Part shown: positions 1 to 64,000 of the stretch, one piece after another
Position numbering within the stretch: position 1 is the first letter of the stretch
Layout of the letters: each line of letters begins with the position of its first letter
From: an uncultured bacterium
GTDB taxonomy: Bacteria; Patescibacteriota; Minisyncoccia; Phycocordibacterales; PALSA-1337
NCBI GenBank assembly: GCA_963701025.1
Contig: OY969557.1
Span: forward strand, 368,622 to 432,621
Direction: 5' to 3'
DNA: 64,000 nucleotides
Made by a program: the position numbers and the translations under genes
Notes under the pieces: generated by a model
Seen by the model: the letters and a program-made list of their open reading frames with translations, nothing else
The model's database searches: none
What the model was told of the DNA's origin: nothing

Positions 1-893
1 CGGCGGCGGCGTGTCTCATCTTGAAGGCGTACGCTCGAGCGCGATACATGCCTGGACTATATTTCCTGGTTTTCGCCGTCGTCATCTCATTACCGACTGT
101 CGTCATCAACAGCTCCTTGTGGGGACAGAGCGATTCACTATATGCTTCTTTCGCGCTCCTAAGCCTCTACTTCGCCATGAGCGACCAGCCACTGCTCTCC
201 GCTCTGTCGTTAGGAGCGGCCTTCAGTCTCAAGCTCCAATGCCTCTTCATCGCGCCAGTCATCGTCGGATACTTCTTCTCCACGAGAAAAGGCCGGTGGT
301 GGTACCTTATCATCGTACCGGCCTTCTATGTCGCCACGCTCATACCAGCCGTCGTCGCGAGCGGATCATTCCCCGACCTGCTACTAACCTATGCCGGACA
401 AGCCGGCGAGTTCCAGCAACTGACTTTGTCGGCTCCGTCTATATTCTCGTTCGTAGACGCAAACAGTCTTTCCGCCTCCGCTTCCAGCGCTCTTGCATTT
501 GTAGGCTACATACTCGCCACCGCCGCGGCTATCTTCGTCTTTATTCAGACAATGAAGAATTACCAAAGCGATCATCAAAAGCTCCTGCTCTTGGCCCTGT
601 TCTCCGTCCTGGCCATTCCTTTTTTTCTGCCGCATATGCATGAGAGATACTTCTATATGGCCGATATCCTGTCGGTGATATTCGCTTTCTCGGAGCCCCG
701 CTACTGGTTCATACCTGTACTCACTGTCACGGCCTCTTTCCTCTCATACATGCCTTTCCTATCGGGACAAGTGCCCCTCTTCGCCCGGATGGTCGTGCCG
801 GAGGCATATCCGGGGGCGCTTATCCTCGCGGCGACCGCCGTCGTCGCAACCGTCATATGGAGAACGACGCGAATAAAAACGGAAAGAGCCTGA
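1..893 (+). CDS. Polytopic membrane protein, PMT_2/ArnT/GT87-like glycosyltransferase family; 5' end lies outside the window
   Basis: The ORF is open from the window edge (a TTG-initiated ORF is called at 21). It has multiple hydrophobic helices and an HERYFYMAD-type motif typical of membrane mannosyl/arabinosyltransferase-like proteins. Confidence 0.55.
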   Translation, partial: AAACLILKAYARARYMPGLYFLVFAVVISLPTVVINSSLWGQSDSLYASFALLSLYFAMSDQPLLSALSLGAAFSLKLQCLFIAPVIVGYFFSTRKGRWWYLIIVPAFYVATLIPAVVASGSFPDLLLTYAGQAGEFQQLTLSAPSIFSFVDANSLSASASSALAFVGYILATAAAIFVFIQTMKNYQSDHQKLLLLALFSVLAIPFFLPHMHERYFYMADILSVIFAFSEPRYWFIPVLTVTASFLSYMPFLSGQVPLFARMVVPEAYPGALILAATAVVATVIWRTTRIKTERA

Positions 894-1378
894 ACCCGCT
901 CACGGTTCAGGCATACTTGAAGGGGGCAACGTACCCTTCCTCCTTGACGAGGCTGATCGGCATCGCCGTGTCCAATCGCGCGACGCGCGCCATCATCGGC
1001 GCCCTCGCGAGCGCGCGCGATAGGATATACCGCACACCCGCCGATCTCACCAAGGAGATCAGTAGGCGTATGCATCCCGGGTAGCCGTTGCACTTCAGGG
1101 TGGGATTCAAGATATTCTGTTGACAGAATAGGATAATCTTGTCTAACGATATTTCGGGCGGATGCGTTCCGTCTATGCGCGCGGGAGAATTGAGCCGTGT
1201 TTTTGTCATGGCATTTTTTGACCACAAATGATCTGAAAAAACCCTTGCCATGAAGGCGGCGTTTGATACAATTTTCGCCGATGCCGGTCAGTCTTATCCG
1301 TGCACTGTGTACGGATAACTGGTCGGTTTTATATTATCAGCCAAACATGCGAAAAATAATCTTGCATAAAAAATAATA

Positions 1379-3223
1379 ATGAATCCTCATAGGTTAGCTC
1401 TAGTATCAACGCTCTACGCAATACCGATTATCATCACCGCGCTATGGATCGCCACCCCTGGACGGGCATACGCATCGTCCGACATCTCGATCTGGTGGCC
1501 GACCGACGGCGCTCACATTTCATCCGTCCAGCCTTTCAAGGCGCTCGTCGACGGCATGGCACTCTCTGACTATTCCATGTACTGGCAGGTGGACAACGGC
1601 CAGCTCAATCAGATGAGCGACAACGCGACCGACGCTCCGCACAAAGAAGCGTCCGTCGACGTCTCCGGATGGCACTGGAGCGGTAGCGGTGCATATCAGG
1701 TGAGCTTCGTCGCCAAGGACTCCGGCGGCAATACCATAGCCCAAAAACAGGAGACTATATATGTAGATCAGCCTGCGGCGAATATTCCGACCCCCTCAAG
1801 TGCACCTGCTCCGGTTGCCCCAGCACCGACGAGCATACCCGCACCGACAAACGTGCCCATCAATGCATCCGCGTCGATCTGGTGGCCGACCGACGGCGCT
1901 CACATTTCATCCGTCCAGCCTTTCAAGGCGCTCGTCGACGGCATGGCACTCTCTGACTATTCCATGTACTGGCAGGTGGACAACGGCCAGCTCAATCAGA
2001 TGAGCGACAACGCGACCGACGCTCCGCACAAAGAAGCGTCCGTCGACGTCTCCGGATGGTCATGGCATGGCGCCGGTCCGTACGCCGTCAACTTCGTGGC
2101 GAAGGACAAGAACAGCTCCGTCATCGCCTCTAAAGGCGTGAACATATACGTCGACCAGCCAGCGGCGAGCGCTCCGGTGACGGCGCCACCTGCTCAAATT
2201 TCCGCCGATCCTATTCAAGTCCAGGCCGCAACCGCACCGATCGCGCCCGTACCGACAAGCGCGCCTGTACCGACAAGCGTCCCTATCACGATCGCGACTC
2301 CCCCATCGACGGTTCCTTCCCAACCCGCAACGGCCATTTCCGGCGAGGGCGACTCGCTCTCCGGCCTCTCTTTCTACGTCGATCCGACAAGTGAAGCGGC
2401 AATCCAGGCGACAGCTTGGAGCGTCTCCGATCCGGCGGGCGCGAGCGAGATGGAAAAGATCGCCATTGAGCCAGTGGCGAAATGGTTCGGCGACTGGAAC
2501 ATCGACGTGCGCTCTGACGCGGAGAATTATGTAGACGCGGCCGTGTCGGCCGGCGAGACGCCTATTCTCATCGCCTATGACATACCCGAACGTGATTGCA
2601 ACGGATACTCCGGCGGAGGCGCTTCGAGTCCGTCCGCGTATACAGCCTGGATACAAGGCCTAGCTTCTGGTATCGGTAGCCGACGTGCGGTCGTCATTCT
2701 GGAGCCAGACGCTTTGGCTATGATGGATTGTCTGTCGCCGATCGATCAAAGCACGAGACTCGGCCTTCTTAGCTCCGCGGTCGCCACGCTCAAAGCCAAC
2801 GGCAAAAATACCGTCTATATAGACGCCGGCCACTCGGACTGGATAGGAGCTTCGGATATGGCCGCGCGCCTCTCCGCCGCCGGCGTCGCTGGAGCGGATG
2901 GATTCTCCTTGAACGTCTCCAATTTCTACACGACGGCGGACCAGATCGCCTACGGGACAGCGTTGTCGTCTCTCATCGGAGATAAGCACTTCGTCGTGGA
3001 CACTGGCAGGAACGGTCTCGGGCCGGACGGCGATCTCTGGTGTAACCCTCCAGGACGCGCCCTCGGGACCAGGCCGACGACGAATACCGGCAATCCGCTT
3101 GCTGACGCCTTTCTCTGGCTGAAGACGCCGGGCGAGTCCGACGGAGCCTGCAACGGCGGCCCGAACGCGGGCGTCTGGTGGCCGGATTACGCGCTCGGTC
3201 TCGCGGAACGGGCAGCTTACTAG
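1379..3223 (+). CDS. Secreted glycoside hydrolase family 6 (cellulase/endoglucanase). It has an N-terminal signal/TM, two tandem ~100-aa Ig/CBM-like repeats, a Pro/Thr linker and a C-terminal GH6 catalytic domain.
   Basis: The catalytic domain has the GH6 signature segments YDIPERDCN, VILEPDALA, DAGHSDW and FLWLKTPGESDG, which are collinear with Thermobifida Cel6A-type enzymes. Confidence 0.85.
   Translation: MNPHRLALVSTLYAIPIIITALWIATPGRAYASSDISIWWPTDGAHISSVQPFKALVDGMALSDYSMYWQVDNGQLNQMSDNATDAPHKEASVDVSGWHWSGSGAYQVSFVAKDSGGNTIAQKQETIYVDQPAANIPTPSSAPAPVAPAPTSIPAPTNVPINASASIWWPTDGAHISSVQPFKALVDGMALSDYSMYWQVDNGQLNQMSDNATDAPHKEASVDVSGWSWHGAGPYAVNFVAKDKNSSVIASKGVNIYVDQPAASAPVTAPPAQISADPIQVQAATAPIAPVPTSAPVPTSVPITIATPPSTVPSQPATAISGEGDSLSGLSFYVDPTSEAAIQATAWSVSDPAGASEMEKIAIEPVAKWFGDWNIDVRSDAENYVDAAVSAGETPILIAYDIPERDCNGYSGGGASSPSAYTAWIQGLASGIGSRRAVVILEPDALAMMDCLSPIDQSTRLGLLSSAVATLKANGKNTVYIDAGHSDWIGASDMAARLSAAGVAGADGFSLNVSNFYTTADQIAYGTALSSLIGDKHFVVDTGRNGLGPDGDLWCNPPGRALGTRPTTNTGNPLADAFLWLKTPGESDGACNGGPNAGVWWPDYALGLAERAAY
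1487..2059 (+). repeat. Intragenic tandem duplication: two 186-nt blocks (1487-1672 and 1874-2059) that are 100% identical, spaced 387 nt apart, inside the GH6 gene
   Basis: Direct sequence comparison. The flanking parts of the two protein repeats are diverged, so the identical core suggests recent gene conversion or a duplication/assembly collapse. Confidence 0.9.
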
Positions 3224-4812
3224 GTCCCGATATGCTGTAGCGCTTCGGACAAAGACATCGAATCATACCGGAGCTTGTACCCATATAGGTCCAGGCCAGG
3301 AGAGAAATGTTCCTCGTCGATCCGCTCGAAATGCGTGTCGAAATAGAGGCGCACGCTCTCTTCATATCCCTGATCGTATGACAGGAGCAACCATAGGGTC
3401 TGATGCGCGTCCTCGATAGTCGCCGCATCTTGGGCTAGTTCCGTCGGAGAATATTGCGGTATCGGTCCGACGGCATACCGGTCCCAGATCGGCAGAGTCT
3501 CCACCCGGACCGGCCCATTATAATAATACTCGAACGGATATATGGTGAATGGCGCCGAGAGGGCGATCACGTCCTCGGGCGTGGCATGCGCGGAAAGATA
3601 GAGCGCGGCGGCGCGATAGTCCTCCTTGACCGGCGTATCCGCGCTCACCGCTTCGAAGGAAAGAGTCGAGATCATGGCGATCGTCAGGAAGACCTTCAGG
3701 TACCGCTCAAGCCGCGGCGGATAGGTCGACAGCACCCAGCCGATGAGGAGATAGAGAGGTGGCAGTGAGAGCACCAGATAGCGCGTCAGATAGACGGGTT
3801 TCCAGGCGTAGCTCACCGCGAATGCCAGGATGACCGGCACGGCCACGCTCAAGAACAGATATATCGTCTGGGGCGGCACGCTTCTGCCCCTCCGGAGCGA
3901 CAGGAAGATGAGGAGGACGGCGAGTGGCCATGCCGACAGGATGATGGCGTTCGCGCGGTCGCCCTGGAAGCCGAAGATGAATTGCGAGAATGTGTTGAAC
4001 ACGTCTATGGTCGAAGGGCGCGTCAACGCCGGCTGGGTGTTCGCGGCCGACCCGAGGTGCACCACCAGGTACAGCCAGGGCGCGAAGGCCGCGGCGACCA
4101 CGAGGGCGGCGAGCGCGAGATTCCTGAAGGCACGCGGCGGGAAGCTCTTCCGATAGGCTAAGAAGAATCCGACCTGGGCCGCCAGATTGAAGGCGAAGAA
4201 ATAATGAGTGAACATGCCCGCGACCGCCGTGACGGCATAGCCGATCCAGACGGAGCGCGGGACGGCGCCTTTTTCGTTCCGGCTGTCGGTGAACATCCGC
4301 ACGAAGAAATATTGGTTCAGCACGGTGAATAGGGCAAAGAGGGTATACATGCGCACCTCATTGCCGTACCAGTTCAAGAAAGGAGATACGGCCACCATGA
4401 GCGCCCCGAACAGGCCGATTGTCCGGGAAAAAGCCTGCTTGCCGAGCGCGTACGTAGCCGGGATGAGAAGAGCGAGGAAGATGAGCGACGGAATCCTCTC
4501 GGTCGGCACGGCGTTGCCGAAGAGGACCTGCCAATAATGGAGCATGAGATGGTAGAGCGGGACATGGACATCCTCCGCGACGACGTTGAACATCGCCGGG
4601 ACGCTCCGGCTGGTCTGCCAGATGCTTTGGGCTTCGTCGAGACGCAGGCTCTGATTCATGAAGAAGAGGGCGGAGAAGAGCAGAGTGAGGGCGGCGAACA
4701 GCACCAATAGCCATCGGGTCCCCGCAGGCGAATAGCCGCGGCCGCCGTCGGGGCCGCTCGATCCCCCATCATCATTCTCCATCTCATTCGTTGTATATAT
4801 GTCAGTGCTCAT
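3220..4812 (-). CDS. Glycosyltransferase family 39/83-like (ArnT/PMT_2 family) polytopic membrane protein
   Basis: About 12 predicted TM helices and an N-terminal GT-C-type loop with a DEAQ-like motif (LRLDEAQ). It is co-directional and adjacent to the GT2 synthase. Confidence 0.7.
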   Translation of the reverse strand: MSTDIYTTNEMENDDGGSSGPDGGRGYSPAGTRWLLVLFAALTLLFSALFFMNQSLRLDEAQSIWQTSRSVPAMFNVVAEDVHVPLYHLMLHYWQVLFGNAVPTERIPSLIFLALLIPATYALGKQAFSRTIGLFGALMVAVSPFLNWYGNEVRMYTLFALFTVLNQYFFVRMFTDSRNEKGAVPRSVWIGYAVTAVAGMFTHYFFAFNLAAQVGFFLAYRKSFPPRAFRNLALAALVVAAAFAPWLYLVVHLGSAANTQPALTRPSTIDVFNTFSQFIFGFQGDRANAIILSAWPLAVLLIFLSLRRGRSVPPQTIYLFLSVAVPVILAFAVSYAWKPVYLTRYLVLSLPPLYLLIGWVLSTYPPRLERYLKVFLTIAMISTLSFEAVSADTPVKEDYRAAALYLSAHATPEDVIALSAPFTIYPFEYYYNGPVRVETLPIWDRYAVGPIPQYSPTELAQDAATIEDAHQTLWLLLSYDQGYEESVRLYFDTHFERIDEEHFSPGLDLYGYKLRYDSMSLSEALQHIGT

Positions 4813-4820
4813 ATCTCATA

Positions 4821-6398
4821 TCATTCGATGGAGGCTTCGCTCCAGGTATCGGGCACCGTCATGACCTTGAGCTTGACTTCCCTCTTTGCCGGCAAGCCGC
4901 TCGGCAGGGCCGCGCCGACGTATTCGCTGAAGACAGTGGTGTTCAGGATGACCCAGGCGAAATTGGAGACGAGCGAAGCGGTCGCACCCGTATGGCTGAT
5001 CATGAAGAACGCGCCGGTATACGCCAGAAAGAGGTACGCGATCTGCGGCACGACCAAGCTGACGAAACTGCCGGCGACCCGCCGTTTGGACGTCACCGAG
5101 AAGCCGTTCTTCCTGCGGAAGATCGCCGCTATGATGGCCGATATATGTATATTGAATCCGGCCATGGAGAATGCCAGCGACCTGAACGAGTATGAGAAGT
5201 TCGTCGATGCCTGAAGGACGTATATGGTCGTCAGGATATACGGCAGGAAGATGGCGGCCAAGAGCATCGTCGAAATGTTGAGCGGCACCAGGCCCGTGTA
5301 GAAGAACACGACGGGTATCATGGCGTCTATGAGGACCACCACGCCGGAAAAGAAATACCCGATCGCGGAGAGATATTGCACGCGCTGGCCCAAAGAGAGG
5401 CCGCGCTTGAACAAGAAGTTATATTGGAACAGCACGTCCAACGACCCGCGCGCCCACCTGAACTGTTGCTTGTAGTAGGACAGAAAATCCTCCGGCGCCA
5501 GCCCTTCCGCCAGCACTTCCGGGACATAGCACGACTTCCAGCCGCGCTGGTGCAGGAACATGCCGGTGACGAAATCCTCGGCGATGCTCTCCGTGCAGAT
5601 GTTGCCGACTTCGCGAAGAGCCTCCCTGCGGATGACCATGTTCGTGCCGCACATCGTCGTGGCGTTCAGCCTGTTCCTGCCTTTGCATATGGCGCCGAAG
5701 AAGAGCGCCTGCTGCTCCCACGATCCCGCGGCGACGCCGTTCACCGCATGGTTCCGGTAGTATTGCGGCGACTGCACGAATCCCATCCGCGGATCGGCGA
5801 AATAGCCCGCGGTCTTCTTCAGGAAATCCCGGTGCGGCACATGGTCGGCGTCGAAGACCGCCACGAGCGGGCTCGCCGTCTCGGCGAGAGCGTTATTGAT
5901 GTTACCGGCTTTGGCGCCGCCGCCGGACTGCCTCGTGATGCAGCCGATATGGAGCTTCGCGGCGACCATCTCGATGTCCATCCAGTTGCCCTTATTCGCC
6001 ACATACCCGTCATTCAGAAGGTAGACCTTGAAATCAGGATATTCCATGGCGATGGCCGCTCGGGCTGTCTCCTCGACGATATCGGCCGGCTCGCCGCAGA
6101 CCGTGATGAAGACGTCGACACTCGGAGTGCAAGCGGCGTCGAACGGAGGCATATAGTCCATGTCCCAGACGGTGTACAAAAACGTGAACAACTGCCAGAC
6201 ATGGAAGACTTCCCCCGCGATCAGTATCCAAAAGAGCGCCACATCGCCACGCGGGAAGAGGAAGAGAATGCCCACGAAATAGACCGCAGCGAGGACCGCG
6301 TTGAAGCAGACGAGCGGTTTGGAGACTCTGCCTTGCAGGAAGTCCTCGCGCGCGTCAGGCATCTTCTCTATTTCGATTTTTTCCGTGTCGAACGTCAT
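4821..6398 (-). CDS. Processive family-2 glycosyltransferase, cellulose synthase (BcsA)-like. No obvious PilZ domain.
   Basis: D,D,D and QxxRW (QQFRWARG) motifs with flanking TM helices. The track ORF start at 6713 overlaps GH8 in another frame, so a start at ATG 6398 (MTFDTEK) is preferred. Confidence 0.8.
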   Translation of the reverse strand: MTFDTEKIEIEKMPDAREDFLQGRVSKPLVCFNAVLAAVYFVGILFLFPRGDVALFWILIAGEVFHVWQLFTFLYTVWDMDYMPPFDAACTPSVDVFITVCGEPADIVEETARAAIAMEYPDFKVYLLNDGYVANKGNWMDIEMVAAKLHIGCITRQSGGGAKAGNINNALAETASPLVAVFDADHVPHRDFLKKTAGYFADPRMGFVQSPQYYRNHAVNGVAAGSWEQQALFFGAICKGRNRLNATTMCGTNMVIRREALREVGNICTESIAEDFVTGMFLHQRGWKSCYVPEVLAEGLAPEDFLSYYKQQFRWARGSLDVLFQYNFLFKRGLSLGQRVQYLSAIGYFFSGVVVLIDAMIPVVFFYTGLVPLNISTMLLAAIFLPYILTTIYVLQASTNFSYSFRSLAFSMAGFNIHISAIIAAIFRRKNGFSVTSKRRVAGSFVSLVVPQIAYLFLAYTGAFFMISHTGATASLVSNFAWVILNTTVFSEYVGAALPSGLPAKREVKLKVMTVPDTWSEASIE

Positions 6399-6456
6399 AG
6401 ATAATATAAGATGATTCCAAATCCATCCTTTATTTTTAATCGAGGATCCAAAACTT

Positions 6457-7713
6457 TCAGGAATTTTCTTCGACGACTGGGTCCCAAAGGTCTGGTAGCT
6501 CGCCGTCATAAAGCGCCATGCCGAACCATACCCAATTGTCGTCGTAATAGCCGAGCGGGTTTTTCCATGAATACGAGTCCGGGTCATACAGCGCGACGAG
6601 CTTGGTGTCGTATATCTCTTTTGCCGCGGCCGGATCCATGGCCATGAACGCGCCGATCGTCCCGCCGTACATGGCTGATGACTCGACAAGAGGGGCCTGT
6701 GGCACGCCGTCATGCTGATAATCGGCGTAGAGGACCCTCCGCGTCTGCCACTGCGTCTCGAGGAATGACATCGAGCTCAAGATGTCAAGCGCCCGCGGGT
6801 CCTTGTTCCATTGCCAATCCAAGGCGATCCTCCATGGCACGCGCAAGGCATCATAACCAAAATCTGTCTTCAACCCCCCGGCATCGGCTCTCGTCCGCGA
6901 CGGGGGCATGAGCGACGTACCCGTCCGGCTTTCCGACAGCCAGTCGGGCGGTAGGCCATCGCTCTTCGGCTGGTCGAGTTCCGCCTGCATGCTCCGTTTC
7001 AACACCGCGTAGCTGTCGTCGACTAGCCCATTCCAATCATGCTTGGGGTCGATCGTAGCGAACATGCGGTATGCATACGGGGCGAAGTAGGATGGGTCGA
7101 CGGTAACGAACTGGGGTGAATCCTTCTCGATGTCGTCCGAGGTAATATACGGCTTGCCGCCGACCATGACGACTTCGCTGTCCCAAATCGCTATGGCGAC
7201 GTTCTGCGCCGCCTGAAGATATGAGACGTCCCTCCATCTTGCGTAGGCGAACATGAGCGCCGTCGCTATATCAGTGTCGGCGTCGCTCGCCGAGTTCTGT
7301 CCGTTCACTGCGGTGAGGATGCCGTACGTCCCGTCCGCTCGCTTTCCGAATAGCCATGAGAACAAATAACCGTTCTTAAACTTTAGGTTGTCCTCCGTCC
7401 ATTTCCAGCTGGCATCGAAGGTCGTATGGTCGTCGAGCCACACCGCCCGTAACATGGTATAGCCTTCACCTTCCGACGTCGTCACGCCGCCGCGCTGGAC
7501 GTCCATGGTGCGGCTCGTCCCCTGCTCGAGATACGCCGCCTTGTACCTCTGCCAGAGCGCGTCTAGCATCTCTTTGTTTGAAAAGACGAGCGGAGTCTTG
7601 GTGCTTTCAATGTCCCGATATGCGGCGACTGCCGCTATCAATACGACGACGGCACAGATCACATACCCTATTATCTTGATATTCATGGATGGATATTGAC
7701 ACGCGCGCACCAT
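6457..7713 (-). CDS. Glycoside hydrolase family 8 endoglucanase (BcsZ-like), N-terminal membrane anchor
   Basis: TSEGEGYTM and DADTDIA motifs match GH8 catalytic signatures. It lies upstream in the same operon as the BcsA-like GT2. Confidence 0.75.
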   Translation of the reverse strand: MVRACQYPSMNIKIIGYVICAVVVLIAAVAAYRDIESTKTPLVFSNKEMLDALWQRYKAAYLEQGTSRTMDVQRGGVTTSEGEGYTMLRAVWLDDHTTFDASWKWTEDNLKFKNGYLFSWLFGKRADGTYGILTAVNGQNSASDADTDIATALMFAYARWRDVSYLQAAQNVAIAIWDSEVVMVGGKPYITSDDIEKDSPQFVTVDPSYFAPYAYRMFATIDPKHDWNGLVDDSYAVLKRSMQAELDQPKSDGLPPDWLSESRTGTSLMPPSRTRADAGGLKTDFGYDALRVPWRIALDWQWNKDPRALDILSSMSFLETQWQTRRVLYADYQHDGVPQAPLVESSAMYGGTIGAFMAMDPAAAKEIYDTKLVALYDPDSYSWKNPLGYYDDNWVWFGMALYDGELPDLWDPVVEENS

Positions 7714-7816
7714 CGCCGACCTTGCTTTTGACGACGCGGCTTACTTTTTCTTACACAGATTTAACATGATTTTAATATATGTGTAAGAAATCCTGACGCA
7801 CGGCGTCACAAAGGCT

Positions 7817-8965
7817 ATGCGCATATCGCTTTTTTTTCCCGCATACAACGAAGAACGTAACATCGCACTGGCTATCGCGCAGGCGAAGGCCGTCTTGAAC
7901 GCTATCGCCGAAGAATATGAGATCATAGTCGTCGATGACGGTAGCACCGACAGGACAGGCGACATCGTCGACCGTCTTTCCGTCTTCGACGAGAAGGTGA
8001 GGGTCGTGCGTCACTGTCTGAACAGGGGCTATGGGGCAGCGGTGCTCTCCGGCATCAGGGCGGCGCGTTATGAATGGGTGTTCTTCACCGATGCCGATCT
8101 ACAATTCAGGCTCGAAGAGATTCCCCGCCTGATCGCCTATGCGCCAGAGTATCCTGTCGTCATCGGCTACCGGGCGCCTCGGCGCGATCCGCTGATGCGT
8201 CTCATCAACGCTAAGGGATGGAACATACTGAACCGGGTCATGTTCGGTCTCAAGGCGCGTGACATCGACTGCGCTTTCAAGCTTTTCCGGCGAAACTTGG
8301 TTTCCAACCTCCCCATGCGGTCAGGCGGAGCAACCGTCTCCGCCGAGATGCTGATCCGCCTACAGAGGAACAACGTCCCGATCAAAGAGGTTCCTGTGAC
8401 TCATCTGCCTCGTAAGAACGGTATCGCCACGGGAGCGAAATTACCCGTGATCGTCCGCGCTTTCAGAGAGCTCTTCGGGTTGTATATAAGCGGCCTCGGG
8501 GGTCGGGACACGGTCTATGTGCAAGCCGGCAAATACGCCGCCGTGGGGATTCTCAATACCTTCGTCGATATTGGATCATATATAGCCCTGACAAGGTCTA
8601 TGCCGTTCTTCGGTATGCACATCCTCGTCTCGAAATTCGCTACCTTCTTTGTAGGAGCTACGGCAAGCTTCGCCCTAAACCGGCGCTTCACCTTCTCCCT
8701 GCGATCGCGGCCGACCGTATCTGAAACCGTAAGATTCTATTCCAGCACGATTGTTCCTGTGACTATCAACGTGGCTTCGCTGTATGTGTTCAATATCCTT
8801 CTCGGCATATATGATCTTATAGCCGTCGGTATGTCGACTGTGATGACTTTTGCTGTAGGTTTCATCCTATCGAAATTCTGGATCTTCAAAGACAGCTTGG
8901 CCGAAGAAAGCGAGCGGCAACGGCTGTCAGCGCGTACCGCTGCTACCATATCAAATACGCCGTAA
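7817..8965 (+). CDS. GT2 glycosyltransferase (dolichyl/polyprenyl-phosphate sugar synthase-like) fused to a C-terminal GtrA-like membrane domain
   Basis: The N-terminal GT-A fold shows FPAYNEE...VVDDGSTD...TDADLQ motifs. The C-terminus has four TM helices typical of GtrA. Confidence 0.8.
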   Translation: MRISLFFPAYNEERNIALAIAQAKAVLNAIAEEYEIIVVDDGSTDRTGDIVDRLSVFDEKVRVVRHCLNRGYGAAVLSGIRAARYEWVFFTDADLQFRLEEIPRLIAYAPEYPVVIGYRAPRRDPLMRLINAKGWNILNRVMFGLKARDIDCAFKLFRRNLVSNLPMRSGGATVSAEMLIRLQRNNVPIKEVPVTHLPRKNGIATGAKLPVIVRAFRELFGLYISGLGGRDTVYVQAGKYAAVGILNTFVDIGSYIALTRSMPFFGMHILVSKFATFFVGATASFALNRRFTFSLRSRPTVSETVRFYSSTIVPVTINVASLYVFNILLGIYDLIAVGMSTVMTFAVGFILSKFWIFKDSLAEESERQRLSARTAATISNTP

Positions 8966-9012
8966 CCGTCGGCCTGACAAGACATCATAGACGCCTCATT
9001 CGTCGTGAAGCC

Positions 9013-10287
9013 TTAAGCGAGGATCGGCAAAGAGATCCTGAAAGTACTCCCTTCGCCCTCGGTACTCGTCACGGAGAGCTTGCCACCGTGGACTTCGGTG
9101 GACCACTTAGCTATGGCGAGTCCCAGGCCGGTGCCTTCGGGGTTCTTGTGCCGCGCCTCGGCGGACCGATAGAATCTCTCGAACACGTGCGAAAGGTCTT
9201 TTTCGGATATGCCGACACCGTCGTCGGCTATATCGATGTGCGCCCAGCGCCCTTTCTTCGATCCGCTGACGCGGACATGGCCGCCTTTCCGGCCGTACAA
9301 TATGGCGTTCTCGATGAGATTGACGAACAGCCGATCGAGGTATGTTCCATTGCCGGAAACGGAGACATCCGGAAGGCTTCCTATCTTCAGGGATATGCCT
9401 CTCTTCGCGGCGAAGCCCTCGCATCTTTTCGCCGCCTGCGCGACCGTCTGACGGAGGCCGGTCTCGATCATAGCCAGCTTTTCGCGCGATGAGTCCCATG
9501 ATGTGGTGAGCAGAGCCATGTCCGATATGAGTATGGTGAGATGCTTCACCTCGTGATCGATGGCGCGGAGCGCCCGCTTCGCCTCCGAGACGCTCGATGG
9601 ACCCGACTGCAGGACGAGGTCCACGTTGCCTTTTATGATGGCGAGCGGGGTCCGCAGCTCGTGCGTGGCATTGGACATGAACTCCGATCTCGTTTTTGAT
9701 TCTTTTATATTCGCCTCCTGTTCCGCCTCTTTCTGCATCGCTTCGTTCTCCTTCTTGATCAAGCTGTTGATCTTTATGGACCGCGCAGTAGAATGGCCGA
9801 GCGAGGCAGCGAGCGACCGATCAACATCGGAGAAGGCGCGCGGCCGCGTATAGCAGAGGACGATGCTACCGTAGAGGTCGGCCTTGTAGGCTATCGGCAC
9901 GATGACATAGCTCTTCATGTACGGGCTGACGTCGTACTTCTTCTCGTAGTTGCCGCTGACGACTTTCTCCATGAAAAAAGGAGACCGGCTCTTTGTGGCT
10001 TGAAAATTGCCTCCCCGTTCCCTCGGCAGATTGGGCTCATACGGCGTCTCCGGGCTCTTATATATGAGCCGATGCTTCGACTTCTCTCCCGTCTGCCACC
10101 AAGCGAATCCGTAATCGGCCTCCAATATCTCTATGCCGGCCCGGGTGAACAGCTCGACGATCTGCAACGTATCGTGAAAAGCCAGTCCATCCAAGATGGC
10201 CTGGTTCAATGAAGATATCTTTTTTGAGATGATATGTTCCATGTCTTTAAAAAATCCCGTCTTGGAGCATGTCCTGCGAGAGGGCAC
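9013..10287 (-). CDS. Cytoplasmic sensor histidine kinase with an N-terminal GAF-like domain
   Basis: H-box ATHELRTPL and HATPase_c motifs (GTGLGLAIAK...GSTFRISLP). No TM segments. Confidence 0.85.
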   Translation of the reverse strand: MPSRRTCSKTGFFKDMEHIISKKISSLNQAILDGLAFHDTLQIVELFTRAGIEILEADYGFAWWQTGEKSKHRLIYKSPETPYEPNLPRERGGNFQATKSRSPFFMEKVVSGNYEKKYDVSPYMKSYVIVPIAYKADLYGSIVLCYTRPRAFSDVDRSLAASLGHSTARSIKINSLIKKENEAMQKEAEQEANIKESKTRSEFMSNATHELRTPLAIIKGNVDLVLQSGPSSVSEAKRALRAIDHEVKHLTILISDMALLTTSWDSSREKLAMIETGLRQTVAQAAKRCEGFAAKRGISLKIGSLPDVSVSGNGTYLDRLFVNLIENAILYGRKGGHVRVSGSKKGRWAHIDIADDGVGISEKDLSHVFERFYRSAEARHKNPEGTGLGLAIAKWSTEVHGGKLSVTSTEGEGSTFRISLPILA

Positions 10288-10312
10288 GGCGGCAAGACGG
10301 GATATCAGGCTC

Positions 10313-11149
10313 TCAATGCGCCGCCGGCCTTTCCGGTTCCCGCTTCATGATCCTGATGAGGGAATAGGTCTGGTGGTAGTAGGCGTGCGTGCCGAGGATC
10401 TCGCAGGCGACAGCCGCGCCGCTCTTCTCGACGGCTTCGATCAGCTCGCCTTCGTCATATGGACGCGTGTCTCCCCAGACGACCAGCATACGATGGCTTC
10501 CCCATTCCTTCTGGCCGACATTGTCCTTGCGGAACGGATGCACTAGATAGATGCGCTTATCCGGATACGCGGGCGACTGATTCGCCAGGATCGACCCGAA
10601 CCGCTTCATGATCCTCTGCATCTTTGGCCTGCTTTGGACCTGAATGAACTGGCTAGCGAAGTAGATGACGCTCTGCGGCGCATCGAACTCGCCGTCGGAC
10701 CATGTCTCCTCGATCTCCCCTTTCTTCACGCGGACCGCGCCGCTTTTGACGAACTCCGGACAGAGGATATTGGAGACGCTGTCGCATCCAACCTGGCAGA
10801 CTTCCCGGATGGTGATGATGAAGCCTTGTTTCTTGGCATCCCTCACCCACCCGAGATCCCTGCACAGCCCCGCGCCCAAGATCTCGACGCGGAGATTCGT
10901 GCGCGCCGCACCCGCTTCGCGCGTGACATCGTCTATCTGGCCCGTCATGATGTCGCTCGAGAACCCCCCGAAGGACAGATTCTCTTGCAGGTAGTTCTCC
11001 TCGTTGATGATGCCCTCCGACAGCTTTCGGGGTGCCAAAGGGAAAGGATTGCCCTTTCCGGCCTTCAGCTTTCTGTTCCAATGATTTTCAAGCTCCAACT
11101 GCGCGGAAAGCCTCAAAGCAAGGTCTTGCCGCAAAGTGATCCCACTCAT
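10313..11149 (-). CDS. Conserved hypothetical protein with a Cys cluster, directly upstream of the GAF kinase in the same operon
   Basis: Long ORF with good coding character and a CQVGCDSVSNILCPEF motif. I recognise no family. Confidence 0.5.
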   Translation of the reverse strand: MSGITLRQDLALRLSAQLELENHWNRKLKAGKGNPFPLAPRKLSEGIINEENYLQENLSFGGFSSDIMTGQIDDVTREAGAARTNLRVEILGAGLCRDLGWVRDAKKQGFIITIREVCQVGCDSVSNILCPEFVKSGAVRVKKGEIEETWSDGEFDAPQSVIYFASQFIQVQSRPKMQRIMKRFGSILANQSPAYPDKRIYLVHPFRKDNVGQKEWGSHRMLVVWGDTRPYDEGELIEAVEKSGAAVACEILGTHAYYHQTYSLIRIMKREPERPAAH

Positions 11150-11320
11150 ACCAACCTCCTTTTTGATGGTTAAAGACTAAGATCGCTAACTTCTATTTAC
11201 CCACTTTATATCACAAGTCGAGGCATCACGCCACACACTGTTAATTACCTGTGTATAACTATTAATACATATTTAATAAAACCGCTTGCGCCGCGGAGCC
11301 GGACGGTATAGTATGGCCCG

Positions 11321-11989
11321 ATGACCATACTCATCATAGAAGACGAAAAGAAGCTCGTCGCTATATTGAAAAAGGCCCTGAAACGCGAGCGCTACGCCAC
11401 GGACGAGGCATACGACGGCGAAGCGGGACTCAAGAAGGCCCTGAAGAACAGCTACAGCCTCATCCTGCTCGACATCATGCTGCCACGGAGGAACGGCATG
11501 GAAGTCTGCTCCGAGCTGCGCCGGCGCGGCAGAGAGACTCCCGTCATCATGCTCACCGCCCGGGGCATGACCGAAGACCGCGTCCAAGGCCTCGACCTCG
11601 GCGCCGACGACTATATCGTCAAGCCGTTCGAGATGAGCGAGCTCTTCGCCCGTATGCGGGCCGTGCTCCGCCGGAGGAAGGCTCTCGAAGCGCCCGTGCG
11701 GAAGGTCGGCAACCTCGTCTTCGACGCGTCCCGGCATCAGGTCACCCGCGCCGGCAGACAGATCGCTCTCACGCCGAAGGAATATCGCCTGCTGGACACG
11801 CTCATCCGCCACGCCAATCAGGCGTTGACCAGGCGTCAGCTCCTCGATGAGGCGTGGGGACCGGATTTCAAGGAAACGAACTACGAGCTCAACGTGCATA
11901 TACGCTATTTGAGGCAGAAGATCGACCCCGCCCGGACGAAAAAGCTCATCTGTACGGTGCGCGGCGTCGGTTATGCGCTTCGAGAGTGA
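11321..11989 (+). CDS. OmpR-family response regulator (receiver plus winged-helix)
   Basis: LILLDIMLP receiver motifs and a C-terminal trans_reg_C domain. It is divergent from the kinase operon. Confidence 0.9.
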   Translation: MTILIIEDEKKLVAILKKALKRERYATDEAYDGEAGLKKALKNSYSLILLDIMLPRRNGMEVCSELRRRGRETPVIMLTARGMTEDRVQGLDLGADDYIVKPFEMSELFARMRAVLRRRKALEAPVRKVGNLVFDASRHQVTRAGRQIALTPKEYRLLDTLIRHANQALTRRQLLDEAWGPDFKETNYELNVHIRYLRQKIDPARTKKLICTVRGVGYALRE

Positions 11990-12179
11990 CGTCAGAGCAA
12001 GGCGCTCAAGCCATGAATATTTGATTTATATTAAAAGATATTAACAGGTAATTCACACCTTATCTACATTTTGGTGTGTTTTTTTGTTGACTTTACCGTT
12101 TTTAATTTTTATCATTGTTATATTAAAATAATATTAAGTTATTAATTATCAATTATTAATCTAAACTTCATATATCATC

Positions 12180-12434
12180 ATGTTAAAAAGACTACAGAGG
12201 ATCGGTTCGTCGGTGAAAGACCGCTTCAGCGGCTCTCGGAAGCTGGTCATGTGCAGGAAATGCCACTCTTTCTATTACAAGAGGAGCTGGCACTTCGAGG
12301 CGCCGGAAAGCGCCGAGAGCGAGATTGAAGAGGAGGTTCCTGTGCGCTTGACCCAATGCTCTGCCTGCGCCGAGTTCGAGGCGACGCTCAACGACCGCGA
12401 CAGCGAGCTCCTGGCATACGGATTTTCGTCATAG
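12180..12434 (+). CDS. Small zinc-ribbon protein (CxxC...CxxC), hypothetical
   Basis: 84-aa ORF after an AT-rich promoter-like region, with two CxxC pairs. Confidence 0.4.
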   Translation: MLKRLQRIGSSVKDRFSGSRKLVMCRKCHSFYYKRSWHFEAPESAESEIEEEVPVRLTQCSACAEFEATLNDRDSELLAYGFSS

Positions 12435-12525
12435 TTGTCATAGGTGTCATGGGTACGAAGGTTCATGGGTATGAGAACCCGAGGATGGTCGTGGACAACA
12501 CTTCAAGGCGCCGGTTGTATGGAAC

Positions 12526-13173
12526 ATGCGTGATCATAATCATATGAATAACCGATCAATACAACTTAGATTCACCGCGTGTTATGAAGCCGAGGTAGAT
12601 AGCATATTCAGGTTCTGCTCGTTCCGCGTTTCCGACCATGAGCAAGCTATCGACCTCGTCCAAGAGACGTTCACCCGCATGTGGCGGGTCCTCTCCGATG
12701 GCACCCGTATAGAGAATGACCGGGCATTCCTCTTCACGGTCGCCCATCATGTCATCATTGATTGGTACCGCAAGAAGAAAGCCCTTTCCCTCGAGAGCCT
12801 AGCCGATCCAGAGAGCCAGGAATCATACGAACCCTCCGACGGCCGTTGCTTCGCGGACCTAGAGAGAGATGCCGAAGGCAGACGCATCGTCGCTAAGCTC
12901 AACGATGTCTCTCCTATCAATGGTCAAGCAGTTTACCTCCGCTTTATCGAAGGCATGTCCCCGCCGGACATCGGCAAGGTACTCGGCATCACTGGCAATG
13001 CCGCCGCCGTCCGCGTCAACCGCGGATTGAAAGAGTTGCGTCACCTGACCGGATATGACCAGGGGGCACAAACGCGCGCGAATGGCAAGGTGCGAACTGA
13101 TACCACCGCGCACAAGCTTAGGAAGCTGGTGACGATATGGAGAAAGAGAGACCTCACCACGCGAATGGCGTGA
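12526..13173 (+). CDS. ECF-type RNA polymerase sigma-70 family factor
   Basis: Region 2 (DLVQETF...W) and region 4 helix-turn-helix (PPDIGKVLGITGNAAAVRVNRGLKELR). Confidence 0.8.
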   Translation: MRDHNHMNNRSIQLRFTACYEAEVDSIFRFCSFRVSDHEQAIDLVQETFTRMWRVLSDGTRIENDRAFLFTVAHHVIIDWYRKKKALSLESLADPESQESYEPSDGRCFADLERDAEGRRIVAKLNDVSPINGQAVYLRFIEGMSPPDIGKVLGITGNAAAVRVNRGLKELRHLTGYDQGAQTRANGKVRTDTTAHKLRKLVTIWRKRDLTTRMA

Positions 13174-13283
13174 ACTTTGGTTGGAAGCGGCGTTGCACAA
13201 TATCCTTTGTGCTACATTTATATACTCTGTGTCAACTCCCCTCCCCTCTCACTCTCGAAAATGCTACAGTTATCGCACTTGCT

Positions 13284-15059
13284 ATGAATCCTTCCGACCC
13301 AGCACTCGCCGCCAAGCGCCATACCCTGGCGCATTTGCTCGCCGCCGCCGTGTTGGAGCTATACCCCGATGCAAAGCCGACCATCGGCCCGGCCATAGAC
13401 AACGGCTTCTATTACGACTTCGAGTTCAGCGCGCCCATCGCCGAATCAGATCTGAAAGACATAGAGAAGAAGATGCGCAAGCTGCTTCCGTCGTGGAAAT
13501 CGATGGAAGGAAAAGAGACGGATGAAAAAGGGGCAAAAGAGACATTTAAAGCTAACCCGTATAAGACGGAACTCATCGATGAAATAATAAATAAAAAGGA
13601 GAAGCTGACCCTCTACACCGCAGGCCATTTTACCGACCTCTGCCGCGGCGGACACAGCGAAAATCCGGCAAAAGAGATCGCGGTCGATTCATTCAAACTT
13701 TCCCGCTTGGCTGGCGCCTATTGGCGCAGCGATGAAAAGAATAAACAGCTTACGCGCATATACGGTCTGGCTTTCAATACCAAAGACGAATTGGACGCGT
13801 ATCTCAACATGATGAAAGAAGCCGAGAAGCGCGATCACCGCAAGCTCGGCAAGGAAATGGATATATTCGAATTCGACGACGACGTCGGACCCGGTCTGCC
13901 ACTTTGGCTACCGAATGGCGGAGCCCTAATAGAAGAATTGGAAAAACTGGCGGTGGAAACCGAATTCAAGGCCGGTTATGTCCGTGTACGTACTCCTCAC
14001 ATCGCCAAAGAATCGATGTACTTGAAGAGTGGTCATTTGCCCTACTATGAAGAGTCCATGTTTCCTCCCATGGAATATGAGGGTGGAAAATATTACCTCA
14101 AAGCGATGAATTGTCCGCACCATCACAAGATATATGCGGCACGGCCCAAGAGCTATCGCGACCTGCCTCTTCGATTGGCCGAATACGGCACCTGCTATCG
14201 CCACGAGAAATCAGGGGAGCTCTTCGGTCTCATGCGCGTGCGCATGCTCGATATGAACGACGCCCATATCTATTGCACGGAGGAACAATTCGCCGACGAA
14301 TTCAAAGCAGTCAATGACATGTATCTGGAATACTTCAGATTGTTCGGCATAGATAAATACGTCATGCGCTTCTCCACCCACGATCCGAAGCGTCTCGGCG
14401 ACAAGTTCGTCAATGAGCCGGAGTTGTGGAAGAAGACCGAGGATATGGTGAGAAATGTCCTGGTCGATTCGAAGATCCCATTCGTCGAAGTGCCCAACGA
14501 GGCCGCCTTCTACGGGCCGAAGATAGACGTCCAGGTCTGGTCGGCTATAGGCCGTGAATTCACCCTGGCGACGAACCAAGTCGACTTCGCCGTGCCGCGC
14601 AGGTTCGGTCTCGAATACAGCGATTCCGACGGCACAAAGAAGACCCCTCTTTGCATCCACCGCGCTCCGCTCGGCACGCACGAGCGCTTTATCGGCTTTC
14701 TCATCGAGCACTACGGCGGCAACTTCCCTCTCTGGTTGGCACCGGTTCAAGTGGCAGTCATACCGGTGACCGAAGCGAATTTTGAAGCCGCCAAAAAAAT
14801 CCATACCTCTCTGCGCGCCCGTATGATCCGTTCCGAATTCGACGCGTCGAACGCCGGTTTCGGCAAGAAAGTCAGGAACGCCAAAAACGCCCGCATTCCT
14901 TATACGATAATTATCGGAGACAAGGATATGGCCGCAGGCAAAGTCACCCTGGAAAGCAGGGACCTGTCTGCCGAACAGGCAGGCAAGGGACAGATCGGGC
15001 AGTTGGGCGTTGAAGAAGTATTGAAAAGGTTTGAGGAGGAGATCAGGGAGAGGAAATAA
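13284..15059 (+). CDS. thrS: Threonyl-tRNA synthetase lacking the N-terminal TGS/editing region
   Basis: Class II motifs and a C-terminal anticodon-binding domain. The start at ATG 13284 (MNPSD) is chosen because upstream in-frame sequence overlaps the sigma-factor gene. Confidence 0.85.
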   Translation: MNPSDPALAAKRHTLAHLLAAAVLELYPDAKPTIGPAIDNGFYYDFEFSAPIAESDLKDIEKKMRKLLPSWKSMEGKETDEKGAKETFKANPYKTELIDEIINKKEKLTLYTAGHFTDLCRGGHSENPAKEIAVDSFKLSRLAGAYWRSDEKNKQLTRIYGLAFNTKDELDAYLNMMKEAEKRDHRKLGKEMDIFEFDDDVGPGLPLWLPNGGALIEELEKLAVETEFKAGYVRVRTPHIAKESMYLKSGHLPYYEESMFPPMEYEGGKYYLKAMNCPHHHKIYAARPKSYRDLPLRLAEYGTCYRHEKSGELFGLMRVRMLDMNDAHIYCTEEQFADEFKAVNDMYLEYFRLFGIDKYVMRFSTHDPKRLGDKFVNEPELWKKTEDMVRNVLVDSKIPFVEVPNEAAFYGPKIDVQVWSAIGREFTLATNQVDFAVPRRFGLEYSDSDGTKKTPLCIHRAPLGTHERFIGFLIEHYGGNFPLWLAPVQVAVIPVTEANFEAAKKIHTSLRARMIRSEFDASNAGFGKKVRNAKNARIPYTIIIGDKDMAAGKVTLESRDLSAEQAGKGQIGQLGVEEVLKRFEEEIRERK

Positions 15060-15107
15060 AATTCATGTAAAAGTCGAGGCGCCGGGAGAATAAATCCTCC
15101 AGGCGCC

Positions 15108-15341
15108 CTAAGTTTCACCCTCAACTTCAGAAACGATATCGAGCTTCGCATTGTAGTCATCTATAGAATTAGGATTACAACGCGGGCAATCTATCTGAAA
15201 CTCCAGGATCACCTGGACCACGTTTTGGGACGCGGTCTTCTCTCTCAATCGTTCTTTCAGTCTTCGTGGAACTGATGCCTCAAAGAAGGCAGGGTCCGGA
15301 TGGTATGGACCGCACTTCGGGCATTGAAAGAAGTAATCCAT
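15108..15341 (-). CDS. Small zinc-ribbon protein (CPKC...CPRC), hypothetical
   Basis: Start at MDYFF gives an ATGA overlap with the upstream gene. Two CxxC pairs. Confidence 0.45.
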   Translation of the reverse strand: MDYFFQCPKCGPYHPDPAFFEASVPRRLKERLREKTASQNVVQVILEFQIDCPRCNPNSIDDYNAKLDIVSEVEGET

Positions 15342-15847
15342 CAGATCACCCCTTTCATGCCACACGCTTTGGCCCTGTTGAACCAACCCGTGATTTCTCC
15401 GGCCGCCTCATGGTAACCGGTAATCGCATCGTCAGCTGTGACCAGCACACGCGCCCGCGGGGCACAATCTTTGTGCGGATTCATAGTCGTATCCACCGTC
15501 ACGATGACCCCCTCGTAGAAAAAGAAGCCGTCAATCTTGTGGAATACATCCAATGCGCTGCCCACGGCGGTATATATAGCCAAGCGCGATGGATTCATGC
15601 CGGCGCCTTGCATCTCTTGAGCGACGACCTCGCGAAAATTCGAAGCTTCGCCCGCCGGTTCATAAGGACTGCCCGGTTGGTTGCAGAAGACCGCATCCAA
15701 GGCCGGTTTGAACTTTACGTACCCCCGGCATCGGATCCTGCATTCTCCGAGAGTTTCGCGTTCGAAAATCCGTCCTGTCGTACCGCGCAATTCTGGATTC
15801 CATGTTTGCCGCCATATGTTTATTGATCTCGTACTCATGAGTTTCAT
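15341..15847 (-). CDS. Hypothetical protein
   Basis: 168-aa ORF with coding-like composition and no recognisable motif. Confidence 0.45.
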   Translation of the reverse strand: MKLMSTRSINIWRQTWNPELRGTTGRIFERETLGECRIRCRGYVKFKPALDAVFCNQPGSPYEPAGEASNFREVVAQEMQGAGMNPSRLAIYTAVGSALDVFHKIDGFFFYEGVIVTVDTTMNPHKDCAPRARVLVTADDAITGYHEAAGEITGWFNRAKACGMKGVI

Positions 15848-15954
15848 TCCTCCATTTTAGTTGTTTTTCGTTGACCGAAATATTTGGCTGGAAAGATCAT
15901 GCTACACTTTCCCCTCGCTATTATACACTATAATATACCTTCCTGTCAAGCACT

Positions 15955-15982
15955 CAAAAAACCCCATTTCTGGGGCTTTTTG
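15955..15982 (-). terminator. Rho-independent terminator (bidirectional-looking) downstream of the surface-protein gene
   Basis: The sequence aaaaaa-cccca-tttc-tgggg-cttttt gives a 5-bp GC stem flanked by an A tract and a T tract. Confidence 0.6.
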
Positions 15983-16036
15983 CGACATCTTTTATTTGGA
16001 GCCGACACCCGCTCGTTTCTTTTCTATTGCCTCCTA

Positions 16037-17419
16037 TTATATCTTAGGACGGTTGAATACGAGATACATGACCGTACCAAAGAGAACGAGGATGACGAGG
16101 ACGGCTACCCAGCCCCATGGCAAATTCGACAGAGAGAACAGGGCCGAAGCAGAGAGGCCGTTGCTATTCTGCTGTTGCGCCGCGGGGGCAGGTTGGACCT
16201 GCTGGACGGGGGCAGTCGGGGCCGCGTATCCGCCGCCGTTGCCGTGGACAGCCAGAGAATCGGTGCAGGCTCGGGTGCCGGTCTTGCCGTCGGCGGAAGT
16301 GATGGAGACTATGGCGTCCTTTTGCCCAGCCGAACTATAGTATTTGATGACGGAGCTCTGCGAACCGTTGAGACCGTCGGAACCGGTCCAAGAATAGGTG
16401 TAAGGAGCGACGCCGCCGGTCACTTCAGCGTTCCAGGTAACGGGTTGGTTCACGGAGACAGTCGCGGGGTCGGCGTAACAACCGATATCGAGGCTATTGT
16501 TATTATTGGACGCGACGACTGGAACGATGTAGGAATTCTGATAGCCGCCCACGTTCACGCTGCTGGAACAATTCTGGGTGACGGTCTGACCGTTAGAATA
16601 GACGGTGACCGAAGCGATCTTCTGTCCAGGCGTATTATAGGTCGTGACGATCGACTGATTGTAACCGTATATGCCGTCGGTACCTGACCACGAATAGGTG
16701 TAGACGCCGTTACCGCCGGAGACGCTGGCCAACCAATTTACGGCCGAGCCGATCGAAGCGATGGAGGTATTGGAGTTACAGGAAACTTGGAGCAGATTGT
16801 AATAACCCGTGGTATTGTAATATGTCGGAGCCGTATTGTAATAGTACGTAGGCGACGTATTGTAGGTCGTCGGAGGGTAATAGTAGTTGGTTGTGCCCTG
16901 GACATTGACCGAACCGCTGCAGTTAGCCGATATGGTCTGGCCGCCAGAGGTTACCGTGACGCTCGCGTTCTTGAAGCCGGGTGAATAATACGATTTGGAG
17001 ATGGAAGAGCCGTAACCGGAGAGACCTTCATCACCGGACCACGAGACGTTATAAACGCCATTGCCGCCGGAGAGAGATGTCATCCATTGAGCCGTCTGAC
17101 CGGACTGGATAGTGAGCGGCTGCGGATAGCAGGAAGCGTACAGAGGCGCATATTGCTGTACGGGCGGAGAAGTATAGACGGGCGGATAGGAATATGTCGG
17201 CGTACCATAGTAACCGCATGAACCGGAGTAGCAGCCTTGATTATAGGGACTATTGTAATATTGGGCATGAGCCGCCGGCGCGCCGGCAAGACCGGCAACG
17301 AAAACAAGCGCCATGACGAGCATGATGCTTCCGAGGATCTTGTTGTTGCTGATGTTTTTCATGTGATTTAACGGCTCTATTAAGCCATTCCATAATGGAA
17401 TCAACTGATAAGTTATCAA
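16037..17419 (-). CDS. Secreted cell-surface protein with a signal peptide, Tyr/Thr-rich low-complexity segments, three ~55-aa PKD-like repeats, a C-terminal TM helix and a basic tail
   Basis: Repeats GGNGVY..SWSG.DG..G...S......G.K.A.V....G.T....C read directly, and a C-terminal NLPWGWVAVLVILVLFGTVMYLVFNRPKI. Confidence 0.7.
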   Translation of the reverse strand: MITYQLIPLWNGLIEPLNHMKNISNNKILGSIMLVMALVFVAGLAGAPAAHAQYYNSPYNQGCYSGSCGYYGTPTYSYPPVYTSPPVQQYAPLYASCYPQPLTIQSGQTAQWMTSLSGGNGVYNVSWSGDEGLSGYGSSISKSYYSPGFKNASVTVTSGGQTISANCSGSVNVQGTTNYYYPPTTYNTSPTYYYNTAPTYYNTTGYYNLLQVSCNSNTSIASIGSAVNWLASVSGGNGVYTYSWSGTDGIYGYNQSIVTTYNTPGQKIASVTVYSNGQTVTQNCSSSVNVGGYQNSYIVPVVASNNNNSLDIGCYADPATVSVNQPVTWNAEVTGGVAPYTYSWTGSDGLNGSQSSVIKYYSSAGQKDAIVSITSADGKTGTRACTDSLAVHGNGGGYAAPTAPVQQVQPAPAAQQQNSNGLSASALFSLSNLPWGWVAVLVILVLFGTVMYLVFNRPKI

Positions 17420-17477
17420 GCTCTTTTAAAGTCGTATGGGCCGTATTATATACTACCTAAACAATTTGTCAAGTGGG

Positions 17478-17550
17478 TGCCGAGGACCAGGATCGAACTG
17501 GTGACCCTTCCCTCTTCAGGGGAATGCTCTACCAACTGAGCTACCTCGGC
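17478..17550 (-). tRNA. tRNA-Phe (anticodon GAA)
   Basis: Manual cloverleaf: acceptor GCCGAGG, D arm GCTC/GAGC, anticodon loop CTGAAGA, T arm ACCAG-TTCGATC-CTGGT. The 3' CCA is not encoded (ACCCA follows). Confidence 0.8.
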
Positions 17551-17570
17551 ATATTATGAAGCGGAAAATT

Positions 17571-17843
17571 TCAAAGATTACGAAGCGCCTGCATCAAGCC
17601 CTGGGACGAACTCGTGCCGTTCTGTGCGTTGCCTTGTAAGCTACCTAGCTCGGTCATGATGAAATTGACATACGGCTGGATAAAATAGTACGCCCCAAAG
17701 GAAAGAACGATGATGATGATCCAGTAGACATACCTCATGACGCTGGACCACCGCGCCGATCGGCGTATGCCCTTGAGAAGACGATTATTCTCCTCGGCGA
17801 GCTTGCAGGTCCGTTCTAGCAATGACTTCTCTTCCGGCGTCAT
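17571..17843 (-). CDS. Small membrane protein, hypothetical
   Basis: 90 aa with a single TM helix, lying between two tRNA genes. Confidence 0.4.
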   Translation of the reverse strand: MTPEEKSLLERTCKLAEENNRLLKGIRRSARWSSVMRYVYWIIIIVLSFGAYYFIQPYVNFIMTELGSLQGNAQNGTSSSQGLMQALRNL

Positions 17844-17928
17844 GAGACCAACTATAGCAGGTTTATAAACGGCTGAAAAGTGTGCTAATCTCTCATGGTG
17901 CGAGGCGCCTAAGGGCGCATATCCGTTC

Positions 17929-18000
17929 GCCCTCGTAGTTCAACGGATAGAACAACTCCGTCCTAAGGAGTGGATGTAGGTTCAATTCCTGCCGAGGGTA
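17929..18000 (+). tRNA. tRNA-Arg (anticodon CCT)
   Basis: Manual fold: acceptor GCCCTCG/CGAGGGT (G1:T72), anticodon stem ACTCC/GGAGT, loop GTCCTAA, T arm GTAGG-TTCAATT-CCTGC. No encoded CCA. Confidence 0.75.
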
Positions 18001-18038
18001 CTCTACACAGTAGCGCTTGCGAAATAGAATCTGCTATA

Positions 18039-18737
18039 ATGTCCGCCATGAAAATACTGGTCGTAGAAGATGATCCGTCGATCGCCGAAGCGCTCCGTGC
18101 CGGACTAGTCTCCGAAGCCCATGCGGTCGATGTCGCGAGCGACGGCACCGACGGGTCGTTCCTGGGACGGAGCTATGAATACGACGCCGTGATTCTGGAT
18201 CATGCCTTGCCGGGAAAGAACGGCATCACGGTCTGCAAGGAGATCCGTAGCACCGGCAAGATGACGCCGATCATATTCCTGTCCGTGACCGGAGATGCCG
18301 ATACAAAGGTCGCGGCCCTCGAGAACGGAGCCGATGATTACGTCGTGAAGCCGTTTTCGATGGCCGAGCTGCGAGCGCGGATCCGCGCGGTCGCGAGGAG
18401 AACACCGGTCGTCCGGAGCGCCGAACTGAAAGTGCACGACCTCGTCCTTGACCCGGGCAGGCATTCTGCCACGCGCGGTTCGAGACATATCCATCTGACC
18501 AAGAAAGAATTCGCTCTTCTTGAATATATGATGAGAAATCAGGGGGTAGTATTGTCGCGCTCCATTCTCATGGAGCACGTCTGGACGGCCGACAATGACC
18601 CGTTCTCCAATACTGTCGAGGCCCATATGCGCAACCTACGCAAGAAACTGAATGCCGGGAATAAGCGGGATCTCATCTCCAATATGCCAGGTCACGGCTA
18701 TATCATGGACGCGACCGAGCGCCTTGTTCGGCTATAG
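18039..18737 (+). CDS. OmpR-family response regulator
   Basis: MKILVVEDD receiver and a winged-helix C-terminus. The track ORF start at 17970 overlaps the tRNA, so an internal ATG is chosen. Confidence 0.9.
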   Translation: MSAMKILVVEDDPSIAEALRAGLVSEAHAVDVASDGTDGSFLGRSYEYDAVILDHALPGKNGITVCKEIRSTGKMTPIIFLSVTGDADTKVAALENGADDYVVKPFSMAELRARIRAVARRTPVVRSAELKVHDLVLDPGRHSATRGSRHIHLTKKEFALLEYMMRNQGVVLSRSILMEHVWTADNDPFSNTVEAHMRNLRKKLNAGNKRDLISNMPGHGYIMDATERLVRL

Positions 18738-18738
18738 A

Positions 18739-18850
18739 ACCGGATCTTCATCGTTTCTTTATCCGATCTTCATCGTTTCTTTATCCGATCTTCATCGTTT
18801 CTTGAGCCTTTCTTGAGCGTTTCTTTATCTGCGCCTGATAAGCTGACCGC
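18739..18850 (+). repeat. Array of about nine phased 11-bp direct repeats (cgtttctttat / ccgatcttcat / sstttcttgag). This is copy A; copy B is at 26119-26208.
   Basis: Read directly. The 11-mers form 22-bp super-units. A similar block (~85% identity) recurs 7.4 kb away. Confidence 0.85.
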
Positions 18851-18930
18851 GGTTATGTGTCGACATAACTAATTATAAATATGGTGATGGTAACCACAAA
18901 GAGGATCCGCTCCCTGGAATAGCTAAAATC

Positions 18931-20490
18931 ATGGCACCTCTTCTCGTACAGGCAGTAGGAGCAAAGAGGAACGCCGCGCGGGCACTCTCCGCCCGGGCGG
19001 CGTTATTCCTAGGATACATATCTAAAAGCTCGCCCTCGCCCGTACCAACCGACGAAGAGCGGAGGCGTAAGGGGTATCTGTTGAACATCATCCTGATCCT
19101 TTCGCTCGCGTACCTCATCATACTCGGAACAACGACCCTGTGGAATTGGGCTATTAAGGGAGGCTCATATGACGACATTCATCCGCTTGTATTCGGAGGC
19201 ATAATCGTCTTTTATGGGGCATTATTGCTGATATCGAAGCGTGGTCATGTCCAAAGCGCTTCTTTCATTCTCGTGGCTTCGGACATGCTCGGCGTCATCT
19301 GGGGTGGCTGGGTCTGGGGAGCAAGTCTGCCGGAAACGCTCTTATTCACGGCTCTCATCATAGTAACGGCAAGCGTGCTCTTGGGATCGACCAAGGGTTT
19401 CATCGTCGCCGGGGCAATGATAGGCGCACTCTCTATTCTCGGCATACACGAAGCGACTGTGCTGAACGTACCAGATTGGAGGTACGACGAGATAACCGCC
19501 GCCGACGTCATATCGTACTCTGCCCTGCTCTTATTCATGAGCTTTGTCGGCTGGCTTTCGAACCGGGAGATCAGGTTGTCTCTCGACCGGACCAAGCGTT
19601 CGGAAAAAGCTCTTGAAGAGGAAAGGAACATGCTCGAGAGGCGAGTAGCCGAGCGCACGAAAGAAATGGTCGCCTTGGAAAGGAAAAATATGTTTTCCCG
19701 GATGGAAACACTGGATCAGGCGGCTCATATAGGCGAGCTGTCGCAGGGAGTCCTACATGATCTGATGAGCCCTTTGTCCGCGATCGCTCTATATGTGGAG
19801 GATATCGCCCGGACGGGCACGGACGTGCATGCTCATGATGGGGGCCGCATGCGGGAGATGATGGAAAAGGCCGTGGAGACGTCAAAACGTATGAGGTCAT
19901 TCATGGAAAGCGTCAGACGACATATAGATCCGGGAGAAAAGTGTTGCATGATAGCGCAAAAGACCGATATAGGCGAAGAGATAGAGATCGCCAGGGATAT
20001 TCTGGCATATAAAGCCCGTATGGCTAATGTCCGTATAATCATAGAGAAGTGCGATCCAATTGAGATTGCCGCCCATCCGGTGCGTATCCATCAAGTATTT
20101 TTGAACCTCATGTCTAACGCTATCGATGCGTGCACGGAAGCTTCAAAAGAAAAATCGGTGCATATTTCGGCCGTTGAAAACGGTGAGAATCTCTTAATAA
20201 CTGTTGCCGACACCGGTTGCGGCATGACCTCGGCGCGACTGGAGTCGCTTTTCGGAAAACCCTCAACGACCAAGCCGCGTGGAACCGGCATCGGCCTTAT
20301 GACAGTCAGATCGATCGTCGAGGGAGAGCTTGGCGGCTCAATCATGGTCAAGAGCGAAGAGGGAGTCGGTACTACATTCATCCTGACCATACCTATGCGC
20401 CCTATGAAGGATACGGAAACAAAAAAAGCTGTATGCGGAATAAATGAACAAAAAGTCAAAGTTCCATATTCTTCACTTCTTACTCTTTGA
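18931..20490 (+). CDS. Membrane sensor histidine kinase (about five TM helices plus HisKA-like and HATPase_c)
   Basis: H-box VLHDLMSPLSAI; ATP-binding motifs DTGCGM and GTGIGL. Confidence 0.85.
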   Translation: MAPLLVQAVGAKRNAARALSARAALFLGYISKSSPSPVPTDEERRRKGYLLNIILILSLAYLIILGTTTLWNWAIKGGSYDDIHPLVFGGIIVFYGALLLISKRGHVQSASFILVASDMLGVIWGGWVWGASLPETLLFTALIIVTASVLLGSTKGFIVAGAMIGALSILGIHEATVLNVPDWRYDEITAADVISYSALLLFMSFVGWLSNREIRLSLDRTKRSEKALEEERNMLERRVAERTKEMVALERKNMFSRMETLDQAAHIGELSQGVLHDLMSPLSAIALYVEDIARTGTDVHAHDGGRMREMMEKAVETSKRMRSFMESVRRHIDPGEKCCMIAQKTDIGEEIEIARDILAYKARMANVRIIIEKCDPIEIAAHPVRIHQVFLNLMSNAIDACTEASKEKSVHISAVENGENLLITVADTGCGMTSARLESLFGKPSTTKPRGTGIGLMTVRSIVEGELGGSIMVKSEEGVGTTFILTIPMRPMKDTETKKAVCGINEQKVKVPYSSLLTL

Positions 20491-21255
20491 TTTCTGATTC
20501 TCCTGCTGTACATCCCGTGCCGCTTTCCTGTAGGCGCAATAATCGCAGGCGGCAGCGGGCTTCGGCAAAATCTCGTTCATAAGGCACTTTTTGATGTCGG
20601 CGAGGGCTTTTTCCACCCACCCGTCATCGCCGGTATACGGGATTATATCGATGTCGAATTCAAGCTTGGCGTCGAATGCCGCACGATCTGTCTTGCCATT
20701 ACAATAGACGAAATAACCGGTCGACGAGACCTTGAAACCGTTCCGTCGGAATAGCCATTGATAGACTTCCATCTGGCGCTTGTAGCCGATCTGCCACTCC
20801 TTGTCGAGGGTGACTTTCTCTTCCTTGCTGGTAGATTTATAATCGACAATGATCAATTCCCCCTTCGCATTGATCCAGACATCGTCGATGGCGCCGGTCA
20901 CGAGCAGATTGGTCGGCTCATGGAGGAAACGGATGCCTTTGAAATTGCTTCGCCAGGTATCGAGATCTTCATGGCTGTACGGCACCACGTCGCGGACGCC
21001 ATAGGCGTGCATCAGAGGGTGCGGGCGGCCTTTAGCGCGATGGACGTCGAATTCTTTCTTGAGCAAGGTGTCCACCGCAGAGTTCAAGGCGAACGGAAAG
21101 CCCGGTGGCCTGCCCACGCCGAGACGGCAGTCCAGATAGAAGCAGAGCGGGCAGTTCATGAAGAGGTCTATCTTCGAACGGCTGATCCTGAACGGCTCCG
21201 CGCTTCCCGGATTGAAGAGATTGCGGCTGCGGCGAGAATTGTAATAGTCGGACAT
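20473..21255 (-). CDS. PD-(D/E)XK nuclease, Cas4/RecB-family-like with a four-Cys cluster (DUF83-like)
   Basis: IIVDYKS core with an N-terminal CPLC and a C-terminal CDYCAYR. No CRISPR or cas context. Confidence 0.65.
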   Translation of the reverse strand: MSDYYNSRRSRNLFNPGSAEPFRISRSKIDLFMNCPLCFYLDCRLGVGRPPGFPFALNSAVDTLLKKEFDVHRAKGRPHPLMHAYGVRDVVPYSHEDLDTWRSNFKGIRFLHEPTNLLVTGAIDDVWINAKGELIIVDYKSTSKEEKVTLDKEWQIGYKRQMEVYQWLFRRNGFKVSSTGYFVYCNGKTDRAAFDAKLEFDIDIIPYTGDDGWVEKALADIKKCLMNEILPKPAAACDYCAYRKAARDVQQENQKSKSKK

Positions 21256-21264
21256 GATTGAATG

Positions 21265-21516
21265 CTACCATGCGCGTTCGGCTCTGAGCAATTTTGTCTT
21301 CTTCTCCATTCCTCTATTCCACCCACCCGTCTTTCCATCAGACCGTATCACCCGATGGCACGGTATCTTCGGATCATAATTGGTATTCAAAATGTTTCCC
21401 ACGGCGCGATACGCCCGCGGCCTACCGGCTTTGATAGCGACTTCTTTATATGTCATCGTCTTCCCTTTCGGGATGAGACGAACGACGGCAAAGATTTTTG
21501 CTTTGAATGTTATCAA
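21265..21516 (-). CDS. MGMT-family DNA-binding domain protein (O6-alkylguanine-DNA alkyltransferase-like, PCHRV motif present)
   Basis: 83 aa with PCHRVIRSDG. Confidence 0.75.
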   Translation of the reverse strand: MITFKAKIFAVVRLIPKGKTMTYKEVAIKAGRPRAYRAVGNILNTNYDPKIPCHRVIRSDGKTGGWNRGMEKKTKLLRAERAW

Positions 21517-21519
21517 GGA

Positions 21520-22233
21520 CTACTGCGTCGTCGTGGCGACAGTCACTTTGGTCATGACCACGTCTGTCGTCGGCTTGTCGGAGGCATTGACGGGCGTGGC
21601 GGCGATGGCGTCAACGACATCCATGCCGGAAATGACCTTGCCGAATATCGTGTAGCTGTGCGGCAGAGGAGTATCTTTCTGGACGATAAAAAATTGCGAG
21701 CCGTTGGTGTTCGGACCGGCATTGGCCATGGCGACGGTGCCGCGTACGTAGCCGGCCTGATAGGACGGAGTATTCTGGTTGAGCTCGTCGGCGAACTGAT
21801 AGCCCGGACCGCCCGAGCCGGTGCCGGTGGGATCGCCGCCTTGGATCATGAAGCCCTCGATGACGCGATGGAATATGAGGCCGTTGTAGAAGCCTTTGTC
21901 GGCGAGCGAGATGAAATTGGCCACGGTATTTGGCGCGTCGGCGTCATAGGTCTCGAAGACGATAGCGCCCTTGGCAGTCTCTATGGTGATGGTATGCATG
22001 AAATTTTTGACGGATGTATTAGCGCTAGTAACTGAAGCGGTGGGTGCGGGAGCAGACGGAGAAGCGGAGACAGGTTCAGTCGCCGAAGCGACAGCCAGCG
22101 TCGATGAGGCCATGGCGGCCATGATCTCTTCCGGGCTCTGGGGATATTTAGAGCGATGATCAAGCGAGAACCAGGCGATGGCAATCACGATAATGGCGAG
22201 GATGACGGATATCCAGATGTTTTTTGTTGGCAT
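21520..22233 (-). CDS. Cyclophilin-type peptidyl-prolyl cis-trans isomerase with an N-terminal TM anchor and an Ala/Ser/Thr-rich linker
   Basis: FHRVIEGFMIQGGDP and related cyclophilin motifs. Confidence 0.85.
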   Translation of the reverse strand: MPTKNIWISVILAIIVIAIAWFSLDHRSKYPQSPEEIMAAMASSTLAVASATEPVSASPSAPAPTASVTSANTSVKNFMHTITIETAKGAIVFETYDADAPNTVANFISLADKGFYNGLIFHRVIEGFMIQGGDPTGTGSGGPGYQFADELNQNTPSYQAGYVRGTVAMANAGPNTNGSQFFIVQKDTPLPHSYTIFGKVISGMDVVDAIAATPVNASDKPTTDVVMTKVTVATTTQ

Positions 22234-22236
22234 AGT

Positions 22237-23259
22237 TTAGAGATTATACAGTTCCTTGGCCTTTGCCACAACTATGGCCTTGGCTTCGGGGAGAGAGACG
22301 CCCATCACGCGCGCGCCCGCGGCGGCGCGATGCCCGCCTCCGCCTAAGGCGACCGCGAGCTTTGAGACGTCGAACGCCTCCGGATCGCGGCTGCGCATGC
22401 TTATCTTGATGTGACCGGGTTCGCGCTCGATCAATATCATTCCGATATTCCAGCCGATGACAGACTTGAGCATATTGGGAATGTCACTGTGAGTAAATTC
22501 CAAAGATATGCCTTTTTCGGCAAGCTGTTTACTGGAAACCGATGCCATGGCTATATTCTCGCCCAGAAACGTCTCGATCGAGCCAAGGGCGAGTGCCTGG
22601 AAATAAATAGATTCTTTATGATTTGCGTTCTCCATCTTGAAAATGGCCTCTGTAAAATCCGGCGCGATCCTCGTCAAAACAGCTACAGCTTCAAAGAGGC
22701 GATGATCGACGGGGACGTATTTGAATCCGCCGCTGTCGGTATATATGCCGATGAATAGATTGATGGCTATATCATGGGTCAGACTGATATTCCACAGAAC
22801 GAAAAGCTGATAGAGGATAAAAGCCGTGGCTGAACAGTTTTCGACGAGATTTATATCCCCATACATCTGATTGGACGCGTGATGGTCTATGACGATGGTC
22901 CGTATGGGCATCGGAAATACTGGAGGGGACTTATGAGAGACCATTTCGGGAGAGCCGCTATCGAGGATGATGAACAGGTCGAATGCGCTTATATCGATCT
23001 CCATCATATTCTTCGGCACGATCATATCCGTGCCGGGAAAATGCATGAAATCTTCAGGGATCTTATCCGAATCTCCTTTGATAACGGTCGCTTTCTTCCC
23101 CATTTGTTCCAAAGTGAACTTCATAGCTAATGCCGAACCGACGCTGTCCGGATCCGGCGACGGATGACAATGCAGAAGGATAGACTTCGCCTTCTTTATT
23201 TCAGCCAGAATAAGCGGTGCCTTTTCTTTTATGAGAGGCGATATGTCGGAGATCTCCAT
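22237..23259 (-). CDS. nrnA: DHH/DHHA1 phosphoesterase (NrnA-like nanoRNase/pAp phosphatase)
   Basis: HPSPDPDS..D, DHH and GGGH (ALGGGGHRAAAG) motifs. Confidence 0.8.
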   Translation of the reverse strand: MEISDISPLIKEKAPLILAEIKKAKSILLHCHPSPDPDSVGSALAMKFTLEQMGKKATVIKGDSDKIPEDFMHFPGTDMIVPKNMMEIDISAFDLFIILDSGSPEMVSHKSPPVFPMPIRTIVIDHHASNQMYGDINLVENCSATAFILYQLFVLWNISLTHDIAINLFIGIYTDSGGFKYVPVDHRLFEAVAVLTRIAPDFTEAIFKMENANHKESIYFQALALGSIETFLGENIAMASVSSKQLAEKGISLEFTHSDIPNMLKSVIGWNIGMILIEREPGHIKISMRSRDPEAFDVSKLAVALGGGGHRAAAGARVMGVSLPEAKAIVVAKAKELYNL

Positions 23260-23268
23260 GGACCCAGT

Positions 23269-23832
23269 TTACTGGAATACGACGGGAATCTCAACTGAAG
23301 CGTCATTCTGCGGCAAGCCGGACGGATTGTCATTTTTCAAGATGATGAAACCTCGGGTGCCGGGAGTTTGCTTGACGAAGGTTATGTTCGCCGTGAAGGG
23401 CACGAATTTCACCGTCATCCAATCGCTTCCCGCTTGGGCCGTTGCTTGGGAGATGACCCTTCCGTCGGCGGCGGCGAGGATGACAGGGAATGTCGCCTCG
23501 AAGTACCAGCTTCCGAGAGCCTGGCCGGTCACCGTGATCGGCTTCGACGCGGATACGACGGCTCCGGCGAGAGGTGCCGTCACGCGTACGGCATTCGTGG
23601 TGGAAGCCGGGATATATGTTATCTTCGGAGTGGCTTGAGCAGGAACGACCGATACATATGACGGCTGGGCGGTATGGACCCCGCCGGTGTCCGTGGAAGT
23701 AGACATCACCGTCACGGCCGTCTTCGTCGCCGTATCCGACACCGTCGGGGTCGAATGCGACACCAATTTAACTATAAGGAATAGAAGTACGACCAGAACG
23801 ACCAGCGCTATGAGATATTTATATGTTTTCAT
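23269..23832 (-). CDS. Secreted protein with a Gmad2/GerMN-like Ig domain, hypothetical
   Basis: Signal/TM at the N-terminus and a Thr/Ser-rich linker. Confidence 0.5.
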   Translation of the reverse strand: MKTYKYLIALVVLVVLLFLIVKLVSHSTPTVSDTATKTAVTVMSTSTDTGGVHTAQPSYVSVVPAQATPKITYIPASTTNAVRVTAPLAGAVVSASKPITVTGQALGSWYFEATFPVILAAADGRVISQATAQAGSDWMTVKFVPFTANITFVKQTPGTRGFIILKNDNPSGLPQNDASVEIPVVFQ

Positions 23833-23883
23833 GGATGCATTATAGCATGGTACCAGCGTGAGGAATATGCTATATTTTCCAGC

Positions 23884-25302
23884 ATGAATCGAACATATAT
23901 CAAGGATCTAAAGGCGCATGTCGGCCAAGAAGTCTCGATTTCCGGTTGGGTGGATATACGCCGCGATCACGGCAAGCTCATATTCATAGACTTGCGCGAC
24001 ATGACGGGCAAAGTGCAATCTGTGGCATTGCCGAATAACAAAGAGGCCCATGAAATGGCTGCCAAAGTCAGGCCTGAATGGGTAGTGCGAGCTACGGGCG
24101 TCGTCAACAAGAGACCTGACAAGATGGTATCCAAAAACAAAGAGACGGGCGAAGTTGAACCGAACGGTGATATAGAGCTCGAATTAAAAAAACTGGAAGT
24201 TTTGAACGAGGCACTCACTCCCCCGCTCGATGTGCGCGGAGATGGCCATGATATCAACGAAGATGTGCGGCTGAAATACCGCTATCTCGATCTTCGTCGG
24301 CCGCGCATGCAGAAGAATATCCGCGCCCGGGATAAGATCATCTCCTTCTTCAGGGATTACATGCATAAAAATGATTTCGTCGAAATCGAGACGCCTATCC
24401 TCATGAAAGGCACACCTGAAGGCTCGCGCGAGTACGTAGTGCCGTCGCGGTTGGAGAACGGCAAATTCTACGTTCTGCCGCAATCGCCCCAACAATTCAA
24501 ACAGCTTTCGATGGTCGCCGGCTTCGAGAAATATTTCCAGATCGCCCGATGTTTCCGCGACGAGGACACCCGCGGCGACCGTCAGCCAGAGTTCACCCAG
24601 TTAGATTATGAGATGTCATTCATAACCCAGGAGGACGTACTCCGTTACACCGAGGCTATGTTTATAGAACTCGTTAAAAAGTTATATCCTCATAAAAAAA
24701 TAACCAAAACGTCATTTCCGAGATTGACCTACGCGGATTGCGTCAAGGAGCATGGCGACGATAAGCCGGATCTGCGCAAGGACAAGAATGATCCGGATGA
24801 ACTGGCTTTTGCCTGGATCGTCGATTTCCCCATGTTCGAAAAGAACGCTGATGGCAATATACAAGCCACTCATCATCCGTTCTGTTCGGTCAAAGATGAA
24901 GATGCGGATAAATTCATGACCGGTAAAGACATCCTGTCCATACGAGCCAATGCGTATGATCTCGTCCTAAACGGCTATGAATTGAGCTCCGGCTCTATAC
25001 GCATCCACAAAGCCAACATGCAGAAGAAAGTTTTCGAATATCTGAATATATCGCCGGAAGAGCAGGAGACCAAGTTCGGCCATATGCTCGAAGCTTTCAG
25101 ATACGGCACGCCTCCGCACGGCGGCTTCGCCCCGGGCATAGACCGCATCGTCATGATCCTCGAGAACGAACCGAACATCCGCGAAGTCATAGCCTTCGCC
25201 AAGACGGGCGAAGGCAAGGACCTCATGATGGGTGCACCGAGCGAGATCTCCGAAAAGCAATTCAGGGAATTAGGGATCGAATTGCGCAAGAAAAAGAAAT
25301 AG
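23884..25302 (+). CDS. aspS: Aspartyl-tRNA synthetase, short archaeal/eukaryal-type (no GAD insertion)
   Basis: Class IIb motifs FQIARCFRDEDTR and GFAPGIDRIVM. Its 472 aa is shorter than the ~590 aa bacterial type. Confidence 0.85.
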   Translation: MNRTYIKDLKAHVGQEVSISGWVDIRRDHGKLIFIDLRDMTGKVQSVALPNNKEAHEMAAKVRPEWVVRATGVVNKRPDKMVSKNKETGEVEPNGDIELELKKLEVLNEALTPPLDVRGDGHDINEDVRLKYRYLDLRRPRMQKNIRARDKIISFFRDYMHKNDFVEIETPILMKGTPEGSREYVVPSRLENGKFYVLPQSPQQFKQLSMVAGFEKYFQIARCFRDEDTRGDRQPEFTQLDYEMSFITQEDVLRYTEAMFIELVKKLYPHKKITKTSFPRLTYADCVKEHGDDKPDLRKDKNDPDELAFAWIVDFPMFEKNADGNIQATHHPFCSVKDEDADKFMTGKDILSIRANAYDLVLNGYELSSGSIRIHKANMQKKVFEYLNISPEEQETKFGHMLEAFRYGTPPHGGFAPGIDRIVMILENEPNIREVIAFAKTGEGKDLMMGAPSEISEKQFRELGIELRKKKK

Positions 25303-25698
25303 TCAACGGTTCAGCCATGTGATCGTGAACTGGAGGATGGCGGCAAAGCTAGTCCATATAAGATAAGGGATCTGCCAGTAGGCCAACTTCCTTGAATACG
25401 GCCATATCGTTTTCATACCCCAGACCAAGGTGCCGAGGACGAGGAGGACATCTATAGCCGCCAGGTAATTATCCCGCAAGCCGAATTGGATCGGCGTGTA
25501 AGCGAAATTGAAGACCAAATTTAGAACAAATAGCGCGGCGGCTTTTCTCGGGATTATCTTTTTGAATGCCAGATAAAATACTCGGACATATGTTATGGCG
25601 ATGACGAAATAGAGGCAGGTCCAAACCGGACCAAAGACCCATGATGGAGGAGCGAACGCGGGCTTGATAAGTGTAGAGTACCAAGAATATGCGTCCAT
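25303..25698 (-). CDS. tspO: TspO/MBR tryptophan-rich sensory protein
   Basis: Five TM helices and an N-terminal WYSTLIKPAFAPPSWVFGPVWTCLY signature. Confidence 0.8.
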   Translation of the reverse strand: MDAYSWYSTLIKPAFAPPSWVFGPVWTCLYFVIAITYVRVFYLAFKKIIPRKAAALFVLNLVFNFAYTPIQFGLRDNYLAAIDVLLVLGTLVWGMKTIWPYSRKLAYWQIPYLIWTSFAAILQFTITWLNR

Positions 25699-25707
25699 GG
25701 CAGTCGA

Positions 25708-26100
25708 TTATTTCTTGCCGTTTTTCTCGTCAGGCTTGAGCTCCAGGCAGACGGAGTTCATGCAATATCGCTTGCCCGTCGCCGTCGGACCGTCGTCGAA
25801 TATGTGGCCGAGGTGGGAACCGCAATTGGCGCAGACGACTTCTGTTCGGATGGATCCATGGCTTGAGTCCTCATTGAATTTGACCGCGCCCGGCAGGGCC
25901 TGGTCGAATGACGGCCAACCGGTACCCGAATCGAATTTCGCATCGGACGGAAAAAGAGGATTGCCGCAGACCTTGCACATATACGTGCCGACGCGCTTTT
26001 CGTGCAGGAGTTTGCCGCTAAAAGGCGCTTCAGTCCCCTTCTCGCGCAGGACCGCGTACTCTTCCGGCGTCAGTTTCTTTTTGATCTCTTCTTCATTCAT
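25708..26100 (-). CDS. msrB: Peptide-methionine (R)-S-oxide reductase
   Basis: CGWPSF, CxxC zinc motifs and the catalytic RTEVVCANCGSHLGHIF segment. Confidence 0.9.
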   Translation of the reverse strand: MNEEEIKKKLTPEEYAVLREKGTEAPFSGKLLHEKRVGTYMCKVCGNPLFPSDAKFDSGTGWPSFDQALPGAVKFNEDSSHGSIRTEVVCANCGSHLGHIFDDGPTATGKRYCMNSVCLELKPDEKNGKK

Positions 26101-26118
26101 AGGGACATTTTAACACGA

Positions 26119-26208
26119 TATCCGATCTTCAGCATTTCTTTATCGAAATTTCATCGTTTCTTGAGGCTTTCTTGAGCGTTTCTTTATTTCGACCTGATAA
26201 TCTTGCCG
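26119..26208 (+). repeat. Copy B of the phased 11-bp direct-repeat array (copy A at 18739-18850)
   Basis: The sequence atccgatcttcagcatttctttatcgaaatttcatcgtttcttgaggctttcttgagcgtttctttatttcgacctgataa aligns to copy A at about 85% identity. Confidence 0.8.
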
Positions 26209-26213
26209 ATACG

Positions 26214-26478
26214 GAGGGTATCGGCCTTCCGCGTAGGCGTGTTCCTGGAGAGGAACTGAACTTTAACCAAGTGCAGTAAGCCGGTGCAACTCCGGTCACG
26301 TCTACAACGTAAACGGCTTGACAAGTATATCTAGGCACGAATACAATTAATGAGTCGAATAAACCCGACTGGTAGACGTGTGAGGAGTTGTACTCTTCAG
26401 GCTGGCCATTGAATCCAGACATGGATTCATTCACTGGCAACACAAGGCCTCTTCGGGGGCTTTTGTGTTTATACCGGA
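26214..26478 (+). ncRNA. Candidate structured non-coding RNA in the 390-bp msrA-msrB spacer; strand and identity uncertain
   Basis: Several local hairpins (gccgata/tatcggc, gttcct/aggaac, ccgg/ccgg, aatcca/tggatt), a 7-bp long-range pairing cgtctac...gtagacg, and a terminal ggcctc-ttc-gggggc hairpin followed by ttttgtgttt. No ORF with coding character. Confidence 0.3.
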
Positions 26479-26489
26479 TCAATTTGAGC

Positions 26490-27035
26490 CTACTGCGCCA
26501 GCAACCTGGCGAACTTCTTCTGCAATTTTTCCAGTTTTGGCGCGATGACAAGCTGACAATATGGCTTATCTGAATTGTGCTTGTAATATTCGTGATGATA
26601 ATCCTCGGCCTCATAGAATCTTTCGAGCGGACAGACTTCGGTCACCACCGGCTTGTCGTAGGCCTTTGAATCATTCAATTCTTTGACAAGCGCCTCCGCC
26701 GTGGCCTTTTGTCCGGCGTTCGAATAGAAAATAGCCGAGCGATATTGCGTACCAACGTCATTGCCCTGCCTGTTCAAGGTGGTCGGATCGTGAGTGTTGA
26801 AAAAGACTGCCAACAAATCGTCGTATGAGATGATTGCGGGATCGTATTCTATCTTGATAGCTTCGGCATGTCCGGTATTCCCTTCCGACACTTGTTCGTA
26901 TGTCGGATCCGCAAGGACACCACCTGCATAGCCGGGCACGACCGACTTCACGCCTTTCAGCATGGAGAAAACCGCCTCTGTGCACCAGAAGCATCCGTTG
27001 GCAAAGACCGCCGTCTCGAGAGCGGTATCCGCCAT
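26490..27035 (-). CDS. msrA: Peptide-methionine (S)-S-oxide reductase
   Basis: GCFWC active-site motif and full-length PMSR fold. Confidence 0.9.
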   Translation of the reverse strand: MADTALETAVFANGCFWCTEAVFSMLKGVKSVVPGYAGGVLADPTYEQVSEGNTGHAEAIKIEYDPAIISYDDLLAVFFNTHDPTTLNRQGNDVGTQYRSAIFYSNAGQKATAEALVKELNDSKAYDKPVVTEVCPLERFYEAEDYHHEYYKHNSDKPYCQLVIAPKLEKLQKKFARLLAQ

Positions 27036-27036
27036 A

Positions 27037-27150
27037 TTATTTATGCGCTTTCGCGCCGTGAAGCTTGACGCGCTTTGCCTGCAGGCGCTTTGCCGTCTTC
27101 CTCGATCGCGTGGCGCGCCTTTTTCCTACTCCTGTCGCTCGTTTTGCCAT
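27037..27150 (-). CDS. Possible 37-aa highly basic peptide (MAKRATGVGKRRATRSRKTAKRLQAKRVKLHGAKAHK) between the dsbD-like gene and msrA
   Basis: Short ORF filling the gap in the operon, with ribosomal-protein-like composition. Unverified. Confidence 0.25.
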   Translation of the reverse strand: MAKRATGVGKRRATRSRKTAKRLQAKRVKLHGAKAHK

Positions 27151-27169
27151 GGGGAGAGTATAGCAGGAC

Positions 27170-29086
27170 TTACCCAAACGTGAAAGTATACGCCTCAACC
27201 CCCGGCCTCGAGAATATGATGTCCACCCTATGTTGCCCGGCCATATTATTTGGATCGGCATAGAAATTGTATAGGCGAGAAGAGTCGACATGGATGATGC
27301 CGCCTTTGTCGTCGACGCCGACCCGACTCGGCAGGATCGGCTTGCCGTCGATGAGAACGGTCGCGTCAGCAGGCTTGCCATCGGCCGTGGACAATATGAT
27401 ATAAGCTTTGGAAGCAGTGAATATGTACGACAAGGTCGATGAAGCAGATTCCGTCTCCGCGTACTCCTGGTCTATGTGCCACTTTCCTCCTAGATAGAAT
27501 TGATTGGGTGTCAATGAAGCCGGAGTAGTATAAGAATTATCTCCTTGAATGAGGGGGGTGCCGTTGCCGAAATACTCATTTCTCATGGCGCCGAAATATG
27601 TCTCCGGGCTTTGGGCTTGGATAGAATAATCTGACGCCGTGCTAGTACCAGTCGAGACCGAGCCGCTTTGGCCCAGATAAGCCATGCGATCATTCAAAAG
27701 CTTGACGATCTCCGACTCGAGGACAGGCTCATTGCCCTCGCCGATATAGTCGTAGACCACGTTGCCGTGTATGTCTATGAAATATTTGTGCGGCCAATAT
27801 TCATTGCCGTAGGCGTTCCAGGTGGCGTAATCATTGTCGAGAACAATCGGTAATTTCAGACCGTATTGCGCGGCGGCGGCTGTGACATTGTTGATATCTT
27901 TCTCGAAGGCGAATTCCGGCGTATGGATAGCCACGATTTCCAAACCTTGACTAGCATACTTGGACCACCACATATTCAAAGCCGGAAAAGTGCGCTCGCA
28001 ATTGATGCAGGAATAGTCGATGAAGTCGACGAGGATGACTTTTTTGCCGATGAAGTCGACGAGCTTGAACGGGGTATTACCGCCGTAGGGACTATTGACG
28101 AAACCTGCAGGATCTTTGATCTCGACGTATCTGCCTTCATTGGACTCTACCGGAGGTGGGGGTAGGTTCGCGGATATGGCGTTTTTCAAATCTTGCCGTA
28201 GCAAGATTCCGGAATGGGTCATCGCAGAGGAAGAGTCCACTGCGCCGCCGGTCGAAGCGGTCGAAGTCGCGCCAGAGAATGCCGATAATGAAGCTTCCGG
28301 CAGTGACGATGGCCCTTGCAATGATTGATGTATTGATTGCTCGATCGTCGTGACATCGAAGAATCCGCTGTTCAGGATGGCGGCCTCGACTTTCTTGTCC
28401 CAGCCGAAGACTATGGCCACGGCCACTATTATAAATAGGACGCCGAGGGCCTTGCGGAACCATCCGTACGGATCGGAGGCCCATTCAAGGCGGCCGACGA
28501 GCTTTTGGCCTATATAGGCGATGAGTAACAAAGCCAAGGACAAGCCGATAACGTAAGCCAAAAGATCGATGACGCCCATGCTCAAAGATTGCGGCAAGAC
28601 CGTGGCCAATATGACGAAGAAGGTCGGCGAACAGGTGGTGAAGACCGGGCCGAGTGCAGCGCCGACGAGAACATCTCCCCACCACGAGGCGCGATTCCGA
28701 TAACCCTTTGCCATCCACGATTCCGGTTTGTCGTGACCGGGCAATTTGAGCACGATCTTGGCCCAGGTTGTCGGGAACAAAAGGGTCAGGCCGAAGGCTA
28801 TCAGGATGATCGCCGATATATATGCCCAGAATGTCGGTGATGCTCCGATAAGAGCGGTCGAACCTTTCAGCAACAGAGTGAAGACGAAAACTGAAATCGC
28901 CAGGGCGCCGATGATAGTGAATGGCCTGCGCTTATTCCCCGCTTCCGCCATCGCTCCGCCCAAGGTCACCGGCAGAAGCGGCAGAACGCATGGCGCCAAT
29001 ACCGTGAGAGCTCCGGCGATGAATGAGACTAAAAGCAGTATCATGCCTTTTATTATACCTAATGGAGTGTAGTATGATAAGTCCAT
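27170..29086 (-). CDS. DsbD/CcdA-like transmembrane thiol-disulfide electron transporter fused to a periplasmic TlpA/redoxin domain (CINC) plus a C-terminal domain
   Basis: The N-terminal CcdA-type TM region has paired Cys (APCVLPLL; TTCSPTF). A thioredoxin-fold block follows (VILVDFIDYSCINCERTFP...YWPHKYFID). The start is taken at MDLSYY to avoid overlap with the divergent sigma gene. Confidence 0.7.
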   Translation of the reverse strand: MDLSYYTPLGIIKGMILLLVSFIAGALTVLAPCVLPLLPVTLGGAMAEAGNKRRPFTIIGALAISVFVFTLLLKGSTALIGASPTFWAYISAIILIAFGLTLLFPTTWAKIVLKLPGHDKPESWMAKGYRNRASWWGDVLVGAALGPVFTTCSPTFFVILATVLPQSLSMGVIDLLAYVIGLSLALLLIAYIGQKLVGRLEWASDPYGWFRKALGVLFIIVAVAIVFGWDKKVEAAILNSGFFDVTTIEQSIHQSLQGPSSLPEASLSAFSGATSTASTGGAVDSSSAMTHSGILLRQDLKNAISANLPPPPVESNEGRYVEIKDPAGFVNSPYGGNTPFKLVDFIGKKVILVDFIDYSCINCERTFPALNMWWSKYASQGLEIVAIHTPEFAFEKDINNVTAAAAQYGLKLPIVLDNDYATWNAYGNEYWPHKYFIDIHGNVVYDYIGEGNEPVLESEIVKLLNDRMAYLGQSGSVSTGTSTASDYSIQAQSPETYFGAMRNEYFGNGTPLIQGDNSYTTPASLTPNQFYLGGKWHIDQEYAETESASSTLSYIFTASKAYIILSTADGKPADATVLIDGKPILPSRVGVDDKGGIIHVDSSRLYNFYADPNNMAGQHRVDIIFSRPGVEAYTFTFG

Positions 29087-29687
29087 GCCACAATCGGAAA
29101 TATCGGGAACGGACGAGGAGCTCGTCGAGAAATGCAAGGCCGGTGATGACGCTGCTTATCGCGAGCTCATGTCCCGGCATTTGAAGCATATCTTCAATTT
29201 CGCCCGGCAATACGCCCGGAACGATGAGGATGCCGAGGACATCGCCCAGGATGCTTTCTTCAAGGCATGGAAATATATCAAACGCTTCAAGAAAGGTGCC
29301 AAATTCCTGCCATGGCTCTTCGCCATCGCCCGCAATACCGCCCTCGACCATGTCAAGAAGAAAAAGGCCGTGGTTTTTTCCGATCTGGACGATACGGAGA
29401 ACGACATGGTCTTCGCCGACAGCCTTGCCGATGAGGAGCCTCTGCCGGCGGAGGTATTCGCCCGCGCGGAGCTTGGCGACTTGCTCATGTCGTCTATGGC
29501 AGGCCTTCATCCGGACCATCGGGCCGTTCTCGTCATGCATTATCACGACGATATGACATTCGATGAGATAGCCATCGTCATGAGGAGACCGATGAATACC
29601 GTAAAAAGCTGGCATCGACGCTCATTGGCCAAGATAAGGGCTTCATTTCCGTCCGGAAAGGTCAGAGACACAGCCGCACCCGATTGA
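29085..29687 (+). CDS. ECF sigma factor (sigma-24/RpoE-like)
   Basis: Region 2 (ARNDEDAEDIAQDAFFKAW) and region 4 (MTFDEIAIVMRRPMNTVKSWHRRSLAKIR). Confidence 0.85.
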   Translation: MPQSEISGTDEELVEKCKAGDDAAYRELMSRHLKHIFNFARQYARNDEDAEDIAQDAFFKAWKYIKRFKKGAKFLPWLFAIARNTALDHVKKKKAVVFSDLDDTENDMVFADSLADEEPLPAEVFARAELGDLLMSSMAGLHPDHRAVLVMHYHDDMTFDEIAIVMRRPMNTVKSWHRRSLAKIRASFPSGKVRDTAAPD

Positions 29688-29720
29688 GCCGATTATTCGT
29701 ACTTAGCCTATTAAAAAACC

Positions 29721-30143
29721 ATGAATCACGCAGAAAACTCATATAAAAGACTGTTCGCGGGGTTACCTGCGGTCGAGCCTAGCGCAACTGTCATTCCAGC
29801 CGTTATGGGCCGGATAGCCCGCGCGCGAACGCTACGCGCCCGCCTCCATGCGGGACTGCATGGCGGCCTCATTCTCGGTGCTATCGCCGCCTTCGTGCCG
29901 GCCGTGAATGCCCTCACGGCGCGCGCCGCCCGCTCTGGATTTTCCGAGTATCTCTCGCTCATCTGGTCAGACGGCGGATCGGTCTTCGGCTCGTGGAAAG
30001 CTTTCGCTCTGTCTATCATCGACTCCGCTCCGATATTGGAGATAGGCGTCGTCATTGCTTTGGCGCTCGTCGTCGCCAATTCGCTCCGCCGCGGCGCGCG
30101 CTTCGTCTCGGCCGCCGGGCACGCGGGTATCGCATTTTCATGA
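29721..30143 (+). CDS. Putative membrane anti-sigma factor
   Basis: Small protein with TM segments immediately after the ECF sigma gene. Confidence 0.45.
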   Translation: MNHAENSYKRLFAGLPAVEPSATVIPAVMGRIARARTLRARLHAGLHGGLILGAIAAFVPAVNALTARAARSGFSEYLSLIWSDGGSVFGSWKAFALSIIDSAPILEIGVVIALALVVANSLRRGARFVSAAGHAGIAFS

Positions 30144-30619
30144 ATCTCAACGACTTCCTCCAATCAAAAAGATACTCGAGGCTCCTCGCCTCTCTCGGTA
30201 TCCTTTTGGTCGCCCTTATCGTCTTCGCCGCCGGAATCATCGTCGGCTATCGTAAGGCGGAATTCTCATATCGCTGGAGCAATAATTATTACCGGAATTT
30301 CGGCGGGCCGTCCTCGCCGTTCGGTCTGTCGGACGCCGACGATAATGCTCTCTCGCCGCATGGCGCTTTCGGCACAGTCATCGGGGTGAACCTGCCATCA
30401 TTCGCAGTCCGGGGACCTGACGAGGCCGAAAAGATCGTCATCATCGGGCCGCAGACTGTCATACGGTCCATGCGCAACCCCGCCACGACGAGCGACATCC
30501 GCACGGGACAGTCAGTCATCATCATCGGGGAGCCTGATGAGCAGGGACAAATCGATGCCTCGTTCGTGCGCATCGTGCCACCGCCGCCTTCGAGCGCCTC
30601 CACGACGATAACGCCATAG
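30140..30619 (+). CDS. Membrane-anchored hypothetical protein (single N-terminal TM, Pro-rich C-terminus)
   Basis: ATGA overlap with the upstream gene; coding-like composition. Confidence 0.45.
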   Translation: MNLNDFLQSKRYSRLLASLGILLVALIVFAAGIIVGYRKAEFSYRWSNNYYRNFGGPSSPFGLSDADDNALSPHGAFGTVIGVNLPSFAVRGPDEAEKIVIIGPQTVIRSMRNPATTSDIRTGQSVIIIGEPDEQGQIDASFVRIVPPPPSSASTTITP

Positions 30620-30624
30620 TAATT

Positions 30625-32499
30625 ATGAAAAGAACATTTAAAAAAAGCTTCGCCATCCTCGCCGCACATAAGGTATGGACCGGCGTAGCCGTGATCGCCG
30701 TCGTTGCCGCGGGGTATGGCGTCTATCATTACACTCGTCCCGCCCCCGTGCCGCAGTATACGATCTCCCGCGCGAGAGTCGGCAACATCGTAGAAACAGT
30801 CACCGGCACCGGGCAGGTCTCCGCCGCCAATCAGCTCGACGTCACAAGCCAGGTATCCGGCACCATAGAGTCCATCGACGCGACAGTCGGCCAACAGGTC
30901 AGTAAGGGCGATCTCATCGCCACCATAGACCCGACGAATGCCTTGAACGCCCTCAACAACGCCAAGATCGCCTACGCCAAACTAACCGAAGCGCCGAAAA
31001 CCACTGATATCTCGAACGCGCAGGATTCCGTGACGCAATCATACGGCAACGCTTTCAATACTGTCTCCTCATTATTCCTCGATCTCCAGATCGTCATGCC
31101 TGGGATGGATTCTCTTTTATACAATCAAGGGACATTCTTGAGCGACCAGGAGGCGACGCAATTGAGCATAACGGCGCAGAATTATCGCAACACGGCCGGC
31201 ATAAGCTATGACAAAGCCAAGACGCAATATCAGAGTCTTCTTGACGAATATGCCGCCTTGTCTAGGCAAAGCTCCACGAGCACGATAGACCAGGATCTTG
31301 CCGACGCGTACGCGTTAGCCAAGAACGTCGCCAACGCCTTGGCTGATATGCAGAATGCCATCACCTTCATCACCACTAATCAGCCGAATTATCTGACCAA
31401 AGACGCCGCGACTGCCCAAAGCAACGTGACGACGTGGTCGAATAGCATAAACAGCGATGTCTCTTCCCTGCTCTCTGCGGAGACGGGCATCACGAGCGCG
31501 GAGAATTCCCTGGCCAATCTCGTCGCTGGAGCGGACCCGTTGGACGTGCAGTCGCAGCAGCTATCGCTCCAGCAAGCCGAGCAGACCTACGCCAACTATT
31601 TCATCCGCGCGCCGTTCGACGGCGTCATCGGGCGCATCCCGGTCAATGTGTACGGACAGGCAGGCGGTTCGACCGTCATCGCCACCGTCATCGGCAACCA
31701 AAAGATCGCCACGCTGTCGCTCAATGAAGTCGACGCGGCCACGGTCAAGACCGGCGATCCGGTATCCCTCACCTTCGACGCCATCAATAATTTCACCGCC
31801 ACCGGCACAGTGGCTGAGGTCGACCTGGTCGGCACGGTGTCATCCGGCGTCGTCTCCTATGGCGTCAAAGTCGCCATCAATACCGGCGACAGCCGCATCA
31901 ACCCAGGTATGAGCGTGAATGCCACCATAACGACCAACGAGATAGATAATGTCCTCATCGTGCCGGCTGCCGCTGTGAAGACCCAGGGCAACGCGAATTA
32001 TGTCCAGATATTCGCTTCTTCGACGGTAAGTCAATATATGGCCACATTGGCAGCAACGAACGGAGCAGCCGCGAACGGAGGGACTGCGAGCTCGACTAGA
32101 AGGTCATTTGCCTCGACGACATTCGCCGGAGGATATAGCGGCGGAAGCGGCAGCGGTTCTACCACGAGACAGTTCGGCGCAGGCGGAAGCGGCGCGAACG
32201 GCACGGCTCGCAACACAAGCGTCACCATGAGTTCCGCTGTCGCGCCGCAAAATCAGATCGTGACCATCGGCGCATCCGATGGAACGAATACTCAGATACT
32301 CACAGGTCTTTCCACCGGAGCATGGGTCGTGACCAAAACCGTGGCGGCATCCGCCGCAGTCACCACTGCCGCGCCAAGCCTTCTATCCAGTCTCGGTGCA
32401 GGCGGCCGAGGAGGATTCGGCGGAGGAGGCGCGGGTGGCGGAGCAGTCAGAACGGCGGCGCCTGCGGCGGCACCGGCGGCAGCGGCTACGGGACGATAA
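30625..32499 (+). CDS. HlyD/MacA-family periplasmic adaptor subunit with a ~150-aa Gly/Ala/Ser/Thr-rich C-terminal tail
   Basis: N-terminal TM, coiled-coil region, beta-barrel/lipoyl segments, and a tail of GGSGSGS.../GGRGGFGGGGAGGG. Confidence 0.75.
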   Translation: MKRTFKKSFAILAAHKVWTGVAVIAVVAAGYGVYHYTRPAPVPQYTISRARVGNIVETVTGTGQVSAANQLDVTSQVSGTIESIDATVGQQVSKGDLIATIDPTNALNALNNAKIAYAKLTEAPKTTDISNAQDSVTQSYGNAFNTVSSLFLDLQIVMPGMDSLLYNQGTFLSDQEATQLSITAQNYRNTAGISYDKAKTQYQSLLDEYAALSRQSSTSTIDQDLADAYALAKNVANALADMQNAITFITTNQPNYLTKDAATAQSNVTTWSNSINSDVSSLLSAETGITSAENSLANLVAGADPLDVQSQQLSLQQAEQTYANYFIRAPFDGVIGRIPVNVYGQAGGSTVIATVIGNQKIATLSLNEVDAATVKTGDPVSLTFDAINNFTATGTVAEVDLVGTVSSGVVSYGVKVAINTGDSRINPGMSVNATITTNEIDNVLIVPAAAVKTQGNANYVQIFASSTVSQYMATLAATNGAAANGGTASSTRRSFASTTFAGGYSGGSGSGSTTRQFGAGGSGANGTARNTSVTMSSAVAPQNQIVTIGASDGTNTQILTGLSTGAWVVTKTVAASAAVTTAAPSLLSSLGAGGRGGFGGGGAGGGAVRTAAPAAAPAAAATGR

Positions 32500-32632
32500 T
32501 GGTTATTATGACGGGACATCTTCATGTGGGTGAGGATGCCTTGCGAGCGCGACTGGCGCGAGCACGAGGAATTTTTCAGCAGAAAAATATCCGTGCATAC
32601 GAATCCCACATGAAGATGTCCTTCAAATTACC

Positions 32633-33352
32633 ATGATCGAAGTAAAAAATATTACTAAAACCTACGTGAACGGGGATAACGAGACTCACGCCTTGCGCGG
32701 CGTGTCCTTCACCATCAAAGACGGCGAATTCGTGGCCATCATGGGGCCGTCCGGATCAGGCAAATCCACTCTCATGCATATCCTCGGCGCTCTAGACACG
32801 CCGACTTCCGGTACCTATATCCTTGACGGCAAAGACGTGTCCAAGCTGTCCGACGACGAGCTCGCCGTCATCCGACGGGACCGCATCGGTTTCGTCTTCC
32901 AGTCATTCAACCTCCTGCCTCGCGCCACCGTCATGAGGAACGTCACCCTACCGCTCATATACGCGGGAGTGCCGGAAGCTGAACGCGATAAGCGAGCACG
33001 GAAATCGCTGGAGTCGGCCGGGCTCGACGAGGACCGTTTCGACCACAAGTCGAATCAGCTCTCCGGTGGCCAGATCCAGCGCGTGGCCATCGCCCGGGCG
33101 CTGGTCAACAATCCGTCCCTTATCCTGGCCGACGAGCCGACAGGAAACCTCGACTCGCAGACAGGCGATATAGTCCTCGGCACGTTCCAGAGGCTGAATA
33201 AAGAATTGAAGGGCACCATCATCCTCATCACTCACGAGCGCGAAGTGGCCGAGCATGCCGACCGTATCATATACATACGCGACGGGCTCATCGTCGAAGA
33301 CGGCAGCTCGCACGAGAGGCGCATCATCGGCCATGCGAAACATAAAGCATGA
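32633..33352 (+). CDS. ABC transporter ATP-binding protein (MacB/LolD type)
   Basis: Walker [10 protein letters not shown], signature [15 protein letters not shown], Walker [12 protein letters not shown]. Confidence 0.9.
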
Positions 33353-33412
33353 GGGTATAGGGTTAAGGGTGTAGGAAATCACACCCTCTACCCTACACCC
33401 TCTACCCTAACT

Positions 33413-34639
33413 ATGACCACCAAAGACATCATCCATGAGACGATATCAGCGCTCACCGCCAACAAAGTGCGTACGGCCCTGACCATGCTCGGCATAGTGA
33501 TCGGCATCAGCTCGGTCATAACCATGGTCTCCATAGGCCAAGGAGCCCAAGGCTCCATACAGTCGAGCATCCAAGCTCTCGGCTCTAACCTGCTCATCAT
33601 CTCTCCCGGCGCCCAAAGGACGCCCGGCTATCAGGCTTCGGCCGGCCGCGGATCGTCTCATACGCTTACGCCCGGGGACGCCGCGGCCATAAGCTCCGGC
33701 ATCGCCAACGTAGCCGCCGTCTCGCCGGAAGATTCCGGCCGTTATCAAGTGACCGCCAAAGGCACCAATACCAATACGACCGTGACCGGCGTCACCACGG
33801 CTTATGCCGACGTCCATAATGTCCAGGTCAATGACGGCTCATTCATTTCCGATAACGACAATAAGAGCCTGAACAAAGTGGCAGTCATCGGCCCGACTAC
33901 CGCCACGGATCTCTTCGGCACCGGAGTCGAGCCGGTCGGCCAAACCATAGTCATCAAAGGCATAAACTTCACCGTGATCGGCGTGACGGTCTCGAAGGGC
34001 ACCACCGGCTTCAATAACCAAGACGATATGATATATATCCCCTTGCAGGACTCGGAGCTCTTCCTGGTCGGAAATACGACATATCTGACGTCAGTCAGCG
34101 TGTCCGCAGTCTCAGCCGACGCCATGACGCAAGTCCAGAATGACATAACCGCACTGCTTCTCCAGAGGCACAAGATCAGCGATCCGACGCAGGCTGACTT
34201 CAACGTTCTGAACCAGGCGTCCATCGTCTCGGCGGCATCATCAGTCACCGGCACTTTCACCATACTGCTCGGCGCCGTAGCCGGCATATCCCTCGTCGTC
34301 GGCGGCATCGGCATCATGAATATGATGCTCACCACCGTGACCGAGCGCACCCGCGAGATCGGCCTGCGCAAAGCCATCGGCGCCAAGCGGCGCAACATCA
34401 GCACCCAATTCCTGACAGAGGCCGTGGCTTTGACCGTGATAGGCGGAGCCATCGGTGTCTTCCTCGGCTGGCTCATATGTTACGGAATGACCTATTTCGG
34501 CATCTTGCAAACGTCTATCTCGATCTCATCCATCCTCCTAGCTTTCGGCGTCTCCGCGGCCATCGGCATCGTTTTCGGCTATTACCCCGCCCGCCGCGCA
34601 GCTGGATTGAATCCGATAGAGGCCTTGAGGTATGAGTAG
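33413..34639 (+). CDS. ABC transporter permease, MacB/FtsX family
   Basis: N-terminal TM, a large periplasmic domain and a C-terminal FtsX four-TM bundle (TERTREIGLRKAIGA). Confidence 0.85.
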   Translation: MTTKDIIHETISALTANKVRTALTMLGIVIGISSVITMVSIGQGAQGSIQSSIQALGSNLLIISPGAQRTPGYQASAGRGSSHTLTPGDAAAISSGIANVAAVSPEDSGRYQVTAKGTNTNTTVTGVTTAYADVHNVQVNDGSFISDNDNKSLNKVAVIGPTTATDLFGTGVEPVGQTIVIKGINFTVIGVTVSKGTTGFNNQDDMIYIPLQDSELFLVGNTTYLTSVSVSAVSADAMTQVQNDITALLLQRHKISDPTQADFNVLNQASIVSAASSVTGTFTILLGAVAGISLVVGGIGIMNMMLTTVTERTREIGLRKAIGAKRRNISTQFLTEAVALTVIGGAIGVFLGWLICYGMTYFGILQTSISISSILLAFGVSAAIGIVFGYYPARRAAGLNPIEALRYE

Positions 34640-34651
34640 AGACTTCAAATT

Positions 34652-35098
34652 TCAATTCGTCTTAGTCGCTAACATTTTCTTGATCTCATCCCGGATTTTG
34701 ATCAACTCAATTTCGGCCATAGGCTCACGATCACCTGTTCTATAAAGCATGCTCCTTGGATCATAGCCGAGCAGTCCGGTATCCCCTTCTTTTCGACTAA
34801 TGATGTGCAGATGGAAATGTGGGATGGACTGTCCGGCTAATTTCTCCTGATTCCACACGCAATTGAATCCTTCTGCGCCATATAGCTTGCGTAATGTGGC
34901 CATAATCTTATCCGCCAATTCCAATATCGCTAAACGTTCCGCGGACGTCAGTTCACCCAATGTCTTTGCGCACTTGCGCGGGGCTATGAGGATATGCCCA
35001 AGAGTGATCGGAATGTTCGTGGGAAAGGCCCAAGCCAGGTCATTGCCGATGATCTCGCGGGCCTTGATATCTGGGTCTGAGCAGTATATGCAGGTCAT
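34652..35098 (-). CDS. HIT-family (histidine triad) nucleotide hydrolase
   Basis: HFHLHII triad. Lies in an AT-rich segment. Confidence 0.8.
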   Translation of the reverse strand: MTCIYCSDPDIKAREIIGNDLAWAFPTNIPITLGHILIAPRKCAKTLGELTSAERLAILELADKIMATLRKLYGAEGFNCVWNQEKLAGQSIPHFHLHIISRKEGDTGLLGYDPRSMLYRTGDREPMAEIELIKIRDEIKKMLATKTN

Positions 35099-35820
35099 AG
35101 ATTGTATAGGTATATCAATCTCTCAAGGCCAAATCCAAATCCTACGAATTTTTTCTCTAGGATATTTGTATTTATAATATTCTCTTTATCTACAATAAAG
35201 TTATGCTTATTGAGATTCTCCCCAAGATTGCCACATGCTGCTATCTCAACGCACTCACTTTTGTTTACAAAGAATATTTCAAATTTTGATGTCTGATGGC
35301 TATCGCTTCCTTGAGTATCATAAAATGACTCATCTATTGGATAATCTGTGACAATGAGCCAATACTTGCCTTGTAGCTTCTCTTTGTCTATTTCAGAAAA
35401 TCCCTTATGAGTCATATATTTGATTTCCGAATCGGATAGTTTGGGTAAAGCTAGACGCTCTTCTAATGATTTCAGTATTTCGATATATTTATTGATCACA
35501 TAGCTCATTGTTCCTTGCGACTGATAGATGTCAACTACGGTGAATTCGTATTGATACAAACTAGAGAGTTTCTTTTCGTCTCTAAACATGCTACCTATCC
35601 AAAAAAACTTATCGTGATTCACCCCGACCTGCCAAATGTCGGGCTCGGGATTATAGCGTAAAAAGAGATTCTCTTTAATTTTAAAACTATCGGTGTTTTC
35701 AATCTTGTAATCTATAGTCGAATACAGATGATGTTCGAAAAAATCCTGACTCTTAAGGAGGTCTCTTATAACATTTATGAACAGACTAAGCTTGTATTGT
35801 TGTTGATAACTGGGATTCAT
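35095..35820 (-). CDS. Standalone class IIb aminoacyl-tRNA-synthetase catalytic-core paralogue (AsnA/EpmA-like amino-acid ligase), no anticodon-binding domain
   Basis: Motif 2 (IGSMFRDE...YEFTVVD) and motif 3 (GFGFGLERL). Only 241 aa, in an AT-rich segment with different codon usage. Confidence 0.6.
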   Translation of the reverse strand: MNPSYQQQYKLSLFINVIRDLLKSQDFFEHHLYSTIDYKIENTDSFKIKENLFLRYNPEPDIWQVGVNHDKFFWIGSMFRDEKKLSSLYQYEFTVVDIYQSQGTMSYVINKYIEILKSLEERLALPKLSDSEIKYMTHKGFSEIDKEKLQGKYWLIVTDYPIDESFYDTQGSDSHQTSKFEIFFVNKSECVEIAACGNLGENLNKHNFIVDKENIINTNILEKKFVGFGFGLERLIYLYNL

Positions 35821-35943
35821 AGAATAATATTAACACAAACCGCTCCTTGATTTCCTAACCCCGTATATGATACTCTTTAGCGGTAGGTTTTTACCTACCG
35901 GATTTTATTCGAGGCCCGCCTCACGGCGGGTCTTTGATTTGTC

Positions 35944-36441
35944 ATCGATATCTGAACCTGTCCATGTTCAGTCTATATTCAAAATCCTCGGCAAATAATA
36001 CCTTACTGACCGTCCCGTCGTTGACAGCGTCAATAGTCTCTCCGGCTATATGATTCCTCGCTCCGAATACATAAGACACCTTGCTGAAATCGTCCTTAAG
36101 ATTGTGAACCCTGAAATATTCTTGTTATCGTGAATGTATTTGACTCGTTTTGTCACCACATCGAATCTGTTCATTTCGGCACGCCTGAGTATGTTGCTTG
36201 ACCAAGGTGTAAGAGTAGTCGAATTAGAATCACTCCCGTAATCAGAACCGTAATAAAATCTCCTTAAACTGCTGTCGCCCTTAGAAAAATGCCTCGCCAA
36301 CGCCGCCAGCTCCTGAATACCGATTTTCCATCGCAAGCTTTGTTTCCATTTCTCGACATTGCTGAAATCGACTATCACTATGGTGCGCGACAGCTTATCG
36401 GAAAAAGAGTCTGTGAATTTTTTGATCTCTGTTTTATTCAC
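35944..36441 (-). pseudogene. NYN/LabA-like domain protein, apparently frameshifted near 36046
   Basis: The N-terminal ORF (RTIVIVDFSNV...) stops at 36046. An adjacent frame continues with ...GETIDAVNDGTVSKVLFAEDFEYRLNMDRFRYR to about 35944. Confidence 0.4.
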
Positions 36442-36523
36442 TGCGCCGTTGATTTTACAGCACCTATTTATCTTGTGAAGTTCCCATGAGCAAAAAATCG
36501 TGTGCCTATGCTAAAATACCTCC

Positions 36524-37207
36524 ATGAAAACCGCTCTCATCACCGGCGTCGGACGCGGCATAGGCAAGGCGTTGGTGAAGAAATTCATGAAAGAGGGATA
36601 CGCCGTCGTCGGCACTTCCCAGACTGGCGTTGTCGATTATTCAGATCAGAATCTGAAGGTGTTTCAGCTCGATTTAACTTCCACGACTTCTATAAAGAAA
36701 TGTGCAGACCAGATCATCGAAAGCGGCATAAAGATAGATATCATGATAAATAATGCCGGCGTCAATATAGATTATGACGAGACCCATGTGCTCATAAACA
36801 TGCTCCGAAATACGCTCGAAGTGAATCTTTTTGGTACCGTAAACTTCACTGAACAGGTCATACCGGCGATGAGCGCCGTCAGCCACATAGTGAACATATC
36901 TTCGCAAGCGGGCTCTATAGCTGACGCGGAAAATGTACTCGATACGCATTATCCATATCACTACCCCGCTTACAAGATATCCAAAGCTGCACTAAACATG
37001 TACACACGCACATTGGCTCTGCGATTCAAACATGAGAATGCGGGCATCATCGTCTCTTCCGTCCACCCCGGCTGGGTGCGCACAGACATGGGCGGCGAGG
37101 ATGCGCCGACTACACCGGAAGATGCAGCCGAGAATATCTACAAGCTGGCTATTTCAAGACCGGAGACGGGACAATTTTGGTTCAACGGAAAAAAATATCC
37201 GTGGTAA
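36524..37207 (+). CDS. Short-chain dehydrogenase/reductase (SDR)
   Basis: TGVGRGIG cofactor motif, NNAG, and catalytic YxxxK (YPAYKISKAA). Confidence 0.85.
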   Translation: MKTALITGVGRGIGKALVKKFMKEGYAVVGTSQTGVVDYSDQNLKVFQLDLTSTTSIKKCADQIIESGIKIDIMINNAGVNIDYDETHVLINMLRNTLEVNLFGTVNFTEQVIPAMSAVSHIVNISSQAGSIADAENVLDTHYPYHYPAYKISKAALNMYTRTLALRFKHENAGIIVSSVHPGWVRTDMGGEDAPTTPEDAAENIYKLAISRPETGQFWFNGKKYPW

Positions 37208-37252
37208 AAATCGGCACTCGCCGATTTTTCATACTTAATCGGCGCTTCCGGG

Positions 37253-37603
37253 TTAATTGACGCTTCCGAGGGAGACGTCAACGACTTTCTTCGGAGTCCG
37301 GGCGGTGAATTGGCGGCCGCCGAGGAGGATTAGGATAGAACCTATGATGAAAAGGAGGTAGAAGAGGATCGACAAAGCGTTCTGATACGCCGACAATGGA
37401 TAGCCGAGCTCCGGTGAGAATATTATGGACGCCGCGGTGAGGACACCGAAGGTGATGAGCAACATGCCGAAAGAGATGAGCCGCATGGCTTTGCGCAGGG
37501 CGCTCAAGAACGGGCTCACTGATTGATACAGATACCCGGCCGAGACTACGCCGACGATGACGGCCGAGAAGATCATGATCGCCTGGATATCCGCCGTGGT
37601 CAT
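37253..37603 (-). CDS. Small membrane protein (three or four TM), hypothetical
   Basis: Hydrophobic 116-aa ORF. Confidence 0.45.
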   Translation of the reverse strand: MTTADIQAIMIFSAVIVGVVSAGYLYQSVSPFLSALRKAMRLISFGMLLITFGVLTAASIIFSPELGYPLSAYQNALSILFYLLFIIGSILILLGGRQFTARTPKKVVDVSLGSVN

Positions 37604-37720
37604 GGGGATATTATATCATAAATGAAATAGTTATCATCGAAGATATCCACTATTCAAATAATAGGGTTATTTTTTGGTGTGGCACGGTCGGCCTCTCTCC
37701 CTAACATACCCCCTATTTCA

Positions 37721-37812
37721 AATCTTGCTATAACAAGATTTTCCTATGGACATGGACGGGAAGAAGCCATTTTCTGGGAAAATTAACGCGGGAATCTTGC
37801 TGTGACAAGATT
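37721..37812 (+). promoter_or_regulatory. Two copies of a 7-bp-arm palindrome AATCTTG-N6-CAAGATT (37721-37740 and 37793-37812) upstream of the PadR gene; putative operator pair
   Basis: Both palindromes read directly. They lie 72 bp apart and 90-180 bp upstream of the PadR start. Confidence 0.5.
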
Positions 37813-37904
37813 TCAAAAAGAGGCATCAGACAGAACATGTCATTCCTCCCCAGCTCAAGAAAGCGAGCGGTGGCAAAAGTGGCAAAAAGAGTATAATAGA
37901 CGCC

Positions 37905-38372
37905 ATGCCTATTAAATTCCCCTCAATGAAACGTGGCCTGCTTGAGTTCGTAGTGCTCAAGACTCTCGTCGCTGAACCTATGTATGCCTCGCAACTTCTT
38001 GCCTATCTGGCAACAACCGAATTTCGGACGCCTGAAGGCACCCTCCATCCCCTATTGTGCAAACTACGCGGCCGCCGATTACTTGAGCAAAGCTATGAAG
38101 AATCAGACGGCGTCTCTGCCAGAAAATATTACTACCTTACAGATCTCGGCCGCACACACATGAAACACCTCGTGGAATATTGGAAAACCTTGAACGATAC
38201 TCTGGCGAATATCACCCCAGAACAAATCAGAAAAGACCGTGATGTCGCAAATGAATACGGCGCCCGATCTCACGCTCACACCTCCACCTTCGAGAACAGC
38301 CACGCGCCTATGGATAGGAAAAGCGCCGACACCCCGAGGATGACGAGAGCGTCCACGCCGATAGCGTATTGA
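37905..38372 (+). CDS. PadR-family transcriptional regulator
   Basis: Winged-helix PadR core (LEFVVLKTL...GTLHPLLCKL...YYYLTDLG). The C-terminal tail overlaps the convergent permease gene by 97 nt. Confidence 0.75.
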   Translation: MPIKFPSMKRGLLEFVVLKTLVAEPMYASQLLAYLATTEFRTPEGTLHPLLCKLRGRRLLEQSYEESDGVSARKYYYLTDLGRTHMKHLVEYWKTLNDTLANITPEQIRKDRDVANEYGARSHAHTSTFENSHAPMDRKSADTPRMTRASTPIAY

Positions 38373-39034
38373 GACATGCCGGTGAAGGCCGCTCGCAGGC
38401 CATCGACGCCATAAGACAGAGGATTGAAGAAAGCGATCCAACGTATGAAGGCCGGGGCGGTAGTCAACGGAAAGAGTGCGCCCGAAAGGAAGAAGAGCGG
38501 CATATTGACCAGGTTGATGATGAGGCCGAAACCTTGCATATCCTCCATCATCGAGGCTATGGCCGTGCCGAAGGCCGTGAAGACGAGAGCGATGCCGAAC
38601 ATGAAGAGCAATCCCCAGAGGATGGCGAATATATCGGGTCGGAAACCTATAACGATGGTGAGTATAAGAACGATAATACCCTGAATGAAGGCAGTAGTCG
38701 CTCCGCCCAATGTCCTGCCGAACATGATGGTCAGGCGCGAAACCGGGGCAACCATAGTCTCCTTGAGGAAGCCGAACTGCCGATCCCAGATGAGCTCGAT
38801 GCCCGAGAATACCGCCGTAAACATAATGGACATGGCGATGATGCCGGGCGACAGGAATTGTATATAGTTACCGGCGCCCGCGGCGGAGAAGATAGAGCCG
38901 AAGCCGTAGCCCAGAGCCACCAGGAATATGAGCGGCTGTCCCAGGCCGCCGATGATACGCGACTTCGAACGGAAGTAGCGCTTGATCTGGCGGAACCAAA
39001 GGATGTATACGGGGTATAAAACGCGGGAATTCAT
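38276..39034 (-). CDS. ABC-2 type exporter permease
   Basis: Six TM helices, ABC-2 family architecture. Confidence 0.8.
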   Translation of the reverse strand: MNSRVLYPVYILWFRQIKRYFRSKSRIIGGLGQPLIFLVALGYGFGSIFSAAGAGNYIQFLSPGIIAMSIMFTAVFSGIELIWDRQFGFLKETMVAPVSRLTIMFGRTLGGATTAFIQGIIVLILTIVIGFRPDIFAILWGLLFMFGIALVFTAFGTAIASMMEDMQGFGLIINLVNMPLFFLSGALFPLTTAPAFIRWIAFFNPLSYGVDGLRAAFTGMSQYAIGVDALVILGVSALFLSIGAWLFSKVEV

Positions 39035-39086
39035 GGTTGGGGAATTAATCTAATTTCTAATTTCCGCCAGCTGGCGGACTAATTAC

Positions 39087-39917
39087 CTAACGGCGGCCGC
39101 CACTAAAGGCTTGCCGCATCTGACGCAAATGATCCAGACCGCCCGCTTCCTGCTCGCGGATCTCATGACCGGTCAGCTTGATGAAGGCGTCTTCCAGATT
39201 GGCCGTGCCGGAAGCGGCGATTATGTTCGCTGGGGTATCGCTAGCGATGATCTTGCCATGATCAATGACGGCAACCTGTTGGGCGGAGCGCTCGGCTTCT
39301 TCCATGTAATGCGTGGTGAAAAAGATGGTCAAGCCCTGTTCTTCGTTGAGCTTCTTCAAGTACGTCCATATGTAGTTCCTGGTCTGCGGATCAAGGCCTG
39401 TGGTCGGCTCATCGAGAAAGAGGATGGCCGGTGTGTGCAGAAGCCCGCGGGCGATCTCCAGGCGCCGCTTCATGCCGCCGGAAAAGGTCTTGACCAGGCT
39501 GTCCTTGCGGTCCCAGAGCTCCACGAACTTCATCAAGTCTTCGATCTTCCTGGGCGTCTCCGCGCGCGGCACGCCATAGAGGCCGGCGTGGAAGAACATG
39601 TTCTCGTAGGCGGTGAGCTCGTCGTCGAGCGAAGGATCCTGGAAGACGATGCCGAACGACTGCCGCACGTCATGCGAACGCCGGACGGGATCCATGCCGT
39701 TCACGTGGATCGTGCCCGACGTCGGGTGAACCAGGGTCGTGAGCATTTTGATGGTGGTGGTCTTGCCCGCTCCGTTCGGGCCCAGGAAGGCGAAGATCGA
39801 GCCGGCGGGCACATCGAAAGATATATTATCGACAGCCTTCAAGCCGCCCTTGAACGTCTTGGTCAAGTTCTTGACGGAAATGGCTACTGTCTTTTCTGAT
39901 TGGTTCGGTTGGGGCAT
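39087..39917 (-). CDS. ABC transporter ATP-binding protein (DrrA-like)
   Basis: GPNGAGKTT, LSGGMKRRLEIARGL, LFLDEPTTGLD. Confidence 0.85.
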   Translation of the reverse strand: MPQPNQSEKTVAISVKNLTKTFKGGLKAVDNISFDVPAGSIFAFLGPNGAGKTTTIKMLTTLVHPTSGTIHVNGMDPVRRSHDVRQSFGIVFQDPSLDDELTAYENMFFHAGLYGVPRAETPRKIEDLMKFVELWDRKDSLVKTFSGGMKRRLEIARGLLHTPAILFLDEPTTGLDPQTRNYIWTYLKKLNEEQGLTIFFTTHYMEEAERSAQQVAVIDHGKIIASDTPANIIAASGTANLEDAFIKLTGHEIREQEAGGLDHLRQMRQAFSGGRR

Positions 39918-40095
39918 AGCAATAGAGACGGATGAATGGCGCTTATAATACATACTACCATTCGATGAATTGCGGTGCGAGGGTTTTTGGTGGCGTCATC
40001 CCTGAATCATATATCTTTACATTATATCGTTATTTGACTTTCGACGAGATATACTATTAAATCAACATCAAAAGACCGAAACTGGAAGGAACATT

Positions 40096-40536
40096 ATGAA
40101 ATGCGACATATGCAAGAAGCCAAATCCGGAACTGTTGATAATCCTGCCTATTCATCAAGCAGACGGGAGACTCGACACCATAGCCTGCGAAAAGTGCGCC
40201 AAGGAGTCGAAAGCATACTGTAAGAAACACCGCCGTCCTCACCAAGGCTTCATTGACGGCACAACTGCTTGCTTACAGTGCATCGAGGAGTTGGTGAAAG
40301 TCAACAAAGACGACGCCACATCCATCAGGGACCGCGTGCGGGAAGCCTTGCCACGAGATCAGGTCGAAGATCTAAATGATGCCGCAGAAATCAGCGCGGA
40401 AGTGACGGGCAGTTCCGAAAGCATCGCTGTACTACGCTTCATCGCATCAAAAGCGATGCGCTCGAATCAGACGATCGAAGAGGTGATCAATGAAATCACC
40501 GAATCACATTCCGTCGACTACATTCTCTGGAGATGA
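40096..40536 (+). CDS. Cys-rich zinc-binding hypothetical protein
   Basis: CDICKK...CEKC...CLQC motifs. Confidence 0.5.
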   Translation: MKCDICKKPNPELLIILPIHQADGRLDTIACEKCAKESKAYCKKHRRPHQGFIDGTTACLQCIEELVKVNKDDATSIRDRVREALPRDQVEDLNDAAEISAEVTGSSESIAVLRFIASKAMRSNQTIEEVINEITESHSVDYILWR

Positions 40537-40565
40537 CAAGGGCCGTGTTTGTCACTTCAGGCCGC

Positions 40566-40596
40566 CAAACTTTATCTGGCGGTTTTTTATTCGCTA
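40566..40596 (+). terminator. Rho-independent terminator
   Basis: The hairpin ccgcca-aactttatc-tggcgg is followed by ttttttatt. Confidence 0.6.
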
Positions 40597-40600
40597 TCCC

Positions 40601-41645
40601 TCACAGCACCGGCTCGTATTTCTTTTTCCTAAATAGCCAGCCTTCAAGCGAGTATCTGTCGTAGCCGTAGAATATGTAAGCGATGGGGATGCCGATCAAG
40701 ATGAGGTGCGGCCAGACGACTTCGCCGAAAAAGATGAGGGAGAGCGTCAACCAGAAGAGAAGAAAAAAGGCGGTGAAGCGGATCTCGATGCCGAGGATGA
40801 AGAACAGACCGATGGCAAGCTCGACGATAGCGGCGCCTAGGACCAGGAAATGCGGCTCGAAGCCGAGGATCTTGTCCAGGTGGTATTGCTCCACGGTGAA
40901 AAGAGCCAGATTATTGTGGATGATCTTGGCATAAGCCGAGGCATATATGAGGGCCACGCCGAAGAGGACGCGCAGGATCATGAAGCTCCGCGGGGCGAGA
41001 TAGGCCTGGACCTTATTGACAACCTTTTTCTTCGTCGCCATGAGTGTATCCAAGCTGAAGTTATGCGAGCCGAGAATGAGAAGGACGATGATCTCGCCCA
41101 GATAATTCACATAGGTCAGCATGTACCAGCCGTGATTCCGGATGGCGATGACATAGAGTACGAGAGCGACCAGCGCGGCCAGGCGGACATAAAGACCCAA
41201 GATAGCCATAATGCCTATGACCACGAGCACGATCGTTACCAGTCCTGCCCACAGCCCGAAATTCTGGGCCAGCGGTAATTCGGGACCGTATATCGTCTTG
41301 ATAATACGCAGCCGCCAAGAACGACACGCCGATGGTCACGCGAGCGATCGTGGTGGCGTATTTGCGGAGCTTGATCAGCATCGGATCCAGCCTGCGCTCG
41401 AGGAAACGCAGGGTGGATATCCAGAAGACACCGAAGACCGTGAGCACGCCGATGAAAGCCCAGAAAGAGAATTGGCCGATATTATCCATGGCCACGTCGA
41501 ACAGATTGAATGAGGGCGTATCTATAGCTTGGGTGACTTGGCCGGACGTGAGGACATAGACTTCGTGGGCGGAGGAGAGGGTTGGAACAGCGATCACCAC
41601 TAACATAATGGCCGCGAACGCGAATAAAGACATACGATTGATCAT
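40601..41645 (-). pseudogene. Large polytopic membrane protein (DoxX-like C-terminal half) split by an apparent frameshift near 41300
   Basis: The ORF 41645-41061 (signal plus TM, ...FLAAAYY) and ORF 41230-40601 are both hydrophobic. The upstream extension of the second frame (…IIKTIYGPELPLAQNFGLWAGLVTIV) joins the first with a single-nt shift. Confidence 0.5.
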
Positions 41646-43432
41646 GATGTTTTTACTATATGTTTAAACGCATACTCCAGCGTCCCGCCAACTTTCTTCC
41701 CCGGATTGAAAACGCCTTTCGGATCCCAGATCTTCTTTGCCTCTTCGAAAAGTTTGTAGACTTCTTCGCCGTACTGCATCTTGACGAACGGCGTCCTGAT
41801 AATACCATCATTGTGCTCGCCAGTGATGGAACCATGGAATTCGTGGACGAGAGTGTAGACCTTGACTGACAATTCTTCGATGATCTTGTGGGCCTTCGGA
41901 TCGGCCAGATCCATGAGCGGGATGATATGGAAATTGCCGTCGCCGACGTGGCCGGCGATGGTATAGGTCAAGTCCTTCTTGTAGGGCTCGAGCAAGGCAT
42001 AGAGCTTTGGCAGAAAGACCGGCAAATCCTTCGGCATGACCACGAAATCGTCTATGAACGGCGCCGTGCGCACGCCGTGGATATGTTTGCGGAGCATGTT
42101 GAAGCTCTCGCGTCGGATGACCCAGTATTTATTCTCGTCGTTGGTGGTTTTCGTCACCCGGGTCTTTTCATGGAATTGTTTGAGTGAAGTTTGCGCCTTT
42201 GTGGCCATGCTCAAGGCTTCTTCGTCGGAATCGGCCGTGAATTCAGCCATGAGGACGAGCTTCGGCAAGCCGCCTTCGAGTACAGCCACCATCTCCGGCA
42301 CGAATTCGAGGCCAAGGGTCAGCAAATTGCCGCCCATCTGCTTCATCAGTTGAGGCAGGAATTTGAAAGCGACTTTCAGGGTCTGATCATCGTACGATTC
42401 GAAACTCTCGGGCTTGAAATCGAGTATATGCGTGGCGGTATCGCCGAGCTGGTCGAGACTGGTCAGGAATACGACCAACAGATGTGAATACTTTTTCGGC
42501 TTGACCAAAGCGAATTCTATTTCGGTGATGAGGCCGAGCGTGCCTTGAGAGCCGACGATCATCTTGGTCAGGTCGAAATAGGGTATAGGGTTTAGGGTAT
42601 AGTCCTCTACCCTATCCCCTACACCCTTGTTCATCACATTCCATAGGTAATAGCCACAGGAATTCTTCGAGACTATAGGCTTTGCTTTTTGAAGAAGTTC
42701 GTAGTTGGAGTCGATGAGGTCGAACATTTTGCGGTAAATTTCGCCCTCGAAGGTGGGCAGTTTCTTTTTTTCCTCCACTTTAGTCGAGTAAAGTGGCTTG
42801 AATTCATACTCATTGCCGTCGGCACAGACCATCTTTAACCGTCTGATATATCTTTCAGTTTTGCCATAGGTCAACGTCTTCTCACCGCCGGCATTATTCG
42901 CCACCATACCGCCCACGGTGCACAGCTCGCGCGACGCCGGATATGACGGCATGATCTGTCCTCCTTTCTCCAAAGTAGCCTTATCAAAATCGCGATAGTA
43001 AACGCCTGGTTCGGTCACGGCATAACCTGATATTTCCACGCCATTTATATCCTCTTGCTTCTCTTCTTTGACCTTTTTTATATGATTGAAATATTTCGTA
43101 AATGAGACGACGACTGACTCTGTGAGCGGCCCGCCTGACATATCCGTGCCGGCCGAACGCGCGGTCAAGGTGACAAGTGGTTTTGGTTCCGCACTCGCCT
43201 TGCCGCCCGGCGGGGTGTTACGGCCAAGCGCGTATTTGACTAATTTCTTGATGTCTTCGACATCCTTCGGATGGACGACCGCCTGCGGCCTGACCTCAAA
43301 TAGGCTCGCGTCATGGCTGGCGGCGACGAGCGATTCGTCTGATGTCTCGACGTCGCCGGAGATGAGTGACGAGAGATCTGAAGCTTTCAGCATGGGTAGA
43401 ATTATAACACGGGCGCAAGAACATATTGACAA
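41642..43432 (-). CDS. FAD-linked oxidase (GlcD/D-lactate dehydrogenase family; FAD_binding_4 plus C-terminal domain)
   Basis: FAD-binding PCMH motifs (ARSAGTDMSGGPL) and a C-terminal FAD-oxidase_C region. Confidence 0.8.
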   Translation of the reverse strand: MSICSCARVIILPMLKASDLSSLISGDVETSDESLVAASHDASLFEVRPQAVVHPKDVEDIKKLVKYALGRNTPPGGKASAEPKPLVTLTARSAGTDMSGGPLTESVVVSFTKYFNHIKKVKEEKQEDINGVEISGYAVTEPGVYYRDFDKATLEKGGQIMPSYPASRELCTVGGMVANNAGGEKTLTYGKTERYIRRLKMVCADGNEYEFKPLYSTKVEEKKKLPTFEGEIYRKMFDLIDSNYELLQKAKPIVSKNSCGYYLWNVMNKGVGDRVEDYTLNPIPYFDLTKMIVGSQGTLGLITEIEFALVKPKKYSHLLVVFLTSLDQLGDTATHILDFKPESFESYDDQTLKVAFKFLPQLMKQMGGNLLTLGLEFVPEMVAVLEGGLPKLVLMAEFTADSDEEALSMATKAQTSLKQFHEKTRVTKTTNDENKYWVIRRESFNMLRKHIHGVRTAPFIDDFVVMPKDLPVFLPKLYALLEPYKKDLTYTIAGHVGDGNFHIIPLMDLADPKAHKIIEELSVKVYTLVHEFHGSITGEHNDGIIRTPFVKMQYGEEVYKLFEEAKKIWDPKGVFNPGKKVGGTLEYAFKHIVKTS

Positions 43433-43498
43433 AAGAACGATTTGATATAGTCTTCATATTCGGGTATCACAGAAACAACAGAAAACAAAAGAGAAACT

Positions 43499-43927
43499 AT
43501 GGACACGAAAACACGCAGAGTCCTTCGACCGAACTTCGAAAAACGCGGCGGATTGATCACAGTGGTCGCCACGGACGTATTCACGGGAAATGTCCTGATG
43601 GTCGCCTACACGGATGAGGCCGGCTTTATGGAGACCTTGAAGACGGGCGAGGCCGTCTATTATTCCACTTCGCGTAAAAAACGCTGGAAAAAAGGCGAGG
43701 AGAGCGGCGATATCCAGAAAGTACGCCAAGTCCTCATTGATTGCGACGGCGATGCCGTCATCTACCTCGTGGAGCAATGCGGTGACGGGGCGTGCCATAC
43801 AAAAGCCAAAAGTTGCTTTTATCGCGATGTCCTTGAGGGGTTCGAGATCATGAAGGCCCCAAAATCCGGCGCCAAGGAAGAATTACCTTTCATCGAAGTC
43901 GAAGTCTCCTCGAGCCTCCGAGGCTGA
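43499..43927 (+). CDS. hisI: Phosphoribosyl-AMP cyclohydrolase
   Basis: LITVVATDVFTGNVLMVAYTDEAGFMETLKTGEAVYYSTSRKKRWKKGEESGDIQKV...DCDGDAVIY...GDGACHT...SCFYR matches the HisI signature. Confidence 0.8.
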   Translation: MDTKTRRVLRPNFEKRGGLITVVATDVFTGNVLMVAYTDEAGFMETLKTGEAVYYSTSRKKRWKKGEESGDIQKVRQVLIDCDGDAVIYLVEQCGDGACHTKAKSCFYRDVLEGFEIMKAPKSGAKEELPFIEVEVSSSLRG

Positions 43928-44019
43928 CGGAAGCGAAGACCAAAAGCTCACCCGAGCCATTGGTCTTTTTTATTACACTACCTTCTTATCGCGCCAACTT
44001 AACATGCTATACTCGAACC

Positions 44020-44496
44020 ATGAGAGAGATCCCGGAAAAGAACATCCGCACCATATTTGTCGTCAGCCTCTTCATCAAGGCCTTCGACGCCATCCTGGAA
44101 GTCATCGGTGGCATCATACTGTTCATGCCTGCCAGCTTGGCAAAGCTTTTTTCATCCCTCACCTCCGGCGAATTGGCCGAGGATCCGACGTCCTTCACCG
44201 CCAATCATATCCGCGATCTCATACCGTATTTGTCATCGAATGGCATCCTGTTCGGCGCCTTTTATCTCTTGTCGCACGGCATAATCAAGCTCATCCTTGT
44301 CGGTGGCCTTCTCCGGCGAAAGCTCTGGATGTATCCGACGGCCATCGTCATCTTCGCCCTCTTCGTCATCTATCAACTCTATCGTTTCTCATACACCCAT
44401 TCGATCTTCATGATCGTCCTCACCGTCTTCGATCTATTCCTGATCGCCCTGACCTGGCATGAATACCGGTTCATGAAAAAAGGCATCGTTACATAA
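44020..44496 (+). CDS. DUF2127-like membrane protein
   Basis: Four TM helices. Confidence 0.5.
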   Translation: MREIPEKNIRTIFVVSLFIKAFDAILEVIGGIILFMPASLAKLFSSLTSGELAEDPTSFTANHIRDLIPYLSSNGILFGAFYLLSHGIIKLILVGGLLRRKLWMYPTAIVIFALFVIYQLYRFSYTHSIFMIVLTVFDLFLIALTWHEYRFMKKGIVT

Positions 44497-44521
44497 TGAA
44501 CCGCTTAAAAAAGCCTTAACA

Positions 44522-44920
44522 TTACCACCCGAGCGAATAGACCCACGGCTGGCTGACGGCCACGAGTGCCAGGATAGCCGCGGCCAGGGCCATATTCTTC
44601 TCGAAGTTGATCTTCTCCGAATATTTTTGACCAGGATCTTGGACTTTCCAGTAGGCGTGGATCTTCCATGAGACGCCGATGAGGAATATGACCAATGCGG
44701 CGATGCCATAGTACGGCCAGACGCCGAGGAGGATGGACAAAGCTCCGAAGAGGGCGAGAACGCCCGTGCCGATGACGGCGAGCTTGGCCGTGCGGACGGA
44801 ACTCACCCCCTTAGACTGGGTATAGCCGACGAGACCGGCTGATTTGAAGATATGGTTGTACGCCACATTCAGCCAGTAGAGGCAGAGAGCGGCGCGGGCG
44901 ATGAGGAATATGATTACCAT
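44522..44920 (-). CDS. DoxX-family membrane protein
   Basis: Four TM helices, ~130 aa. Confidence 0.55.
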   Translation of the reverse strand: MVIIFLIARAALCLYWLNVAYNHIFKSAGLVGYTQSKGVSSVRTAKLAVIGTGVLALFGALSILLGVWPYYGIAALVIFLIGVSWKIHAYWKVQDPGQKYSEKINFEKNMALAAAILALVAVSQPWVYSLGW

Positions 44921-44989
44921 GGCGGTGATATAGGTTAACCGATGCTAATGGGATAAGAATATCATGATATAATCCCTGCATACAATTAC

Positions 44990-45394
44990 ATGAGCAATGC
45001 TATCGTACAAGTCGGACCGTCCGAAGAGATCGCGCCGGGTAAGCGCGTGATACGCGCCCTTCTGGGCGGAAGATTCAGCGCGGAAGAGATACCACTGCTC
45101 GAAGCATGGGCTGACGGCCTGCATAAGTCGATAGAAACTGAAGCCGCCGGAAAAAGCCGGTCCGTCTGCGTCCTTATGGATATCAGCGGCATGGATACAT
45201 ACGACGATCCCAAAGTCATCGATATCCTGGCCGATCTCATGAAGAAGGACAACCCCTACATCCGCAAGACCGCCACCTGGGGCGGCAATGACATCCTCGA
45301 GATGGTGGAGCAGGTCGTCCGCAGTATGGCCGGTCGCGACAATATAATGAATTTCAAGACGGAGAAAGAGGCTTTGAAGTGGTTACAAGAATAG
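44990..45394 (+). CDS. Hypothetical protein (STAS/SpoIIAA-like?)
   Basis: 134-aa ORF with coding-like composition. Confidence 0.4.
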   Translation: MSNAIVQVGPSEEIAPGKRVIRALLGGRFSAEEIPLLEAWADGLHKSIETEAAGKSRSVCVLMDISGMDTYDDPKVIDILADLMKKDNPYIRKTATWGGNDILEMVEQVVRSMAGRDNIMNFKTEKEALKWLQE

Positions 45395-45420
45395 GATATA
45401 CATTGTAGGAATGTCCTTGT

Positions 45421-47350
45421 TTACCTCCTCCTCCCCCTCCCGGCCCTTAAAGCGTTCCCTATCGGAATAAAGTCGGTCAGGAAATTAAACGCCGCAGCGC
45501 CGGCTGGTCCTAAAACGCCCAGGCCGGGGATGCCGACGGTGACCCAGACGAGGCCGAAGGCGTTGGTCACGGCCCAGATGCCGAAGCATTGCCACATGAT
45601 GGCCCTGACCTGGCGGGCGGTCTTCATGGTCTCCGGCAGGCGGCGCAGGTGGTCGTGCATGATGGTGATGTCGGCCGCTTCGATGGCCGCGTCGGAGCCG
45701 ATGCCGCCCATGGCGATGCCAACGTCGGCCAGAGCCAATGAAGCCGCGTCATTCACCCCGTCGCCGATATAGGCGACGACTTCCGGTTCTTTCTCGCGCT
45801 CGAAACGGTTGACGAAAGCCACTTTCGATTCCGGCGTCATATTGGCATGGAAATGCCTGATGCCGAGCTCGCCGGCCACGGCCGCCGCGGCATGCTCGTT
45901 GTCGCCGGTCAGCATGTGCCATTCCTTGACTCCGTAAACTCCGGTTTCTGCAATGATGTCTTTGGCATGAGGACGCAATTCGTCGCGATATGACAGAAGA
46001 CCGGCCACTTCCCCGCCGATAGCCAGGACAACCACGCCGCGTCCGGCGTCTTTCTCCAGATCGATGTCTTTCTTTATTTGCTCGGGAATGCGCACGCCAT
46101 TGGACTCCATGAATGAAAGACGGCCGAGGAGCATGTGCTCATTGCCGTGGCTGTACGACACGCCCTGACCCGACACTTCCTCCGACTGATGCGGCGCGTG
46201 GATGGCGATATTCTTTGTCCTGATGTAATCGAGAATGGCCCGCGAGACCGCGTGCTTGGACTCCGAAGCGCCCATGCCGGCGCGGTTCAGGACCGTATTC
46301 GCGGAGAAAGCGCCATACGTCTTCACCTCCACTATCTTCGGCTTGCCCCGGGTCAAAGTGCCGGTCTTGTCGGTCAATATGTATTTCGTCCGAGAAAGCT
46401 GTTCAAAAGCGGCCGAGCCTTTGACGATGACGCCGCGCTTGGCGGTGCGGGCGATAGCGGAGGTGAAAGCCAATGGCACGGCCACGGCGATGTCGTCGGC
46501 GCAGACCACGAGAAGGATGGCCAGTATCTCATTCGGAGACAGGCCATAGAGATAGAGGGCGAATGAGCCCGCGAGCGACAGACCTATGTACCACTGGGTG
46601 AAAGTATCAGCCACTCGCTCGGCCCGGCTCTTTGACCGGCTGGCCTCTTCGACCAGAGCCATGATGCGGGCCAGCGTCGAATCCTTGCCGATCTTCTCGG
46701 CCCTGACCACAAGCGAGCCGCTCTCGTTCACCGTGGCGGTGAAGACGCTGCTACCGGCTTTTTTCGGCACGAGCTCGCTCTCGCCGGTCAGCGACGACTC
46801 GTCGACCTCGGCTTCGCCGGAGACGACCGTGCCGTCGACAGGCATGCGATCGCCGGATTCGACCACTATATGGTCGCCGACTTTGACCTGGCTGATGTGT
46901 ATATCTCTGACCGTCTCGCCGTCTTGGATGCGGACGTTCTCGACGTGATATTTCATCAAGCTCTCGATGACCTTCTTGGCCCGAGATCTGGGTGACATGA
47001 TCGAAGACCCGGGCGCAGGCCAGCATGAGGGTGATGAAGGCGGCCGAAGACCACTGATGGGCAAGGAGCGAGAAAGCTAGGGCGACCGACGCTAGAAGGT
47101 CGACCGAGACGCGCCTGTGGGCGATCGACTTCGCGGCGCTTATAAGGACCGGGATGAGGCCGAGGAAAGAAAGGACGGCGAGGATGATGGTCAGGATGGG
47201 CTTCACTCCCGCCGGAAATGGCATGAAAAGAGCGATGAGTGAAAGAGTCGTGAGTGCGATGAGGAAGATGTCGAAGGTGAATAGGAATCTGCCGCTACGG
47301 CCGATCTTGGCGGCGGCTTTGGATTCCTGGCAGGCTGTAGCAGAGAACAT
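45421..47350 (-). pseudogene. Cation-transporting P-type ATPase split by a frameshift near 46950-47000
   Basis: An N-terminal TM ORF (47350-46751) and an ORF 47064-45421 containing DKTGTLT, TGDN and GDGVNDA motifs. The frames are displaced by one nucleotide. Confidence 0.6.
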
Positions 47351-47357
47351 GGGGATA

Positions 47358-48365
47358 TTATAGCAGGTATGCCGATCTTAACTTCTCGATTTGGGCTTTT
47401 AGTTTATGACTATTGCCGTGACTGATCAGACCGAGATAAGACTGTACGGTCTCCGCTTTTCCGCCTTTTTCCTCGATCGTTCTAAACATCTTCCGCTTCG
47501 TTGCAGTTCGTAGCACACGATGATCCGTAAAATTGATCCATCCGAGGTAGTCGACGCCGGAGGCAATGGTGCGTATGGATATTTTCTTGGGATGTAAATG
47601 AAGGTGTAATCTGTCGTTCAAAAAAGATCGTATCTGCGGAATGAGCCCGACAAGCCAGTCCCGATCTGATGAGAAGAGAACGAAATCATCGGCGTAGCGG
47701 ATATAGTATTTTGCTTTAAGTTTGTGCTTCACGAACTGATCGAACTCATTCATGTAGATATTGACTAGGAGCTGTGAAGTGAGGTTGCCGAGAGGTAGAC
47801 CGATGCCGTCGGCAGTCGAGTGAAAGCTGCCAATGATTTCAGAGAGGAGCCAGATAATATCCTTGTCTGGAATATAATCTTTGATGATTTCAACGAGTAC
47901 TCTCTGGTCAATAGATGCGAAGAATTTCTTGATGTCGCATTTAAGCACCCAAGCAGTCTGCGTGTGATTCTGCGTCACTTTGTATGAAAAATCTCGGAAT
48001 CGGTTTACTGCTTCATGTGTCCCCTTTCCGAACCTGCATGAAAATGAATCCGCAATGAATATCTTGTCGAAAAAGATATGGAGTTCACGATAGATTGCGT
48101 GATGAAGTAGCCTGTCTCTCACGCTCGCCTTGTGGATGTTCCTCGGCTTTGGGTCGGATATATTGAACGCTTCGTATGATGAATGCTTGTAAGTCTTTGC
48201 CACAAGGTCATTATGAAGCGAAATTATATTGTCCATCAGATTTCGTTCGAATGTCTGAACGTCTTTTCTGGCCCGTTTTCCTTTCACGAACTCTTTCCAT
48301 GCCTCGATGATATTTTCGAGGGAAATGATATGATTGTAGCCATGTCCAAATTGAATCCGTCGCAT
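47358..48365 (-). CDS. DGR-type reverse transcriptase
   Basis: RT domains 1-7 with YADDFV. The DGR-diagnostic motif 4 is GIGLPLGNLTSQ (SQ instead of the group II SP). The N-terminus (FNISDPKPRNIHKASVRDRLLHHAI...SFSCRFGKGTHEAV) is typical of DGR RTs. No maturase or endonuclease domain. Confidence 0.85.
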   Translation of the reverse strand: MRRIQFGHGYNHIISLENIIEAWKEFVKGKRARKDVQTFERNLMDNIISLHNDLVAKTYKHSSYEAFNISDPKPRNIHKASVRDRLLHHAIYRELHIFFDKIFIADSFSCRFGKGTHEAVNRFRDFSYKVTQNHTQTAWVLKCDIKKFFASIDQRVLVEIIKDYIPDKDIIWLLSEIIGSFHSTADGIGLPLGNLTSQLLVNIYMNEFDQFVKHKLKAKYYIRYADDFVLFSSDRDWLVGLIPQIRSFLNDRLHLHLHPKKISIRTIASGVDYLGWINFTDHRVLRTATKRKMFRTIEEKGGKAETVQSYLGLISHGNSHKLKAQIEKLRSAYLL

Positions 48366-48378
48366 GTCAGAGAAGTCG

Positions 48379-48389
48379 CCCCCCCCCCC
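48379..48389 (+). repeat. C11/G11 homopolymer in the ~40-bp gap between the divergent avd and RT starts
   Basis: Read directly. Confidence 0.9.
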
Positions 48390-48406
48390 ACGGATTTTTA
48401 CCTGTA

Positions 48407-48760
48407 TTGAGTAAGGTGAAAGAAACATATTTGTTGTGGTATGGATATTACCAGATTTTACCCAAGGCACACAGGCATTCCCTTGGACAGAGGATTGACG
48501 GCCTTTTTATCGAAGTCATAGAGGCCATAACTGCCGCCAGTTTCTTGTCTCCCATTGAAAAACATCCGTATGTCCGGTTGGCCATCAAAAAGACCGACAC
48601 GCTCAAGGTCTTGCTCATGGTTCTGTGGGAGACCAAATCGCTTGATGACAAGAAATATATAGCCCTGTCGGTGAAGTTGGACGAGATAGGCAAGAATCTG
48701 GGCGGCTGGAACGGACAACTCACAAGACAAAACTCCCCCGTAAAAACGAGGGAGAAATGA
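48407..48760 (+). CDS. Accessory variability determinant (Avd)-like four-helix-bundle protein, encoded on the strand opposite to the RT, TR and VR
   Basis: 117 aa. LPKAHRHSLGQRIDGLFIEVIEAITAAS and a C-terminal KLDEIGKNLGGW resemble bAvd (…IAEVGRILGSWI) and the TIGR02436 family. TTG/GTG start. Confidence 0.7.
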   Translation: MSKVKETYLLWYGYYQILPKAHRHSLGQRIDGLFIEVIEAITAASFLSPIEKHPYVRLAIKKTDTLKVLLMVLWETKSLDDKKYIALSVKLDEIGKNLGGWNGQLTRQNSPVKTREK

Positions 48761-48766
48761 AGAGAG

Positions 48767-48890
48767 TTGCGGACACCGCAGCCGGATTGTTGGAGTTCCA
48801 GTCGTTGTCGAGCCAGTTGTTGCTCCAAATCCACCTGTCGCCGTTCCAGTTGAGGTAACGGACGTAGAGGTTGCCGTCAGAGTTGCGGTA
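48767..48890 (-). repeat. DGR template repeat (TR)
   Basis: 124 nt, 111/124 identical to the VR. On the minus strand it reads ...YRNSDGNLYVRYLNWNGDRWIWSNNWLDNDWNSNNPAAVSA with many AAC codons. Confidence 0.85.
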
Positions 48891-49171
48891 TCGTACGGGA
48901 CGCCTTCCGTGCCACCACCCCTTGAATGCTCTCAGGGTTGAATCGTATCCGGCATCGAAATGCCCTAGCGCCTCGTACCAAGTATGTTCATTTTTTAATG
49001 AAGTTCTGCATGCACCACTCTACCCAAAACCTTGGTCTTGCCCAAAGGGTCAATGTGCTCATTGAGATACGCTCGATGCATGGATACTGGATTCGGTAGC
49101 GAGAAACCGTGGTCGCCCGCATATTCACCTACTACCGCACTCGATTCTAGCATATTTATATAAATGACAAA

Positions 49172-49193
49172 CCCCAAGCCGAATTGCTTGGGG
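49172..49193 (-). terminator. Perfect 8-bp hairpin (ccccaagc-cgaatt-gcttgggg) between the target gene and the TR
   Basis: Read directly. On the minus strand it is followed by tttgtcattt. Confidence 0.45.
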
Positions 49194-49290
49194 TGAAGTT
49201 ATACGCATATCTTCAAGAGCGTTTGTTTTCTTATCGCAAGGACAAAGGTCAAAGTGACTGAAGCAGTCCACAGTAACCAAGTCCAGAGTG

Positions 49291-49911
49291 CTAACTTGCG
49301 GACACCGCAGCCGGATTGTTGGAGTGCCAGTCGCCGTCGAGCCAGAGGCTGCTCCAAAGACACCTGTCGCCGTGCCAGCTGAGGTAACGGACGTAGAGGT
49401 CGCCGTCAGAGCGGCGGTAAACCGTTCCCCAGAAGAAGATGTAGCGGGTGTTCCCATTGCCATCAACCTTCCAAGAATCCGGAATCAACTGCGGATGCTC
49501 ACGGAGGTAATCCAGAACATTGGCGTTCAGCACCGGTTGCTTCGACACTTCCTTGCGGAGGTCGTTGCCCTCGATGCGTCCACCTTTCTTCTGCGGCTTC
49601 GACAAGTAGAAGTCAATCTTCTTGCCGTCGAGGTAGAGGTCGGCTCCCCGGCGTTCGAGCTTGGCAACCTTGCCCTTCTGGTGTTCTTCCACCTTCCAGC
49701 CGTCAGGCAGAAAGGGGTCGGCACCGAGGTCAATTGCATACTCGACGGGCTTGATTTCATACAAGCCGAGTTTTACGCCCCTCACTTGGCCGAGGAAATC
49801 CCCGACGGTGAGCGCTTTGACTTCTTCCAATGATTGGAAACCGTTGCGGTTGAATGCGTGTTCCAGCTCTTGAGCCAGACCGACACCGAGTGTTAACCTG
49901 TTATTATCCAT
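49291..49911 (-). CDS. DGR target protein with the C-terminal variable region (C-type lectin/FGE-like fold inferred)
   Basis: The C-terminus is ...YIFFWGTVYRRSDGDLYVRYLSWHGDRCLWSSLWLDGDWHSNNPAAVSAS. The VR occupies the last ~41 codons. Start chosen at ATG 49911 (MDNNRL). Confidence 0.75.
   Translation of the reverse strand: MDNNRLTLGVGLAQELEHAFNRNGFQSLEEVKALTVGDFLGQVRGVKLGLYEIKPVEYAIDLGADPFLPDGWKVEEHQKGKVAKLERRGADLYLDGKKIDFYLSKPQKKGGRIEGNDLRKEVSKQPVLNANVLDYLREHPQLIPDSWKVDGNGNTRYIFFWGTVYRRSDGDLYVRYLSWHGDRCLWSSLWLDGDWHSNNPAAVSAS
49296..49419 (-). repeat. DGR variable repeat (VR) at the 3' end of the target gene
   Basis: 13 mismatches to the TR, 12 of them at TR adenines (coding strand): TR AAC codons become CGC, GAC, AGC, CAC, GGC and CTC. 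The 3' GC-rich segment with the tgcgg-aca-ccgca hairpin is shared (IMH-like). Confidence 0.85.
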
Positions 49912-50098
49912 AACGTGTTCTTTCTCTGTTTCGTGGACATGTCCTTTTCGAGGACTGGTCCAAGCTGTTGGGCTCAAGCTTCGTGCTTTTGCCACAGCAG
50001 AGAATGGCCTATAAATAAGCCGCTTTCTGCCGTGGCAAACGCAAGTTAGGCTATCAAGGAGCTTTACTCTGCCATTATACTACCAATTAGTACCAATG

Positions 50099-50650
50099 TC
50101 AATAGCGTGCAAATATGGCCCTAAATAGGGTCATAATCAAACTGAACAGCCACGCTACACCGACCGTCAATTCCAAATTCCCTTCCCTCTTTTCCGCTTC
50201 ACGGAGCGAACGGGCGGCAAGGACAAAGCCGGATGTCGAGGATGCCTGCCACGGCACGATGATCGCGGCGAAGCGCAGGCCGGAAGCGGTCTGCCAGGTG
50301 ACGCGATCTTCGCCGTGAGCTCTGACATAATCAAAAACACCGACCGGAGGCATAGGCAACTCGTTCCCTGCTCTCATCGATGATTCGAGCACAGTACCCC
50401 TGTCATCGAAGACCATGACGAACGGCGCCAAGCTTTTTGAAGCATCGATAACATGCCTGTCCGCCGGCATGAGAGATGCCGGCGCGGCGCCTACCGAAAG
50501 AGCGCGGGCCGCGTCTTCGGCGAGCTGTATTTGCGGATCATTGGCGGACTGTCGCAGGTCCTGTTGGACGGCGGCGTATATCGTGACAAAAATGACCGTT
50601 ATGACGGCCCCTGCGAGCAGAAATCTGACAAGCGGGATGAACCTTTGCAT
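50099..50650 (-). CDS. Membrane-anchored hypothetical protein
   Basis: The internal start MQRFIPLV avoids overlap; one TM near each end. Confidence 0.45.
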   Translation of the reverse strand: MQRFIPLVRFLLAGAVITVIFVTIYAAVQQDLRQSANDPQIQLAEDAARALSVGAAPASLMPADRHVIDASKSLAPFVMVFDDRGTVLESSMRAGNELPMPPVGVFDYVRAHGEDRVTWQTASGLRFAAIIVPWQASSTSGFVLAARSLREAEKREGNLELTVGVAWLFSLIMTLFRAIFARY

Positions 50651-50724
50651 GCCGTAATTATATGCTATGATGGCCCGGAACGCACTCTGAAAAGTGCGAG
50701 GATTAACCCAAAGGAGGACCTCAA

Positions 50725-51525
50725 ATGCATGGACGAATATGGATGTTCTGTATTTTTGTTGTTTTATTTTGCGAACCGGCACGGACGCAGACGATAACCC
50801 TGAATAGCACGAATGAGGCTGTCGGATGGGCCGCGTATCCCCGGGAATTGGAGATTCGAGCTACGACTGCGTATCTCGACCGGTTCGGGTATCAGACAGC
50901 GATCGGCTGGACGCGGCTGGCTGAGATCGATAGATATGAGATACACGCTCATGTCGCTTCGGCGGGAAAAGACGTCATGCGCCGCTCCGTCATCTACAGT
51001 TTACGCGAGACCGCGGCGAACATGCCCATCGCTCTAGGGTGGCACGATTGGGCAGAAAATCTGTTCGCCGGAACAGTCGGCAATACGATCGAAGGAGACG
51101 TCAATACGCTCTCTCCCTTACCATCTTCCGCCGAAGCTTCATATTGGAAACAGATGAAGTCGGATGGGAGCCTGTCATACGGCCTCCGACCGTTCGAGGG
51201 CAATCCGTACGGTTATATCGGCACGCAATGGGGACACTGGAGAGGCAATCCTGCCGCCGTGACCCTGGTACGTTGGCATTACGACCCGATCCGGATAGCG
51301 TCGACGATCGACGGACAGATATCATTCCCCTTGCCGTACGGATCGCAGTTGAGCATCGGCACGTCATTCCGACCGGAACGCATTGGATCGAGCGATCTCA
51401 ATCCCGGCGTATCGATACGATGGGTATGGTCGTTCAAGACGGTGGCTATGGATGGCAATTGCTTCGTCGGTACGATCATAGACGGGGACTCGAGGATCGA
51501 CTGCGGATTCATCATTCACTTCTGA
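50725..51525 (+). CDS. Secreted hypothetical protein (signal peptide)
   Basis: 266-aa ORF with a hydrophobic N-terminus. Confidence 0.5.
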   Translation: MHGRIWMFCIFVVLFCEPARTQTITLNSTNEAVGWAAYPRELEIRATTAYLDRFGYQTAIGWTRLAEIDRYEIHAHVASAGKDVMRRSVIYSLRETAANMPIALGWHDWAENLFAGTVGNTIEGDVNTLSPLPSSAEASYWKQMKSDGSLSYGLRPFEGNPYGYIGTQWGHWRGNPAAVTLVRWHYDPIRIASTIDGQISFPLPYGSQLSIGTSFRPERIGSSDLNPGVSIRWVWSFKTVAMDGNCFVGTIIDGDSRIDCGFIIHF

Positions 51526-51623
51526 CGCGACACGGCTTCAATGAGACACTACTTTAACGCGACGCGGCTCTCTCGGAGGGCCGTGTTTTTTATTGCCTAT
51601 TTTTTACCGTATTTCGCAGGCCG

Positions 51624-52970
51624 CTAGTGGAGCTTGGTGATATCCCTTGGGTAGACGGCGTCAAGAGTCCAGTCGATGGCGATGCGCAGACGTTTTTTCC
51701 ATGAAAAGAACTTGAAGAGATAGACCGTGCGCCACAGCCACCACGAAAGCTTACCGGCGATCTTCAAGGAGAAGATCTCGCCTACGGCGAACCAAGACCC
51801 GACCGAGACCATGGACCCTTTCGAATGATAATGGAATGCCTTGAGAGGCTTTTTGTTGAGCGAGGCGCGTATATTTCTGGCGACGACGCGAGCTTGGCCG
51901 ACGACGACCTGGGCGAGCATTGGCATAGGCGGCGGGGCGGCACTACCAGGATTTCCATCGTGCGCCGCGAGGGAGTGGGTATCGGTGTACGCCGCCATGT
52001 CTCCAAGAGCGAATACATGACGGTCATCAGGAAGCATGAAATGCTCGTCTACCGCCAGTCGGCCGGACGTGAGAGCCGGCGCGTCACCTTCGAAATACGG
52101 CATGGACGGCTTGACTCCCGCAGCCCAGATGACGGTGGCGGACGGTACCGTCGTGTTATTAGAGAGGGACAATCCATGAGTACTGACCGCCGTCACCGTG
52201 CTTCCCAGATATATTTGAACGCCGCTATGGCGCAGGCGCTTCTCGGCGGCAACCCGCAGGGACGGAGCGAACATCTGGAGAAGCTCCGGACCGGTATGGA
52301 TGAGCGACACGGTCGGCTCTTCGGGAGAACATCGATGCGGGTCGTCTGGATGGCAGTCGGTGTCGTTGTAATAGCGCTTGACCAGGCCTGCTACGAAGTC
52401 GGCGATCTCGGCCGCCGTCTCGACGCCGGTCGCTCCGCCGCCGACGATCGAGAACGAGAGCAAGCGGGCACGCACGGCCGGATCGTCGCACAGGATGGCT
52501 TCTTCGAAGGAATCTATGATGCGATCCCTGATGGCCGAGGCGTCAGCGAGCGTCTTCAACGGATAGGTGAATATGTCCGCGCCGGGAATATTGTAATAGT
52601 TCGTGACCGCGCCGGTAGCTATAACCAAGAAATCGTATTTTATATCGTGCGTCGGCCGGTGATGCGTCTCTTCGCTGTTGATGCCGCCCAAGACATGGAT
52701 GGTCTTTGCGGTCCGATCTATGGCATCAACGGTTCCCTGGACTATTCTGACGCCGCTATGGGCGAAAATCTCACGGATAGGCTCGGCTACCGAGGCCGGC
52801 GCGAGCGAGCCGGTGGCCACTTCATGGAGGAGCGGAGTGAAGAGGAAATAGTTCGCCTCATTGACGATGGTCAGGTCTATGGCCCCTTTTTTGGCCAGAC
52901 GCTTGAGATGGCGAGCTACGTACATGCCGCCGAATCCGGCGCCGAGGATGACGATATGGGGGCGGAGCAT
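51624..52970 (-). CDS. ndh: Type II NADH dehydrogenase (NDH-2)-like FAD-dependent pyridine nucleotide-disulfide oxidoreductase
   Basis: Two Rossmann GxGxxG motifs (ILGAGFGGM; IVGGGATGVE). Start chosen at MLRPHIV (upstream in-frame sequence has non-coding character). Confidence 0.75.
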   Translation of the reverse strand: MLRPHIVILGAGFGGMYVARHLKRLAKKGAIDLTIVNEANYFLFTPLLHEVATGSLAPASVAEPIREIFAHSGVRIVQGTVDAIDRTAKTIHVLGGINSEETHHRPTHDIKYDFLVIATGAVTNYYNIPGADIFTYPLKTLADASAIRDRIIDSFEEAILCDDPAVRARLLSFSIVGGGATGVETAAEIADFVAGLVKRYYNDTDCHPDDPHRCSPEEPTVSLIHTGPELLQMFAPSLRVAAEKRLRHSGVQIYLGSTVTAVSTHGLSLSNNTTVPSATVIWAAGVKPSMPYFEGDAPALTSGRLAVDEHFMLPDDRHVFALGDMAAYTDTHSLAAHDGNPGSAAPPPMPMLAQVVVGQARVVARNIRASLNKKPLKAFHYHSKGSMVSVGSWFAVGEIFSLKIAGKLSWWLWRTVYLFKFFSWKKRLRIAIDWTLDAVYPRDITKLH

Positions 52971-53005
52971 GGGGATATTATAATTCCTAATTTCTAATTG
53001 ACCTA

Positions 53006-53794
53006 TTATATATTCGCAAAGTGTATGGCTATGTACAAGATACCGGCTCCCAGTAGCGTCATGGCCGTGGTCATGAACTTCGGATGGGCGTGGTGGCTCT
53101 CCGGTATGAGGTCGGAAGCGCCGATGTAGAGGAAGAAGCCGGAAAAGATGGCGAGGATGATCGATAAGCCTTGTTCCGGCACGGTGAAGAAGAGAGTCGA
53201 AGCGGCTCCGAGGACTGGGGCGGCCGCATCCACCATGAGCCATTTGAATGCGCGCTTTTTGCTACCGGGGTCGCCGGTTGTCGCGTTCTTCAATATGAGA
53301 TTGACCGTATTGATGCCGTCGGAGAAATCGTGGACAAGGACGGCGACGGCTACGATAGCTCCGATAGCAGCGGATACTTGGAACGCCAGACCTATGGCCA
53401 CTCCGTCGAGGAAGCTGTGAAATGAGAGGCTGCCTGCCCCGAGAATGCCGCGGCGGCGCTGATGCGGCCGGGTGTGGTTATGATCATCGGCTCCTATATG
53501 CATCTCGTCGCCGTGATCATCAGGATCATCATGGGCATGCGCATGAAGAAATATGACACGGTCAAGAACGAGATATGCCAGAAATCCTAGAGCTACAATG
53601 GCAGGCACCGTGGCCGTACCCCAATATTTGCCGCCGATATCGATGGCTTCCGGCATGAGGTCGAAGAAAGCCACGGCTATGACCGCGCCGGCCGAGAAGC
53701 CGAGGACCAGATGGAGCTTGTCTTTGAGCCGCAGGGCCACGAGGCCTCCGAGGAGAGTGGCGACGAACGCGGCGAAGGCTATGAGGAGGATCAT
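53006..53794 (-). CDS. ZIP-family metal cation transporter with a His-rich cytoplasmic loop
   Basis: Eight TM helices; HAHAHDDPDDHGDEMHIGADDHNH loop; HHAHP in a TM helix. Confidence 0.75.
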   Translation of the reverse strand: MILLIAFAAFVATLLGGLVALRLKDKLHLVLGFSAGAVIAVAFFDLMPEAIDIGGKYWGTATVPAIVALGFLAYLVLDRVIFLHAHAHDDPDDHGDEMHIGADDHNHTRPHQRRRGILGAGSLSFHSFLDGVAIGLAFQVSAAIGAIVAVAVLVHDFSDGINTVNLILKNATTGDPGSKKRAFKWLMVDAAAPVLGAASTLFFTVPEQGLSIILAIFSGFFLYIGASDLIPESHHAHPKFMTTAMTLLGAGILYIAIHFANI

Positions 53795-53912
53795 GATGGA
53801 CAATGATACATCTTTAACCTCACATTGACAAAACCAGCAGGCGGAGTAGTCTTTCCTCTGGACTGTTCGAAACGATTGAAACAAGAAACACGATTGAAAC
53901 GAAAAATAAATC

Positions 53913-54407
53913 ATGAAAACGAAAACGACCCCCTCTCGCAGGAAAAAACCGGTAGCAGTATCGTCGGCCGACAAGACAATGGCCGTGACAACGACAGTAT
54001 CAGCCGCTCCGCCGCTGGTGCTGCTCCCTCCCCTGACTACCTATGCCGAACCGTGCATCATCGAATTTGAAGGCGTGGCCGGCGATACCGTGTCGAAGTT
54101 TGAAGGAAGCCATCCCATCGCAAAGCTTCTCGCAATGGCATATGCCGAATTGACAGGCGCCAGCGTAACCTGCAACCCCAATGACGCTTTCGAGCTGATC
54201 AGCTACGATCCTTCCTTGCACTACATCAAGGCTCGAAGGAAGGCTGGCGTGCCGGTCATGGCACAAAAAGTGCCGACCGCGCATGCCGGAGATTTCGGCG
54301 CCAACGCACCTCTTTGGAAAAGCAGGGTGGCACATTCGTCTTTGCTTCCACTGCAACGCGTGGAACGGCCATGTGAAGTCCCCAGACACTCGTCTGCGGC
54401 GTGGTAA
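53913..54407 (+). CDS. Hypothetical protein
   Basis: 164-aa ORF of moderate coding quality. Confidence 0.35.
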   Translation: MKTKTTPSRRKKPVAVSSADKTMAVTTTVSAAPPLVLLPPLTTYAEPCIIEFEGVAGDTVSKFEGSHPIAKLLAMAYAELTGASVTCNPNDAFELISYDPSLHYIKARRKAGVPVMAQKVPTAHAGDFGANAPLWKSRVAHSSLLPLQRVERPCEVPRHSSAAW

Positions 54408-54505
54408 ATGTCCCGAAACAAATAATTTTCGTAATTTCATTCGTATTACTCCGGATCCGTTTCGTCCGGGGTATTTTTATTTCGGCAAAAGATCGTCTGC
54501 CATGC

Positions 54506-55762
54506 CTATTCATACCGGAGCGCCTCGATCGGGCTCTTCTTTGAAGCCTGCCTGGCCGGATAACCGCCGAAGACGAGACCGATGACCGCGGAGACGGAAA
54601 GCCCCAGGATAGCGCCCGACCACGGGAAGACGAACTGCCAGTTTATGGCCAAGAAATGCGACAGGGCGAAAGCGATGATGAAGGCGAGAGACGCGCCGAG
54701 GATGATGCCCACCAAGCCGCCGATGACCGTCAGCAGGACTGCTTCGAGGAGGAATTGGGAGAGTATGTCTTTGTCCTTTGCTCCGAGAGCCTTGCGCAGG
54801 CCGATCTCGCGGGTGCGCTCGGTCACCGAGACGAGCATGATATTCATGATGCCGACGCCGCCGACGAAGAGAGCTATGGAAGCCACGGCCACCAGGAAAT
54901 AGGTCAAGGCGCTGGTGATGGTGCCGAGGGTATTAGCCAAGCTTTGCTGGGTCTGGACGGTGAAGTCATCCTTGGTCGGATCGGTGATATTGTGGGACTC
55001 CTCGAGAGTCAGCTTGATGTCCTCTGCCGTGGCCGGAACGGCCGCGTCTGAAGACGCTTGGGTGATGATGCGGTTGTAGAATTTCTGGCCGGTGACATAG
55101 GTCATGGCGGTGGTATACGGCATGATGACCATGCCGTCGAAATCAAAGAGCGTGCCGCCGCCGGATTTCGGCAAAACAGCCTCGATCCGGAAATTATGGC
55201 CTTTGATGTTGATACTTTGATTGAGGGGATCCTGGGTGTCGAAGAGATATTTGGCCACGTCGGAGCCGATGACGATGTTGCTCGTCATGGAGTCGACGTC
55301 GCTCTGGTCGAAGAACTGCCCTTCCGCAGGTACCAGGTTGAATATGCTCGCCATGAGGTCAGTGGCCCCGAACACGGTGACCTGATAGGTATTGGAACCA
55401 TATGAAGCGGGATCGGAGCCGATGACGACGGGCATGAGAGATACAAGATCCGGCACGTTCGATTTGTTGAGGAGGGCCGTCACGTCTTTCGGTTTAAGGG
55501 AGTCGCTATAGAGAGCGGAGACATTCGATGGGCTAGTCGAGATTTGGCCAGGGATTATGGCGATGGTATTCGTGCCGAGACCTTGCACTTCGCCGAGGAT
55601 AAGATTCTGCGCGCCGGCACCGAGCGAGACCACCAACATGATGGCCGTGATGCCGATGACGATGCCGAGGATAGTCAAAAACGAACGCGAACGGTTCGTG
55701 GTCAGCCCGGTCAGAGATGTTTTGAATAAATGTCGGTAGGTCATGTTATTTCTTGAACTCAT
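54506..55762 (-). CDS. ABC transporter permease, MacB/FtsX family (second copy)
   Basis: Same architecture as 33413-34639 (TERTREIGLRKALGA). Confidence 0.85.
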   Translation of the reverse strand: MSSRNNMTYRHLFKTSLTGLTTNRSRSFLTILGIVIGITAIMLVVSLGAGAQNLILGEVQGLGTNTIAIIPGQISTSPSNVSALYSDSLKPKDVTALLNKSNVPDLVSLMPVVIGSDPASYGSNTYQVTVFGATDLMASIFNLVPAEGQFFDQSDVDSMTSNIVIGSDVAKYLFDTQDPLNQSINIKGHNFRIEAVLPKSGGGTLFDFDGMVIMPYTTAMTYVTGQKFYNRIITQASSDAAVPATAEDIKLTLEESHNITDPTKDDFTVQTQQSLANTLGTITSALTYFLVAVASIALFVGGVGIMNIMLVSVTERTREIGLRKALGAKDKDILSQFLLEAVLLTVIGGLVGIILGASLAFIIAFALSHFLAINWQFVFPWSGAILGLSVSAVIGLVFGGYPARQASKKSPIEALRYE

Positions 55763-56465
55763 CGTTGGCTGTCAGGCGATCCTTCACTTTCACATCGCTC
55801 TCTATCTCTCCGTCCATGAGACGGATGATGCGCTCTGCGTGCTCGGCCGTGGAGGTCTCATGAGTGATGAGGACGATGGTCTTGCCGTGCTCAACGTTCA
55901 GGCGCTGGATGATGCCCATGACGTTCTTTCCCGACTTGGAATCGAGGTTTCCCGTCGGCTCGTCGGCGAATATGACTTCCGGATCGGTGACGAGGGCGCG
56001 GGCTATGGCCACTCTCTGGCGTTCGCCGCCGGAAAGCTCCGCCTGCTTGTGGTCCATGCGATTGCCCAGGCCGACCGACTCGACGGCGGCGCGCGCTTTT
56101 GCATCCCATTCATGTTCTGGTATGTCCGAATAATAAAGCGGCAATTTCACGTTTTCCAATACGGTCGTGCGCGACAATAGGTTGAAAGCCTGGAAAATGA
56201 AGCCGACCTCGCGGTTTCGCAAGAGGGCCAGCTCATCACCGGAAAATGAAGTCACGTTCTTGCCGTTGAAGTGATACGAGCCTGACGTCGGCTCGTCGAG
56301 AAGCCCGAGAAGATGCAGAAGTGTCGATTTGCCCGAGCCGGAAGGACCCATGATGGCCAGGAACTCCCCTTTCCGCACGTCGAAAGTCACGCCCGCCAGA
56401 GCAACGGTCGCCTCAAGGCCGTCGTGATATGACTTCTTCAGGTTCTTGACGGAGATGATGTTCAT
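55746..56465 (-). CDS. ABC transporter ATP-binding protein (MacB type)
   Basis: [35 protein letters not shown]. The track ORF extends to 56663 through an in-frame Avd-like remnant. Confidence 0.85.
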   Translation of the reverse strand: MNIISVKNLKKSYHDGLEATVALAGVTFDVRKGEFLAIMGPSGSGKSTLLHLLGLLDEPTSGSYHFNGKNVTSFSGDELALLRNREVGFIFQAFNLLSRTTVLENVKLPLYYSDIPEHEWDAKARAAVESVGLGNRMDHKQAELSGGERQRVAIARALVTDPEVIFADEPTGNLDSKSGKNVMGIIQRLNVEHGKTIVLITHETSTAEHAERIIRLMDGEIESDVKVKDRLTANDEFKK

Positions 56466-56663
56466 TGGAAATTGAGAATTGTGATTGAAAGATTGGAGAT
56501 CATTTTTTTCTACCTTTGTGTGAGAGGACGCTCTCTTGAGCTGATCGACGAATACAAAATCACGCTTAAGTTTTTCATTCGTCTTGATAAGATCGAAAGT
56601 CTTCTTGAAGAACACGCGGGCTTCTTGCCAAACGGGAATGTCTTCAAATTTGGAATAAGCCAT
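56466..56663 (-). pseudogene. Truncated four-helix-bundle (Avd/23S-IVS-protein-like) gene remnant, in frame with the ABC ATPase, in an AT-rich ~230-bp insert
   Basis: MAYSKFEDIPVWQEARVFFKKTFDLIKTNEKLKRDFVFVDQLKRASSHTKVE matches the family N-terminal consensus (FEDLxVWQKA...QLRRAxxSI) and then diverges after about 52 aa. Confidence 0.5.
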
Positions 56664-56693
56664 GACAATTCTTTAATCCCTAATATTCAATTA

Positions 56694-58178
56694 TCAATTA
56701 CCCACATACGTCACCACCTTATCTCCAGGATTCAGGCCTGATGTTATCTCGATGGTGCCGTCGGAGCCCTTGAGGCCGGTCATGACCGGCACGGGCGAGT
56801 AGCTTTTGCCATCCGCGCTTACGAGGCGCACGGTCGTGGAAGTAGCGGTGACGGTGAGGGCGCGATATGGTATCTCGATGACACCAGCGGCCATATGGGT
56901 CAATATCTCGAGATTGGCGGTCATGCCGGAACGGATACGGGCATCAGGTGTGACGAACTGCAGAGTGACTTTATAGGTAGGCACGCCTTCGAGGACAGTC
57001 TCGGCGGGGTCTATCATGACGACCTTGGACGGAAAATCGGTATATGAGCCGTAAGCGTCGAGAGTGGTCGATGCCAAATCGCCGACGGCCACCTTGGCGA
57101 TATCGGCCTCCGGCACATAGGCCTCTATCTTGAAGCCGCTATTCTGCACCGCGAAACCACCCTGACCAGCCGAAGCGAACTCGCCGACATTCGGATCTTC
57201 CTGCGTGACGATGCCGTCGATAGGCGATGTGATGGTGTCTTCGGCGAGGACCGCCCGGGCTTGGGCGACTTTGGCCGCTTGGGCGGCGATGGACTGGTCG
57301 GAATTACCAGCGAGCTTAAGGTCATAGTTCGACTGGGCGGTTTGCAGCGCAGTCTGTGCCGATGTGACCGAGTCGATGGCGGCGTTCAGGGCGGAAAGGC
57401 CGTTATTCATGGATGTCACGTCCGCGTCTATGGCCGGCTGGGTCAGGCCTGAATTTCCCGGGTTCAAGGCATTGACGATGACGGACAGGTCGTTCATGAA
57501 ACTTTTTATCGTCGCAAGGAATCGGCTCGCGTCGGAAGCAAGGGTGCTCGGATCGCTCGAGCTCGCCGCGGCCAATTCCACGGACCACTTGTTCAGTGTA
57601 TCCGAAACGGAGACGCGCTCGTTATCGATGGCGAGTTGTGTCATAGCCGACTGGGTGCGGACGTTGATAACCGGATTGGCGCTCTGGGGATTGGTGAAGA
57701 ATATATCGGTATAATTGACCAAGGCGCCTTGGGCTTTAACATAGCCGTCATGGGCGGCATTCACTGCACTGCTCTCGGCGCTGGCCAAGGCTGTCTGCTG
57801 GACCGATAGCTCCTCCGGCGTAAGCGAGCGTGACATATCGGCGAGCGTCGCCTGGGCGGAGGCCAAGGCGGCCGCGTCCTGGGCGCTGTCGAGCGAGGCG
57901 ACAGGTTGGCCGGCATTGACGGCATCGCCTACCTTGACATAGACACGCGATATGACGCCGCTCTTCTCGAAAGCAAGATCGGCTTTGTCGACCGGCGATA
58001 CCGAGCCGGTGACGGACACTTGCTCTATGACATTGCCAACAGTAGCCGCTGTAGAAGTGAAATTCGACGGCTTATTGGCGTTCTTGTAGATGGAGTAGAT
58101 GATTATAGCCGCGATGATGACGATGACAGCTATGACCCATTTATTTTTTAGAAAGCGAAAAATAGAGCGTTTTTTCAT
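56694..58178 (-). CDS. HlyD/MacA-family periplasmic adaptor subunit
   Basis: N-terminal TM, coiled-coil region, beta-barrel domains. Heads the operon. Confidence 0.8.
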   Translation of the reverse strand: MKKRSIFRFLKNKWVIAVIVIIAAIIIYSIYKNANKPSNFTSTAATVGNVIEQVSVTGSVSPVDKADLAFEKSGVISRVYVKVGDAVNAGQPVASLDSAQDAAALASAQATLADMSRSLTPEELSVQQTALASAESSAVNAAHDGYVKAQGALVNYTDIFFTNPQSANPVINVRTQSAMTQLAIDNERVSVSDTLNKWSVELAAASSSDPSTLASDASRFLATIKSFMNDLSVIVNALNPGNSGLTQPAIDADVTSMNNGLSALNAAIDSVTSAQTALQTAQSNYDLKLAGNSDQSIAAQAAKVAQARAVLAEDTITSPIDGIVTQEDPNVGEFASAGQGGFAVQNSGFKIEAYVPEADIAKVAVGDLASTTLDAYGSYTDFPSKVVMIDPAETVLEGVPTYKVTLQFVTPDARIRSGMTANLEILTHMAAGVIEIPYRALTVTATSTTVRLVSADGKSYSPVPVMTGLKGSDGTIEITSGLNPGDKVVTYVGN

Positions 58179-58242
58179 GGGAATATTATAGCATACGCAT
58201 GGCAGGAGACGGACGATTCGTCCGTATATTTCAGTCGCGCGC

Positions 58243-58821
58243 TCAATATTTCCTCACCACTCCCCTGACGATGGCCGCCACGCGCAGGCTCTCCTCCGGA
58301 TATATCGGTTTGTATTTTTTATTCGCCGGCTCCAGGAAAACAGCCGCGCCCTTTTTCCTGAAATATTTCATCGTCCAACCGCCGTCAACTTCGGCAATGA
58401 CGATATCGCCGTCTTTGGCTTGGCGCGAATCGTCACCTGTGCGCTCTGCTATAACCAAGTCGCCTTCATTTATCCCGGCGTCAATCATTGAATCGCCTTT
58501 CACCTCAAGAAGATATGTCTTGTCTTTATCGTTTATCAGATATTCGTCAATGCTCATAGTGTCGAGAACCGACTCTTCCGCGACTGAAGGAATGCCAGCT
58601 TCAACCAAGCCGAGGATCGGCACTTCGCCGACGAGCTTATTCGGTATCAATCGGCCGCTGGAATCTTTGGTCACCACGCCTTCGCCGATCAATTTATTGA
58701 TCAATTTGTAGACGGCATTCTTGGATTTGAAGCCGAGCATGTCCATGATCTCCGCGTAAGCTGGCATGCGCCGGTTATTCCGGTAGAAAGCGAGGATTTT
58801 CTTTTTATATGATTCGTACAT
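58243..58821 (-). CDS. lexA: LexA repressor
   Basis: N-terminal winged helix-turn-helix. S24 peptidase with an AG cleavage site, the catalytic Ser in GDSM and a Lys downstream. Confidence 0.9.
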   Translation of the reverse strand: MYESYKKKILAFYRNNRRMPAYAEIMDMLGFKSKNAVYKLINKLIGEGVVTKDSSGRLIPNKLVGEVPILGLVEAGIPSVAEESVLDTMSIDEYLINDKDKTYLLEVKGDSMIDAGINEGDLVIAERTGDDSRQAKDGDIVIAEVDGGWTMKYFRKKGAAVFLEPANKKYKPIYPEESLRVAAIVRGVVRKY

Positions 58822-58839
58822 GGATCTAGTATAGCGCGG

Positions 58840-59043
58840 CTAGAGCATGAAGAGCTGTGTCAAAGCGAAGCCGCCAAAGAGAGGCACGCGGCGTGGCTGG
58901 AGCCTGGCAAGCTGCGAGACGAGGAATTTATGCCGGCGGGACTCTTCCTTGTATGACATGCCCTGGATGATGCGCAGGTCGATCTTTTCGTTGATCTTCC
59001 TGATCTCGCGGCGAAGCTCACGGATTATCTGATGTTTGCTCAT
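58840..59043 (-). CDS. Small hypothetical protein, upstream of lexA in the same operon
   Basis: 67-aa basic ORF. Confidence 0.35.
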   Translation of the reverse strand: MSKHQIIRELRREIRKINEKIDLRIIQGMSYKEESRRHKFLVSQLARLQPRRVPLFGGFALTQLFML

Positions 59044-59127
59044 ATTTTTGTATCTATTATTAAAACGACTGCTAAACGACTTTTTATTTTGATGGGTAGG
59101 CCCCTGTTGGGCATGGATATAGTATAG

Positions 59128-59143
59128 GTGAACTATCGTTCAC
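59128..59143 (+). promoter_or_regulatory. LexA (Cheo-type) SOS box GTGAAC-TATC-GTTCAC upstream of the small-ORF/lexA operon
   Basis: The GAAC-N4-GTTC palindrome lies 85 bp upstream of the small ORF start. Confidence 0.6.
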
Positions 59144-59191
59144 CTGCAAGAGGTTAAGTGGGGATAACTAAAAAGACCCTGTGATATGGCC

Positions 59192-60535
59192 TTATTCTAT
59201 GAACGTGATTGCCTTGCCCTTCTTCCCCGCTCTGCCAGTGCGGCCGATGCGGTGTATATAGTCTTCATAGGTGGCGGGCAGATCGTAATTGATGACATGC
59301 GAAACATCGGAGACGTCGATGCCGCGGGCGGCGACGTCGGTGGCGACGAGGGCTTTGAGGTGTCCGGCTTTGAAGGAGTCGAGTGCCCTCTGGCGCTGGC
59401 CCTGGTTCTTGTTACCGTGGATGGACTCTGCTTTGAAACCGAGGGCGAAGAGGCCGTTCTTCAGACGCTCGACGCCGTGCTTGGTCTTGCCGAAGATGAG
59501 AACTTTGGTGAAACCGGGCTGGGAGAGCAGATCCTTGAGGACATCTATCTTATTACGTCCCGTGACGCGGACGATGTCCTGGTCGACGCCCTTGGCGGTA
59601 TCGCCGGTCTTGACCGATATGGAGACGGGGTTCTTCAGGAAATCCTTGATGAGGGCTTCGATATCCCGTGACATGGTGGCCGAGAAGAAAAGAGTCTGGC
59701 GCGCGGCAGGCATCTTTCCCATGATCAGGCGCATGTCGTGGATGAAGCCCATGTCGAGCATGCGGTCAGCTTCGTCGAGAACGACGGTCGAGAACTGCGA
59801 CAGGTTGATGGCTTTCCTCTCGAGCAGATCCTTGAGGCGGCCGGGTGTTCCGATGATGAAGCTGTTGCTGCGGCGCAAGGCCCCGAGCTGTTTGCCGATG
59901 GATGCGCCGCCGACGCAGACGACCGAGAATATGGAAAGCATTGACGAGAATCCGCGGAGCTCGTCGTCGATCTGGGTGGCGAGCTCGCGGGTCGGCACCA
60001 TGATGAGGATCTTTTCGTTGCGGAATTTGAGGACTTTGTCTATGAGCGGAACGAGGAATGCGGCCGTCTTGCCCGTACCCGTATTGGCGATGCCGACGAC
60101 GTCGCGGCCCTGGAGGATATGTGGGATAGTCCGGTCTTGGATGGGAGTCGGGGTCACATAGCCTTTCTTGACGATATTGTGTTTGAGCTTCTCGTCTATA
60201 AGGAAATCCTTGAAAGCATGTTCCGGCTTGAAGACCGGCATCTCCTCGGTGATTACGGCCTTGTTGACGAATTTGGATATGTCGTTGAAAGACTTCTGAG
60301 CGAATCCGCCTCCACGGCCGCCACGGTTACCGCCCTTATAACCGCCGCGAACATTCTTATAGCCGATTTTGCCTTTGTAGCCGCCTCCGCCTTTGTAGAC
60401 GCCAGGTTTGCCTCTGCGGAATGGACGAGGTCCTGACGCATGAAAAGAACGCCCGCCTGACGGGCGGTGCGAAGGCGATCCCCTTTTCGGAGAATGTTCG
60501 TGGCTTTGATAGCCGCTTGAATGTTTACCTGGCAT
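59192..60535 (-). CDS. DEAD-box ATP-dependent RNA helicase with an ~80-aa N-terminal Arg/Gly/Tyr-rich tail
   Basis: Q motif, GTGKT, PTRELA, SAT, VLDEAD, HRIGRTGR. Confidence 0.9.
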   Translation of the reverse strand: MPGKHSSGYQSHEHSPKRGSPSHRPSGGRSFHASGPRPFRRGKPGVYKGGGGYKGKIGYKNVRGGYKGGNRGGRGGGFAQKSFNDISKFVNKAVITEEMPVFKPEHAFKDFLIDEKLKHNIVKKGYVTPTPIQDRTIPHILQGRDVVGIANTGTGKTAAFLVPLIDKVLKFRNEKILIMVPTRELATQIDDELRGFSSMLSIFSVVCVGGASIGKQLGALRRSNSFIIGTPGRLKDLLERKAINLSQFSTVVLDEADRMLDMGFIHDMRLIMGKMPAARQTLFFSATMSRDIEALIKDFLKNPVSISVKTGDTAKGVDQDIVRVTGRNKIDVLKDLLSQPGFTKVLIFGKTKHGVERLKNGLFALGFKAESIHGNKNQGQRQRALDSFKAGHLKALVATDVAARGIDVSDVSHVINYDLPATYEDYIHRIGRTGRAGKKGKAITFIE

Positions 60536-60598
60536 AATATATCGAGTATATGAGGATAATCTGTGTGCAGAGCATAGTATCTCATTGGGAGCTTAGTG

Positions 60599-61993
60599 TC
60601 AAGATCGATCCGTAGCAATGCCCCCATCGAGCGCGGCGGCGCCTCCCGCCACATACCCTGTCGTCCAACAGAGCTGAAGCGAATAGCCGCCGGATGGCCG
60701 GTTGATGTGAAGGAGGTCGCCGGTGATAAATAGATTGTTTACTATTTTAGACTTCATCGTCCTGGTGTCTATTTCGGCGAGAGCGACGCCGCCATCGGAA
60801 ACCACAGCCCGATCATCGCCCATGAGATGAGTAATGGTGAGGGGCAAAGCTTTGAAAAGCTGCGTCAGAATCTTACGCTCTTCTACGGTTACGCTGTGCA
60901 CTTTCTTATCGAGCATTCTCCGCCCCGCATCTGACGATCCATCCTTTCTATCCGCTGGTCCATCAAGAAGCAGACCGACCTCTTTGGCCATGCCTGCAGG
61001 GAGAAGGCTGGCTAAAACATTCTTCAATGTTTTATTCTTATTCGCGTCGAAAATTCCGATGATCTTTTTCTCGAGCGCGCCGAGATCCAAATCCGGAAAT
61101 AGATCTATACCCGCAGTTACCGTGCCGGCTTGGAGCAGGTCAGCCACTTCTGCCGCGCTATTCAAGATAAGCGGCCCAGAAATGCCGAAGTGAGTAAAAA
61201 GGATCTTTCCTTTCTTGGAAAAGGCTTTGACCCCGTCGACAAAAAAAGTGATCTTCATTGATTCGACGCTTATGCCGGCCAATCTCTTCGACCACTCATC
61301 CGATACGGCTAGCGGCACGACTGACGGCGTCGGTGACGCCACGGTATGGCCAAGCTCACGAAGCCAGCCGAAGCCGTCCCCGGTCGAACCGGTCTCTCGA
61401 TGCGATGCACCGCCGGTGGCAAAGATGAAATTCTTGGCGCGGTACTCTCGTTCGCCATCTGCTCCACTACAGTTAACTGTAGTGATGCTTTTCTTGTATG
61501 CGCTCGAACTGCCCTTGATTTCACGGGTATTGATCCGCGTAACCGGCGAACCGACTTTGATCGTCACTTTTCCTTCTTGAACATATTTTTCCAAGACCTT
61601 ATATACATCCAGAGCCTTTTGGCTTTTCGGAAAGGCCCTTTTACGATCTTCGACGACGAGCGGCAAACCGCGAGACTCAAAAAATGAAAATGTGTCTTTC
61701 ACGCCGAATTTGGCAAAGGCGGAAAAGAGCGCCTCGCCCGCATTGCCATAATGCTTTAGCAGAGCGCGCGCATCATACTCGGCATTGGTGATATTGCACC
61801 GCCCGCCACCGGTTATCTTGAGCTTCTCGCCCATCTTCTTGTTCTTCTCCAGAAGGAGGACGCGCCTAACGCCGGCTTCTCCATTGTCTGCTGATGCGAC
61901 AGATAAGACTTCAGCCGCCCTGCCGGCAGCCGTGAGGCCAGACGCGCCGCCGCCCACGACGATGACATCGTATGTATCAGAATTATCGGCCAT
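60599..61993 (-). CDS. BaiN/HI0933-family NAD(P)/FAD-dependent oxidoreductase
   Basis: N-terminal DVIVVGGGASGL dinucleotide-binding motif and HI0933-like length and architecture. Confidence 0.7.
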   Translation of the reverse strand: MADNSDTYDVIVVGGGASGLTAAGRAAEVLSVASADNGEAGVRRVLLLEKNKKMGEKLKITGGGRCNITNAEYDARALLKHYGNAGEALFSAFAKFGVKDTFSFFESRGLPLVVEDRKRAFPKSQKALDVYKVLEKYVQEGKVTIKVGSPVTRINTREIKGSSSAYKKSITTVNCSGADGEREYRAKNFIFATGGASHRETGSTGDGFGWLRELGHTVASPTPSVVPLAVSDEWSKRLAGISVESMKITFFVDGVKAFSKKGKILFTHFGISGPLILNSAAEVADLLQAGTVTAGIDLFPDLDLGALEKKIIGIFDANKNKTLKNVLASLLPAGMAKEVGLLLDGPADRKDGSSDAGRRMLDKKVHSVTVEERKILTQLFKALPLTITHLMGDDRAVVSDGGVALAEIDTRTMKSKIVNNLFITGDLLHINRPSGGYSLQLCWTTGYVAGGAAALDGGIATDRS

Positions 61994-62029
61994 GCCAGCT
62001 ATGCTAGCACATCTTTATATGCACATGCC

Positions 62030-62407
62030 TTATTTAGCTAGAGTGCCCGGTGGAATGGAACTATTCGGCTCCAAGAGTGAAAATCCGCTCTGACCATTCG
62101 CGTCCGGCGGGGTGGAGACGGCGAAGAGCATGCCGTTCGATTCCAGCCCGCATATTGTCCTCGGCTCGAGATTCGTCACGAACATGCAGGTCTTGCCCAC
62201 GAGAACGGCGGGGTCGGGAAAATACGCGGCTATGCCGGAGACGATCTGTCTCGGAGAAGGCATCGAAACAGTAGCTCCCGCTAACGGCGCTACTTCGCCG
62301 AAATCGACCGACAATTTTAGCAATTTATCGGTATCAGGCACCTTCTCCGCCGAAATAATCTTGCCCGCGCGTATCTCAACTTTTTTGAAATCTTCGTAGG
62401 ATATCAT
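62030..62407 (-). CDS. csaA: tRNA-binding protein (CsaA/Trbp111, EMAP-like OB fold)
   Basis: KVEIRAGKII...KL..L.VDFGE...R.IVSGI signature. Confidence 0.8.
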   Translation of the reverse strand: MISYEDFKKVEIRAGKIISAEKVPDTDKLLKLSVDFGEVAPLAGATVSMPSPRQIVSGIAAYFPDPAVLVGKTCMFVTNLEPRTICGLESNGMLFAVSTPPDANGQSGFSLLEPNSSIPPGTLAK

Positions 62408-62448
62408 CGTTGGATTATAGCATTCCGAGGGCGTATAATTAAGATTAT

Positions 62449-63051
62449 ATGTTCATTGCAATACTCATCACGATCGCCATTACCGCGGTCGGGACCATCA
62501 TCTATGCGTCCACCTGCGAGTGGACTCTTCACCGATTCATCATGCACCGCCCGCTCTGGAAATTCCGTTATCCGTTCGAGGCGCATGCCCTCGTCCACCA
62601 TCGGGTATTCAAGGCCGACGAGACCTATCATCTGATCGACAAGACCACCCAGGACAAATGGACTATTCCCATGGCCTGGTGGAACGGGCCGATATTGATA
62701 ATCACCGCGTCGCTTCCCTCTTTGATCGTCTGGATCTTCTTGCCGACGTGGGGAATGCGCTTGTGGATGTACGGCACCAACTTTTCCGTCATCGCCCTGT
62801 ATTACGCGGCATACGAATACATGCATTGGTGCATGCACCTGCCTCTCCCGCGGAGACGGATCATAGAGCGGCGATGGATCTTCTTCCGGTTGAACGGCCA
62901 TCATCTCCTGCATCACAGGTACATGAAGAGGAACTTCAATGTTGTACTTCCCCTCGCCGACTTGTTCACGGGCACCCTGCTACTGCGGGCGCCGGTGCAT
63001 TTCAAGCAAGCGCGCGGGCCGTCCGTGCCCGATGTCCAACCGCTGGTCTGA
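62449..63051 (+). CDS. Fatty-acid hydroxylase/sterol desaturase superfamily membrane protein
   Basis: His boxes HRFIMH, HALVHH, HWCMH and HHLLHH across TM helices. Confidence 0.7.
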   Translation: MFIAILITIAITAVGTIIYASTCEWTLHRFIMHRPLWKFRYPFEAHALVHHRVFKADETYHLIDKTTQDKWTIPMAWWNGPILIITASLPSLIVWIFLPTWGMRLWMYGTNFSVIALYYAAYEYMHWCMHLPLPRRRIIERRWIFFRLNGHHLLHHRYMKRNFNVVLPLADLFTGTLLLRAPVHFKQARGPSVPDVQPLV

Positions 63052-63066
63052 CCGGCGGTTTTTTTA
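63031..63066 (+). terminator. Rho-independent terminator
   Basis: The accgctggtc/gaccggcggt stem is followed by ttttttt. Confidence 0.55.
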
Positions 63067-63549
63067 TGCCGCGACGGCATTGACTGGGCCATGACGGGGA
63101 TGAGCTCCAGCAGAAAAACGGCTCAAAATCAGAGTTTAGGTTCGAGTCCAAGACTCGTTCAGAGGAGGGAGTCTTGGACGTAGACGTGAAGCAAACCTAA
63201 AAGATGTTGAGATTGCTCAATATTTTACGAGAAAAAGGTTCGATTGGTATATCTACCAACTGGCTGACGTTTTTGATTAATGTTCGGACTTTTTTCGCCG
63301 CGAATCCGGAAGGGTGATGCGACTGGTTGCGCCGTCGCTCCGCTCGGCGCTCGGTTCGGACTGTCGCGACAGGGATTTCGGGGAGGAAGGTGTCGCGCCC
63401 GTCCGCCTGTTTTTTCGGGCGGGGGCGGGTCGTAGACGTAATCGGGTCAAATGGTGGAAATGACCCGATTAGGTCATACCATCTGACCCGATTATTCTAA
63501 CGCAGTGGCATGTAAATGACATCTCGGCCAGCTCCGGAACGCTTCGTCT

Positions 63550-63987
63550 TTAAGCAATAGAGAATTTATTTCTGACAGAAGTGATAGGAAAATATTTTCC
63601 TAAAAATTGACTTAATCGAGCAAATTCTGCATCAGCACCTTGTTGAAGTTTTAGGGATACAGTTTTTCTAACTAGAGTAACCTTCTTTCCGTTATAAGTT
63701 AAGTAGAATTTGTTCTTACCAAAAGTAATTTTATTTTTTAGATCACTAAGTGATACTTTTAGAAAAACGTATTTTTCGTAATCATGGGATATAATTTTGT
63801 CGTCTGAATTGACCCACGACAATCTACAAGTTTTGTAGTATTTGATTCTGCGTGCATCCCTAACAGTATAAAATGTTATAAGTCCTAGCCCTGTGAAAAG
63901 TGAAAGAAATGAAATGAAATGTTCCTTAACATTATTGAGTTTAGCTTCTGGCATTTTGATTAAATATAAGTATTCGTTATCAATCAT
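63550..63987 (-). CDS. Hypothetical membrane-anchored protein in an AT-rich terminal segment (possibly bacterial PH-domain-like)
   Basis: 145-aa ORF. Local GC is far below the window average. Confidence 0.4.
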   Translation of the reverse strand: MIDNEYLYLIKMPEAKLNNVKEHFISFLSLFTGLGLITFYTVRDARRIKYYKTCRLSWVNSDDKIISHDYEKYVFLKVSLSDLKNKITFGKNKFYLTYNGKKVTLVRKTVSLKLQQGADAEFARLSQFLGKYFPITSVRNKFSIA

Positions 63988-64000
63988 TACATCAAAAAAC

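Follow-up and report, generated by a model that had tools for sequence, protein, structure and literature searches.

A 186-nt exact repeat in the tandem modules of a predicted secreted GH6 glucanase gene: probable intragenic gene conversion

Near-identical tandem repeats maintained by intragenic conversion are known from the streptococcal Rib/alpha-C proteins, the staphylococcal repeat proteins and the cellulosomal cohesin arrays. Endoglucanases also accompany the enzymes that make cellulose, as BcsZ pairs with cellulose synthase in Bcs operons. In Streptomyces, the GH6 enzyme CslZ, which is without accessory binding modules, is encoded by a gene adjoining cslA in the arrangement cslA-glxA-cslZ (PMC9040799). 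For the Ig-like, X1 and Fn3-like accessory modules found in other glycanases, spacer or 'stored linker' roles have been proposed (PMC3966859). Here we describe a gene that touches on all these systems: it is found in a stretch of 64 kb from an uncultured bacterium (hereafter, the window), it encodes a GH6 enzyme next to a cellulose-synthase-like glycosyltransferase, and it carries two accessory modules that share a long tract of identical DNA.

The GH6 gene and its exact direct repeat

The features of the gene, all on the plus strand, are the following:

1245..1272, +, sigma-70-like promoter candidate, TTGCCA-16-TACAAT with TG (consensus scan, pattern match only)
1379..3223, +, gene for a predicted secreted modular GH6 glucanase, 614 aa plus stop (ORF, Pfam PF01341)
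1379..1474, +, predicted signal peptide or N-terminal anchor, aa 1-32 (read from the translation)
1487..1765, +, module 1, predicted Ig-like β-sandwich, aa 37-129
1487..1672, +, identical block, copy 1 (exact match), 62 codons, strands A-E of module 1, probable donor
1673..1765, +, diverged tail of module 1 (E-F loop, strands F and G), ~65% nt identity to tail 2
1766..1873, +, Pro/Ala/Thr-rich linker 1 (translation)
1874..2152, +, module 2, aa 166-258, apparently a chimera of a module-1-type head and a module-2 tail (sequence comparisons with relatives)
1874..2059, +, identical block, copy 2 (exact match), probable conversion recipient
2060..2152, +, diverged tail of module 2, closest to the module-2 tails of relatives P0202 and P0199
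2153..2350, +, long Pro/Thr/Ala linker 2 (translation)
2351..3220, +, GH6 catalytic domain, aa 325-614, short endoglucanase-type (Pfam PF01341, 1uoz match)

The product is predicted to be a secreted GH6 β-1,4-glucanase with two tandem N-terminal Ig-like modules. Its leader, as read from the translation, has a hydrophobic core and the residues A-Y-A preceding the predicted cut. The catalytic domain was recognised by PF01341 (Glyco_hydro_6) at aa 345-594 (1.1e-61, 209.7 bits vs a cutoff of 27), and its best solved relative is Cel6 of M. tuberculosis (1uoz, 4e-76, aa 325-612). The motifs YDIPERDC and LEPDAL, which correspond to the GH6 patterns D-x-P-x-R-D-C and E-P-D-[AS]-L, are present and align with the same motifs in 1uoz; the catalytic roles of the aspartates in these motifs are established for GH6 (PMC9040799). 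The promoter candidate lies ~100 nt upstream of the ATG, and the scan returned 2 sites vs 1.1 expected. Linker 1 is weakly similar to part of linker 2 (1802-1862 vs 2228-2288, 72%). Within linker 2, Tandem Repeats Finder also detected an 18-nt unit repeated twice at 2243-2278 with one mismatch, encoding APVPTS twice, which is a small slippage-type repeat of the GH6 gene.

The segment 1487-1672 is repeated without a single difference at 1874-2059. This exact direct repeat of 186 nt, the longest in the window (the runner-up measures 39 nt), has an offset of 387 nt, equal to 129 codons, so that both copies lie in frame inside one ORF; blastn and tblastn found neither the block nor the module a third time in the 64-kb window. 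The 5' edge of the block coincides with the start of the module, and upstream of it there is no homology, as the signal peptide comes before copy 1 and a linker before copy 2. Directly 3' of the block, where the peptides HWSGSGAYQVSFVAKDSGGNTIAQ and SWHGAGPYAVNFVAKDKNSSVIAS are encoded, identity is ~65% at the nucleotide level over the remaining ~95 nt of each module. The earlier note on this DNA had described a core 100% identical at the DNA level between flanks that have diverged, quoting these two peptides, and it was right on all these points.

Other repeats occur elsewhere in the window. A 22-nt unit is present in four copies (87% matches) at 18743-18829, ~750 nt downstream of tRNA-Arg (17929-18001). 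Moreover, a diversity-generating retroelement, of a kind common in CPR bacteria, was recognised on the minus strand at 47358-49995, with the following parts:

47358-48470, -, reverse-transcriptase ORF with the YADD motif
48767-48890, -, template repeat
49296-49419, -, variable repeat, at the 3' end of the target ORF
49291-49995, -, target ORF

Inside the 124-nt repeat of the retroelement, the mismatches coincide with adenines of the template. In a comparison of 134 nt, 14 of the 23 mismatches are A>G (7), A>C (5) or A>T (2), and the others are outside the repeat.

Origin of the identical block

The strongest indication on the origin of the block comes from its codons. In the head of the two modules, that is, in the block, 62/62 codons are identical, while of the 21 tail codons that specify the same amino acid only 11 are identical and the other 10 differ synonymously, so that synonymous sites in the tails are nearly saturated. 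As a reference, nucleotide identity between tandem modules is 54-74% in eleven related genes, and in these relatives ~40-55% of the codons for identical amino acids are also codon-identical, a value close to saturation. By our own estimate, the chance of finding 62/62 identical codons in such conditions is ~0.5^62, or ~2e-19. A further comparison is offered by a GH12 enzyme with three modules (P0063, L034:2880-3806), whose tandem modules share 71-79% protein identity (69-77/97 residues). Only 27-41 of these 69-77 amino acid-identical codons are identical, and synonymous sites are saturated; this gene thus has the pattern expected of strong purifying selection without conversion, in contrast to the window. 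Since modules with similar protein sequences are near synonymous saturation elsewhere, as in this case, constraint on the protein cannot explain the block. For the same reason, the protein similarity of tandem modules in this family usually does not come from conversion, and checks at the DNA level are needed.

Could the identity be held instead by selection on an element embedded in the DNA or RNA, such as a structured RNA, a binding site or a mobile element? We consider this barely credible. The only Rfam matches of the window are two tRNAs, so that no Rfam family falls in the region; the RNA fold is unexceptional (z = -1.0, with 39/200 shuffles folding at least as well); and inverted repeats were not found. 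With all three checks negative, a structured RNA or a mobile element in the block was rejected. In addition, the block is ordinary module-coding sequence, homologous to relatives over its whole length, and its nucleotide sequence is not conserved among them, given the 54-74% identity of their tandem modules.

To place the two modules with respect to their relatives, we took both modules of 112 related two-module GH6 proteins and aligned all of them to the module HMM; for each head and each tail, the nearest neighbour was then taken from another protein. For 182/224 heads and 188/224 tails, this neighbour came from the matching position, first or second. The grouping of nearest neighbours by position indicates that the duplication predates the divergence of these lineages and is ancient. 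With the first 21 loci, the identity of the tails alone did not suffice for an assignment of orthology, which became clear with the 112 two-module proteins. In the closest relative, P0202, tail 1 of the window matches module 1 at 20/31 residues and module 2 at 15/30, and for tail 2 the counts are 21/30 with module 2 and 15/31 with module 1. Similarly, tail 2 matches the module-2 tail of P0199 at 20/30 and its module-1 tail at 13/31, and, for tail 1, each of the seven best matches is a module-1 tail.

These results bear on the possibility that the 387-nt unit was duplicated in tandem recently and that the tails alone then diverged quickly, for example by positive selection. Compatible with such an event are the period, which is divisible by three, and the weak similarity that the linkers retain. 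Nevertheless, the tails differ synonymously too (10/21 amino acid-identical codons), each of them is nearest to the tail at the same position in relatives, and the two-module architecture with positional orthology is widespread. A recent tandem duplication is contradicted by the synonymous differences and the positional orthology of the tails, and we regard it as highly improbable.

The head behaves differently from the tails. The two heads of the window are identical at 62/62 residues, vs 36-49/62 in comparisons with the heads of the nearest relatives. In P0202, the shared head agrees with module 1 at 49/62 residues and with module 2 at 36/62; P0199 is ambiguous (44/62 vs 46/62). In 89 of 109 informative relatives, module 1 is nearer to the shared head, and in the other 20 it is module 2. 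At the site where module 2 of the closest relatives reads G-G-x-H-K-E, the shared head has D-A-P-H-K-E. As the shared head is of module-1 type and the tails keep their module-1 and module-2 signatures, module 1 is the probable donor, and the head of module 2 was probably overwritten by that of module 1, a direction that rests on amino acid similarity over 62 residues to distant relatives. Judged against these relatives, roughly 22-26 residues of module 2 have changed from the ancestral state. Mapped on the structural model, the tract takes in strands A-E and stops in the E-F loop.

Similar, shorter tracts were found in the relatives. In 140 adjacent module pairs, the longest identical amino acid run has a median of 6; the window, with 62, is the maximum, followed by 44, 41, 32 and 25. 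L036 contains a 77-nt exact tract and a 44-codon head with 3 synonymous differences, across an intervening Fn3 domain, and the GH6 gene of L003 a 34-codon tract with 3 synonymous differences. One GH6 gene was assembled independently from three samples (L038, L039 and L040) with 0 nt differences; in it, a 71-nt exact tract is flanked by diverged sequence. On the basis of these tracts, the partial homogenisation of tandem modules is recurrent and real in the family, and the window offers the longest and youngest example. Stretches of strongest coding conservation (MYWQVDNGQL; PHKE...GWxW) are often part of the tracts and may plausibly have served for pairing in recombination.

Repeats of this kind also raise the question of the assembly. 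No record of the exact protein was found in public assemblies, and the nearest relatives in genome, metagenome and large protein searches are only 56-66% identical. One concern is that an assembler or polisher homogenised heads that were very similar but not identical. In fact, an exact repeat of 186 nt exceeds the usual short-read k-mers, so that pairs or long reads were needed to span it, and near-identical copies can be merged in a way that hides a few true differences. That such repeats disturb assemblies is suggested by L003, whose contig starts inside module 1 of its two-module GH6 gene (L003:1-221), which carries a homogenised tract; this start is consistent with assemblies breaking at repeats of this type. 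Homogenisation of this sort, however, erases few differences only and cannot make identical a head that would have been ~60% identical (36-40/62 in relatives), and the 71-nt exact tract of the related gene recurs in three independent assemblies. We therefore hold this explanation to be unlikely.

A gross misassembly, in which a module was falsely duplicated or collapsed, or strains were joined in a chimera, so that the real gene has one or more than two modules, appears very unlikely. Repeats are classic sites of misassembly, GH6 relatives with one and with three modules exist, and extra collapsed units made of block, tail 1 and linker are conceivable. On the other hand, the block joins four unique sequences (signal peptide and tail 1, linker 1 and tail 2), and the assembled path is the only one that uses all of them; a false duplication would have copied the tail too. 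The product is in frame and has the commonest architecture, as 132 of the 308 module-bearing proteins fetched have two modules. The collapsed or duplicated assembly offered as an option in the earlier note thus finds little room, because each copy has its own upstream sequence and its own, different tail. Even a few merged SNPs or collapsed extra units would leave the case for recent conversion unchanged.

Taken together, paralogues that are closer than orthologues in the tract, synonymous identity, and flanks that keep their orthology make a recent intragenic gene conversion, and not a recent duplication, the best explanation of the block, to which we assign a probability of about 80%. The term recent is relative, since by our own estimate zero differences over 186 nt allow up to ~1.6% divergence at 95% confidence. 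The earlier note had spoken of ongoing gene conversion: the orthology of the tails and the synonymous identity speak for conversion, but one recent event is enough and nothing calls for an ongoing process.

The following course of events can be proposed. The two modules are old paralogues, ~40% diverged before the event, and a recent, non-reciprocal homologous recombination would have copied the first 62 codons of module 1 over module 2. A break or a stalled fork in module 2, with module 1 as the repair template, is a possible trigger; the molecular route may have been RecA-dependent repair or template switching, and initial pairing could have occurred through conserved coding stretches such as MYWQVDNGQL. 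The tract begins where the homology of the modules begins and stops in the loop between strands E and F, and what is left is the 186-nt exact direct repeat followed by tails still ~35% diverged. The repeat may now ease the in-frame loss or gain of one 387-nt unit.

The repeat is real and it is a fresh example of a well-known process, concerted evolution; being a textbook case, the finding changes little. Its practical consequences are that a perfect repeat of this length can break or distort assemblies and that it permits modules to be lost or gained in frame. The repeat also draws notice to an unclassified, well-folded family of Ig-like modules without a Pfam model, and this family and its gene cluster are more interesting than the conversion itself.

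The module family and the glycan gene cluster

The module, of ~93 aa, was modelled by AlphaFold2 as a confident Ig-like (E-set) β-sandwich, with the accessory modules of bacterial mannanases as its nearest counterparts. It reaches the threshold of no Pfam or NCBIfam family. Below threshold, Pfam returned PKD in 11/33 members (best E 2.8e-4) and Big_1 in 8/33, as well as Ig-like families; in the comparison with PKD, Big_1 and Bact_surface_Ig-like, the module of the window scored 13.7 bits vs a cutoff of 23.5. A profile search of the PDB with the module alignment gave nothing significant, the best match being antibody constant domains (E 0.024). No CBM family is present among the Pfam matches of the module, even at E <= 1. 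Therefore, of the earlier suggestion that the modules are carbohydrate-binding or Ig-like units, the Ig-like fold is borne out by the AlphaFold2 model, and a match to a CBM family in sequence is not.

A word-index search with one module retrieved 2 fragments only and was repeated with the alignment; the exhaustive HMM search of 1.84 billion cluster representatives then yielded 547 proteins at E <= 1e-3. The genomic matches are almost all from Patescibacteria, together with single MAG contigs of Chloroflexia and Verrucomicrobiia. Invariant or near-invariant in the family are W-W-P, Y-x-M-x-W-x-V, H-K-E, W-x-W and Y. The module lies N-terminal to GH6 domains in 1-3 copies, C-terminal to GH113-like enzymes, after a GH5 domain in 5 copies (P0062), after the GH12 domain of P0063 in 3 copies, and before a GH8-like domain (P0069; our own reading of the sequence). 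The copy number, which the earlier note expected to vary between strains, does vary from 1 to 5, but between distant relatives only.

GH113-like enzymes encoded near the GH6 cluster of relatives (L001:1648-3519(-), L004, L011-L018, L020, L021) carry one module at the extreme C-terminus, often after CARDB/Wzt_C-like, PA14 or NPCBM domains. There is no GH113 partner gene with a module in this window.

The exclusive association with β-glycanases makes a role of the module in glycan binding or positioning plausible; as a pointer to carbohydrate binding, the presence beside five GH families is only suggestive.

Around the GH6 gene, a predicted cluster for a cellulose-like glycan spans 1379-8965. 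Its further members are:

3220-4812, -, PMT_2-type GT-C
4821-6713, -, BcsA-like processive GT2
6457-7713, -, GH8
7817-8965, +, GT2-GtrA

The GH6 gene (1379-3223, +) is convergent with the minus-strand set of GH8, GT2 and PMT_2 genes. The order GH6-PMT_2-GT2 is kept in at least seven MAG loci of Patescibacteria (L001, L002, L005, L007, L008, L012, L013), with 45-69% amino acid identity. The window, too, probably comes from a genome of Patescibacteria. As annotated, the ORFs of GT2 and GH8 share 257 nt. Alignments of relatives to the GT2 begin only at ~residue 108-122, which places the real GT2 start probably at an internal Met near 6398; this start would remove the overlap with GH8.

The position of the GH6 gene beside a BcsA-like GT2 resembles the pairing of endoglucanase and cellulose synthase, from which a processing of self-made β-glycan can be suggested. 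By analogy, the GH6 enzyme may act on a glycan that the cell produces rather than on plant cellulose.

A broader reading, which as a whole we find doubtful, is that the modules form a new glycan-binding or cell-surface-attachment family, largely of Patescibacteria, borne by secreted β-glycanases (GH5, GH6, GH8-like, GH12, GH113) that accompany a cellulose-synthase-like cluster, with conversion and copy change tuning the handling of the glycan. If true, recurrent conversion and in-frame changes of copy number would tune or vary the way in which an episymbiont handles its own surface glycan or that of its host. In any case, a module that decorates at least five families of β-glycanases, mostly in Patescibacteria, and in many instances adjoins a conserved cellulose-synthase-like cluster, is a reasonable target for the definition of a new domain or CBM family, and for asking which glycan these reduced bacteria make or cut.

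Comparison with known systems

As in the repeat proteins that undergo concerted evolution, the paralogous modules of the GH6 gene resemble one another, within a tract that has sharp limits, more than they resemble their orthologues, the identity extends to synonymous sites, and the in-frame period permits the gain and loss of copies. Unlike the repeat arrays, the gene has two copies only and the tract covers two-thirds of the module; moreover, its modules are old and were ~40% diverged beforehand, so that the result would be a chimeric module and not a uniform array.

With regard to the module, Ig-like accessory units of ~90 aa are likewise represented by the central domain of the GH5 mannanase of Thermotoga petrophila (6tn6), and are present in Man26A of Cellulomonas fimi (2bvt) and in CbhA of Clostridium thermocellum (X1 modules; 3pdd, 3pdg, 3pe9). 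Like the module of the window, they are found beside or between the catalytic domains of β-glycanases and linkers, but sequence identity to them is only 14-18%. The family of the window has its own motifs (WWP, Y-x-M-Y-W-Q-V-D, P-H-K-E, G-W-x-W), unlike the X1 and Fn3-like modules, and, unlike the modules of 6tn6, 2bvt and X1 type, it is mostly confined to Patescibacteria.

For the enzyme, the nearest GH6 catalytic domain is that of M. tuberculosis Cel6 (Cel6/CelA1). Like the GH6 gene of the window, the gene for Streptomyces CslZ adjoins a cellulose-synthase-like GT2; CslZ, however, has no accessory binding modules and the GH6 protein of the window has two Ig-like ones, and the partner that GlxA represents in the Streptomyces csl locus is replaced here by a PMT_2-type GT-C and a GH8.

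Follow-up and report, generated by a model that had tools for sequence, protein, structure and literature searches.

The window, by which we mean the whole 64-kb stretch of DNA that was analyzed, comes from a Patescibacterium and contains two arrays of 11-bp direct repeats, array A and array B (Table 1). The gene order around array A is tRNA-Arg, RR1, array A and HK1. RR1 is a response regulator and HK1 is a histidine kinase. A preliminary description of this DNA had placed copy A between the stop codon of RR1 (18737) and the start of HK1 (18931), and this was correct; the first unit begins 4 nt past the RR1 stop codon. The same description took 18039 as the start of the regulator, but the ATG at 18048 is the most likely start, rather than 18039 or 17970. 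RR1 has a leaderless promoter of its own, and no array was found upstream of it. Array B lies in the spacer between msrA and msrB.

Table 1. Features at the two array loci of the 64-kb window, and the second OmpR-type regulator
Feature	Position	Strand	Remarks
RR2, second OmpR-type regulator	11321-11989		
tRNA-Arg	17929-18001		upstream of RR1
Extended -10 of RR1 leaderless promoter, TGcTATAAT	18032-18040	+	7 nt, then ATG 18048
RR1, OmpR/PhoB-family response regulator	18048-18737	+	Pfam Response_reg and winged-helix Trans_reg_C
Array A	18741-18828	+	eight head-to-tail 11-bp units
Extended -10 of promoter A, TGaTAAGCT	18836-18844	+	same layout in nine related loci
Conserved hairpin, GGTTATG-TGTCGA-CATAAC	18851-18870	+	at predicted +1 of promoter A
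HK1, histidine kinase	18931-20490	+	Pfam HATPase_c
msrB	25708-26100	-	tspO downstream
msrA-msrB spacer, 389 bp	26101-26489		holds array B, RNA gene and msrB promoter
Extended -10 of msrB leaderless promoter, TGtTAAAAT	26107-26115	-	6 nt, then ATG 26100
Array B	26122-26187	+	six units of 11 bp
Extended -10 of promoter B, TGaTAATCT	26195-26203	+	from sequence and from the match to the model of two units plus -10
Structured non-coding RNA, ~260 nt	26210-26470	+	predicted from promoter B
msrA	26490-27035	-	DsbD/thioredoxin gene upstream

Units 1-4 of array A are, in order, cggatcttcat, cgtttctttat, ccgatcttcat and cgtttctttat, and units 5-8 are ccgatcttcat, cgtttcttgag, cctttcttgag and cgtttctttat. 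The units of array B are ccgatcttcag, catttctttat, cgaaatttcat, cgtttcttgag, gctttcttgag and cgtttctttat. Tandem Repeats Finder called 18743-18829 at a period of 22 (4.0 copies, 87% matches, score 132) and also at a period of 11 (7.7 copies), and called 26157-26184 at a period of 11. About nine units had been counted earlier in copy A and one fewer in copy B. Eight units are clear in A; the supposed ninth, ctgcgcctgat, consists of a 7-nt spacer and the start of an extended -10, and B has two units fewer than A (6 versus 8). A repeat search within the window gave 84% identity between 18760-18849 and 26119-26208, which agrees with the roughly 85% estimated before. Pairwise alignment revealed that homology between A and B spans TATCCGATCTTCA to CCTGATAAnCTnnCCG with none outside, so that it covers the promoter module only.

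The two phased 11-bp arrays, which the preliminary description had recognized, were found again with both Tandem Repeats Finder and pattern scans, and chance gave none. A 33-nt core pattern matched solely A and B in the 64 kb, with 0 matches expected from 100 shuffles. A position-weight scan for three phased units scored 33-47 bits at A and B, and no other place in the window exceeded 12.9 bits. A model of two units plus the -10 also matched A and B alone in the window and gave 0 hits in 50 shuffles. A logo made from 48 units of eight loci showed that T7 (48/48), T8 (45/48) and A10 (46/48) are near-invariant, and therefore the arrays are sequence-specific and not merely T-rich. Position 11 is G or T, and the 5' half is A/T-rich, positions 3-5 being mostly A or T; the unit consensus from the logo is nnwwtyTTnAk. 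In the units of the window, the tract is TTTCTT, which is interrupted by C. We regard both arrays, from their sequence, as a genuine cis-regulatory element present as near-identical promoter copies, beyond what chance would produce.

Arrays A and B have the same layout: TTTCTTTAT is followed by a 7-nt spacer and an extended -10, and the hexamer lies 10 nt after the last unit. The distance from the last unit to a TAnnnT hexamer is 10-11 nt in 11/11 arrays (A, B and nine related loci), and the hexamer is preceded by the TG extension in nine of these 11, the two without TG being L098 and L099. Matches of the promoter model of the competence type, described below, likewise have the last unit 10-11 nt from TAnnnT. 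No TTGACA-like -35 hexamer was found at 17-bp spacing at the array promoters, and a consensus promoter scan also calls promoter B, as TTGAGC-18-GATAAT. In the window, TGnTAnnnT occurs 6-8 nt before the start codon of 19 of the 59 long ORFs, versus 3.3% per random position. TGnTAnnnT is therefore a signature of genuine promoters in this organism, most of which are leaderless. Copy A had been described as ending in ctgataa followed by a short hairpin. The hairpin is present and is conserved in nine loci, but ctgataa is part of the -10 box; because the arrays of the window match the promoter layout seen in Patescibacteria, ctgataa can be assigned as the -10 box and the functional orientation as plus. 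Thus each array reads as the upstream half of a plus-strand promoter that lacks a -35 and is laid out like a pho box. From this layout, the start sites are predicted at ~18851 for promoter A and ~26210 for promoter B. The hexamers of the array promoters (TAAGCT and TAATCT) are off-consensus, and those of RR1 and msrB are TATAAT and TAAAAT. Weak hexamers and the absence of a -35 fit with activator dependence of the array promoters. On the other hand, extended -10 promoters can function without a -35 or an activator, and hence the arrays might just tune a constitutive promoter.

The predicted product of promoter A begins with a hairpin, GGTTATGNGTCGACATAAC, and is predicted to continue into HK1. 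This +1 hairpin has a 7-bp stem, and an alignment of nine sequences revealed one compensatory change from G:C to A:U and a closing pair that is G.U, G:C or A:U. The core TTATG-N-GTCGA-N-ATAA is present in 9/9 related loci. The ATG within the hairpin was considered as a start codon and rejected, as the first codon position varies and third positions are fixed, which is not coding-like. The 80-nt leader between the predicted +1 and HK1 (18851-18930) is conserved, and no conserved structure was predicted in it past the first hairpin. HK1 orthologues of 57-59% identity occupy the same position in L091-L094. The module is also kept where no kinase gene follows (L098, L100 and L101), and in L096 there is only a remnant of the kinase. 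Promoter A is predicted to drive HK1, which would be positive feedback on the two-component system.

Copy B had been described as lying just upstream of the msrA-msrB spacer and the msrB start, and the two copies together had been proposed to tie the two-component system to the repair of methionine sulfoxide. Copy B is indeed next to msrB, at 22 nt from its start codon (26100, minus strand), but it is inside the msrA-msrB gap, and its promoter is directed away from this gene. The syntenic loci L092 and L096 of relatives have 12-15 nt between msrA and msrB, indicating that the 389-bp spacer, including array B, is a lineage-specific insertion. The tie to msr in its original form is therefore not supported, since the spacer is lineage-specific and transcription from promoter B would proceed on the plus strand, diverging from msrB. 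The promoter of msrB itself appears to have come with the spacer, and its -10 adjoins the distal end of array B at 9 nt. Because this distance is so short, RR1 occupancy of array B could also affect msrB-tspO, and a side effect of array B on msrB is possible. We also considered whether array B, read on the minus strand, is the msrB promoter; this was rejected because msrB has its own TGtTAAAAT and comparative data fix the plus orientation.

The predicted product of promoter B is a non-coding RNA of about 260 nt that is strongly structured. The fold energy of this region is -104.6 kcal/mol versus -74.9 for shuffles (z = -6.0). Within the region lies a second, strong promoter, TTGACA-18-TACAAT at 26318-26347, and a terminator scan found an intrinsic terminator at its end, composed of a stem at 26444-26463 and a T-run. 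No convincing ORF was found in the region; a 161-aa ORF at 26129-26614 (minus strand) and the short ones within the spacer resemble noise. An Rfam search of the whole window at gathering score found two tRNAs and nothing else, and a permissive Rfam search of both array regions gave chance-level hits alone. An nhmmer search found no homologues of the 260-nt RNA in the collected loci of relatives. Copy B looks like a duplicated promoter cassette.

We collected loci of relatives by a search with the HK1 kinase and by homologues of the regulator. RR1 homologues are 55-83% identical to RR1, and the few that are named by source are from Patescibacteria, Paceibacterota, Parcubacteria or Taylorbacteria. 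Nine loci (L091, L092, L094 and L096-L101) carry a regulator with 57-81% identity to RR1, and a module is present directly 3' of its stop codon. This module consists of 4-8 units of 11 bp, 10-11 nt, TAnnnT, 6-7 nt and then the hairpin (G)GTTATG-NGTCGA-CATAAC(C). At a lax threshold, each 20-kb locus of an RR1 orthologue has a single array, beside the regulator gene. Since the position is orthologous at loci whose regulator is just 57-62% identical, copy A is old and under selection. Arrays were also found beside more distant members of the family: 3' of a regulator 48% identical to RR1 (L051), 5' of a leaderless RR1-family regulator of 43% identity (L002), and 5' of another distant one with a leader (L103). 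L102 and L104, which have regulators of the L002 type, show no clear array, and thus adjacency of array and regulator is not universal. In an alignment that left out L103, the array-adjacent regulators share the recognition-helix signature PFSN(T/S)xExHxRNxRKK, of which L051 has a variant. RR2 does not have this signature, and neither the weight scan nor the model of two units plus the -10 found an array near RR2. Taken together, RR1 is probably the protein that binds the arrays.

RR1 meets no NCBIfam equivalog cut-off; against the PhoB equivalog it scored 176 bits, with a cut-off of 296. Its closest solved homologue is DrrD of Thermotoga maritima (PDB 1kgs; E = 1.2e-51, residues 2-220). DrrD and RR1 have the same full-length OmpR/PhoB architecture, and the match is silent on DNA specificity. 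We know of no regulon or operator for DrrD.

The binding sites of OmpR/PhoB regulators are tandem direct repeats with a period of 10-11 bp. In E. coli, the pho box takes the place of the -35 and lies 10 bp upstream of the -10, and pho boxes of cyanobacterial SphR consist of at least three tandem 8-bp repeats on an 11-bp period. The arrays resemble the pho boxes of PhoB (E. coli pstS, phoA and ugpB) in that they are 11-bp tandem repeats with a conserved core and an A/T-rich segment, replace the -35, and end 10 bp upstream of the -10 with several dimer sites abreast. RR1, like PhoB, belongs to the OmpR/PhoB family, and like the Pho system, this system would regulate its own component. In contrast, the unit nnwwtyTTnAk is unrelated to CTGTCAT or PyTTAAPyPy, there are up to eight units, the -10 is extended, and the targets in other Patescibacteria are leaderless. 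The Pho regulon proper was rejected, as RR1 is under the PhoB cut-off and no phosphate-uptake gene is among the annotated genes of the window. The arrays are also similar to the OmpR sites F1-F3 and C1-C3 (ompF and ompC) and to the tor boxes of TorR, which are four decameric direct repeats; in all of these, contiguous half-sites (4-6 or more) are in helical phase. Such OmpR and TorR arrays are thought to be filled hierarchically by the phosphorylated winged-helix regulator. As in those sites, units of differing quality alternate, which can be compared with the 22-bp super-units of array A. The OmpR and TorR sites differ from arrays A and B in their 10-bp period, their motifs and their recognizable -35 regions, and they belong to unrelated organisms and regulons. 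In summary, tandem repeats of 10-11 bp, a core with an A/T flank, a proximal unit in place of the -35 and a genetically linked winged-helix regulator, the candidate cognate one, were all found here. An array of multiple sites for an OmpR/PhoB-type regulator, as the preliminary description had proposed, is the best-supported interpretation, in view of the 11-bp period, T7, T8 and A10, the register to the -10 and the nine loci.

Two things were missed in the preliminary description: the array is itself a promoter, and other Patescibacteria have promoters of this design in front of DNA-uptake genes. Three TTTCTTKAK units in phase were sought in 185,579 species genomes. The scan returned many unrelated T-rich repeats and a coherent set of Patescibacteria MAGs, and it matched relatives and not the window's own species. 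In the Patescibacteria set, TAnnnT comes 10-11 nt after the third unit, usually with TGn before it, and in most of these promoters exactly 6 nt then separate the hexamer from the start codon. This is the layout of an extended -10 promoter that yields a leaderless mRNA. With this pattern, which was derived from the window array, three-unit TTTCTTTAT arrays with the same spacing were found at the head of comEC, comM, dprA, MBL genes and a gene for an RR1-like regulator. The array promoter precedes ComEC in L020, L074, L034 and L085 (three lineages), a ComEC-like MBL protein in L074 and L033, DprA in L062, L070 and L086, and ComM in L009 and L053. It also precedes a type IV pilin in L008, an Ada-Zn-type protein in L057 and the RR1-like regulator in L002. 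In one MAG, H32-bin108_1, arrays are present before comM, comEC, an MBL gene and dprA.

When orthologous pairs are counted once, DNA-uptake genes lie behind about 6 of 12 promoters. The probability of this by chance is about 1e-7 by a back-of-envelope binomial calculation, which assumes that DNA-uptake genes make up about 2% of a genome. A TTTAT-CTC junction past the last unit is common to the competence promoters and the RR1-adjacent arrays. Other array matches precede the gene for ribosomal protein S6 and genes of the mobile or defence type (KilA-N, MazE, NYN and SIR2_2). No competence gene is present within the 64-kb window, and an RR1 orthologue was not seen on the examined pieces of the MAGs that have competence promoters. 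Shared cis elements upstream of competence genes are known from other bacteria: ComE repeats and the cin-box of SigX in streptococci, ComK boxes in Bacillus, and CRP-S sites with Sxy in Pasteurellaceae and Vibrio. The arrays are similar to these in that one upstream element is shared by comEC, dprA, comM and pilin genes in other Patescibacteria, and ComK boxes also have A/T tracts in helical phase. They differ from the known systems, which use LytTR, ComK, CRP or an alternative sigma factor, in that the regulator here is of the OmpR/PhoB type and the motif is different.

Our main interpretation is that each array is an operator for phosphorylated RR1 that activates transcription, giving one activator-dependent promoter per array, and we consider this probable. 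Phosphorylated RR1 would bind successive 11-bp units head-to-tail on one face of the DNA, with one dimer per 22-bp super-unit. The promoter-proximal unit, 10 bp from the extended -10 (TGnTAnnnT), would stand in for the -35, and bound RR1 would recruit RNA polymerase, as PhoB does at the pho box; the regulator would thus be an activator rather than a repressor. From promoter A, transcription starting at about 18851 would yield the conserved hairpin and then HK1, so that the two-component system would feed back positively on itself. From the duplicated promoter at B, transcription would start at about 26210 and yield the structured non-coding RNA of about 260 nt. RR1 on array B would probably modulate the divergent msrB-tspO as well, the -10 of msrB being 9 nt away.

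Other explanations must be weighed against RR1 operators. The arrays may be generic enhancers, that is, phased T/A tracts that work through DNA curvature or as an UP element contacted by the alpha subunit of RNA polymerase, without a dedicated regulator. The units are T-rich with A/T-rich 5' halves, many units in L096, L098 and L099 are AnTn tracts in 11-bp phase, and extended -10 promoters need no -35, all of which would suit such an enhancer. However, curvature calls neither for the invariant T7, T8 and A10 nor for the restriction of position 11 to G or T, as seen over eight loci, and the tract in the window, TTTCTT, is broken by a C. Furthermore, arrays are scarce (2 in the 64-kb window, and 1 in each 20-kb locus of relatives), and they accompany one regulator gene and competence genes but not the many other strong leaderless promoters of the window. 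A generic enhancer is therefore unlikely. Another DNA-binding protein, such as RR2 or an unidentified factor, could also use the arrays, with the kinase gene under the control of another pathway. The presence of the second OmpR-type regulator and of a second kinase in the window makes this conceivable. It is nevertheless improbable, as the adjacency to the RR1 family recurs in orthologue loci and in L002, L051 and L103, both upstream and downstream of the regulator, and as RR2 has a different recognition helix and no array nearby.

The preliminary description also offered a dispersed repeat of the MITE or REP type as an alternative, and a related view is that a promoter cassette has hitch-hiked to a position that has no regulatory meaning. 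Copy B lies in a spacer that is missing from relatives and matches A at 84% identity precisely along the promoter module, and in the MAG RS_6_24, several arrays with conserved flanks are found before unrelated genes (NYN, DUF350 and SIR2_2), as would be expected of a mobile element. Neither copy has terminal inverted repeats or target-site duplications, there are just two copies in 64 kb, copy A is orthologous in loci whose regulator is only 57-62% identical, and the register to the -10 is fixed; these observations speak against a MITE or REP, and we consider a mobile or hitch-hiking origin of this kind quite improbable. Sites that act in RNA are hardly to be expected; these would be pyrimidine-rich (or, on the opposite strand, of the AAGAAA type) and would be recognized by an RNA-binding protein in the intercistronic transcripts of RR1-HK1 and msrA-msrB. 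Both arrays lie between co-oriented genes, where read-through transcription is possible, but their orientation relative to the flanking operons is opposite, sense at A and antisense at B, an 11-nt period with a fixed distance to the -10 has no rationale in RNA, and there is no Rfam match. Replication iterons were rejected because the flanks are regulator/kinase and msrA/msrB genes and the position is chromosomal and syntenic in relatives. CRISPR and coding repeats were ruled out on context.

Thus, the element is a pho-box-like promoter in two copies that is probably RR1-dependent, judging from sequence comparison. It is very unlikely to be a MITE, and it is not a device specific to msr. Arrays of this kind are well known; what is unexpected is the conservation across Patescibacteria and the association with competence genes. 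Natural competence has been demonstrated in Saccharibacteria (PMC10633639). Neither that paper nor the other literature searched gives a competence regulator or promoter code in Patescibacteria, and no description of this array element was found in the literature searched.

The results offer a promoter architecture that is defined by sequence (at least three 11-bp units, 10 nt and TGnTAnnnT), a candidate family of regulators with a diagnostic recognition helix, and candidate targets, namely competence genes in other lineages and two putative regulator-controlled RNAs. To our knowledge, transcriptional regulation in Patescibacteria (the candidate phyla radiation) has hardly been described. If binding of the regulator fails, a well-conserved but ordinary upstream element of a promoter remains. 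The array promoter could serve as an inducible promoter in the few genetically tractable members of the group. A wider reading, which we put forward tentatively and rate as somewhat more likely to fail than to hold, is that the RR1 family and the 11-bp arrays form a code used throughout Patescibacteria, in which an OmpR-type two-component system is the master switch of competence. Its targets would be comEC, comM, dprA, the MBL nuclease and pilins, reached through leaderless pho-box-like promoters, and they would also include small structured RNAs: the transcript that opens with the conserved +1 hairpin beside RR1 and, at copy B, the RNA of 260 nt. The arrays of the window would then be the autoregulatory and the RNA-gene members of this regulon.

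A 20-nt hairpin or palindrome (GGTTATG-NGTCGA-CATAAC) lies where the promoter that adjoins RR1, the gene of the OmpR/PhoB-family response regulator, has its predicted +1. The hairpin occupies the same relative position in the metagenomic loci of relatives that carry an RR1 orthologue and an array of 11-bp units (L091, L092, L094 and L096-L101), and it is retained also in loci without a kinase gene. About 30 nt downstream of it lies the motif GGTGATGG. Across the whole window, TGnTAnnnT was found 6-8 nt 5' of the start codon in 19 of 59 long ORFs, about one third. Because of this frequency at ORF starts, it seems that the organism as a rule makes leaderless mRNAs from extended -10 promoters.

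Directly adjoining the locus of RR1 and the histidine kinase gene HK1 is a PD-(D/E)XK nuclease gene. This neighbourhood is conserved in L092, L094, L096, L097, L099 and L100, and a DHH-family phosphoesterase gene is usually close by in such loci. It is possible that the nuclease gene is functionally linked to the RR1/HK1 two-component system. The window also holds a second two-component pair, in which a GAF-domain histidine kinase is partnered by RR2, a regulator of the OmpR type, and a model scan of the window found no array near this pair.

The msrA-msrB spacer contains a predicted RNA of ~260 nt with strong predicted structure (z = -6.0), an inner consensus promoter and an intrinsic terminator. 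No ORF was found in the RNA region, and no Rfam family matched it. The spacer carrying this RNA is absent from relatives.

Two paralogous HlyD/ABC/MacB-FtsX transporter operons in the window are inverted relative to each other, and they account for the long inverted repeats I1-I4. A direct repeat within a single gene, that of a glycoside hydrolase family 6 protein, presumably reflects a domain duplicated inside the gene. The small palindromic motif TTTCAAATCTTGC-N4-GCAAGATT occurs in three copies, one of which falls within a DsbD/thioredoxin gene. A diversity-generating retroelement was also identified; 12 of the 13 mismatches between its template and variable repeats fall on template adenines.

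Positions of the additional features in the window
Feature	Position	Strand	Remark
GH6 gene	1379-3223
234-nt direct repeat	1487-1720, 1874-2107		92% identity
GAF-domain kinase	9013-10287	-
RR2	11321-11989	+	39% identity to RR1
Hairpin	18851-18870
PD-(D/E)XK nuclease	20473-21255	-
Predicted RNA	26210-26470	+
Inner promoter	26318-26347	+
Terminator	26444-26463	+	stem, then T-run
Palindromic motif	28182-28210, 37716-37740, 37791-37819
Transporter operons	30625-34639; 54506-58178	+; -
Retroelement	47358-49995	-
Reverse transcriptase (RVT_1)	47358-48470	-
Small ORF	48448-48834	-
Template repeat	48767-48890	-
Target gene	49291-49995	-
Variable repeat	49296-49419	-	3' end of target gene

Arrays of the same 11-bp units are present in multiple copies in the Parcubacteria MAG RS_6_24 (L014, L051, L082 and L089). 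These copies have flanks in common, such as ggtaacgttaccctaacgttaccttttataaatattttagaa, and the genes behind them include NYN, DUF350 and SIR2_2. The array module in this MAG behaves like a dispersed promoter cassette.

What the first reader, a model, noticed from the sequence alone, without database searches (positions are those of the whole stretch)
26214..26478. Structured ~260-nt intergenic RNA candidate between msrA and msrB
- The 390-bp spacer between two same-strand redox-repair genes has no credible ORF.
- It folds into several perfect local hairpins plus a 7-bp long-range helix (cgtctac…gtagacg) enclosing about 100 nt.
- It ends in a GC hairpin followed by ttttgtgttt on the plus strand, antisense to the flanking genes.
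- I could not match it to tmRNA, RNase P, SRP, 6S, T-box, SAM or B12 consensus elements by eye, so it may be an unclassified sRNA or a cis-regulatory leader of msrB on the minus strand.
Basis: seen in the sequence. Interest (0 to 1): 0.55.

Follow-up and report, generated by a model that had tools for sequence, protein, structure and literature searches.

The report
Regulated tRNA-like RNA with partner RNA
The msrA-msrB spacer of this small-genome (Patescibacteria) bacterium holds a conserved, unclassified non-coding RNA locus: a tRNA-shaped RNA behind a promoter shared with a two-component sensor gene, followed by a second small RNA that can pair with the tRNA-like part.

Summary
The 389-nt spacer (26101-26489) has no credible ORF, folds far better than shuffles, and carries plus-strand promoter and terminator signals. 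It is two nested transcription units, not one anonymous 260-nt RNA.

- **P1 (26124-26201):** six boxes phased at 11 nt. They are 86% identical to the region between an OmpR-family response regulator gene and its histidine kinase gene 7 kb away.
- **tRNA-like cloverleaf (26233-26305):** 9-bp acceptor, T arm and D-loop GG.
- **P2 (26318-26347):** a near-consensus sigma-70 promoter.
- **RNA2 (~26354-26470):** about 117 nt, ending in a cUUCGg terminator. It carries 20 nt complementary to the 3' half of the tRNA-like element.

The same architecture occurs in four other Paceibacteria lineages, in three between msrA and msrB and in one next to secA. The acceptor and T helices show strong compensatory changes (98% paired, 9 of 14 pairs changed on both sides). 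Rfam and ARAGORN classify none of them. Genuine TLD-only tmRNAs score 55-63 bits on the tmRNA model, against at most 27 bits for this family.

Best reading: a new tRNA-like sRNA, probably under two-component control, with a strand-swapping partner RNA. Function is unproven, and no expression data were available.

The parts
26124..26201 (+). Promoter P1. Six 9-nt boxes (TTTCTTKAK and degenerate ATCTTCAG/ATTTCAT forms) start at 26124, 26135, 26146, 26157, 26168 and 26179, in exact 11-nt phasing. The -35-like TTGAGC is at 26172-77 and the -10 GATAAT at 26196-201. The inferred start is about 26207-26209.
   Evidence: - Positions 26119-26203 are 86% identical over 85 nt to window 18760-18844; similarity stops at the -10/start site.
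- The box pattern occurs only at these two places in 64 kb: 6 matches against 0.21 expected.
- Promoter scan. Coordinates.
- The same array precedes the homologous RNA in L085, L097 and L098, with degenerate forms in L084 and L131.
26212..26231 (+). Leader hairpin CGGAGGGU-AUCG-GCCUUCCG, one nucleotide before the tRNA-like element.
   Evidence: Conserved in L097 and L098 as GGAAGGU-AUCG-GCCUUCC, with a G-U to A-U change. Absent in L085, L084 and L131. It has two G-U pairs on the plus strand.
26233..26305 (+). tRNA-like element, 73 nt.
- Acceptor-like helix: GUAGGCGUG 26233-41 with CACGUCUAC 26297-305.
- D-like hairpin 26242-55, with GG in the loop.
- Anticodon-like arm 26256-76, with a 5-nt loop.
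- T arm: GCCGG 26280-84, loop UGCAACU 26285-91, CCGGU 26292-96.
   Evidence: - The MFE of the isolated segment is a four-way cloverleaf at -28.1 kcal/mol.
- The same architecture is found in L097, L085, L084 and L131: 71 nt, 9-bp acceptor, exactly 36 nt in the middle, 5-bp T stem, 7-nt loop U-N-C-R-A-N-U.
- Covariation on those four: 98% of cells paired, 9 of 14 pairs changed on both sides, 0 of 500 shuffles as good.
- A model built without the window finds exactly 26233-26305, but only at 13.3 bits, E about 1.
26318..26347 (+). Internal promoter P2: TTGACA, 18 nt, TACAAT. It starts 12 nt after the tRNA-like element.
   Evidence: It matches 11 of 12 consensus positions. A TTGACW, 16-18 nt, TAYAAT promoter is at the same place in all five lineages although the surrounding sequence has diverged.
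26354..26470 (+). RNA2, about 117 nt.
- 5' hairpin 26354-69.
- 'Anti-acceptor' segment GUAGACGUGUGAGGAGUUGU 26372-91.
- Hairpin 26382-26400.
- Hairpin about 26403-37.
- Intrinsic terminator 26439-26470.
   Evidence: - The inferred start is 6-7 nt after the P2 -10. Terminator.
- The duplex of the 26372-91 segment with 26287-26305 is -26.0 kcal/mol, 0 of 1000 dinucleotide shuffles as good. The corresponding pairing is significant in L097 (22/1000), L085 (10/1000) and L084 (13/1000).
- nhmmer aligns the whole window module to L097 at E = 1.4e-7.
26107..26115 (-). Probable msrB promoter: an extended -10 TGTTAAAAT 6 nt upstream of the msrB ATG, abutting the box array. Inferred only.
   Evidence: Read from the sequence. 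TATCGTGTTAAAAT is conserved before msrB in L085, and TGTTATAAT occupies the position in L084.
18743..18846 (+). Paralogous box array: eight boxes at 11-nt phasing plus the -10 GATAAG. It lies between the response regulator gene (18039-18737) and the histidine kinase gene (18931-20490).
   Evidence: - Sequence and boxes.
- The regulator has Response_reg and Trans_reg_C domains; the kinase has HATPase_c.
- The array is conserved between the orthologous regulator and kinase genes in L130 and L126-L129.
- The L126 array is 82/85 identical to the promoter of the tRNA-like module in L098.

Best explanation
The spacer encodes a free-standing, plus-strand non-coding RNA locus of a previously unclassified family found in Paceibacteria (Patescibacteria).

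**Steps shown by the data**
1. P1 carries the same 11-nt-phased direct-repeat array as the promoter of the neighbouring histidine kinase gene.
2. P1 transcribes a 71-73-nt RNA with the shape of a tRNA: acceptor and T-arm stack, T loop, and D-loop GG for the elbow. It has no usable anticodon loop.
3. With no terminator in between, P1 transcripts should run on through P2 to the terminator at about 26470.
4. P2 is a near-consensus, presumably constitutive promoter. It independently makes RNA2, whose single-stranded segment is a diverged copy of the 5' acceptor strand. That segment can displace the 5' strand and pair with the 3' half of the tRNA-like element.

**Steps inferred**
- The OmpR-family regulator binds the array and switches P1 on.
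- The tRNA-like fold is the effector. It would be recognised by tRNA-handling machinery such as RNase P, RNase Z or the CCA-adding enzyme, and in three lineages possibly by AlaRS.
- RNA2 acts as a constitutive anti-acceptor partner. It would set a threshold or switch the RNA between a tRNA-like form and an extended-duplex form, in cis within the long transcript or in trans.
- The array also abuts the divergent msrB (or secA) promoter and may place that gene under the same control.
For: **Structure and strand**
- Module z-scores range from -3.4 to -7.0 in five lineages. The RNA strand is always more stable than its complement and has more G-U pairs.

**Conservation**
- The same order is found in L085/L086, L084, L131 and L097/L098: array, tRNA-like element, TTGACW-16/18-TAYAAT, small RNA, terminator.
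- The module occurs in two different genomic contexts.
- The tRNA-like elements are only 42-68% identical, yet all have a cloverleaf as MFE and a fixed size.
- 98% of helix cells are paired, 9 of 14 pairs changed on both sides, 0 of 500 shuffles as good. Slid controls give 41-65% paired.
- Window to L097 homology over the whole module: E = 1.4e-7.

**Partner pairing**
- Significant in the four lineages tested: 0, 22, 10 and 13 of 1000 shuffles.
- In L131 the full-length MFE also pairs the 3' acceptor strand with downstream sequence.
- In the full-length transcript the cloverleaf-forced fold lies within 0-5 kcal/mol of the MFE.

**Regulation**
- The promoter array is shared with the kinase gene in two independent lineages: 86% over 85 nt in the window and 82/85 between L126 and L098. 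Similarity ends at the start site.
- The array is conserved between the regulator and kinase genes in three lineages.
- The regulator belongs to the OmpR/PhoB family. From established knowledge, that family binds direct repeats at roughly 10-11-bp phasing overlapping the -35.
- The same array heads at least eight other genes in a relative's metagenome.
Against: - No expression data exist. Start sites, processing and the independence of RNA2 are inferred from consensus motifs only.
- Only five independent sequences are available.
- The model built from four of them scores the window element at 13.3 bits, E about 1, tied with a spurious hit. Window membership therefore rests on context and on homology to L097.
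- The RNA2-to-acceptor complementarity could be maintained by gene conversion between tandem paralogues rather than by selection for pairing.
- Regulator binding to the array is untested. Near-identical 60-80-nt arrays at many loci could instead reflect a spreading promoter cassette.
- Most close relatives lack the module at the msr locus, so it is dispensable there or lies elsewhere in those genomes.
- Energy differences of 0-5 kcal/mol are within model error.
Confidence: 0.55

Rival explanations
1. It is a CDS-less ('TLD-only') tmRNA relative, like that of mycobacteriophage DS6A. It would be charged with alanine and/or bind SmpB. It would then modulate or inhibit trans-translation when the two-component system fires, alongside the MazF/PemK-like toxins behind the same array in a relative.
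For: - In the window, L097 and L085 the seven pairs next to the T arm carry G3-U70 followed by A73. This is the alanine identity set of tRNA-Ala and tmRNA, read from the sequences.
- L085 hits Rfam tmRNA through its two ends at 27.4 bits, E = 3.8e-8.
- The 3'-half pattern of this type retrieves mainly tmRNA (33) and tRNA-Ala (9) genes in viral contigs.
- The window's real tRNA genes do not encode CCA either.
- A TLD-only molecule strongly inhibits tmRNA, perhaps by titrating SmpB (PMC4131195).
- The tmRNA database lists three 'Standard NoCDS' entries in Patescibacteria (PMC11915505 supplement).
- PemK-like genes lie behind the same array.
Against: - Genuine TLD-only genes (L143, L202) score 62.8 and 55.2 bits on RF00023 (gathering score 47). 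They keep the GG-UUCGAC D-loop analogue and the P2/GGAC elements. This family lacks those elements and scores at most 27.4 bits; the window and L084 score nothing.
- L084 and L131 have C3-G70 and U73, so alanine identity is not a family trait.
- Positions -1 and -2 pair with 73 and 74 and covary, giving a closed 9-bp helix rather than a free NCCA end.
- In L084 and L131 transcription appears to start at the helix end.
- Patescibacteria generally have a standard tmRNA: 5252 in 6765 genomes.
Confidence: 0.15
2. It acts mainly in cis. Convergent or antisense transcription from P1 and P2 across the msrA-msrB junction, plus a bidirectional terminator and a new msrB promoter, uncouples and regulates msrB. 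The RNA products themselves would have no trans function.
For: - Four of six loci lie exactly between msrA and msrB, which are otherwise a tight pair.
- The array abuts the msrB -10.
- The terminator stem is extended by A/U pairs and lies 20 nt from the msrA stop.
Against: - L097 and L098 carry the whole module next to secA with no msr gene.
- Interference alone would not conserve a 71-nt cloverleaf with compensatory changes and T-loop/D-loop signatures.
- The terminator hairpin is weaker on the minus strand, where two G-U pairs become A-C.
Confidence: 0.12
3. It is a dedicated non-decoding aminoacyl carrier: a tRNA-like acceptor that feeds a non-ribosomal, tRNA-dependent reaction such as cell-wall or lipid aminoacylation under envelope-stress control.
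For: - It has a tRNA shape without a canonical anticodon loop.
- Alanine identity elements are present in three lineages.
- The controlling kinase has a multi-pass membrane N-terminus (sequence).
- Precedent from general knowledge: non-proteinogenic tRNA-Gly in staphylococci, and Ala-tRNA use by Fem-type transferases and Ala-PG synthases.
Against: - No Fem or MprF-type gene was seen next to any module or behind any array.
- Identity elements differ between the two acceptor types.
- The 9-bp closed acceptor argues against a free NCCA end.
- Nothing here tests charging.
Confidence: 0.08
4. It is a decaying relic: a pseudo-tRNA or tmRNA fragment, or a promoter/terminator cassette left by a mobile element, with no present function as an RNA.
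For: - Patchy distribution among close relatives.
- Two genomic locations.
- The same array heads IS200-like transposase and toxin genes in a relative.
- Some variants carry damaging changes: the L098 T loop is GUCGAUU and its anticodon-like arm has uncompensated changes.
Against: - Helices are kept by compensatory change at 42-68% sequence identity, with constant length.
- P2 and the terminator are conserved in all five lineages.
- No target-site duplication or integrase is present at the junctions.
Confidence: 0.07

Closest known systems
TLD-only (CDS-less) tmRNA-like genes, e.g. mycobacteriophage DS6A; here also IMG/VR contigs L143 (7262-7342, -) and L202 (4926-5007, +)
   Same: - A short RNA of about 70-80 nt made of an acceptor stem, a T arm and a truncated central hairpin, with no tag reading frame.
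- Three of five members carry G3-U70 and A73.
- The 3' end reads ACA(A/G) rather than an encoded CCA.
   Different: - It lacks the tmRNA-specific GG-UUCGAC D-loop analogue and the P2/GGAC elements.
- It scores at most 27 bits on RF00023, against 55-63 bits for genuine examples.
- It has a 9-bp closed acceptor.
- Two members lack the alanine identity elements.
- It is chromosomal, has a two-component-type promoter, and is coupled to a partner RNA.
Canonical tRNA (Rfam RF00005)
   Same: Cloverleaf with acceptor, D-like, anticodon-like and T arms. T loop U-N-C-R-A-N-U. GG in the D loop. L097 reaches 28.8 bits, against a gathering score of 29.
   Different: - ARAGORN calls none of them.
- The D arm is truncated and there is no variable region.
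- Anticodon-like loops are 4, 5 or 8-10 nt and not conserved.
- The acceptor is 9 bp.
- The window element and L131 show no tRNA hit at E<=10, and L084 scores only 18 bits, E = 5.5.
Other tRNA mimics among small RNAs (bacterial Y RNA YrlA, mascRNA, viral tRNA-like structures)
   Same: Use of a tRNA-like elbow and acceptor shape in an RNA that does not decode.
   Different: No Rfam hit to these families: Tymo_tRNA-like scores only 12.3 bits, E = 4.8, in L097. No rsr/Ro gene lies nearby. Overall architecture and genomic setting differ.
sRNA plus sponge / anti-sRNA pairs, and two-component-controlled sRNAs (e.g. OmrA/B under OmpR, 3'ETS-leuZ sponge)
   Same: An inducible RNA and a constitutive RNA with extended complementarity. 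The promoter carries direct-repeat boxes of an OmpR-family type.
   Different: - The two RNAs are tandem and co-linear, so the inducible transcript contains the constitutive one.
- The pairing replaces one strand of a tRNA-like acceptor helix.
- No mRNA target is known.
- The host is a Patescibacterium, for which two full-text searches here turned up no report of such an RNA.

Membership tests
tmRNA, including TLD-only forms (RF00023, RF04321) | Score at or above the Rfam gathering score, or detection by ARAGORN | tested here: not met
   - Window: no hit at E<=10.
- L085: 27.4 bits against 47.
- L097: tmRNA_permuted 12.9 bits.
- ARAGORN negative.
- Positive controls L143 and L202 score 62.8 and 55.2 bits.
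tmRNA, including TLD-only forms (RF00023, RF04321) | G3-U70 wobble and A73 (alanine identity) | tested here: inconclusive
   Present in the window, L097 and L085. Absent in L084 and L131, which have C3-G70 and U73.
tmRNA, including TLD-only forms (RF00023, RF04321) | tmRNA-type D-loop analogue (GG-UUCGAC) and helix P2 with 3' GGAC | tested here: not met
   Alignments. These elements are present in L143 and L202 and absent from all five family members.
tmRNA, including TLD-only forms (RF00023, RF04321) | Tag reading frame with resume codon | tested here: not met
   No conserved ORF in RNA1 or RNA2: a 20-codon ORF in the window and MFSAGG* in L097, unrelated to each other.
tRNA (RF00005) | Gathering score, and a canonical 7-nt anticodon loop with a 5-bp stem | tested here: not met
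   Best is L097 at 28.8 bits against 29. L084 scores 18 bits. The window and L131 score nothing. Loop sizes are 4-10 nt. ARAGORN is negative.
tRNA-like fold (generic) | Acceptor helix stacked on a T arm with a 7-nt T loop (U at position 1, C at 3, A at 5) and a D-loop GG, supported by covariation | tested here: met
   GG is invariant at columns 14-15. 98% of cells are paired, 9 pairs changed on both sides, 0 of 500 shuffles as good.
Independently transcribed bacterial sRNA | Own promoter and intrinsic terminator on one strand, conserved in relatives, non-coding | tested here: met
   Motif level only. Promoters and terminator. Conserved in five lineages. No transcript data.
OmpR/PhoB-type regulated promoter | Direct repeats at about 10-11-bp phasing overlapping the -35, shared with the autoregulated locus of the regulator | tested here: met
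   Boxes at 11-nt phasing. Shared with the regulator-kinase intergenic region in the window, and between L126 and L098. Regulator domains.
OmpR/PhoB-type regulated promoter | Binding of the cognate regulator and dependence of transcription on it | not testable with these tools
   Needs EMSA or footprinting and reporter assays.
Riboswitch, T-box or leader of msrB | Located in the 5' UTR on the strand of the regulated gene and matching a known leader family | tested here: not met
   Signals are on the opposite strand. No Rfam leader hit. The module also occurs next to secA.
Bacterial Y RNA (YrlA) | Rfam match and linkage to rsr (Ro) | tested here: not met
   No hit. No Ro-like gene is listed among the neighbouring genes.

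The most novel reading that the evidence does not exclude
A membrane two-component system of Paceibacteria has as a core, conserved output a non-decoding tRNA mimic whose acceptor helix can be strand-swapped by a constitutively made partner RNA encoded immediately downstream. This would be a new type of RNA switch or threshold device. It would link envelope or stress sensing to tRNA-handling machinery such as RNase P, aminoacylation, ribosome rescue or toxin targets in ultra-small bacteria.
Probability: 0.3. Interest if true: 0.8.

Novelty: new variant of a known kind. Interest (0 to 1): 0.66.

Why it matters
**What is new.** No Patescibacteria-specific regulatory RNA turned up in the Rfam scans or the two full-text searches run here. 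To my knowledge these bacteria, with their reduced genomes and largely uncultured lifestyles, have few described at all. This locus offers a candidate with a definable regulator, a recognisable fold and a built-in partner. Each of these can be tested with simple in vitro assays.

**If the tRNA-like RNA is processed or charged.** It would add a chromosomal, signal-controlled case to the short list of tRNA mimics. It could also connect a two-component system to translation quality control or to toxin-antitoxin biology, because MazF/PemK-like genes share the promoter array in a relative.

**Practical value.**
- The element is invisible to Rfam and ARAGORN, so a covariance model for it would improve annotation of these genomes.
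- The 11-nt-phased box array gives a ready handle on a whole regulon.

Tried and rejected
- **Searching the whole spacer against msrA loci.** nhmmer and blastn against 80 msrA loci from genome contigs found no homologue. Most relatives have a 5-60-nt spacer.
- **Long spacers in other relatives.** Those in L002, L005, L009, L010, L015, L032 and L119 hold protein genes, not the RNA.
- **Small ORFs in the spacer.** None has a ribosome-binding site or is conserved.
- **Two-piece (permuted) tmRNA reading.** I considered T arm and 3' strand first, 5' strand later. I rejected it because the downstream strand also pairs with the T loop and T stem, so no T arm would remain. In addition there is no tag frame, ARAGORN is negative, and tmRNA_permuted scores only 12.9 bits, E = 1.5, in L097.
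- **tRNA-Sec reading.** Rejected: no UCA anticodon and no variable arm.
- **Intron-split tRNA reading.** Prompted by PMC13011429 and rejected because the order of the halves is wrong.
- **MAFFT alignment including the window element.** It could not be aligned in register. Pair counts therefore use the four equal-length members, and the window was compared by hand.
- **Covariance model R1.** With default filters it found nothing in the window. With filters off it found the element only at E about 1.
- **Viral-contig scans.** Scans with the array pattern and the leader-hairpin pattern gave one chance match each.
- **Target-site duplications.** None was found at the insertion junctions.
- **Anticodon-loop kissing.** Complementarity between the anticodon-like loop and the RNA2 5' end is 7 bp in L085 but is not conserved in L097 or the window.
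Full report
**1. Observation**

msrB (25708..26100) and msrA (26490..27035) lie on the minus strand, 389 nt apart. No credible ORF fills the gap.

- The plus strand folds at -126.4 kcal/mol, z = -4.0, 0 of 100 shuffles as good. The minus strand gives z = -2.95.
- A hairpin with a cUUCGg loop at 26444-26463 is followed by TTTTGTGTTT. Two of its pairs are G-U, which only works on the plus strand.
It has 9 bp (CACGUCUAC 26297-305 with GUAGACGUG 26372-80) plus 8 bp more, and it encloses 66 nt.
- Rfam gives nothing at gathering score or at E<=10. ARAGORN finds only two ordinary tRNAs elsewhere in the window.

**2. Organism and locus history**

The msrA and msrB proteins place the window in Patescibacteria, in Paceibacteria near Taylorbacteria. 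The source contig is 876 kb.

In most relatives msrA and msrB are 5-60 nt apart or overlap. These include fully syntenic ones (L082/L083, L120-L123, L126). The 389-nt spacer is therefore an insertion relative to them, not a diverged leader.

**3. A promoter shared with a two-component system**

Spacer positions 26119-26203 are 86% identical to window 18760-18844. That second region lies between an OmpR-family response regulator gene (Response_reg plus Trans_reg_C) and a histidine kinase gene.

- Both copies consist of 9-nt boxes (TTTCTTGAG / TTTCTTTAT and weaker forms) at exact 11-nt phasing. There are six boxes in the spacer and eight upstream of the kinase gene. Each array is followed by TTGAGC, 18 nt, GATAAT or GATAAG.
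- Similarity stops right after the -10.
- The box pattern occurs nowhere else in the 64 kb: 6 matches against 0.21 expected.
- The array is conserved between the orthologous regulator and kinase genes in L130 and L126-L129.

A metagenome scan with the box pattern gave about ten genuine array loci from two related samples. Each has a -10 and a gene starting 18-49 nt after the end of the array pattern. These genes include two PemK/MazF-like toxins, an IS200-type Y1 transposase and several unknowns.

I infer that the array is the operator of this regulator and defines a regulon. Binding itself is untested.

**4. The same module in other lineages**

Three relatives with close msrB genes (88-90% identity) have 317-345-nt msrA-msrB spacers: L085/L086, L084 and L131. 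One array locus, L097, and its close variant L098 carry the element divergently from secA.

On the strand corresponding to the window's plus strand, all show the same order:
1. box array and -10;
2. tRNA-like element;
3. TTGACW, 16-18 nt, TAYAAT;
4. a 70-120-nt RNA;
5. an intrinsic terminator.

nhmmer aligns the window module, without the array, to L097 over its whole length at E = 1.4e-7. In the L126/L098 lineage the promoter of the module is 82/85 identical to the array between the regulator and kinase genes. This repeats independently what is seen in the window.

**5. The tRNA-like element**

In isolation all five sequences have a four-way cloverleaf as their MFE structure. The shared anatomy is:
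- a 9-bp acceptor-like helix;
- a short D-like hairpin with an invariant GG;
- an anticodon-like arm;
- a 5-bp T stem with a 7-nt loop U-N-C-R-A-N-U that abuts the 3' acceptor strand.

Four are exactly 71 nt with 36 nt between the 5' strand and the T stem. The window element is 73 nt with 38 nt between them. Pairwise identity is only 42-68%.

On the four equal-length members:
- the 14 acceptor and T pairs are 98% paired;
- 9 pairs have changes on both sides, 8 of them among the 9 acceptor pairs;
- 0 of 500 shuffles reach these values;
- sliding the partners drops pairing to 41-65%.

The window adds further compensatory changes, namely A-U at acceptor pair 1 and C-G at two T-stem pairs.

There are two acceptor types.
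- **Type A (window, L097, L085):** reads GU|RGG... with G3-U70 and A73, the alanine identity set.
- **Type B (L084, L131):** reads RA|GCCA... with C3-G70 and U73. Its inferred transcription start is at the helix end.

Anticodon-like loops are 4, 5 or 8-10 nt and are not conserved, so the RNA cannot decode.

**6. P2, RNA2 and the strand swap**

A near-consensus sigma-70 promoter follows the element in all five lineages. In the window it matches 11 of 12 positions.

The RNA it would make carries a diverged copy of that lineage's own 5' acceptor strand:

| Lineage | Segment in RNA2 | 5' acceptor strand |
|---|---|---|
| Window | GUAGACGUG | GUAGGCGUG |
| L084 | AGCCAGUA | AGCCAGUA (identical) |
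| L131 | GAGCCUCAC | GAGCCACCC |

This segment pairs with the 3' half of the tRNA-like element. Duplex energies beat dinucleotide shuffles in 1000/1000, 978/1000, 990/1000 and 987/1000 trials for the window, L097, L085 and L084.

In type A the swap replaces the G-U wobble by A-U.

In the full P1-to-terminator transcript the swapped fold and the cloverleaf lie within 0-5 kcal/mol of each other. This is compatible with a switch, but the difference is within model error. Gene conversion between tandem paralogues is an alternative reason for the tracking.

**7. Comparison with known families**

- **Rfam scores.** L085 reaches 27.4 bits on tmRNA through its two ends only. L097 reaches 28.8 bits on tRNA, against a gathering score of 29. 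L084 reaches 18 bits on tRNA. L131 and the window score nothing.
- **Positive control.** A scan of viral contigs with the type-A 3'-half pattern returned mostly tmRNA and tRNA-Ala genes. It also returned genuine TLD-only mini-tmRNAs, L143 and L202. These score 62.8 and 55.2 bits because they keep the tmRNA-specific GG-UUCGAC and P2/GGAC elements. The present family lacks those elements.
- **Literature.** A TLD-only gene is known in phage DS6A, and a similar molecule inhibits tmRNA, perhaps by titrating SmpB (PMC4131195). The tmRNA database records 5252 standard tmRNAs in 6765 Patescibacteria genomes and three 'Standard NoCDS' entries (PMC11915505 supplement). These bacteria therefore normally have a regular tmRNA.

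I conclude that the element works like a tRNA mimic but is not a member of the tRNA or tmRNA families as defined.

**8. Mechanism and rivals**

*Shown:* a conserved structure, conserved promoter and terminator motifs on one strand, a promoter array shared with the kinase gene, and conserved complementarity between the two RNAs.

*Inferred:* the regulator activates P1; the tRNA-like RNA is the effector, recognised by tRNA-handling factors; constitutive RNA2 titrates or refolds it. The converse is also possible, with the induced long transcript neutralising RNA2 and occluding P2.

*Rivals:*
- a DS6A-like tmRNA antagonist or alanine acceptor, supported only for type A;
- purely cis-acting antisense or insulator function at the msr operon, contradicted by the secA-linked copies;
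- an aminoacyl carrier for a non-ribosomal reaction, with no linked enzyme seen;
- a relic, contradicted by the covariation.

**9. Limits**

- There are five independent sequences and no transcript data.
- The family model built from four members is too weak to call the window element on its own: 13.3 bits, E about 1, although at exactly the expected coordinates.
The distribution across complete genomes, and whether a standard tmRNA is present in the same genomes, remain open.

Noticed in passing
window 18847-18930 (+); L126 9862-10000; L130 about 9790-10000: The 5' UTR of the histidine kinase gene, downstream of the box array, contains a conserved hairpin GGTTATGTGTCGACATAAC followed by TTATTATAAA. 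Both are kept in two other lineages. This may be a second regulatory element or a second -10.
   Followed up: partly
window 26107-26115 (-); L085 about 1450-1470; L084 about 2215-2230; L097 about 3925-3945 (-): msrB, and secA in L097, are preceded by an extended -10 (TGTTAAAAT, TGTTATAAT, TGCTAAAGT) only 6-12 nt before the ATG, with no Shine-Dalgarno sequence. This suggests leaderless or near-leaderless mRNAs in these bacteria.
   Followed up: no
L087, L105, L096, L089, L092, L098, L100 (metagenome loci): Near-identical 60-80-nt box arrays head at least eight different genes in one population. They include two PemK/MazF-like toxin genes without an obvious upstream antitoxin and an IS200-type Y1 transposase. 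This is either a sizeable regulon or a spreading promoter cassette.
   Followed up: partly
L143 7262-7342 (-), L202 4926-5007 (+), L139 4521-4619 (+) (IMG/VR viral contigs): TLD-only mini-tmRNA genes of about 80-100 nt occur in viral contigs. They score 62.8, 55.2 and 29.9 bits on RF00023 and resemble the DS6A form. ARAGORN did not call them.
   Followed up: partly
window 27037-27150 (-); L126 about 20790-20903 (-): A small, very basic ORF (MAKRATGVGKRRATRSRKTAKRLQAKRVKLHGAKAHK) lies directly upstream of msrA on the same strand and is conserved in L126. The longer 114-aa ORF listed there is probably an over-extension.
   Followed up: no
window 17474-18001 and 17970-18737: tRNA-Phe (-) and tRNA-Arg (+) flank the start of the response regulator gene. 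The listed GTG start at 17970 overlaps tRNA-Arg, so the real start is probably the ATG at 18039. Neither tRNA gene encodes CCA. The arrangement tRNA-Phe, tRNA-Arg, regulator, kinase is conserved in L126 and L130.
   Followed up: partly
window 27170-30143: Next to msrA lie a DsbD-like membrane domain fused to a thioredoxin-type domain, an ECF-type sigma factor and a probable anti-sigma factor. Together with msrA, msrB and tspO they form a redox or envelope-stress neighbourhood.
   Followed up: no

What the first reader, a model, noticed from the sequence alone, without database searches (positions are those of the whole stretch)
34652..36500. AT-rich islet encoding a HIT hydrolase next to a standalone class IIb aaRS catalytic core, plus a frameshifted NYN gene
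- GC content and codon usage drop sharply here, pointing to acquisition.
- A 241-aa protein retains class II motifs 2 and 3 (FRDE…, GFGFGLERL) but has no anticodon-binding domain. It looks like AsnA/EpmA-type amino-acid-adenylate-forming ligases.
- Its neighbour is a histidine-triad hydrolase, the family that cleaves aminoacyl-adenylates and dinucleoside polyphosphates.
- Together they could form an aminoacyl-AMP or Ap4A-like making and breaking module, or a tRNA-independent amino-acid ligase with a proofreading partner.
- Tandem hairpins (ggtagg/cctacc; cccgcc/ggcggg) close the islet.
Basis: partly seen in the sequence, partly recalled or inferred. Interest (0 to 1): 0.55.

Follow-up and report, generated by a model that had tools for sequence, protein, structure and literature searches.

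The report
Acquired mini synthetase-like gene beside resident HIT
A recently acquired gene for an unusually small, uncharacterised enzyme related to the catalytic core of lysyl-tRNA synthetase landed directly in front of an ordinary resident HIT hydrolase gene in an ultra-small bacterium, so the pairing looks accidental while the enzyme family itself is new and unexplained.

Summary
The sequence features are real. There is a 241-aa class IIb aaRS catalytic core (35095-35820, minus strand) with intact motifs 2 and 3. A HIT gene overlaps it by ATGA, an NYN pseudogene lies upstream, and two stable hairpins sit between them. This gene is the lowest-GC stretch of the window.

The proposed aaRS-HIT module is not supported.
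- A syntenic sister contig has SDR and HIT 42 nt apart.
- The window carries a 1.4-kb insert (35100-36508: aaRS-like gene, hairpins, NYN remnant) exactly at the HIT start codon.
- HIT is a resident Paceibacteria gene with at least 433 homologues.
- None of 33 other distinct aaRS-like loci has an adjacent HIT.

The aaRS-like protein belongs to a small orphan family. It has about 40 representatives among 1.84 billion proteins, in Patescibacteria and DPANN archaea. It forms its own clade and is not AsnA, EpmA or LysRS, although profiles place it nearest LysRS/EpmA. The adenylation residues are conserved, and the side-chain pocket keeps only part of the lysine-binding set.

The gene is AT-richer than its flanks in 26 of 26 loci. 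In 9 of 33 loci it lies within 250 nt of a tRNA gene.

Best reading: a horizontally mobile amino-acid-adenylating ligase whose acceptor is unknown.

The parts
35095..35820 (-). Standalone class IIb aaRS-like catalytic core, 241 aa. It belongs to an orphan family found in Patescibacteria and DPANN archaea.
34652..35098 (-). Resident HIT-family hydrolase gene, 148 aa, with the HFHLHII triad. It is not part of the insert.
   Evidence: PF01230 E=1.6e-17. There are 433 homologues, mostly 70-90% identical and named Paceibacterota/Patescibacteria HIT. A syntenic copy in sister contig L058 is 78% identical at the nucleotide level.
35095..35098 (-). ATGA overlap. The TGA stop of the aaRS-like gene lies within the resident ATG-A of HIT.
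   Evidence: Sequence. The sister HIT begins with the same ATGAC.
35100..36508 (.). Inserted AT-rich segment of about 1.41 kb, absent from the sister genome.
   Evidence: In blastn of the window against L058, homology stops at 35099 and resumes at 36509. The sister has 26 unaligned bases there, within a 42-nt SDR/HIT intergenic region.
35911..35934 (.). G+C-rich hairpin 1 (cccgcc/ggcggg core, 10 pairs).
   Evidence: joint fold z=-4.95. The T-tail is on the plus strand.
35881..35900 (.). Hairpin 2 (ggtagg/cctacc core, 8 pairs).
35945..36441 (-). NYN/LabA (PF01936-family) pseudogene. Residues 1-113 are read at 36441-36103. Residues 147-203 are read in another frame at 36115-35945. Residues 114-146 are deleted.
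   Evidence: Homologues are 203-aa PF01936 proteins. tblastn with P0309 gives 84% and 74% identity for the two pieces. The remnant itself has no Pfam hit.
36452..36479 (-). Promoter-like site (TTCACA-16-TAAAAT) upstream of the NYN remnant. It is a candidate promoter for the insert and, by read-through, for HIT.
   Evidence: Consensus scan only, 10 of 12 matches.
36524..37207 (+). Resident short-chain dehydrogenase gene, forming the right flank of the insertion site.
   Evidence: PF00106 E=5.6e-35. Syntenic with L058.
33413..34639 (+). Resident MacB-type permease gene forming the left flank. In the sister, NUDIX and CYTH genes lie between it and HIT.

Best explanation
**Shown**
- A 1.4-kb foreign segment was inserted into the short SDR/HIT intergenic region of a Paceibacteria-type (Patescibacteria) genome. 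It carries an intact aaRS-like gene, two hairpins and a decayed NYN gene.
- The insert ends so close to the HIT start codon that the aaRS-like stop codon lies in HIT's ATGA. The aaRS-HIT pair is therefore an insertion junction, not a conserved module.
- The aaRS-like protein belongs to a small, strongly conserved orphan family of 233-255-aa class IIb catalytic cores.
- The family occurs only sporadically, in Patescibacteria and DPANN archaea. The gene is AT-richer than its host DNA wherever it is found, and it has no conserved gene partner.

**Inferred mechanism**
- The protein binds ATP through its motif 2 and motif 3 residues and two metal-binding glutamates.
- It binds an alpha-amino acid in the canonical LysRS orientation, through a conserved Glu at the alpha-amino site.
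- It forms an aminoacyl-adenylate.
- The substrate pocket keeps two of the five LysRS lysine side-chain ligands (Asp and Tyr at the E278 and Y280 positions of E. coli LysU). The other three are replaced by small or hydrophobic residues. The substrate is therefore probably a cationic, lysine-like but not identical amino acid.
- The acceptor is unknown. My leading guess, at about one in three, is an RNA acceptor: a tRNA 3' end or a tRNA nucleoside, recognised without the anticodon.

In this genome HIT is probably co-transcribed with the new gene. It could incidentally hydrolyse released adenylate, but that is not its conserved role.
For: **Insertion**
- Sister contig L058 has the order HlyD-ABC-MacB / CYTH-NUDIX-HIT / SDR. 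Nucleotide identity is 67-82% on both sides, and only 26 unaligned bases stand where the window has 35100-36508.
- GC3 is 0.37 for the gene against 0.74 for the flanks. This is the lowest-GC window of the 64 kb.

**HIT is resident**
- 433 homologues, many 70-90% identical, in Paceibacteria.
- No HIT lies next to any of the 33 other distinct loci, and no neighbour family recurs in more than 3 groups.

**The family**
- 52 clusters in 5.8 billion proteins.
- 40 representatives at E<1e-10 in 1.84 billion.
- 10 of 185,579 species genomes, all Patescibacteria or DPANN.
- None in IMG/VR, phage or plasmid collections.
- The tier-1 plus tier-2 clade has 50/50 bootstrap support.

**Fold and active site**
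- Fold.
- Mapping onto E. coli LysU: E59=E240, R80=R262, E82=E264, F93=F274, D97=E278, Y99=Y280, E181=E414, E192=E421, R234=R480. All of these positions are invariant or nearly invariant in the family.
- The window copy keeps 74 of 75 conserved positions.

**Mobility**
- The gene's GC is below that of its flanks in 26 of 26 loci.
- GC3 is 14-32 points lower in every host with GC3 above 0.5 (no difference at L020, GC3 0.48).
- A tRNA gene lies within 250 nt in 9 of 33 loci, in 8 of 9 with the gene on the tRNA 3' side.
Against: - No substrate or acceptor was tested. Pocket assignments rest on profile alignment, not on coordinates.
- The alignment around E192-N204 is ambiguous by one or two residues.
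- The distance tree does not resolve the sister group. NJ placed the clade nearer AsnRS/AspRS, with no support. Profile hits favour LysRS/EpmA, with 93 of 97 distant hits.
- The window copy alone has Tyr where 39 of 44 members have the His equivalent to LysU H270. This copy might be impaired.
- The exact ATGA junction could reflect selection for co-expression with HIT rather than accident.
- tRNA adjacency could be an integration footprint and say nothing about function. No integrase or att repeat was found to confirm that either.
Confidence: 0.7

Rival explanations
1. The aaRS-like enzyme and HIT form a co-adapted module that makes and breaks an aminoacyl-adenylate or an Ap4A-type dinucleotide, or a ligase with a proofreading partner.
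For: - The ATGA overlap implies co-translation in this genome.
- LysU-made lysyl-AMP is a known Hint substrate (PMC3130732, citing Chou and Wagner 2007).
- The family is nearest LysRS/EpmA by profile.
- The sister's HIT heads a HIT-NUDIX-CYTH operon, and one homologue (L004) is followed by a CYTH gene. There are thus two loose links to nucleotide-polyphosphate enzymes.
Against: - No adjacent HIT in 33 other distinct loci.
- HIT is a ubiquitous resident gene found without the aaRS-like gene.
- The pair arose from a datable insertion.
- The two genes have very different GC3, 0.37 against 0.56.
- The CYTH of L004 is unrelated by tblastn to that of L058.
Confidence: 0.1
2. An anticodon-blind tRNA-directed enzyme. 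It would aminoacylate tRNA 3' ends for a non-ribosomal use, or modify a tRNA nucleoside in the way GluQRS/YadB does.
For: - tRNA genes lie within 250 nt in 9 of 33 loci, against about 0.5-1 expected. Five of them are upstream on the same strand, 32-244 nt away, which is compatible with co-transcription.
- In L001 a cyclodipeptide synthase, an enzyme that uses aminoacyl-tRNA, is the divergent neighbour 54 nt away.
- A motif 2 loop of LysRS-like length, with conserved basic residues, is retained.
- Translation genes are direct neighbours in some loci: HisRS 14 nt upstream, RF1 7 nt upstream.
Against: - The adjacent tRNAs have nine different anticodons.
- Three of the nine are convergent, so they cannot be co-transcribed.
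- 8 of 9 lie with the gene on the tRNA 3' side, as insertion at tRNA genes would give.
- Translation genes are about as frequent next to the gene as expected in such small genomes.
- Family pI ranges from 4.7 to 9.9, with no consistent basic character.
Confidence: 0.25
3. A miniature EpmA/PoxA that acylates EF-P (or aIF5A in archaea) with a lysine-like amino acid.
For: - It gives the best profile-profile match, hhalign E=6.6e-27 at 99.8% probability.
- It has the same architecture, a LysRS-like core without an anticodon-binding domain.
- The weak NCBIfam top hits are EpmA models.
- EF-P lies 2.4 kb away in L006.
Against: - NCBIfam scores are 23 bits against cut-offs of 264-287.
- The clade is separate from EpmA.
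- The EF-P of the one carrier genome that could be read has the loop RMQQRKA, not KPGKGQ.
- No lysine aminomutase gene was seen among the called neighbours.
- The family also occurs in DPANN archaea.
- The roughly 80-residue insertion of LysRS and EpmA is missing.
Confidence: 0.07
4. An AsnA-type or archaeal AS-A-type asparagine synthetase supplying Asn to an auxotrophic episymbiont.
For: - It has the same domain-less architecture.
Against: - The family profile scores AsnA at -2.4 bits.
- None of 97 distant hits is AsnA-like.
- There is no NCBIfam AsnA hit.
- The positions equivalent to the Asp-binding Lys198 and Arg489 of AspRS are Ile and Leu. This is my mapping combined with textbook AspRS residues.
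- AsnA is the most distant group in the tree.
Confidence: 0.03

Closest known systems
EpmA (PoxA/GenX/YjeA), the EF-P (R)-beta-lysine ligase
   Different: - About 85 residues shorter, with the insertion between motifs 2 and 3 missing.
- Forms a separate clade.
- Far below the NCBIfam cut-offs.
- No EF-P or EpmB association.
- Found in archaea as well as bacteria.
- Family-specific motifs: NPEPDIW, FFWIGS, DYPxxESFYD, EIAACGxLGENLN.
Class II lysyl-tRNA synthetase (LysS/LysU) and its link to Hint
   Same: It accounts for 70 of 97 distant profile hits. The ATP, metal and alpha-amino ligands are shared. Asp and Tyr occupy the E278 and Y280 positions of LysU. LysU-made lysyl-AMP is hydrolysed by Hint (PMC3130732).
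   Different: - No OB-fold anticodon-binding domain.
- The N424, F426 and E428 equivalents are replaced by Ala, Cys/Gly and Leu.
- 17.5 bits against a 468-bit cut-off.
- It is an accessory, sporadic gene.
AsnA and archaeal asparagine synthetase A (AS-AR)
   Same: They are domain-less class IIb cores that use the adenylate for a tRNA-independent reaction, and the fold is similar.
   Different: There is no sequence-level affinity, and the Asp-binding residues are absent.
GluQRS (YadB), a truncated GluRS that glutamylates queuosine in tRNA-Asp
   Same: It is a precedent for an aaRS core without an anticodon-binding domain that transfers the activated amino acid to a tRNA nucleoside (review PMC9437257).
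   Different: It has a class I fold and is unrelated in sequence. The comparison is an analogy of logic only.
PylRS catalytic domain
   Same: It is a small (about 270 aa) class II core with an enlarged hydrophobic pocket for a lysine derivative. It gives the second-best group of PDB sequence hits.

Membership tests
Class IIb aaRS catalytic-core superfamily (Pfam PF00152, tRNA-synt_2) | Antiparallel-sheet class II fold with motif 2 (fRxE) and motif 3 (GxGxGxxR), and a Pfam score above the gathering threshold. | tested here: met
Lysyl-tRNA synthetase, class II | N-terminal OB-fold anticodon-binding domain plus the catalytic core, reaching the NCBIfam cut-off. | tested here: not met
   The protein is 241 aa and starts at the catalytic core. 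NF001756 gives 17.5 bits against 468, and TIGR00499 gives 15.2 against 427.6.
Lysyl-tRNA synthetase, class II | Lysine side-chain ligands (LysU E278, Y280, N424, F426, E428). | tested here: inconclusive
   D97 and Y99 are invariant at the E278 and Y280 positions. The N424, F426 and E428 equivalents are Ala, Cys/Gly and Leu, but the alignment there is ambiguous by 1-2 residues. The LysU residue roles come from my own knowledge.
EpmA (EF-P lysyl/beta-lysyl ligase) | Reaches the equivalog cut-off of the curated models. | tested here: not met
   NF006828 gives 23.3 bits against 264, and TIGR00462 gives 22.6 against 286.9. The family forms a separate clade with 50/50 support.
EpmA (EF-P lysyl/beta-lysyl ligase) | The host has EF-P with the acceptor Lys in a KPGKGQ-type loop, and usually epmB. 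| tested here: not met
   The only carrier EF-P available (L006) has the loop RMQQRKA. No radical-SAM neighbour was seen. The family occurs in archaea. Whole genomes were not available.
AsnA / archaeal asparagine synthetase A | Sequence membership (NCBIfam AsnA models) and Asp-binding residues. | tested here: not met
   There is no AsnA model among the hits. The family profile scores E. coli AsnA at -2.4 bits. None of 97 distant hits is AsnA-like.
HIT superfamily (the neighbouring gene) | HxHxHxx triad and the HIT domain. | tested here: met
   PF01230 gives 64.4 bits against 21.5. The sequence reads PHFHLHII.
Conserved aaRS-like/HIT gene pair (the proposed module) | Recurrent adjacency of the two families in independent genomes. 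| tested here: not met
   None of 33 other distinct loci has the adjacency. The sister genome has HIT without the aaRS-like gene at the same site.
NYN/LabA (PF01936) for the upstream remnant | NYN domain. | tested here: inconclusive
   The remnant itself gets no Pfam hit. It is 84% and 74% identical over two pieces to 203-aa proteins that carry PF01936. The central 33 residues are deleted. It is a pseudogene of an NYN gene.
Anti-phage defence systems (PADLOC) | A match of the aaRS-like protein to a defence-system model. | tested here: not met
   No hit for the aaRS-like protein. HIT gives only a generic weak ThsC (HIT family) match, 30.9 bits.

The most novel reading that the evidence does not exclude
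The family could be a natural minimal (233-255 aa), anticodon-blind class IIb synthetase. It would spread horizontally between Patescibacteria and DPANN archaea and lodge preferentially at the 3' side of tRNA genes. It would attach a non-canonical, lysine-like amino acid to tRNA, either at the 3' end or on a nucleoside as GluQRS does. That would make it the smallest known natural class II enzyme acting on RNA.
Probability: 0.15. Interest if true: 0.8.

Novelty: new variant of a known kind. Interest (0 to 1): 0.4.

Why it matters
Stand-alone aaRS catalytic cores such as EpmA, AsnA, HisZ, aa:carrier-protein ligases and GluQRS have each revealed a new use of aminoacyl-adenylate chemistry.

This family is smaller than any of those. 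It is strongly conserved, at 53% mean column identity between bacterial and archaeal members. It is confined to ultra-small episymbionts and is evidently exchanged between the two domains.

Knowing its substrate and acceptor would add a new branch to aaRS-paralogue biology. It would also give a natural reference point for minimal class II enzymes.

For genome annotation, the case is a warning. A tight, overlapping gene pair with an appealing biochemical story (synthetase plus HIT) can be the scar of a recent insertion.

Tried and rejected
- **Conserved HIT pairing.** Surveyed 49 loci forming 33 distinct groups besides the window. Rejected.
- **Any conserved neighbour.** All-against-all clustering of flanking ORFs found nothing in more than 3 groups. 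NYN, CYTH, NUDIX, CDPS and SSF do not recur.
- **Defence system.** PADLOC has no hit for the aaRS-like protein.
- **Phage or plasmid vehicle.** None in IMG/VR, INPHARED or PLSDB. PHROGs gave nothing.
- **Integrase or att repeats at the tRNA-adjacent loci.** None found.
- **Leader RNA or T-box.** No Rfam match in 34500-36700.
- **A dedicated tRNA partner of pylT type.** The adjacent tRNAs are of nine different anticodons.
- **Recent duplication of the resident AspRS (23884-25302).** Only 33% identity over 54 residues.
- **Phylogeny.** The first NJ run timed out. The second was invalid because of NaN distances. The third is usable but does not resolve the sister group.
- **afdb50 fold library.** Unavailable.
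- **Literature.** Five searches found no description of this family.
Full report
**Observation**

The region holds three minus-strand reading frames:
- a 148-aa HIT protein at 34652-35098;
- a 241-aa protein at 35095-35820;
- a 131-aa ORF at 36046-36441.

The HIT protein matches PF01230 (E=1.6e-17) and carries the triad PHFHLHII. The 241-aa protein passes the Pfam threshold for class II D/K/N synthetases (PF00152, 30.7 bits against 25). It carries FRDE (motif 2) and GFGFGLERL (motif 3) and has no anticodon-binding domain. Its stop codon overlaps the HIT start as ATGA.

The composition drop is real. The aaRS-like gene is the lowest-GC 726-bp window in the 64 kb (0.343; mean 0.536, sd 0.043). 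Its GC3 is 0.37 against about 0.74 for the neighbouring transporter genes.

The two hairpins, at 35881-35900 and 35911-35934, fold with z=-4.95.

**What the neighbours are**

The HIT protein is an ordinary, very common Paceibacteria/Patescibacteria protein. It has 433 homologues, most of the best 120 being 70-90% identical.

The closest one (88%) lies on a 279-kb contig whose locus (L058) is collinear with the window at 67-82% nucleotide identity. The two gene orders are:
- sister: HlyD-like, ABC ATPase, MacB permease, then CYTH, NUDIX, HIT, then a divergent SDR 42 nt from HIT;
- window: the same flanks, but NUDIX and CYTH are missing and 35100-36508 is extra.

The extra segment begins immediately after the HIT start codon. 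The TGA of the aaRS-like gene lies in HIT's own ATGA, which the sister also has. HIT and SDR are therefore resident genes. The acquired islet is the aaRS-like gene, the hairpins and the upstream ORF.

That upstream ORF is a pseudogene of a 203-aa NYN/LabA protein. Residues 1-113 (84% identity) and 147-203 (74%) are read in different frames, and residues 114-146 are deleted. Pfam does not recognise the remnant itself.

The hairpins sit between the NYN remnant and the aaRS-like start. Their T-tails are on the plus strand. They are internal to the islet and do not close it.

**Is the HIT pairing conserved?**

No. I collected 49 loci carrying homologues. They form 33 distinct groups besides the window.
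- A search with the window HIT finds it only in the window, plus a distant HIT 2.3 kb away inside a PheRS operon in L010.
- No flanking protein family recurs in more than three closely related groups.
- NYN, CYTH, NUDIX, CDPS and SSF-permease neighbours are each one-offs among the loci whose DNA was held. One further carrier contig, listed without DNA, also has an NYN gene just downstream.

**What the aaRS-like protein is**

The family is small.
- 52 clusters at 90% identity among 5.8 billion proteins.
- 40 representatives at E<1e-10 among 1.84 billion. These split into a tight tier of about 235-255-aa proteins and a more distant tier (P0066-P0079) that shares the motifs LR(Y/F)N(P/T)EP(D/E)IW, F..VD.Y, SF(Y/F)(D/E) and E(I/L)A..G..G.N.N.
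- Only 10 of 185,579 species genomes carry it. These are Nomurabacteria, Minisyncoccia, Saccharibacteria and other Patescibacteria, plus Nanoarchaeota, Pacearchaeota and Woesearchaeota.
- It is absent from viral, phage and plasmid collections.

Sequence profiles point to the lysine branch.
- Against the PDB, the family profile hits LysRS first (E=3e-6), then PylRS.
- Against E. coli proteins it scores LysU 27.4, EpmA 12.6, AspRS 7.8, AsnRS 5.8 and AsnA -2.4 bits.
- Of 97 distant hits in the exhaustive search, 70 are LysRS-like, 23 EpmA-like, 2 AspRS-like, 2 AsnRS-like and none AsnA-like.
- hhalign gives E=3e-23 to LysRS and 7e-27 to EpmA.

A distance tree recovers the two tiers as one clade in 50 of 50 bootstraps but does not resolve its sister group. 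The family is therefore its own lineage, not nested in AsnA, EpmA, LysRS, AspRS or AsnRS.

Five literature searches, including a 2022 review of aaRS paralogues, found no description of it.

**Active site**

From the hhalign mapping to E. coli LysU and the column counts:
- The ATP and metal ligands are invariant or nearly invariant: R80=R262, E82=E264, F93=F274, E181=E414, E192=E421, R234=R480.
- The alpha-amino ligand is invariant: E59=E240.
- Of the lysine side-chain ligands, D97 (=E278) and Y99 (=Y280) are invariant.
- The N424, F426 and E428 positions hold Ala, Cys/Gly and Leu. The alignment there is uncertain by a residue or two.
- The roughly 80-residue insertion of LysRS and EpmA between motifs 2 and 3 is missing.
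- Additional invariant acidic and aromatic residues (E164, S165, F166, D168, W63, W154, N202, N204) are family-specific.

The LysU residue roles are from my own knowledge of the LysU structures.

My inference is a competent amino-acid adenylating enzyme whose substrate is cationic and lysine-like but not handled as in LysRS.

The window copy keeps 74 of 75 strongly conserved positions. The exception is Tyr in place of the near-invariant His that aligns with LysU H270.

**Evidence of mobility**

- The gene's GC is below that of its flanks in 26 of 26 loci, by 9.9 points on average.
- Its GC3 is 14-32 points lower in every host whose GC3 exceeds 0.5. It matches only low-GC hosts, mostly DPANN.
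- The window shows the largest gap, 0.37 against 0.74, which is consistent with a very recent arrival.

There is a further, unexpected pattern. In 9 of 33 distinct loci a tRNA gene lies within 250 nt of the aaRS-like gene. The anticodons are Glu-CTC, Ala-CGC, Val-CAC, Ser-GGA, Ser-TGA, Ser-CGA, Trp-CCA, Asp-GTC and Arg-CCT. In 8 of the 9, the gene is on the tRNA's 3' side.

The rest of these loci hold only 5 tRNAs in about 199 kb, so about 0.5-1 adjacency was expected. My Poisson estimate is p of roughly 1e-6 to 1e-8.

I found no integrase and no att-like repeat beyond the gene. The L019 spacer does contain a fragment resembling a tRNA 3' half. A tier-2 member lies in an integrase island at tRNA-Pro, in an operon with an SSF-type permease.

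The pattern fits insertion, or homology-anchored transfer, at tRNA genes. It could also reflect co-expression with tRNAs. I could not separate the two.

**Function**

The genome has a canonical AspRS (23884-25302, 636 bits) and ThrRS (13137-15059) nearby. The mini protein is not a recent copy of that AspRS.

The sister genome lacks the gene at the syntenic site, and the family is rare, so the gene is accessory.

An EpmA-like role is weakly supported. The only carrier EF-P I could read has the loop RMQQRKA rather than KPGKGQ. The family also occurs in archaea, and the curated EpmA models are missed by a factor of ten.

An AsnA role is rejected on sequence.

A tRNA-directed role is possible. The tRNA adjacency, a cyclodipeptide synthase as divergent neighbour in L001, and HisRS and RF1 as immediate upstream genes point that way. 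It is unproven.

Hint enzymes do hydrolyse LysU-made lysyl-AMP (PMC3130732). The resident HIT may therefore act on leaked adenylate here, but only as a by-product of the insertion.

**Verdict**

The described features exist. The acquisition claim holds for 35100-36508 only.

The HIT partnership is an insertion junction rather than a module.

The interesting object is the orphan, mobile, miniature class IIb ligase family and its unexplained affinity for tRNA-gene flanks.

Noticed in passing
Loci L006, L019, L023 (=L002), L024, L035, L040, L041, L042, L043: In 9 of 33 distinct homologue loci a tRNA gene lies within 250 nt of the aaRS-like gene. The nine anticodons differ, and six have C34. In 8 of 9 the gene is on the tRNA's 3' side. 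About 0.5-1 such adjacency was expected. No integrase or att repeat was found.
   Followed up: partly
Window 34640-34670, against L058 7458-8442: The sister genome has a HIT-NUDIX-CYTH operon. The window has lost the NUDIX and CYTH genes (about 1.6 kb), which leaves HIT 12 nt from the convergent MacB permease gene.
   Followed up: partly
Window 37589-38277 and 39885-41651: Two further segments are absent from the sister contig. One holds a PadR-like regulator gene. The other holds a DoxX-like ORF. The neighbourhood is an indel hot spot.
   Followed up: no
L055 2642-5428 (also L056, L057): A distant (tier-2) relative of the family overlaps by 4 nt a gene for a 531-aa SSF-type permease. The pair lies in an island with a Gp49/HTH toxin-antitoxin pair and an integrase next to tRNA-Pro(GGG), in a Gram-negative-type genome.
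   Followed up: partly
L001 4257-4946 (= L021): A cyclodipeptide synthase gene (PF16715, E=4.6e-12) is the divergent neighbour of the homologue, 54 nt away, in a Nomurabacteria genome. An integrase, an excisionase-like HTH protein and a serine recombinase lie just upstream.
   Followed up: no
Window 47358-48470 (minus strand): A reverse-transcriptase gene. It scores 138 bits on the group II intron RT/maturase model (cut-off 300) and also gives weak Drt3a and retron RT matches. Its kind is undetermined.
   Followed up: no
Window 1379-8965: A cluster of GH6 and GH8 glycoside hydrolases, a cellulose-synthase-like GT2, a PMT_2 protein and a GT2/GtrA protein. This is an unusual carbohydrate locus for an ultra-small bacterium.
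   Followed up: no
Window 23884-25302: A canonical bacterial-type AspRS of only 472 aa. The curated model matches in two stretches, which suggests that the usual insertion domain is absent.
   Followed up: no
L006 257-1033: The EF-P of a carrier genome has the loop RMQQRKA instead of KPGKGQ. Its called product (258 aa) carries an odd Arg/Gly-rich C-terminal extension, possibly a frameshift or assembly artefact.
   Followed up: no
Window 35507-35534 (minus strand): A promoter-like match (TTGACA-16-AACAAT, 10 of 12) lies inside the aaRS-like gene. It could drive HIT independently of the insert. This is a consensus match only.
   Followed up: no
Window residue 89 of the 241-aa protein (codon at about 35554-35556): The window copy is the only one of 44 family members with Tyr at the position aligned with LysU H270. 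Thirty-nine have His and four have Arg.
   Followed up: partly
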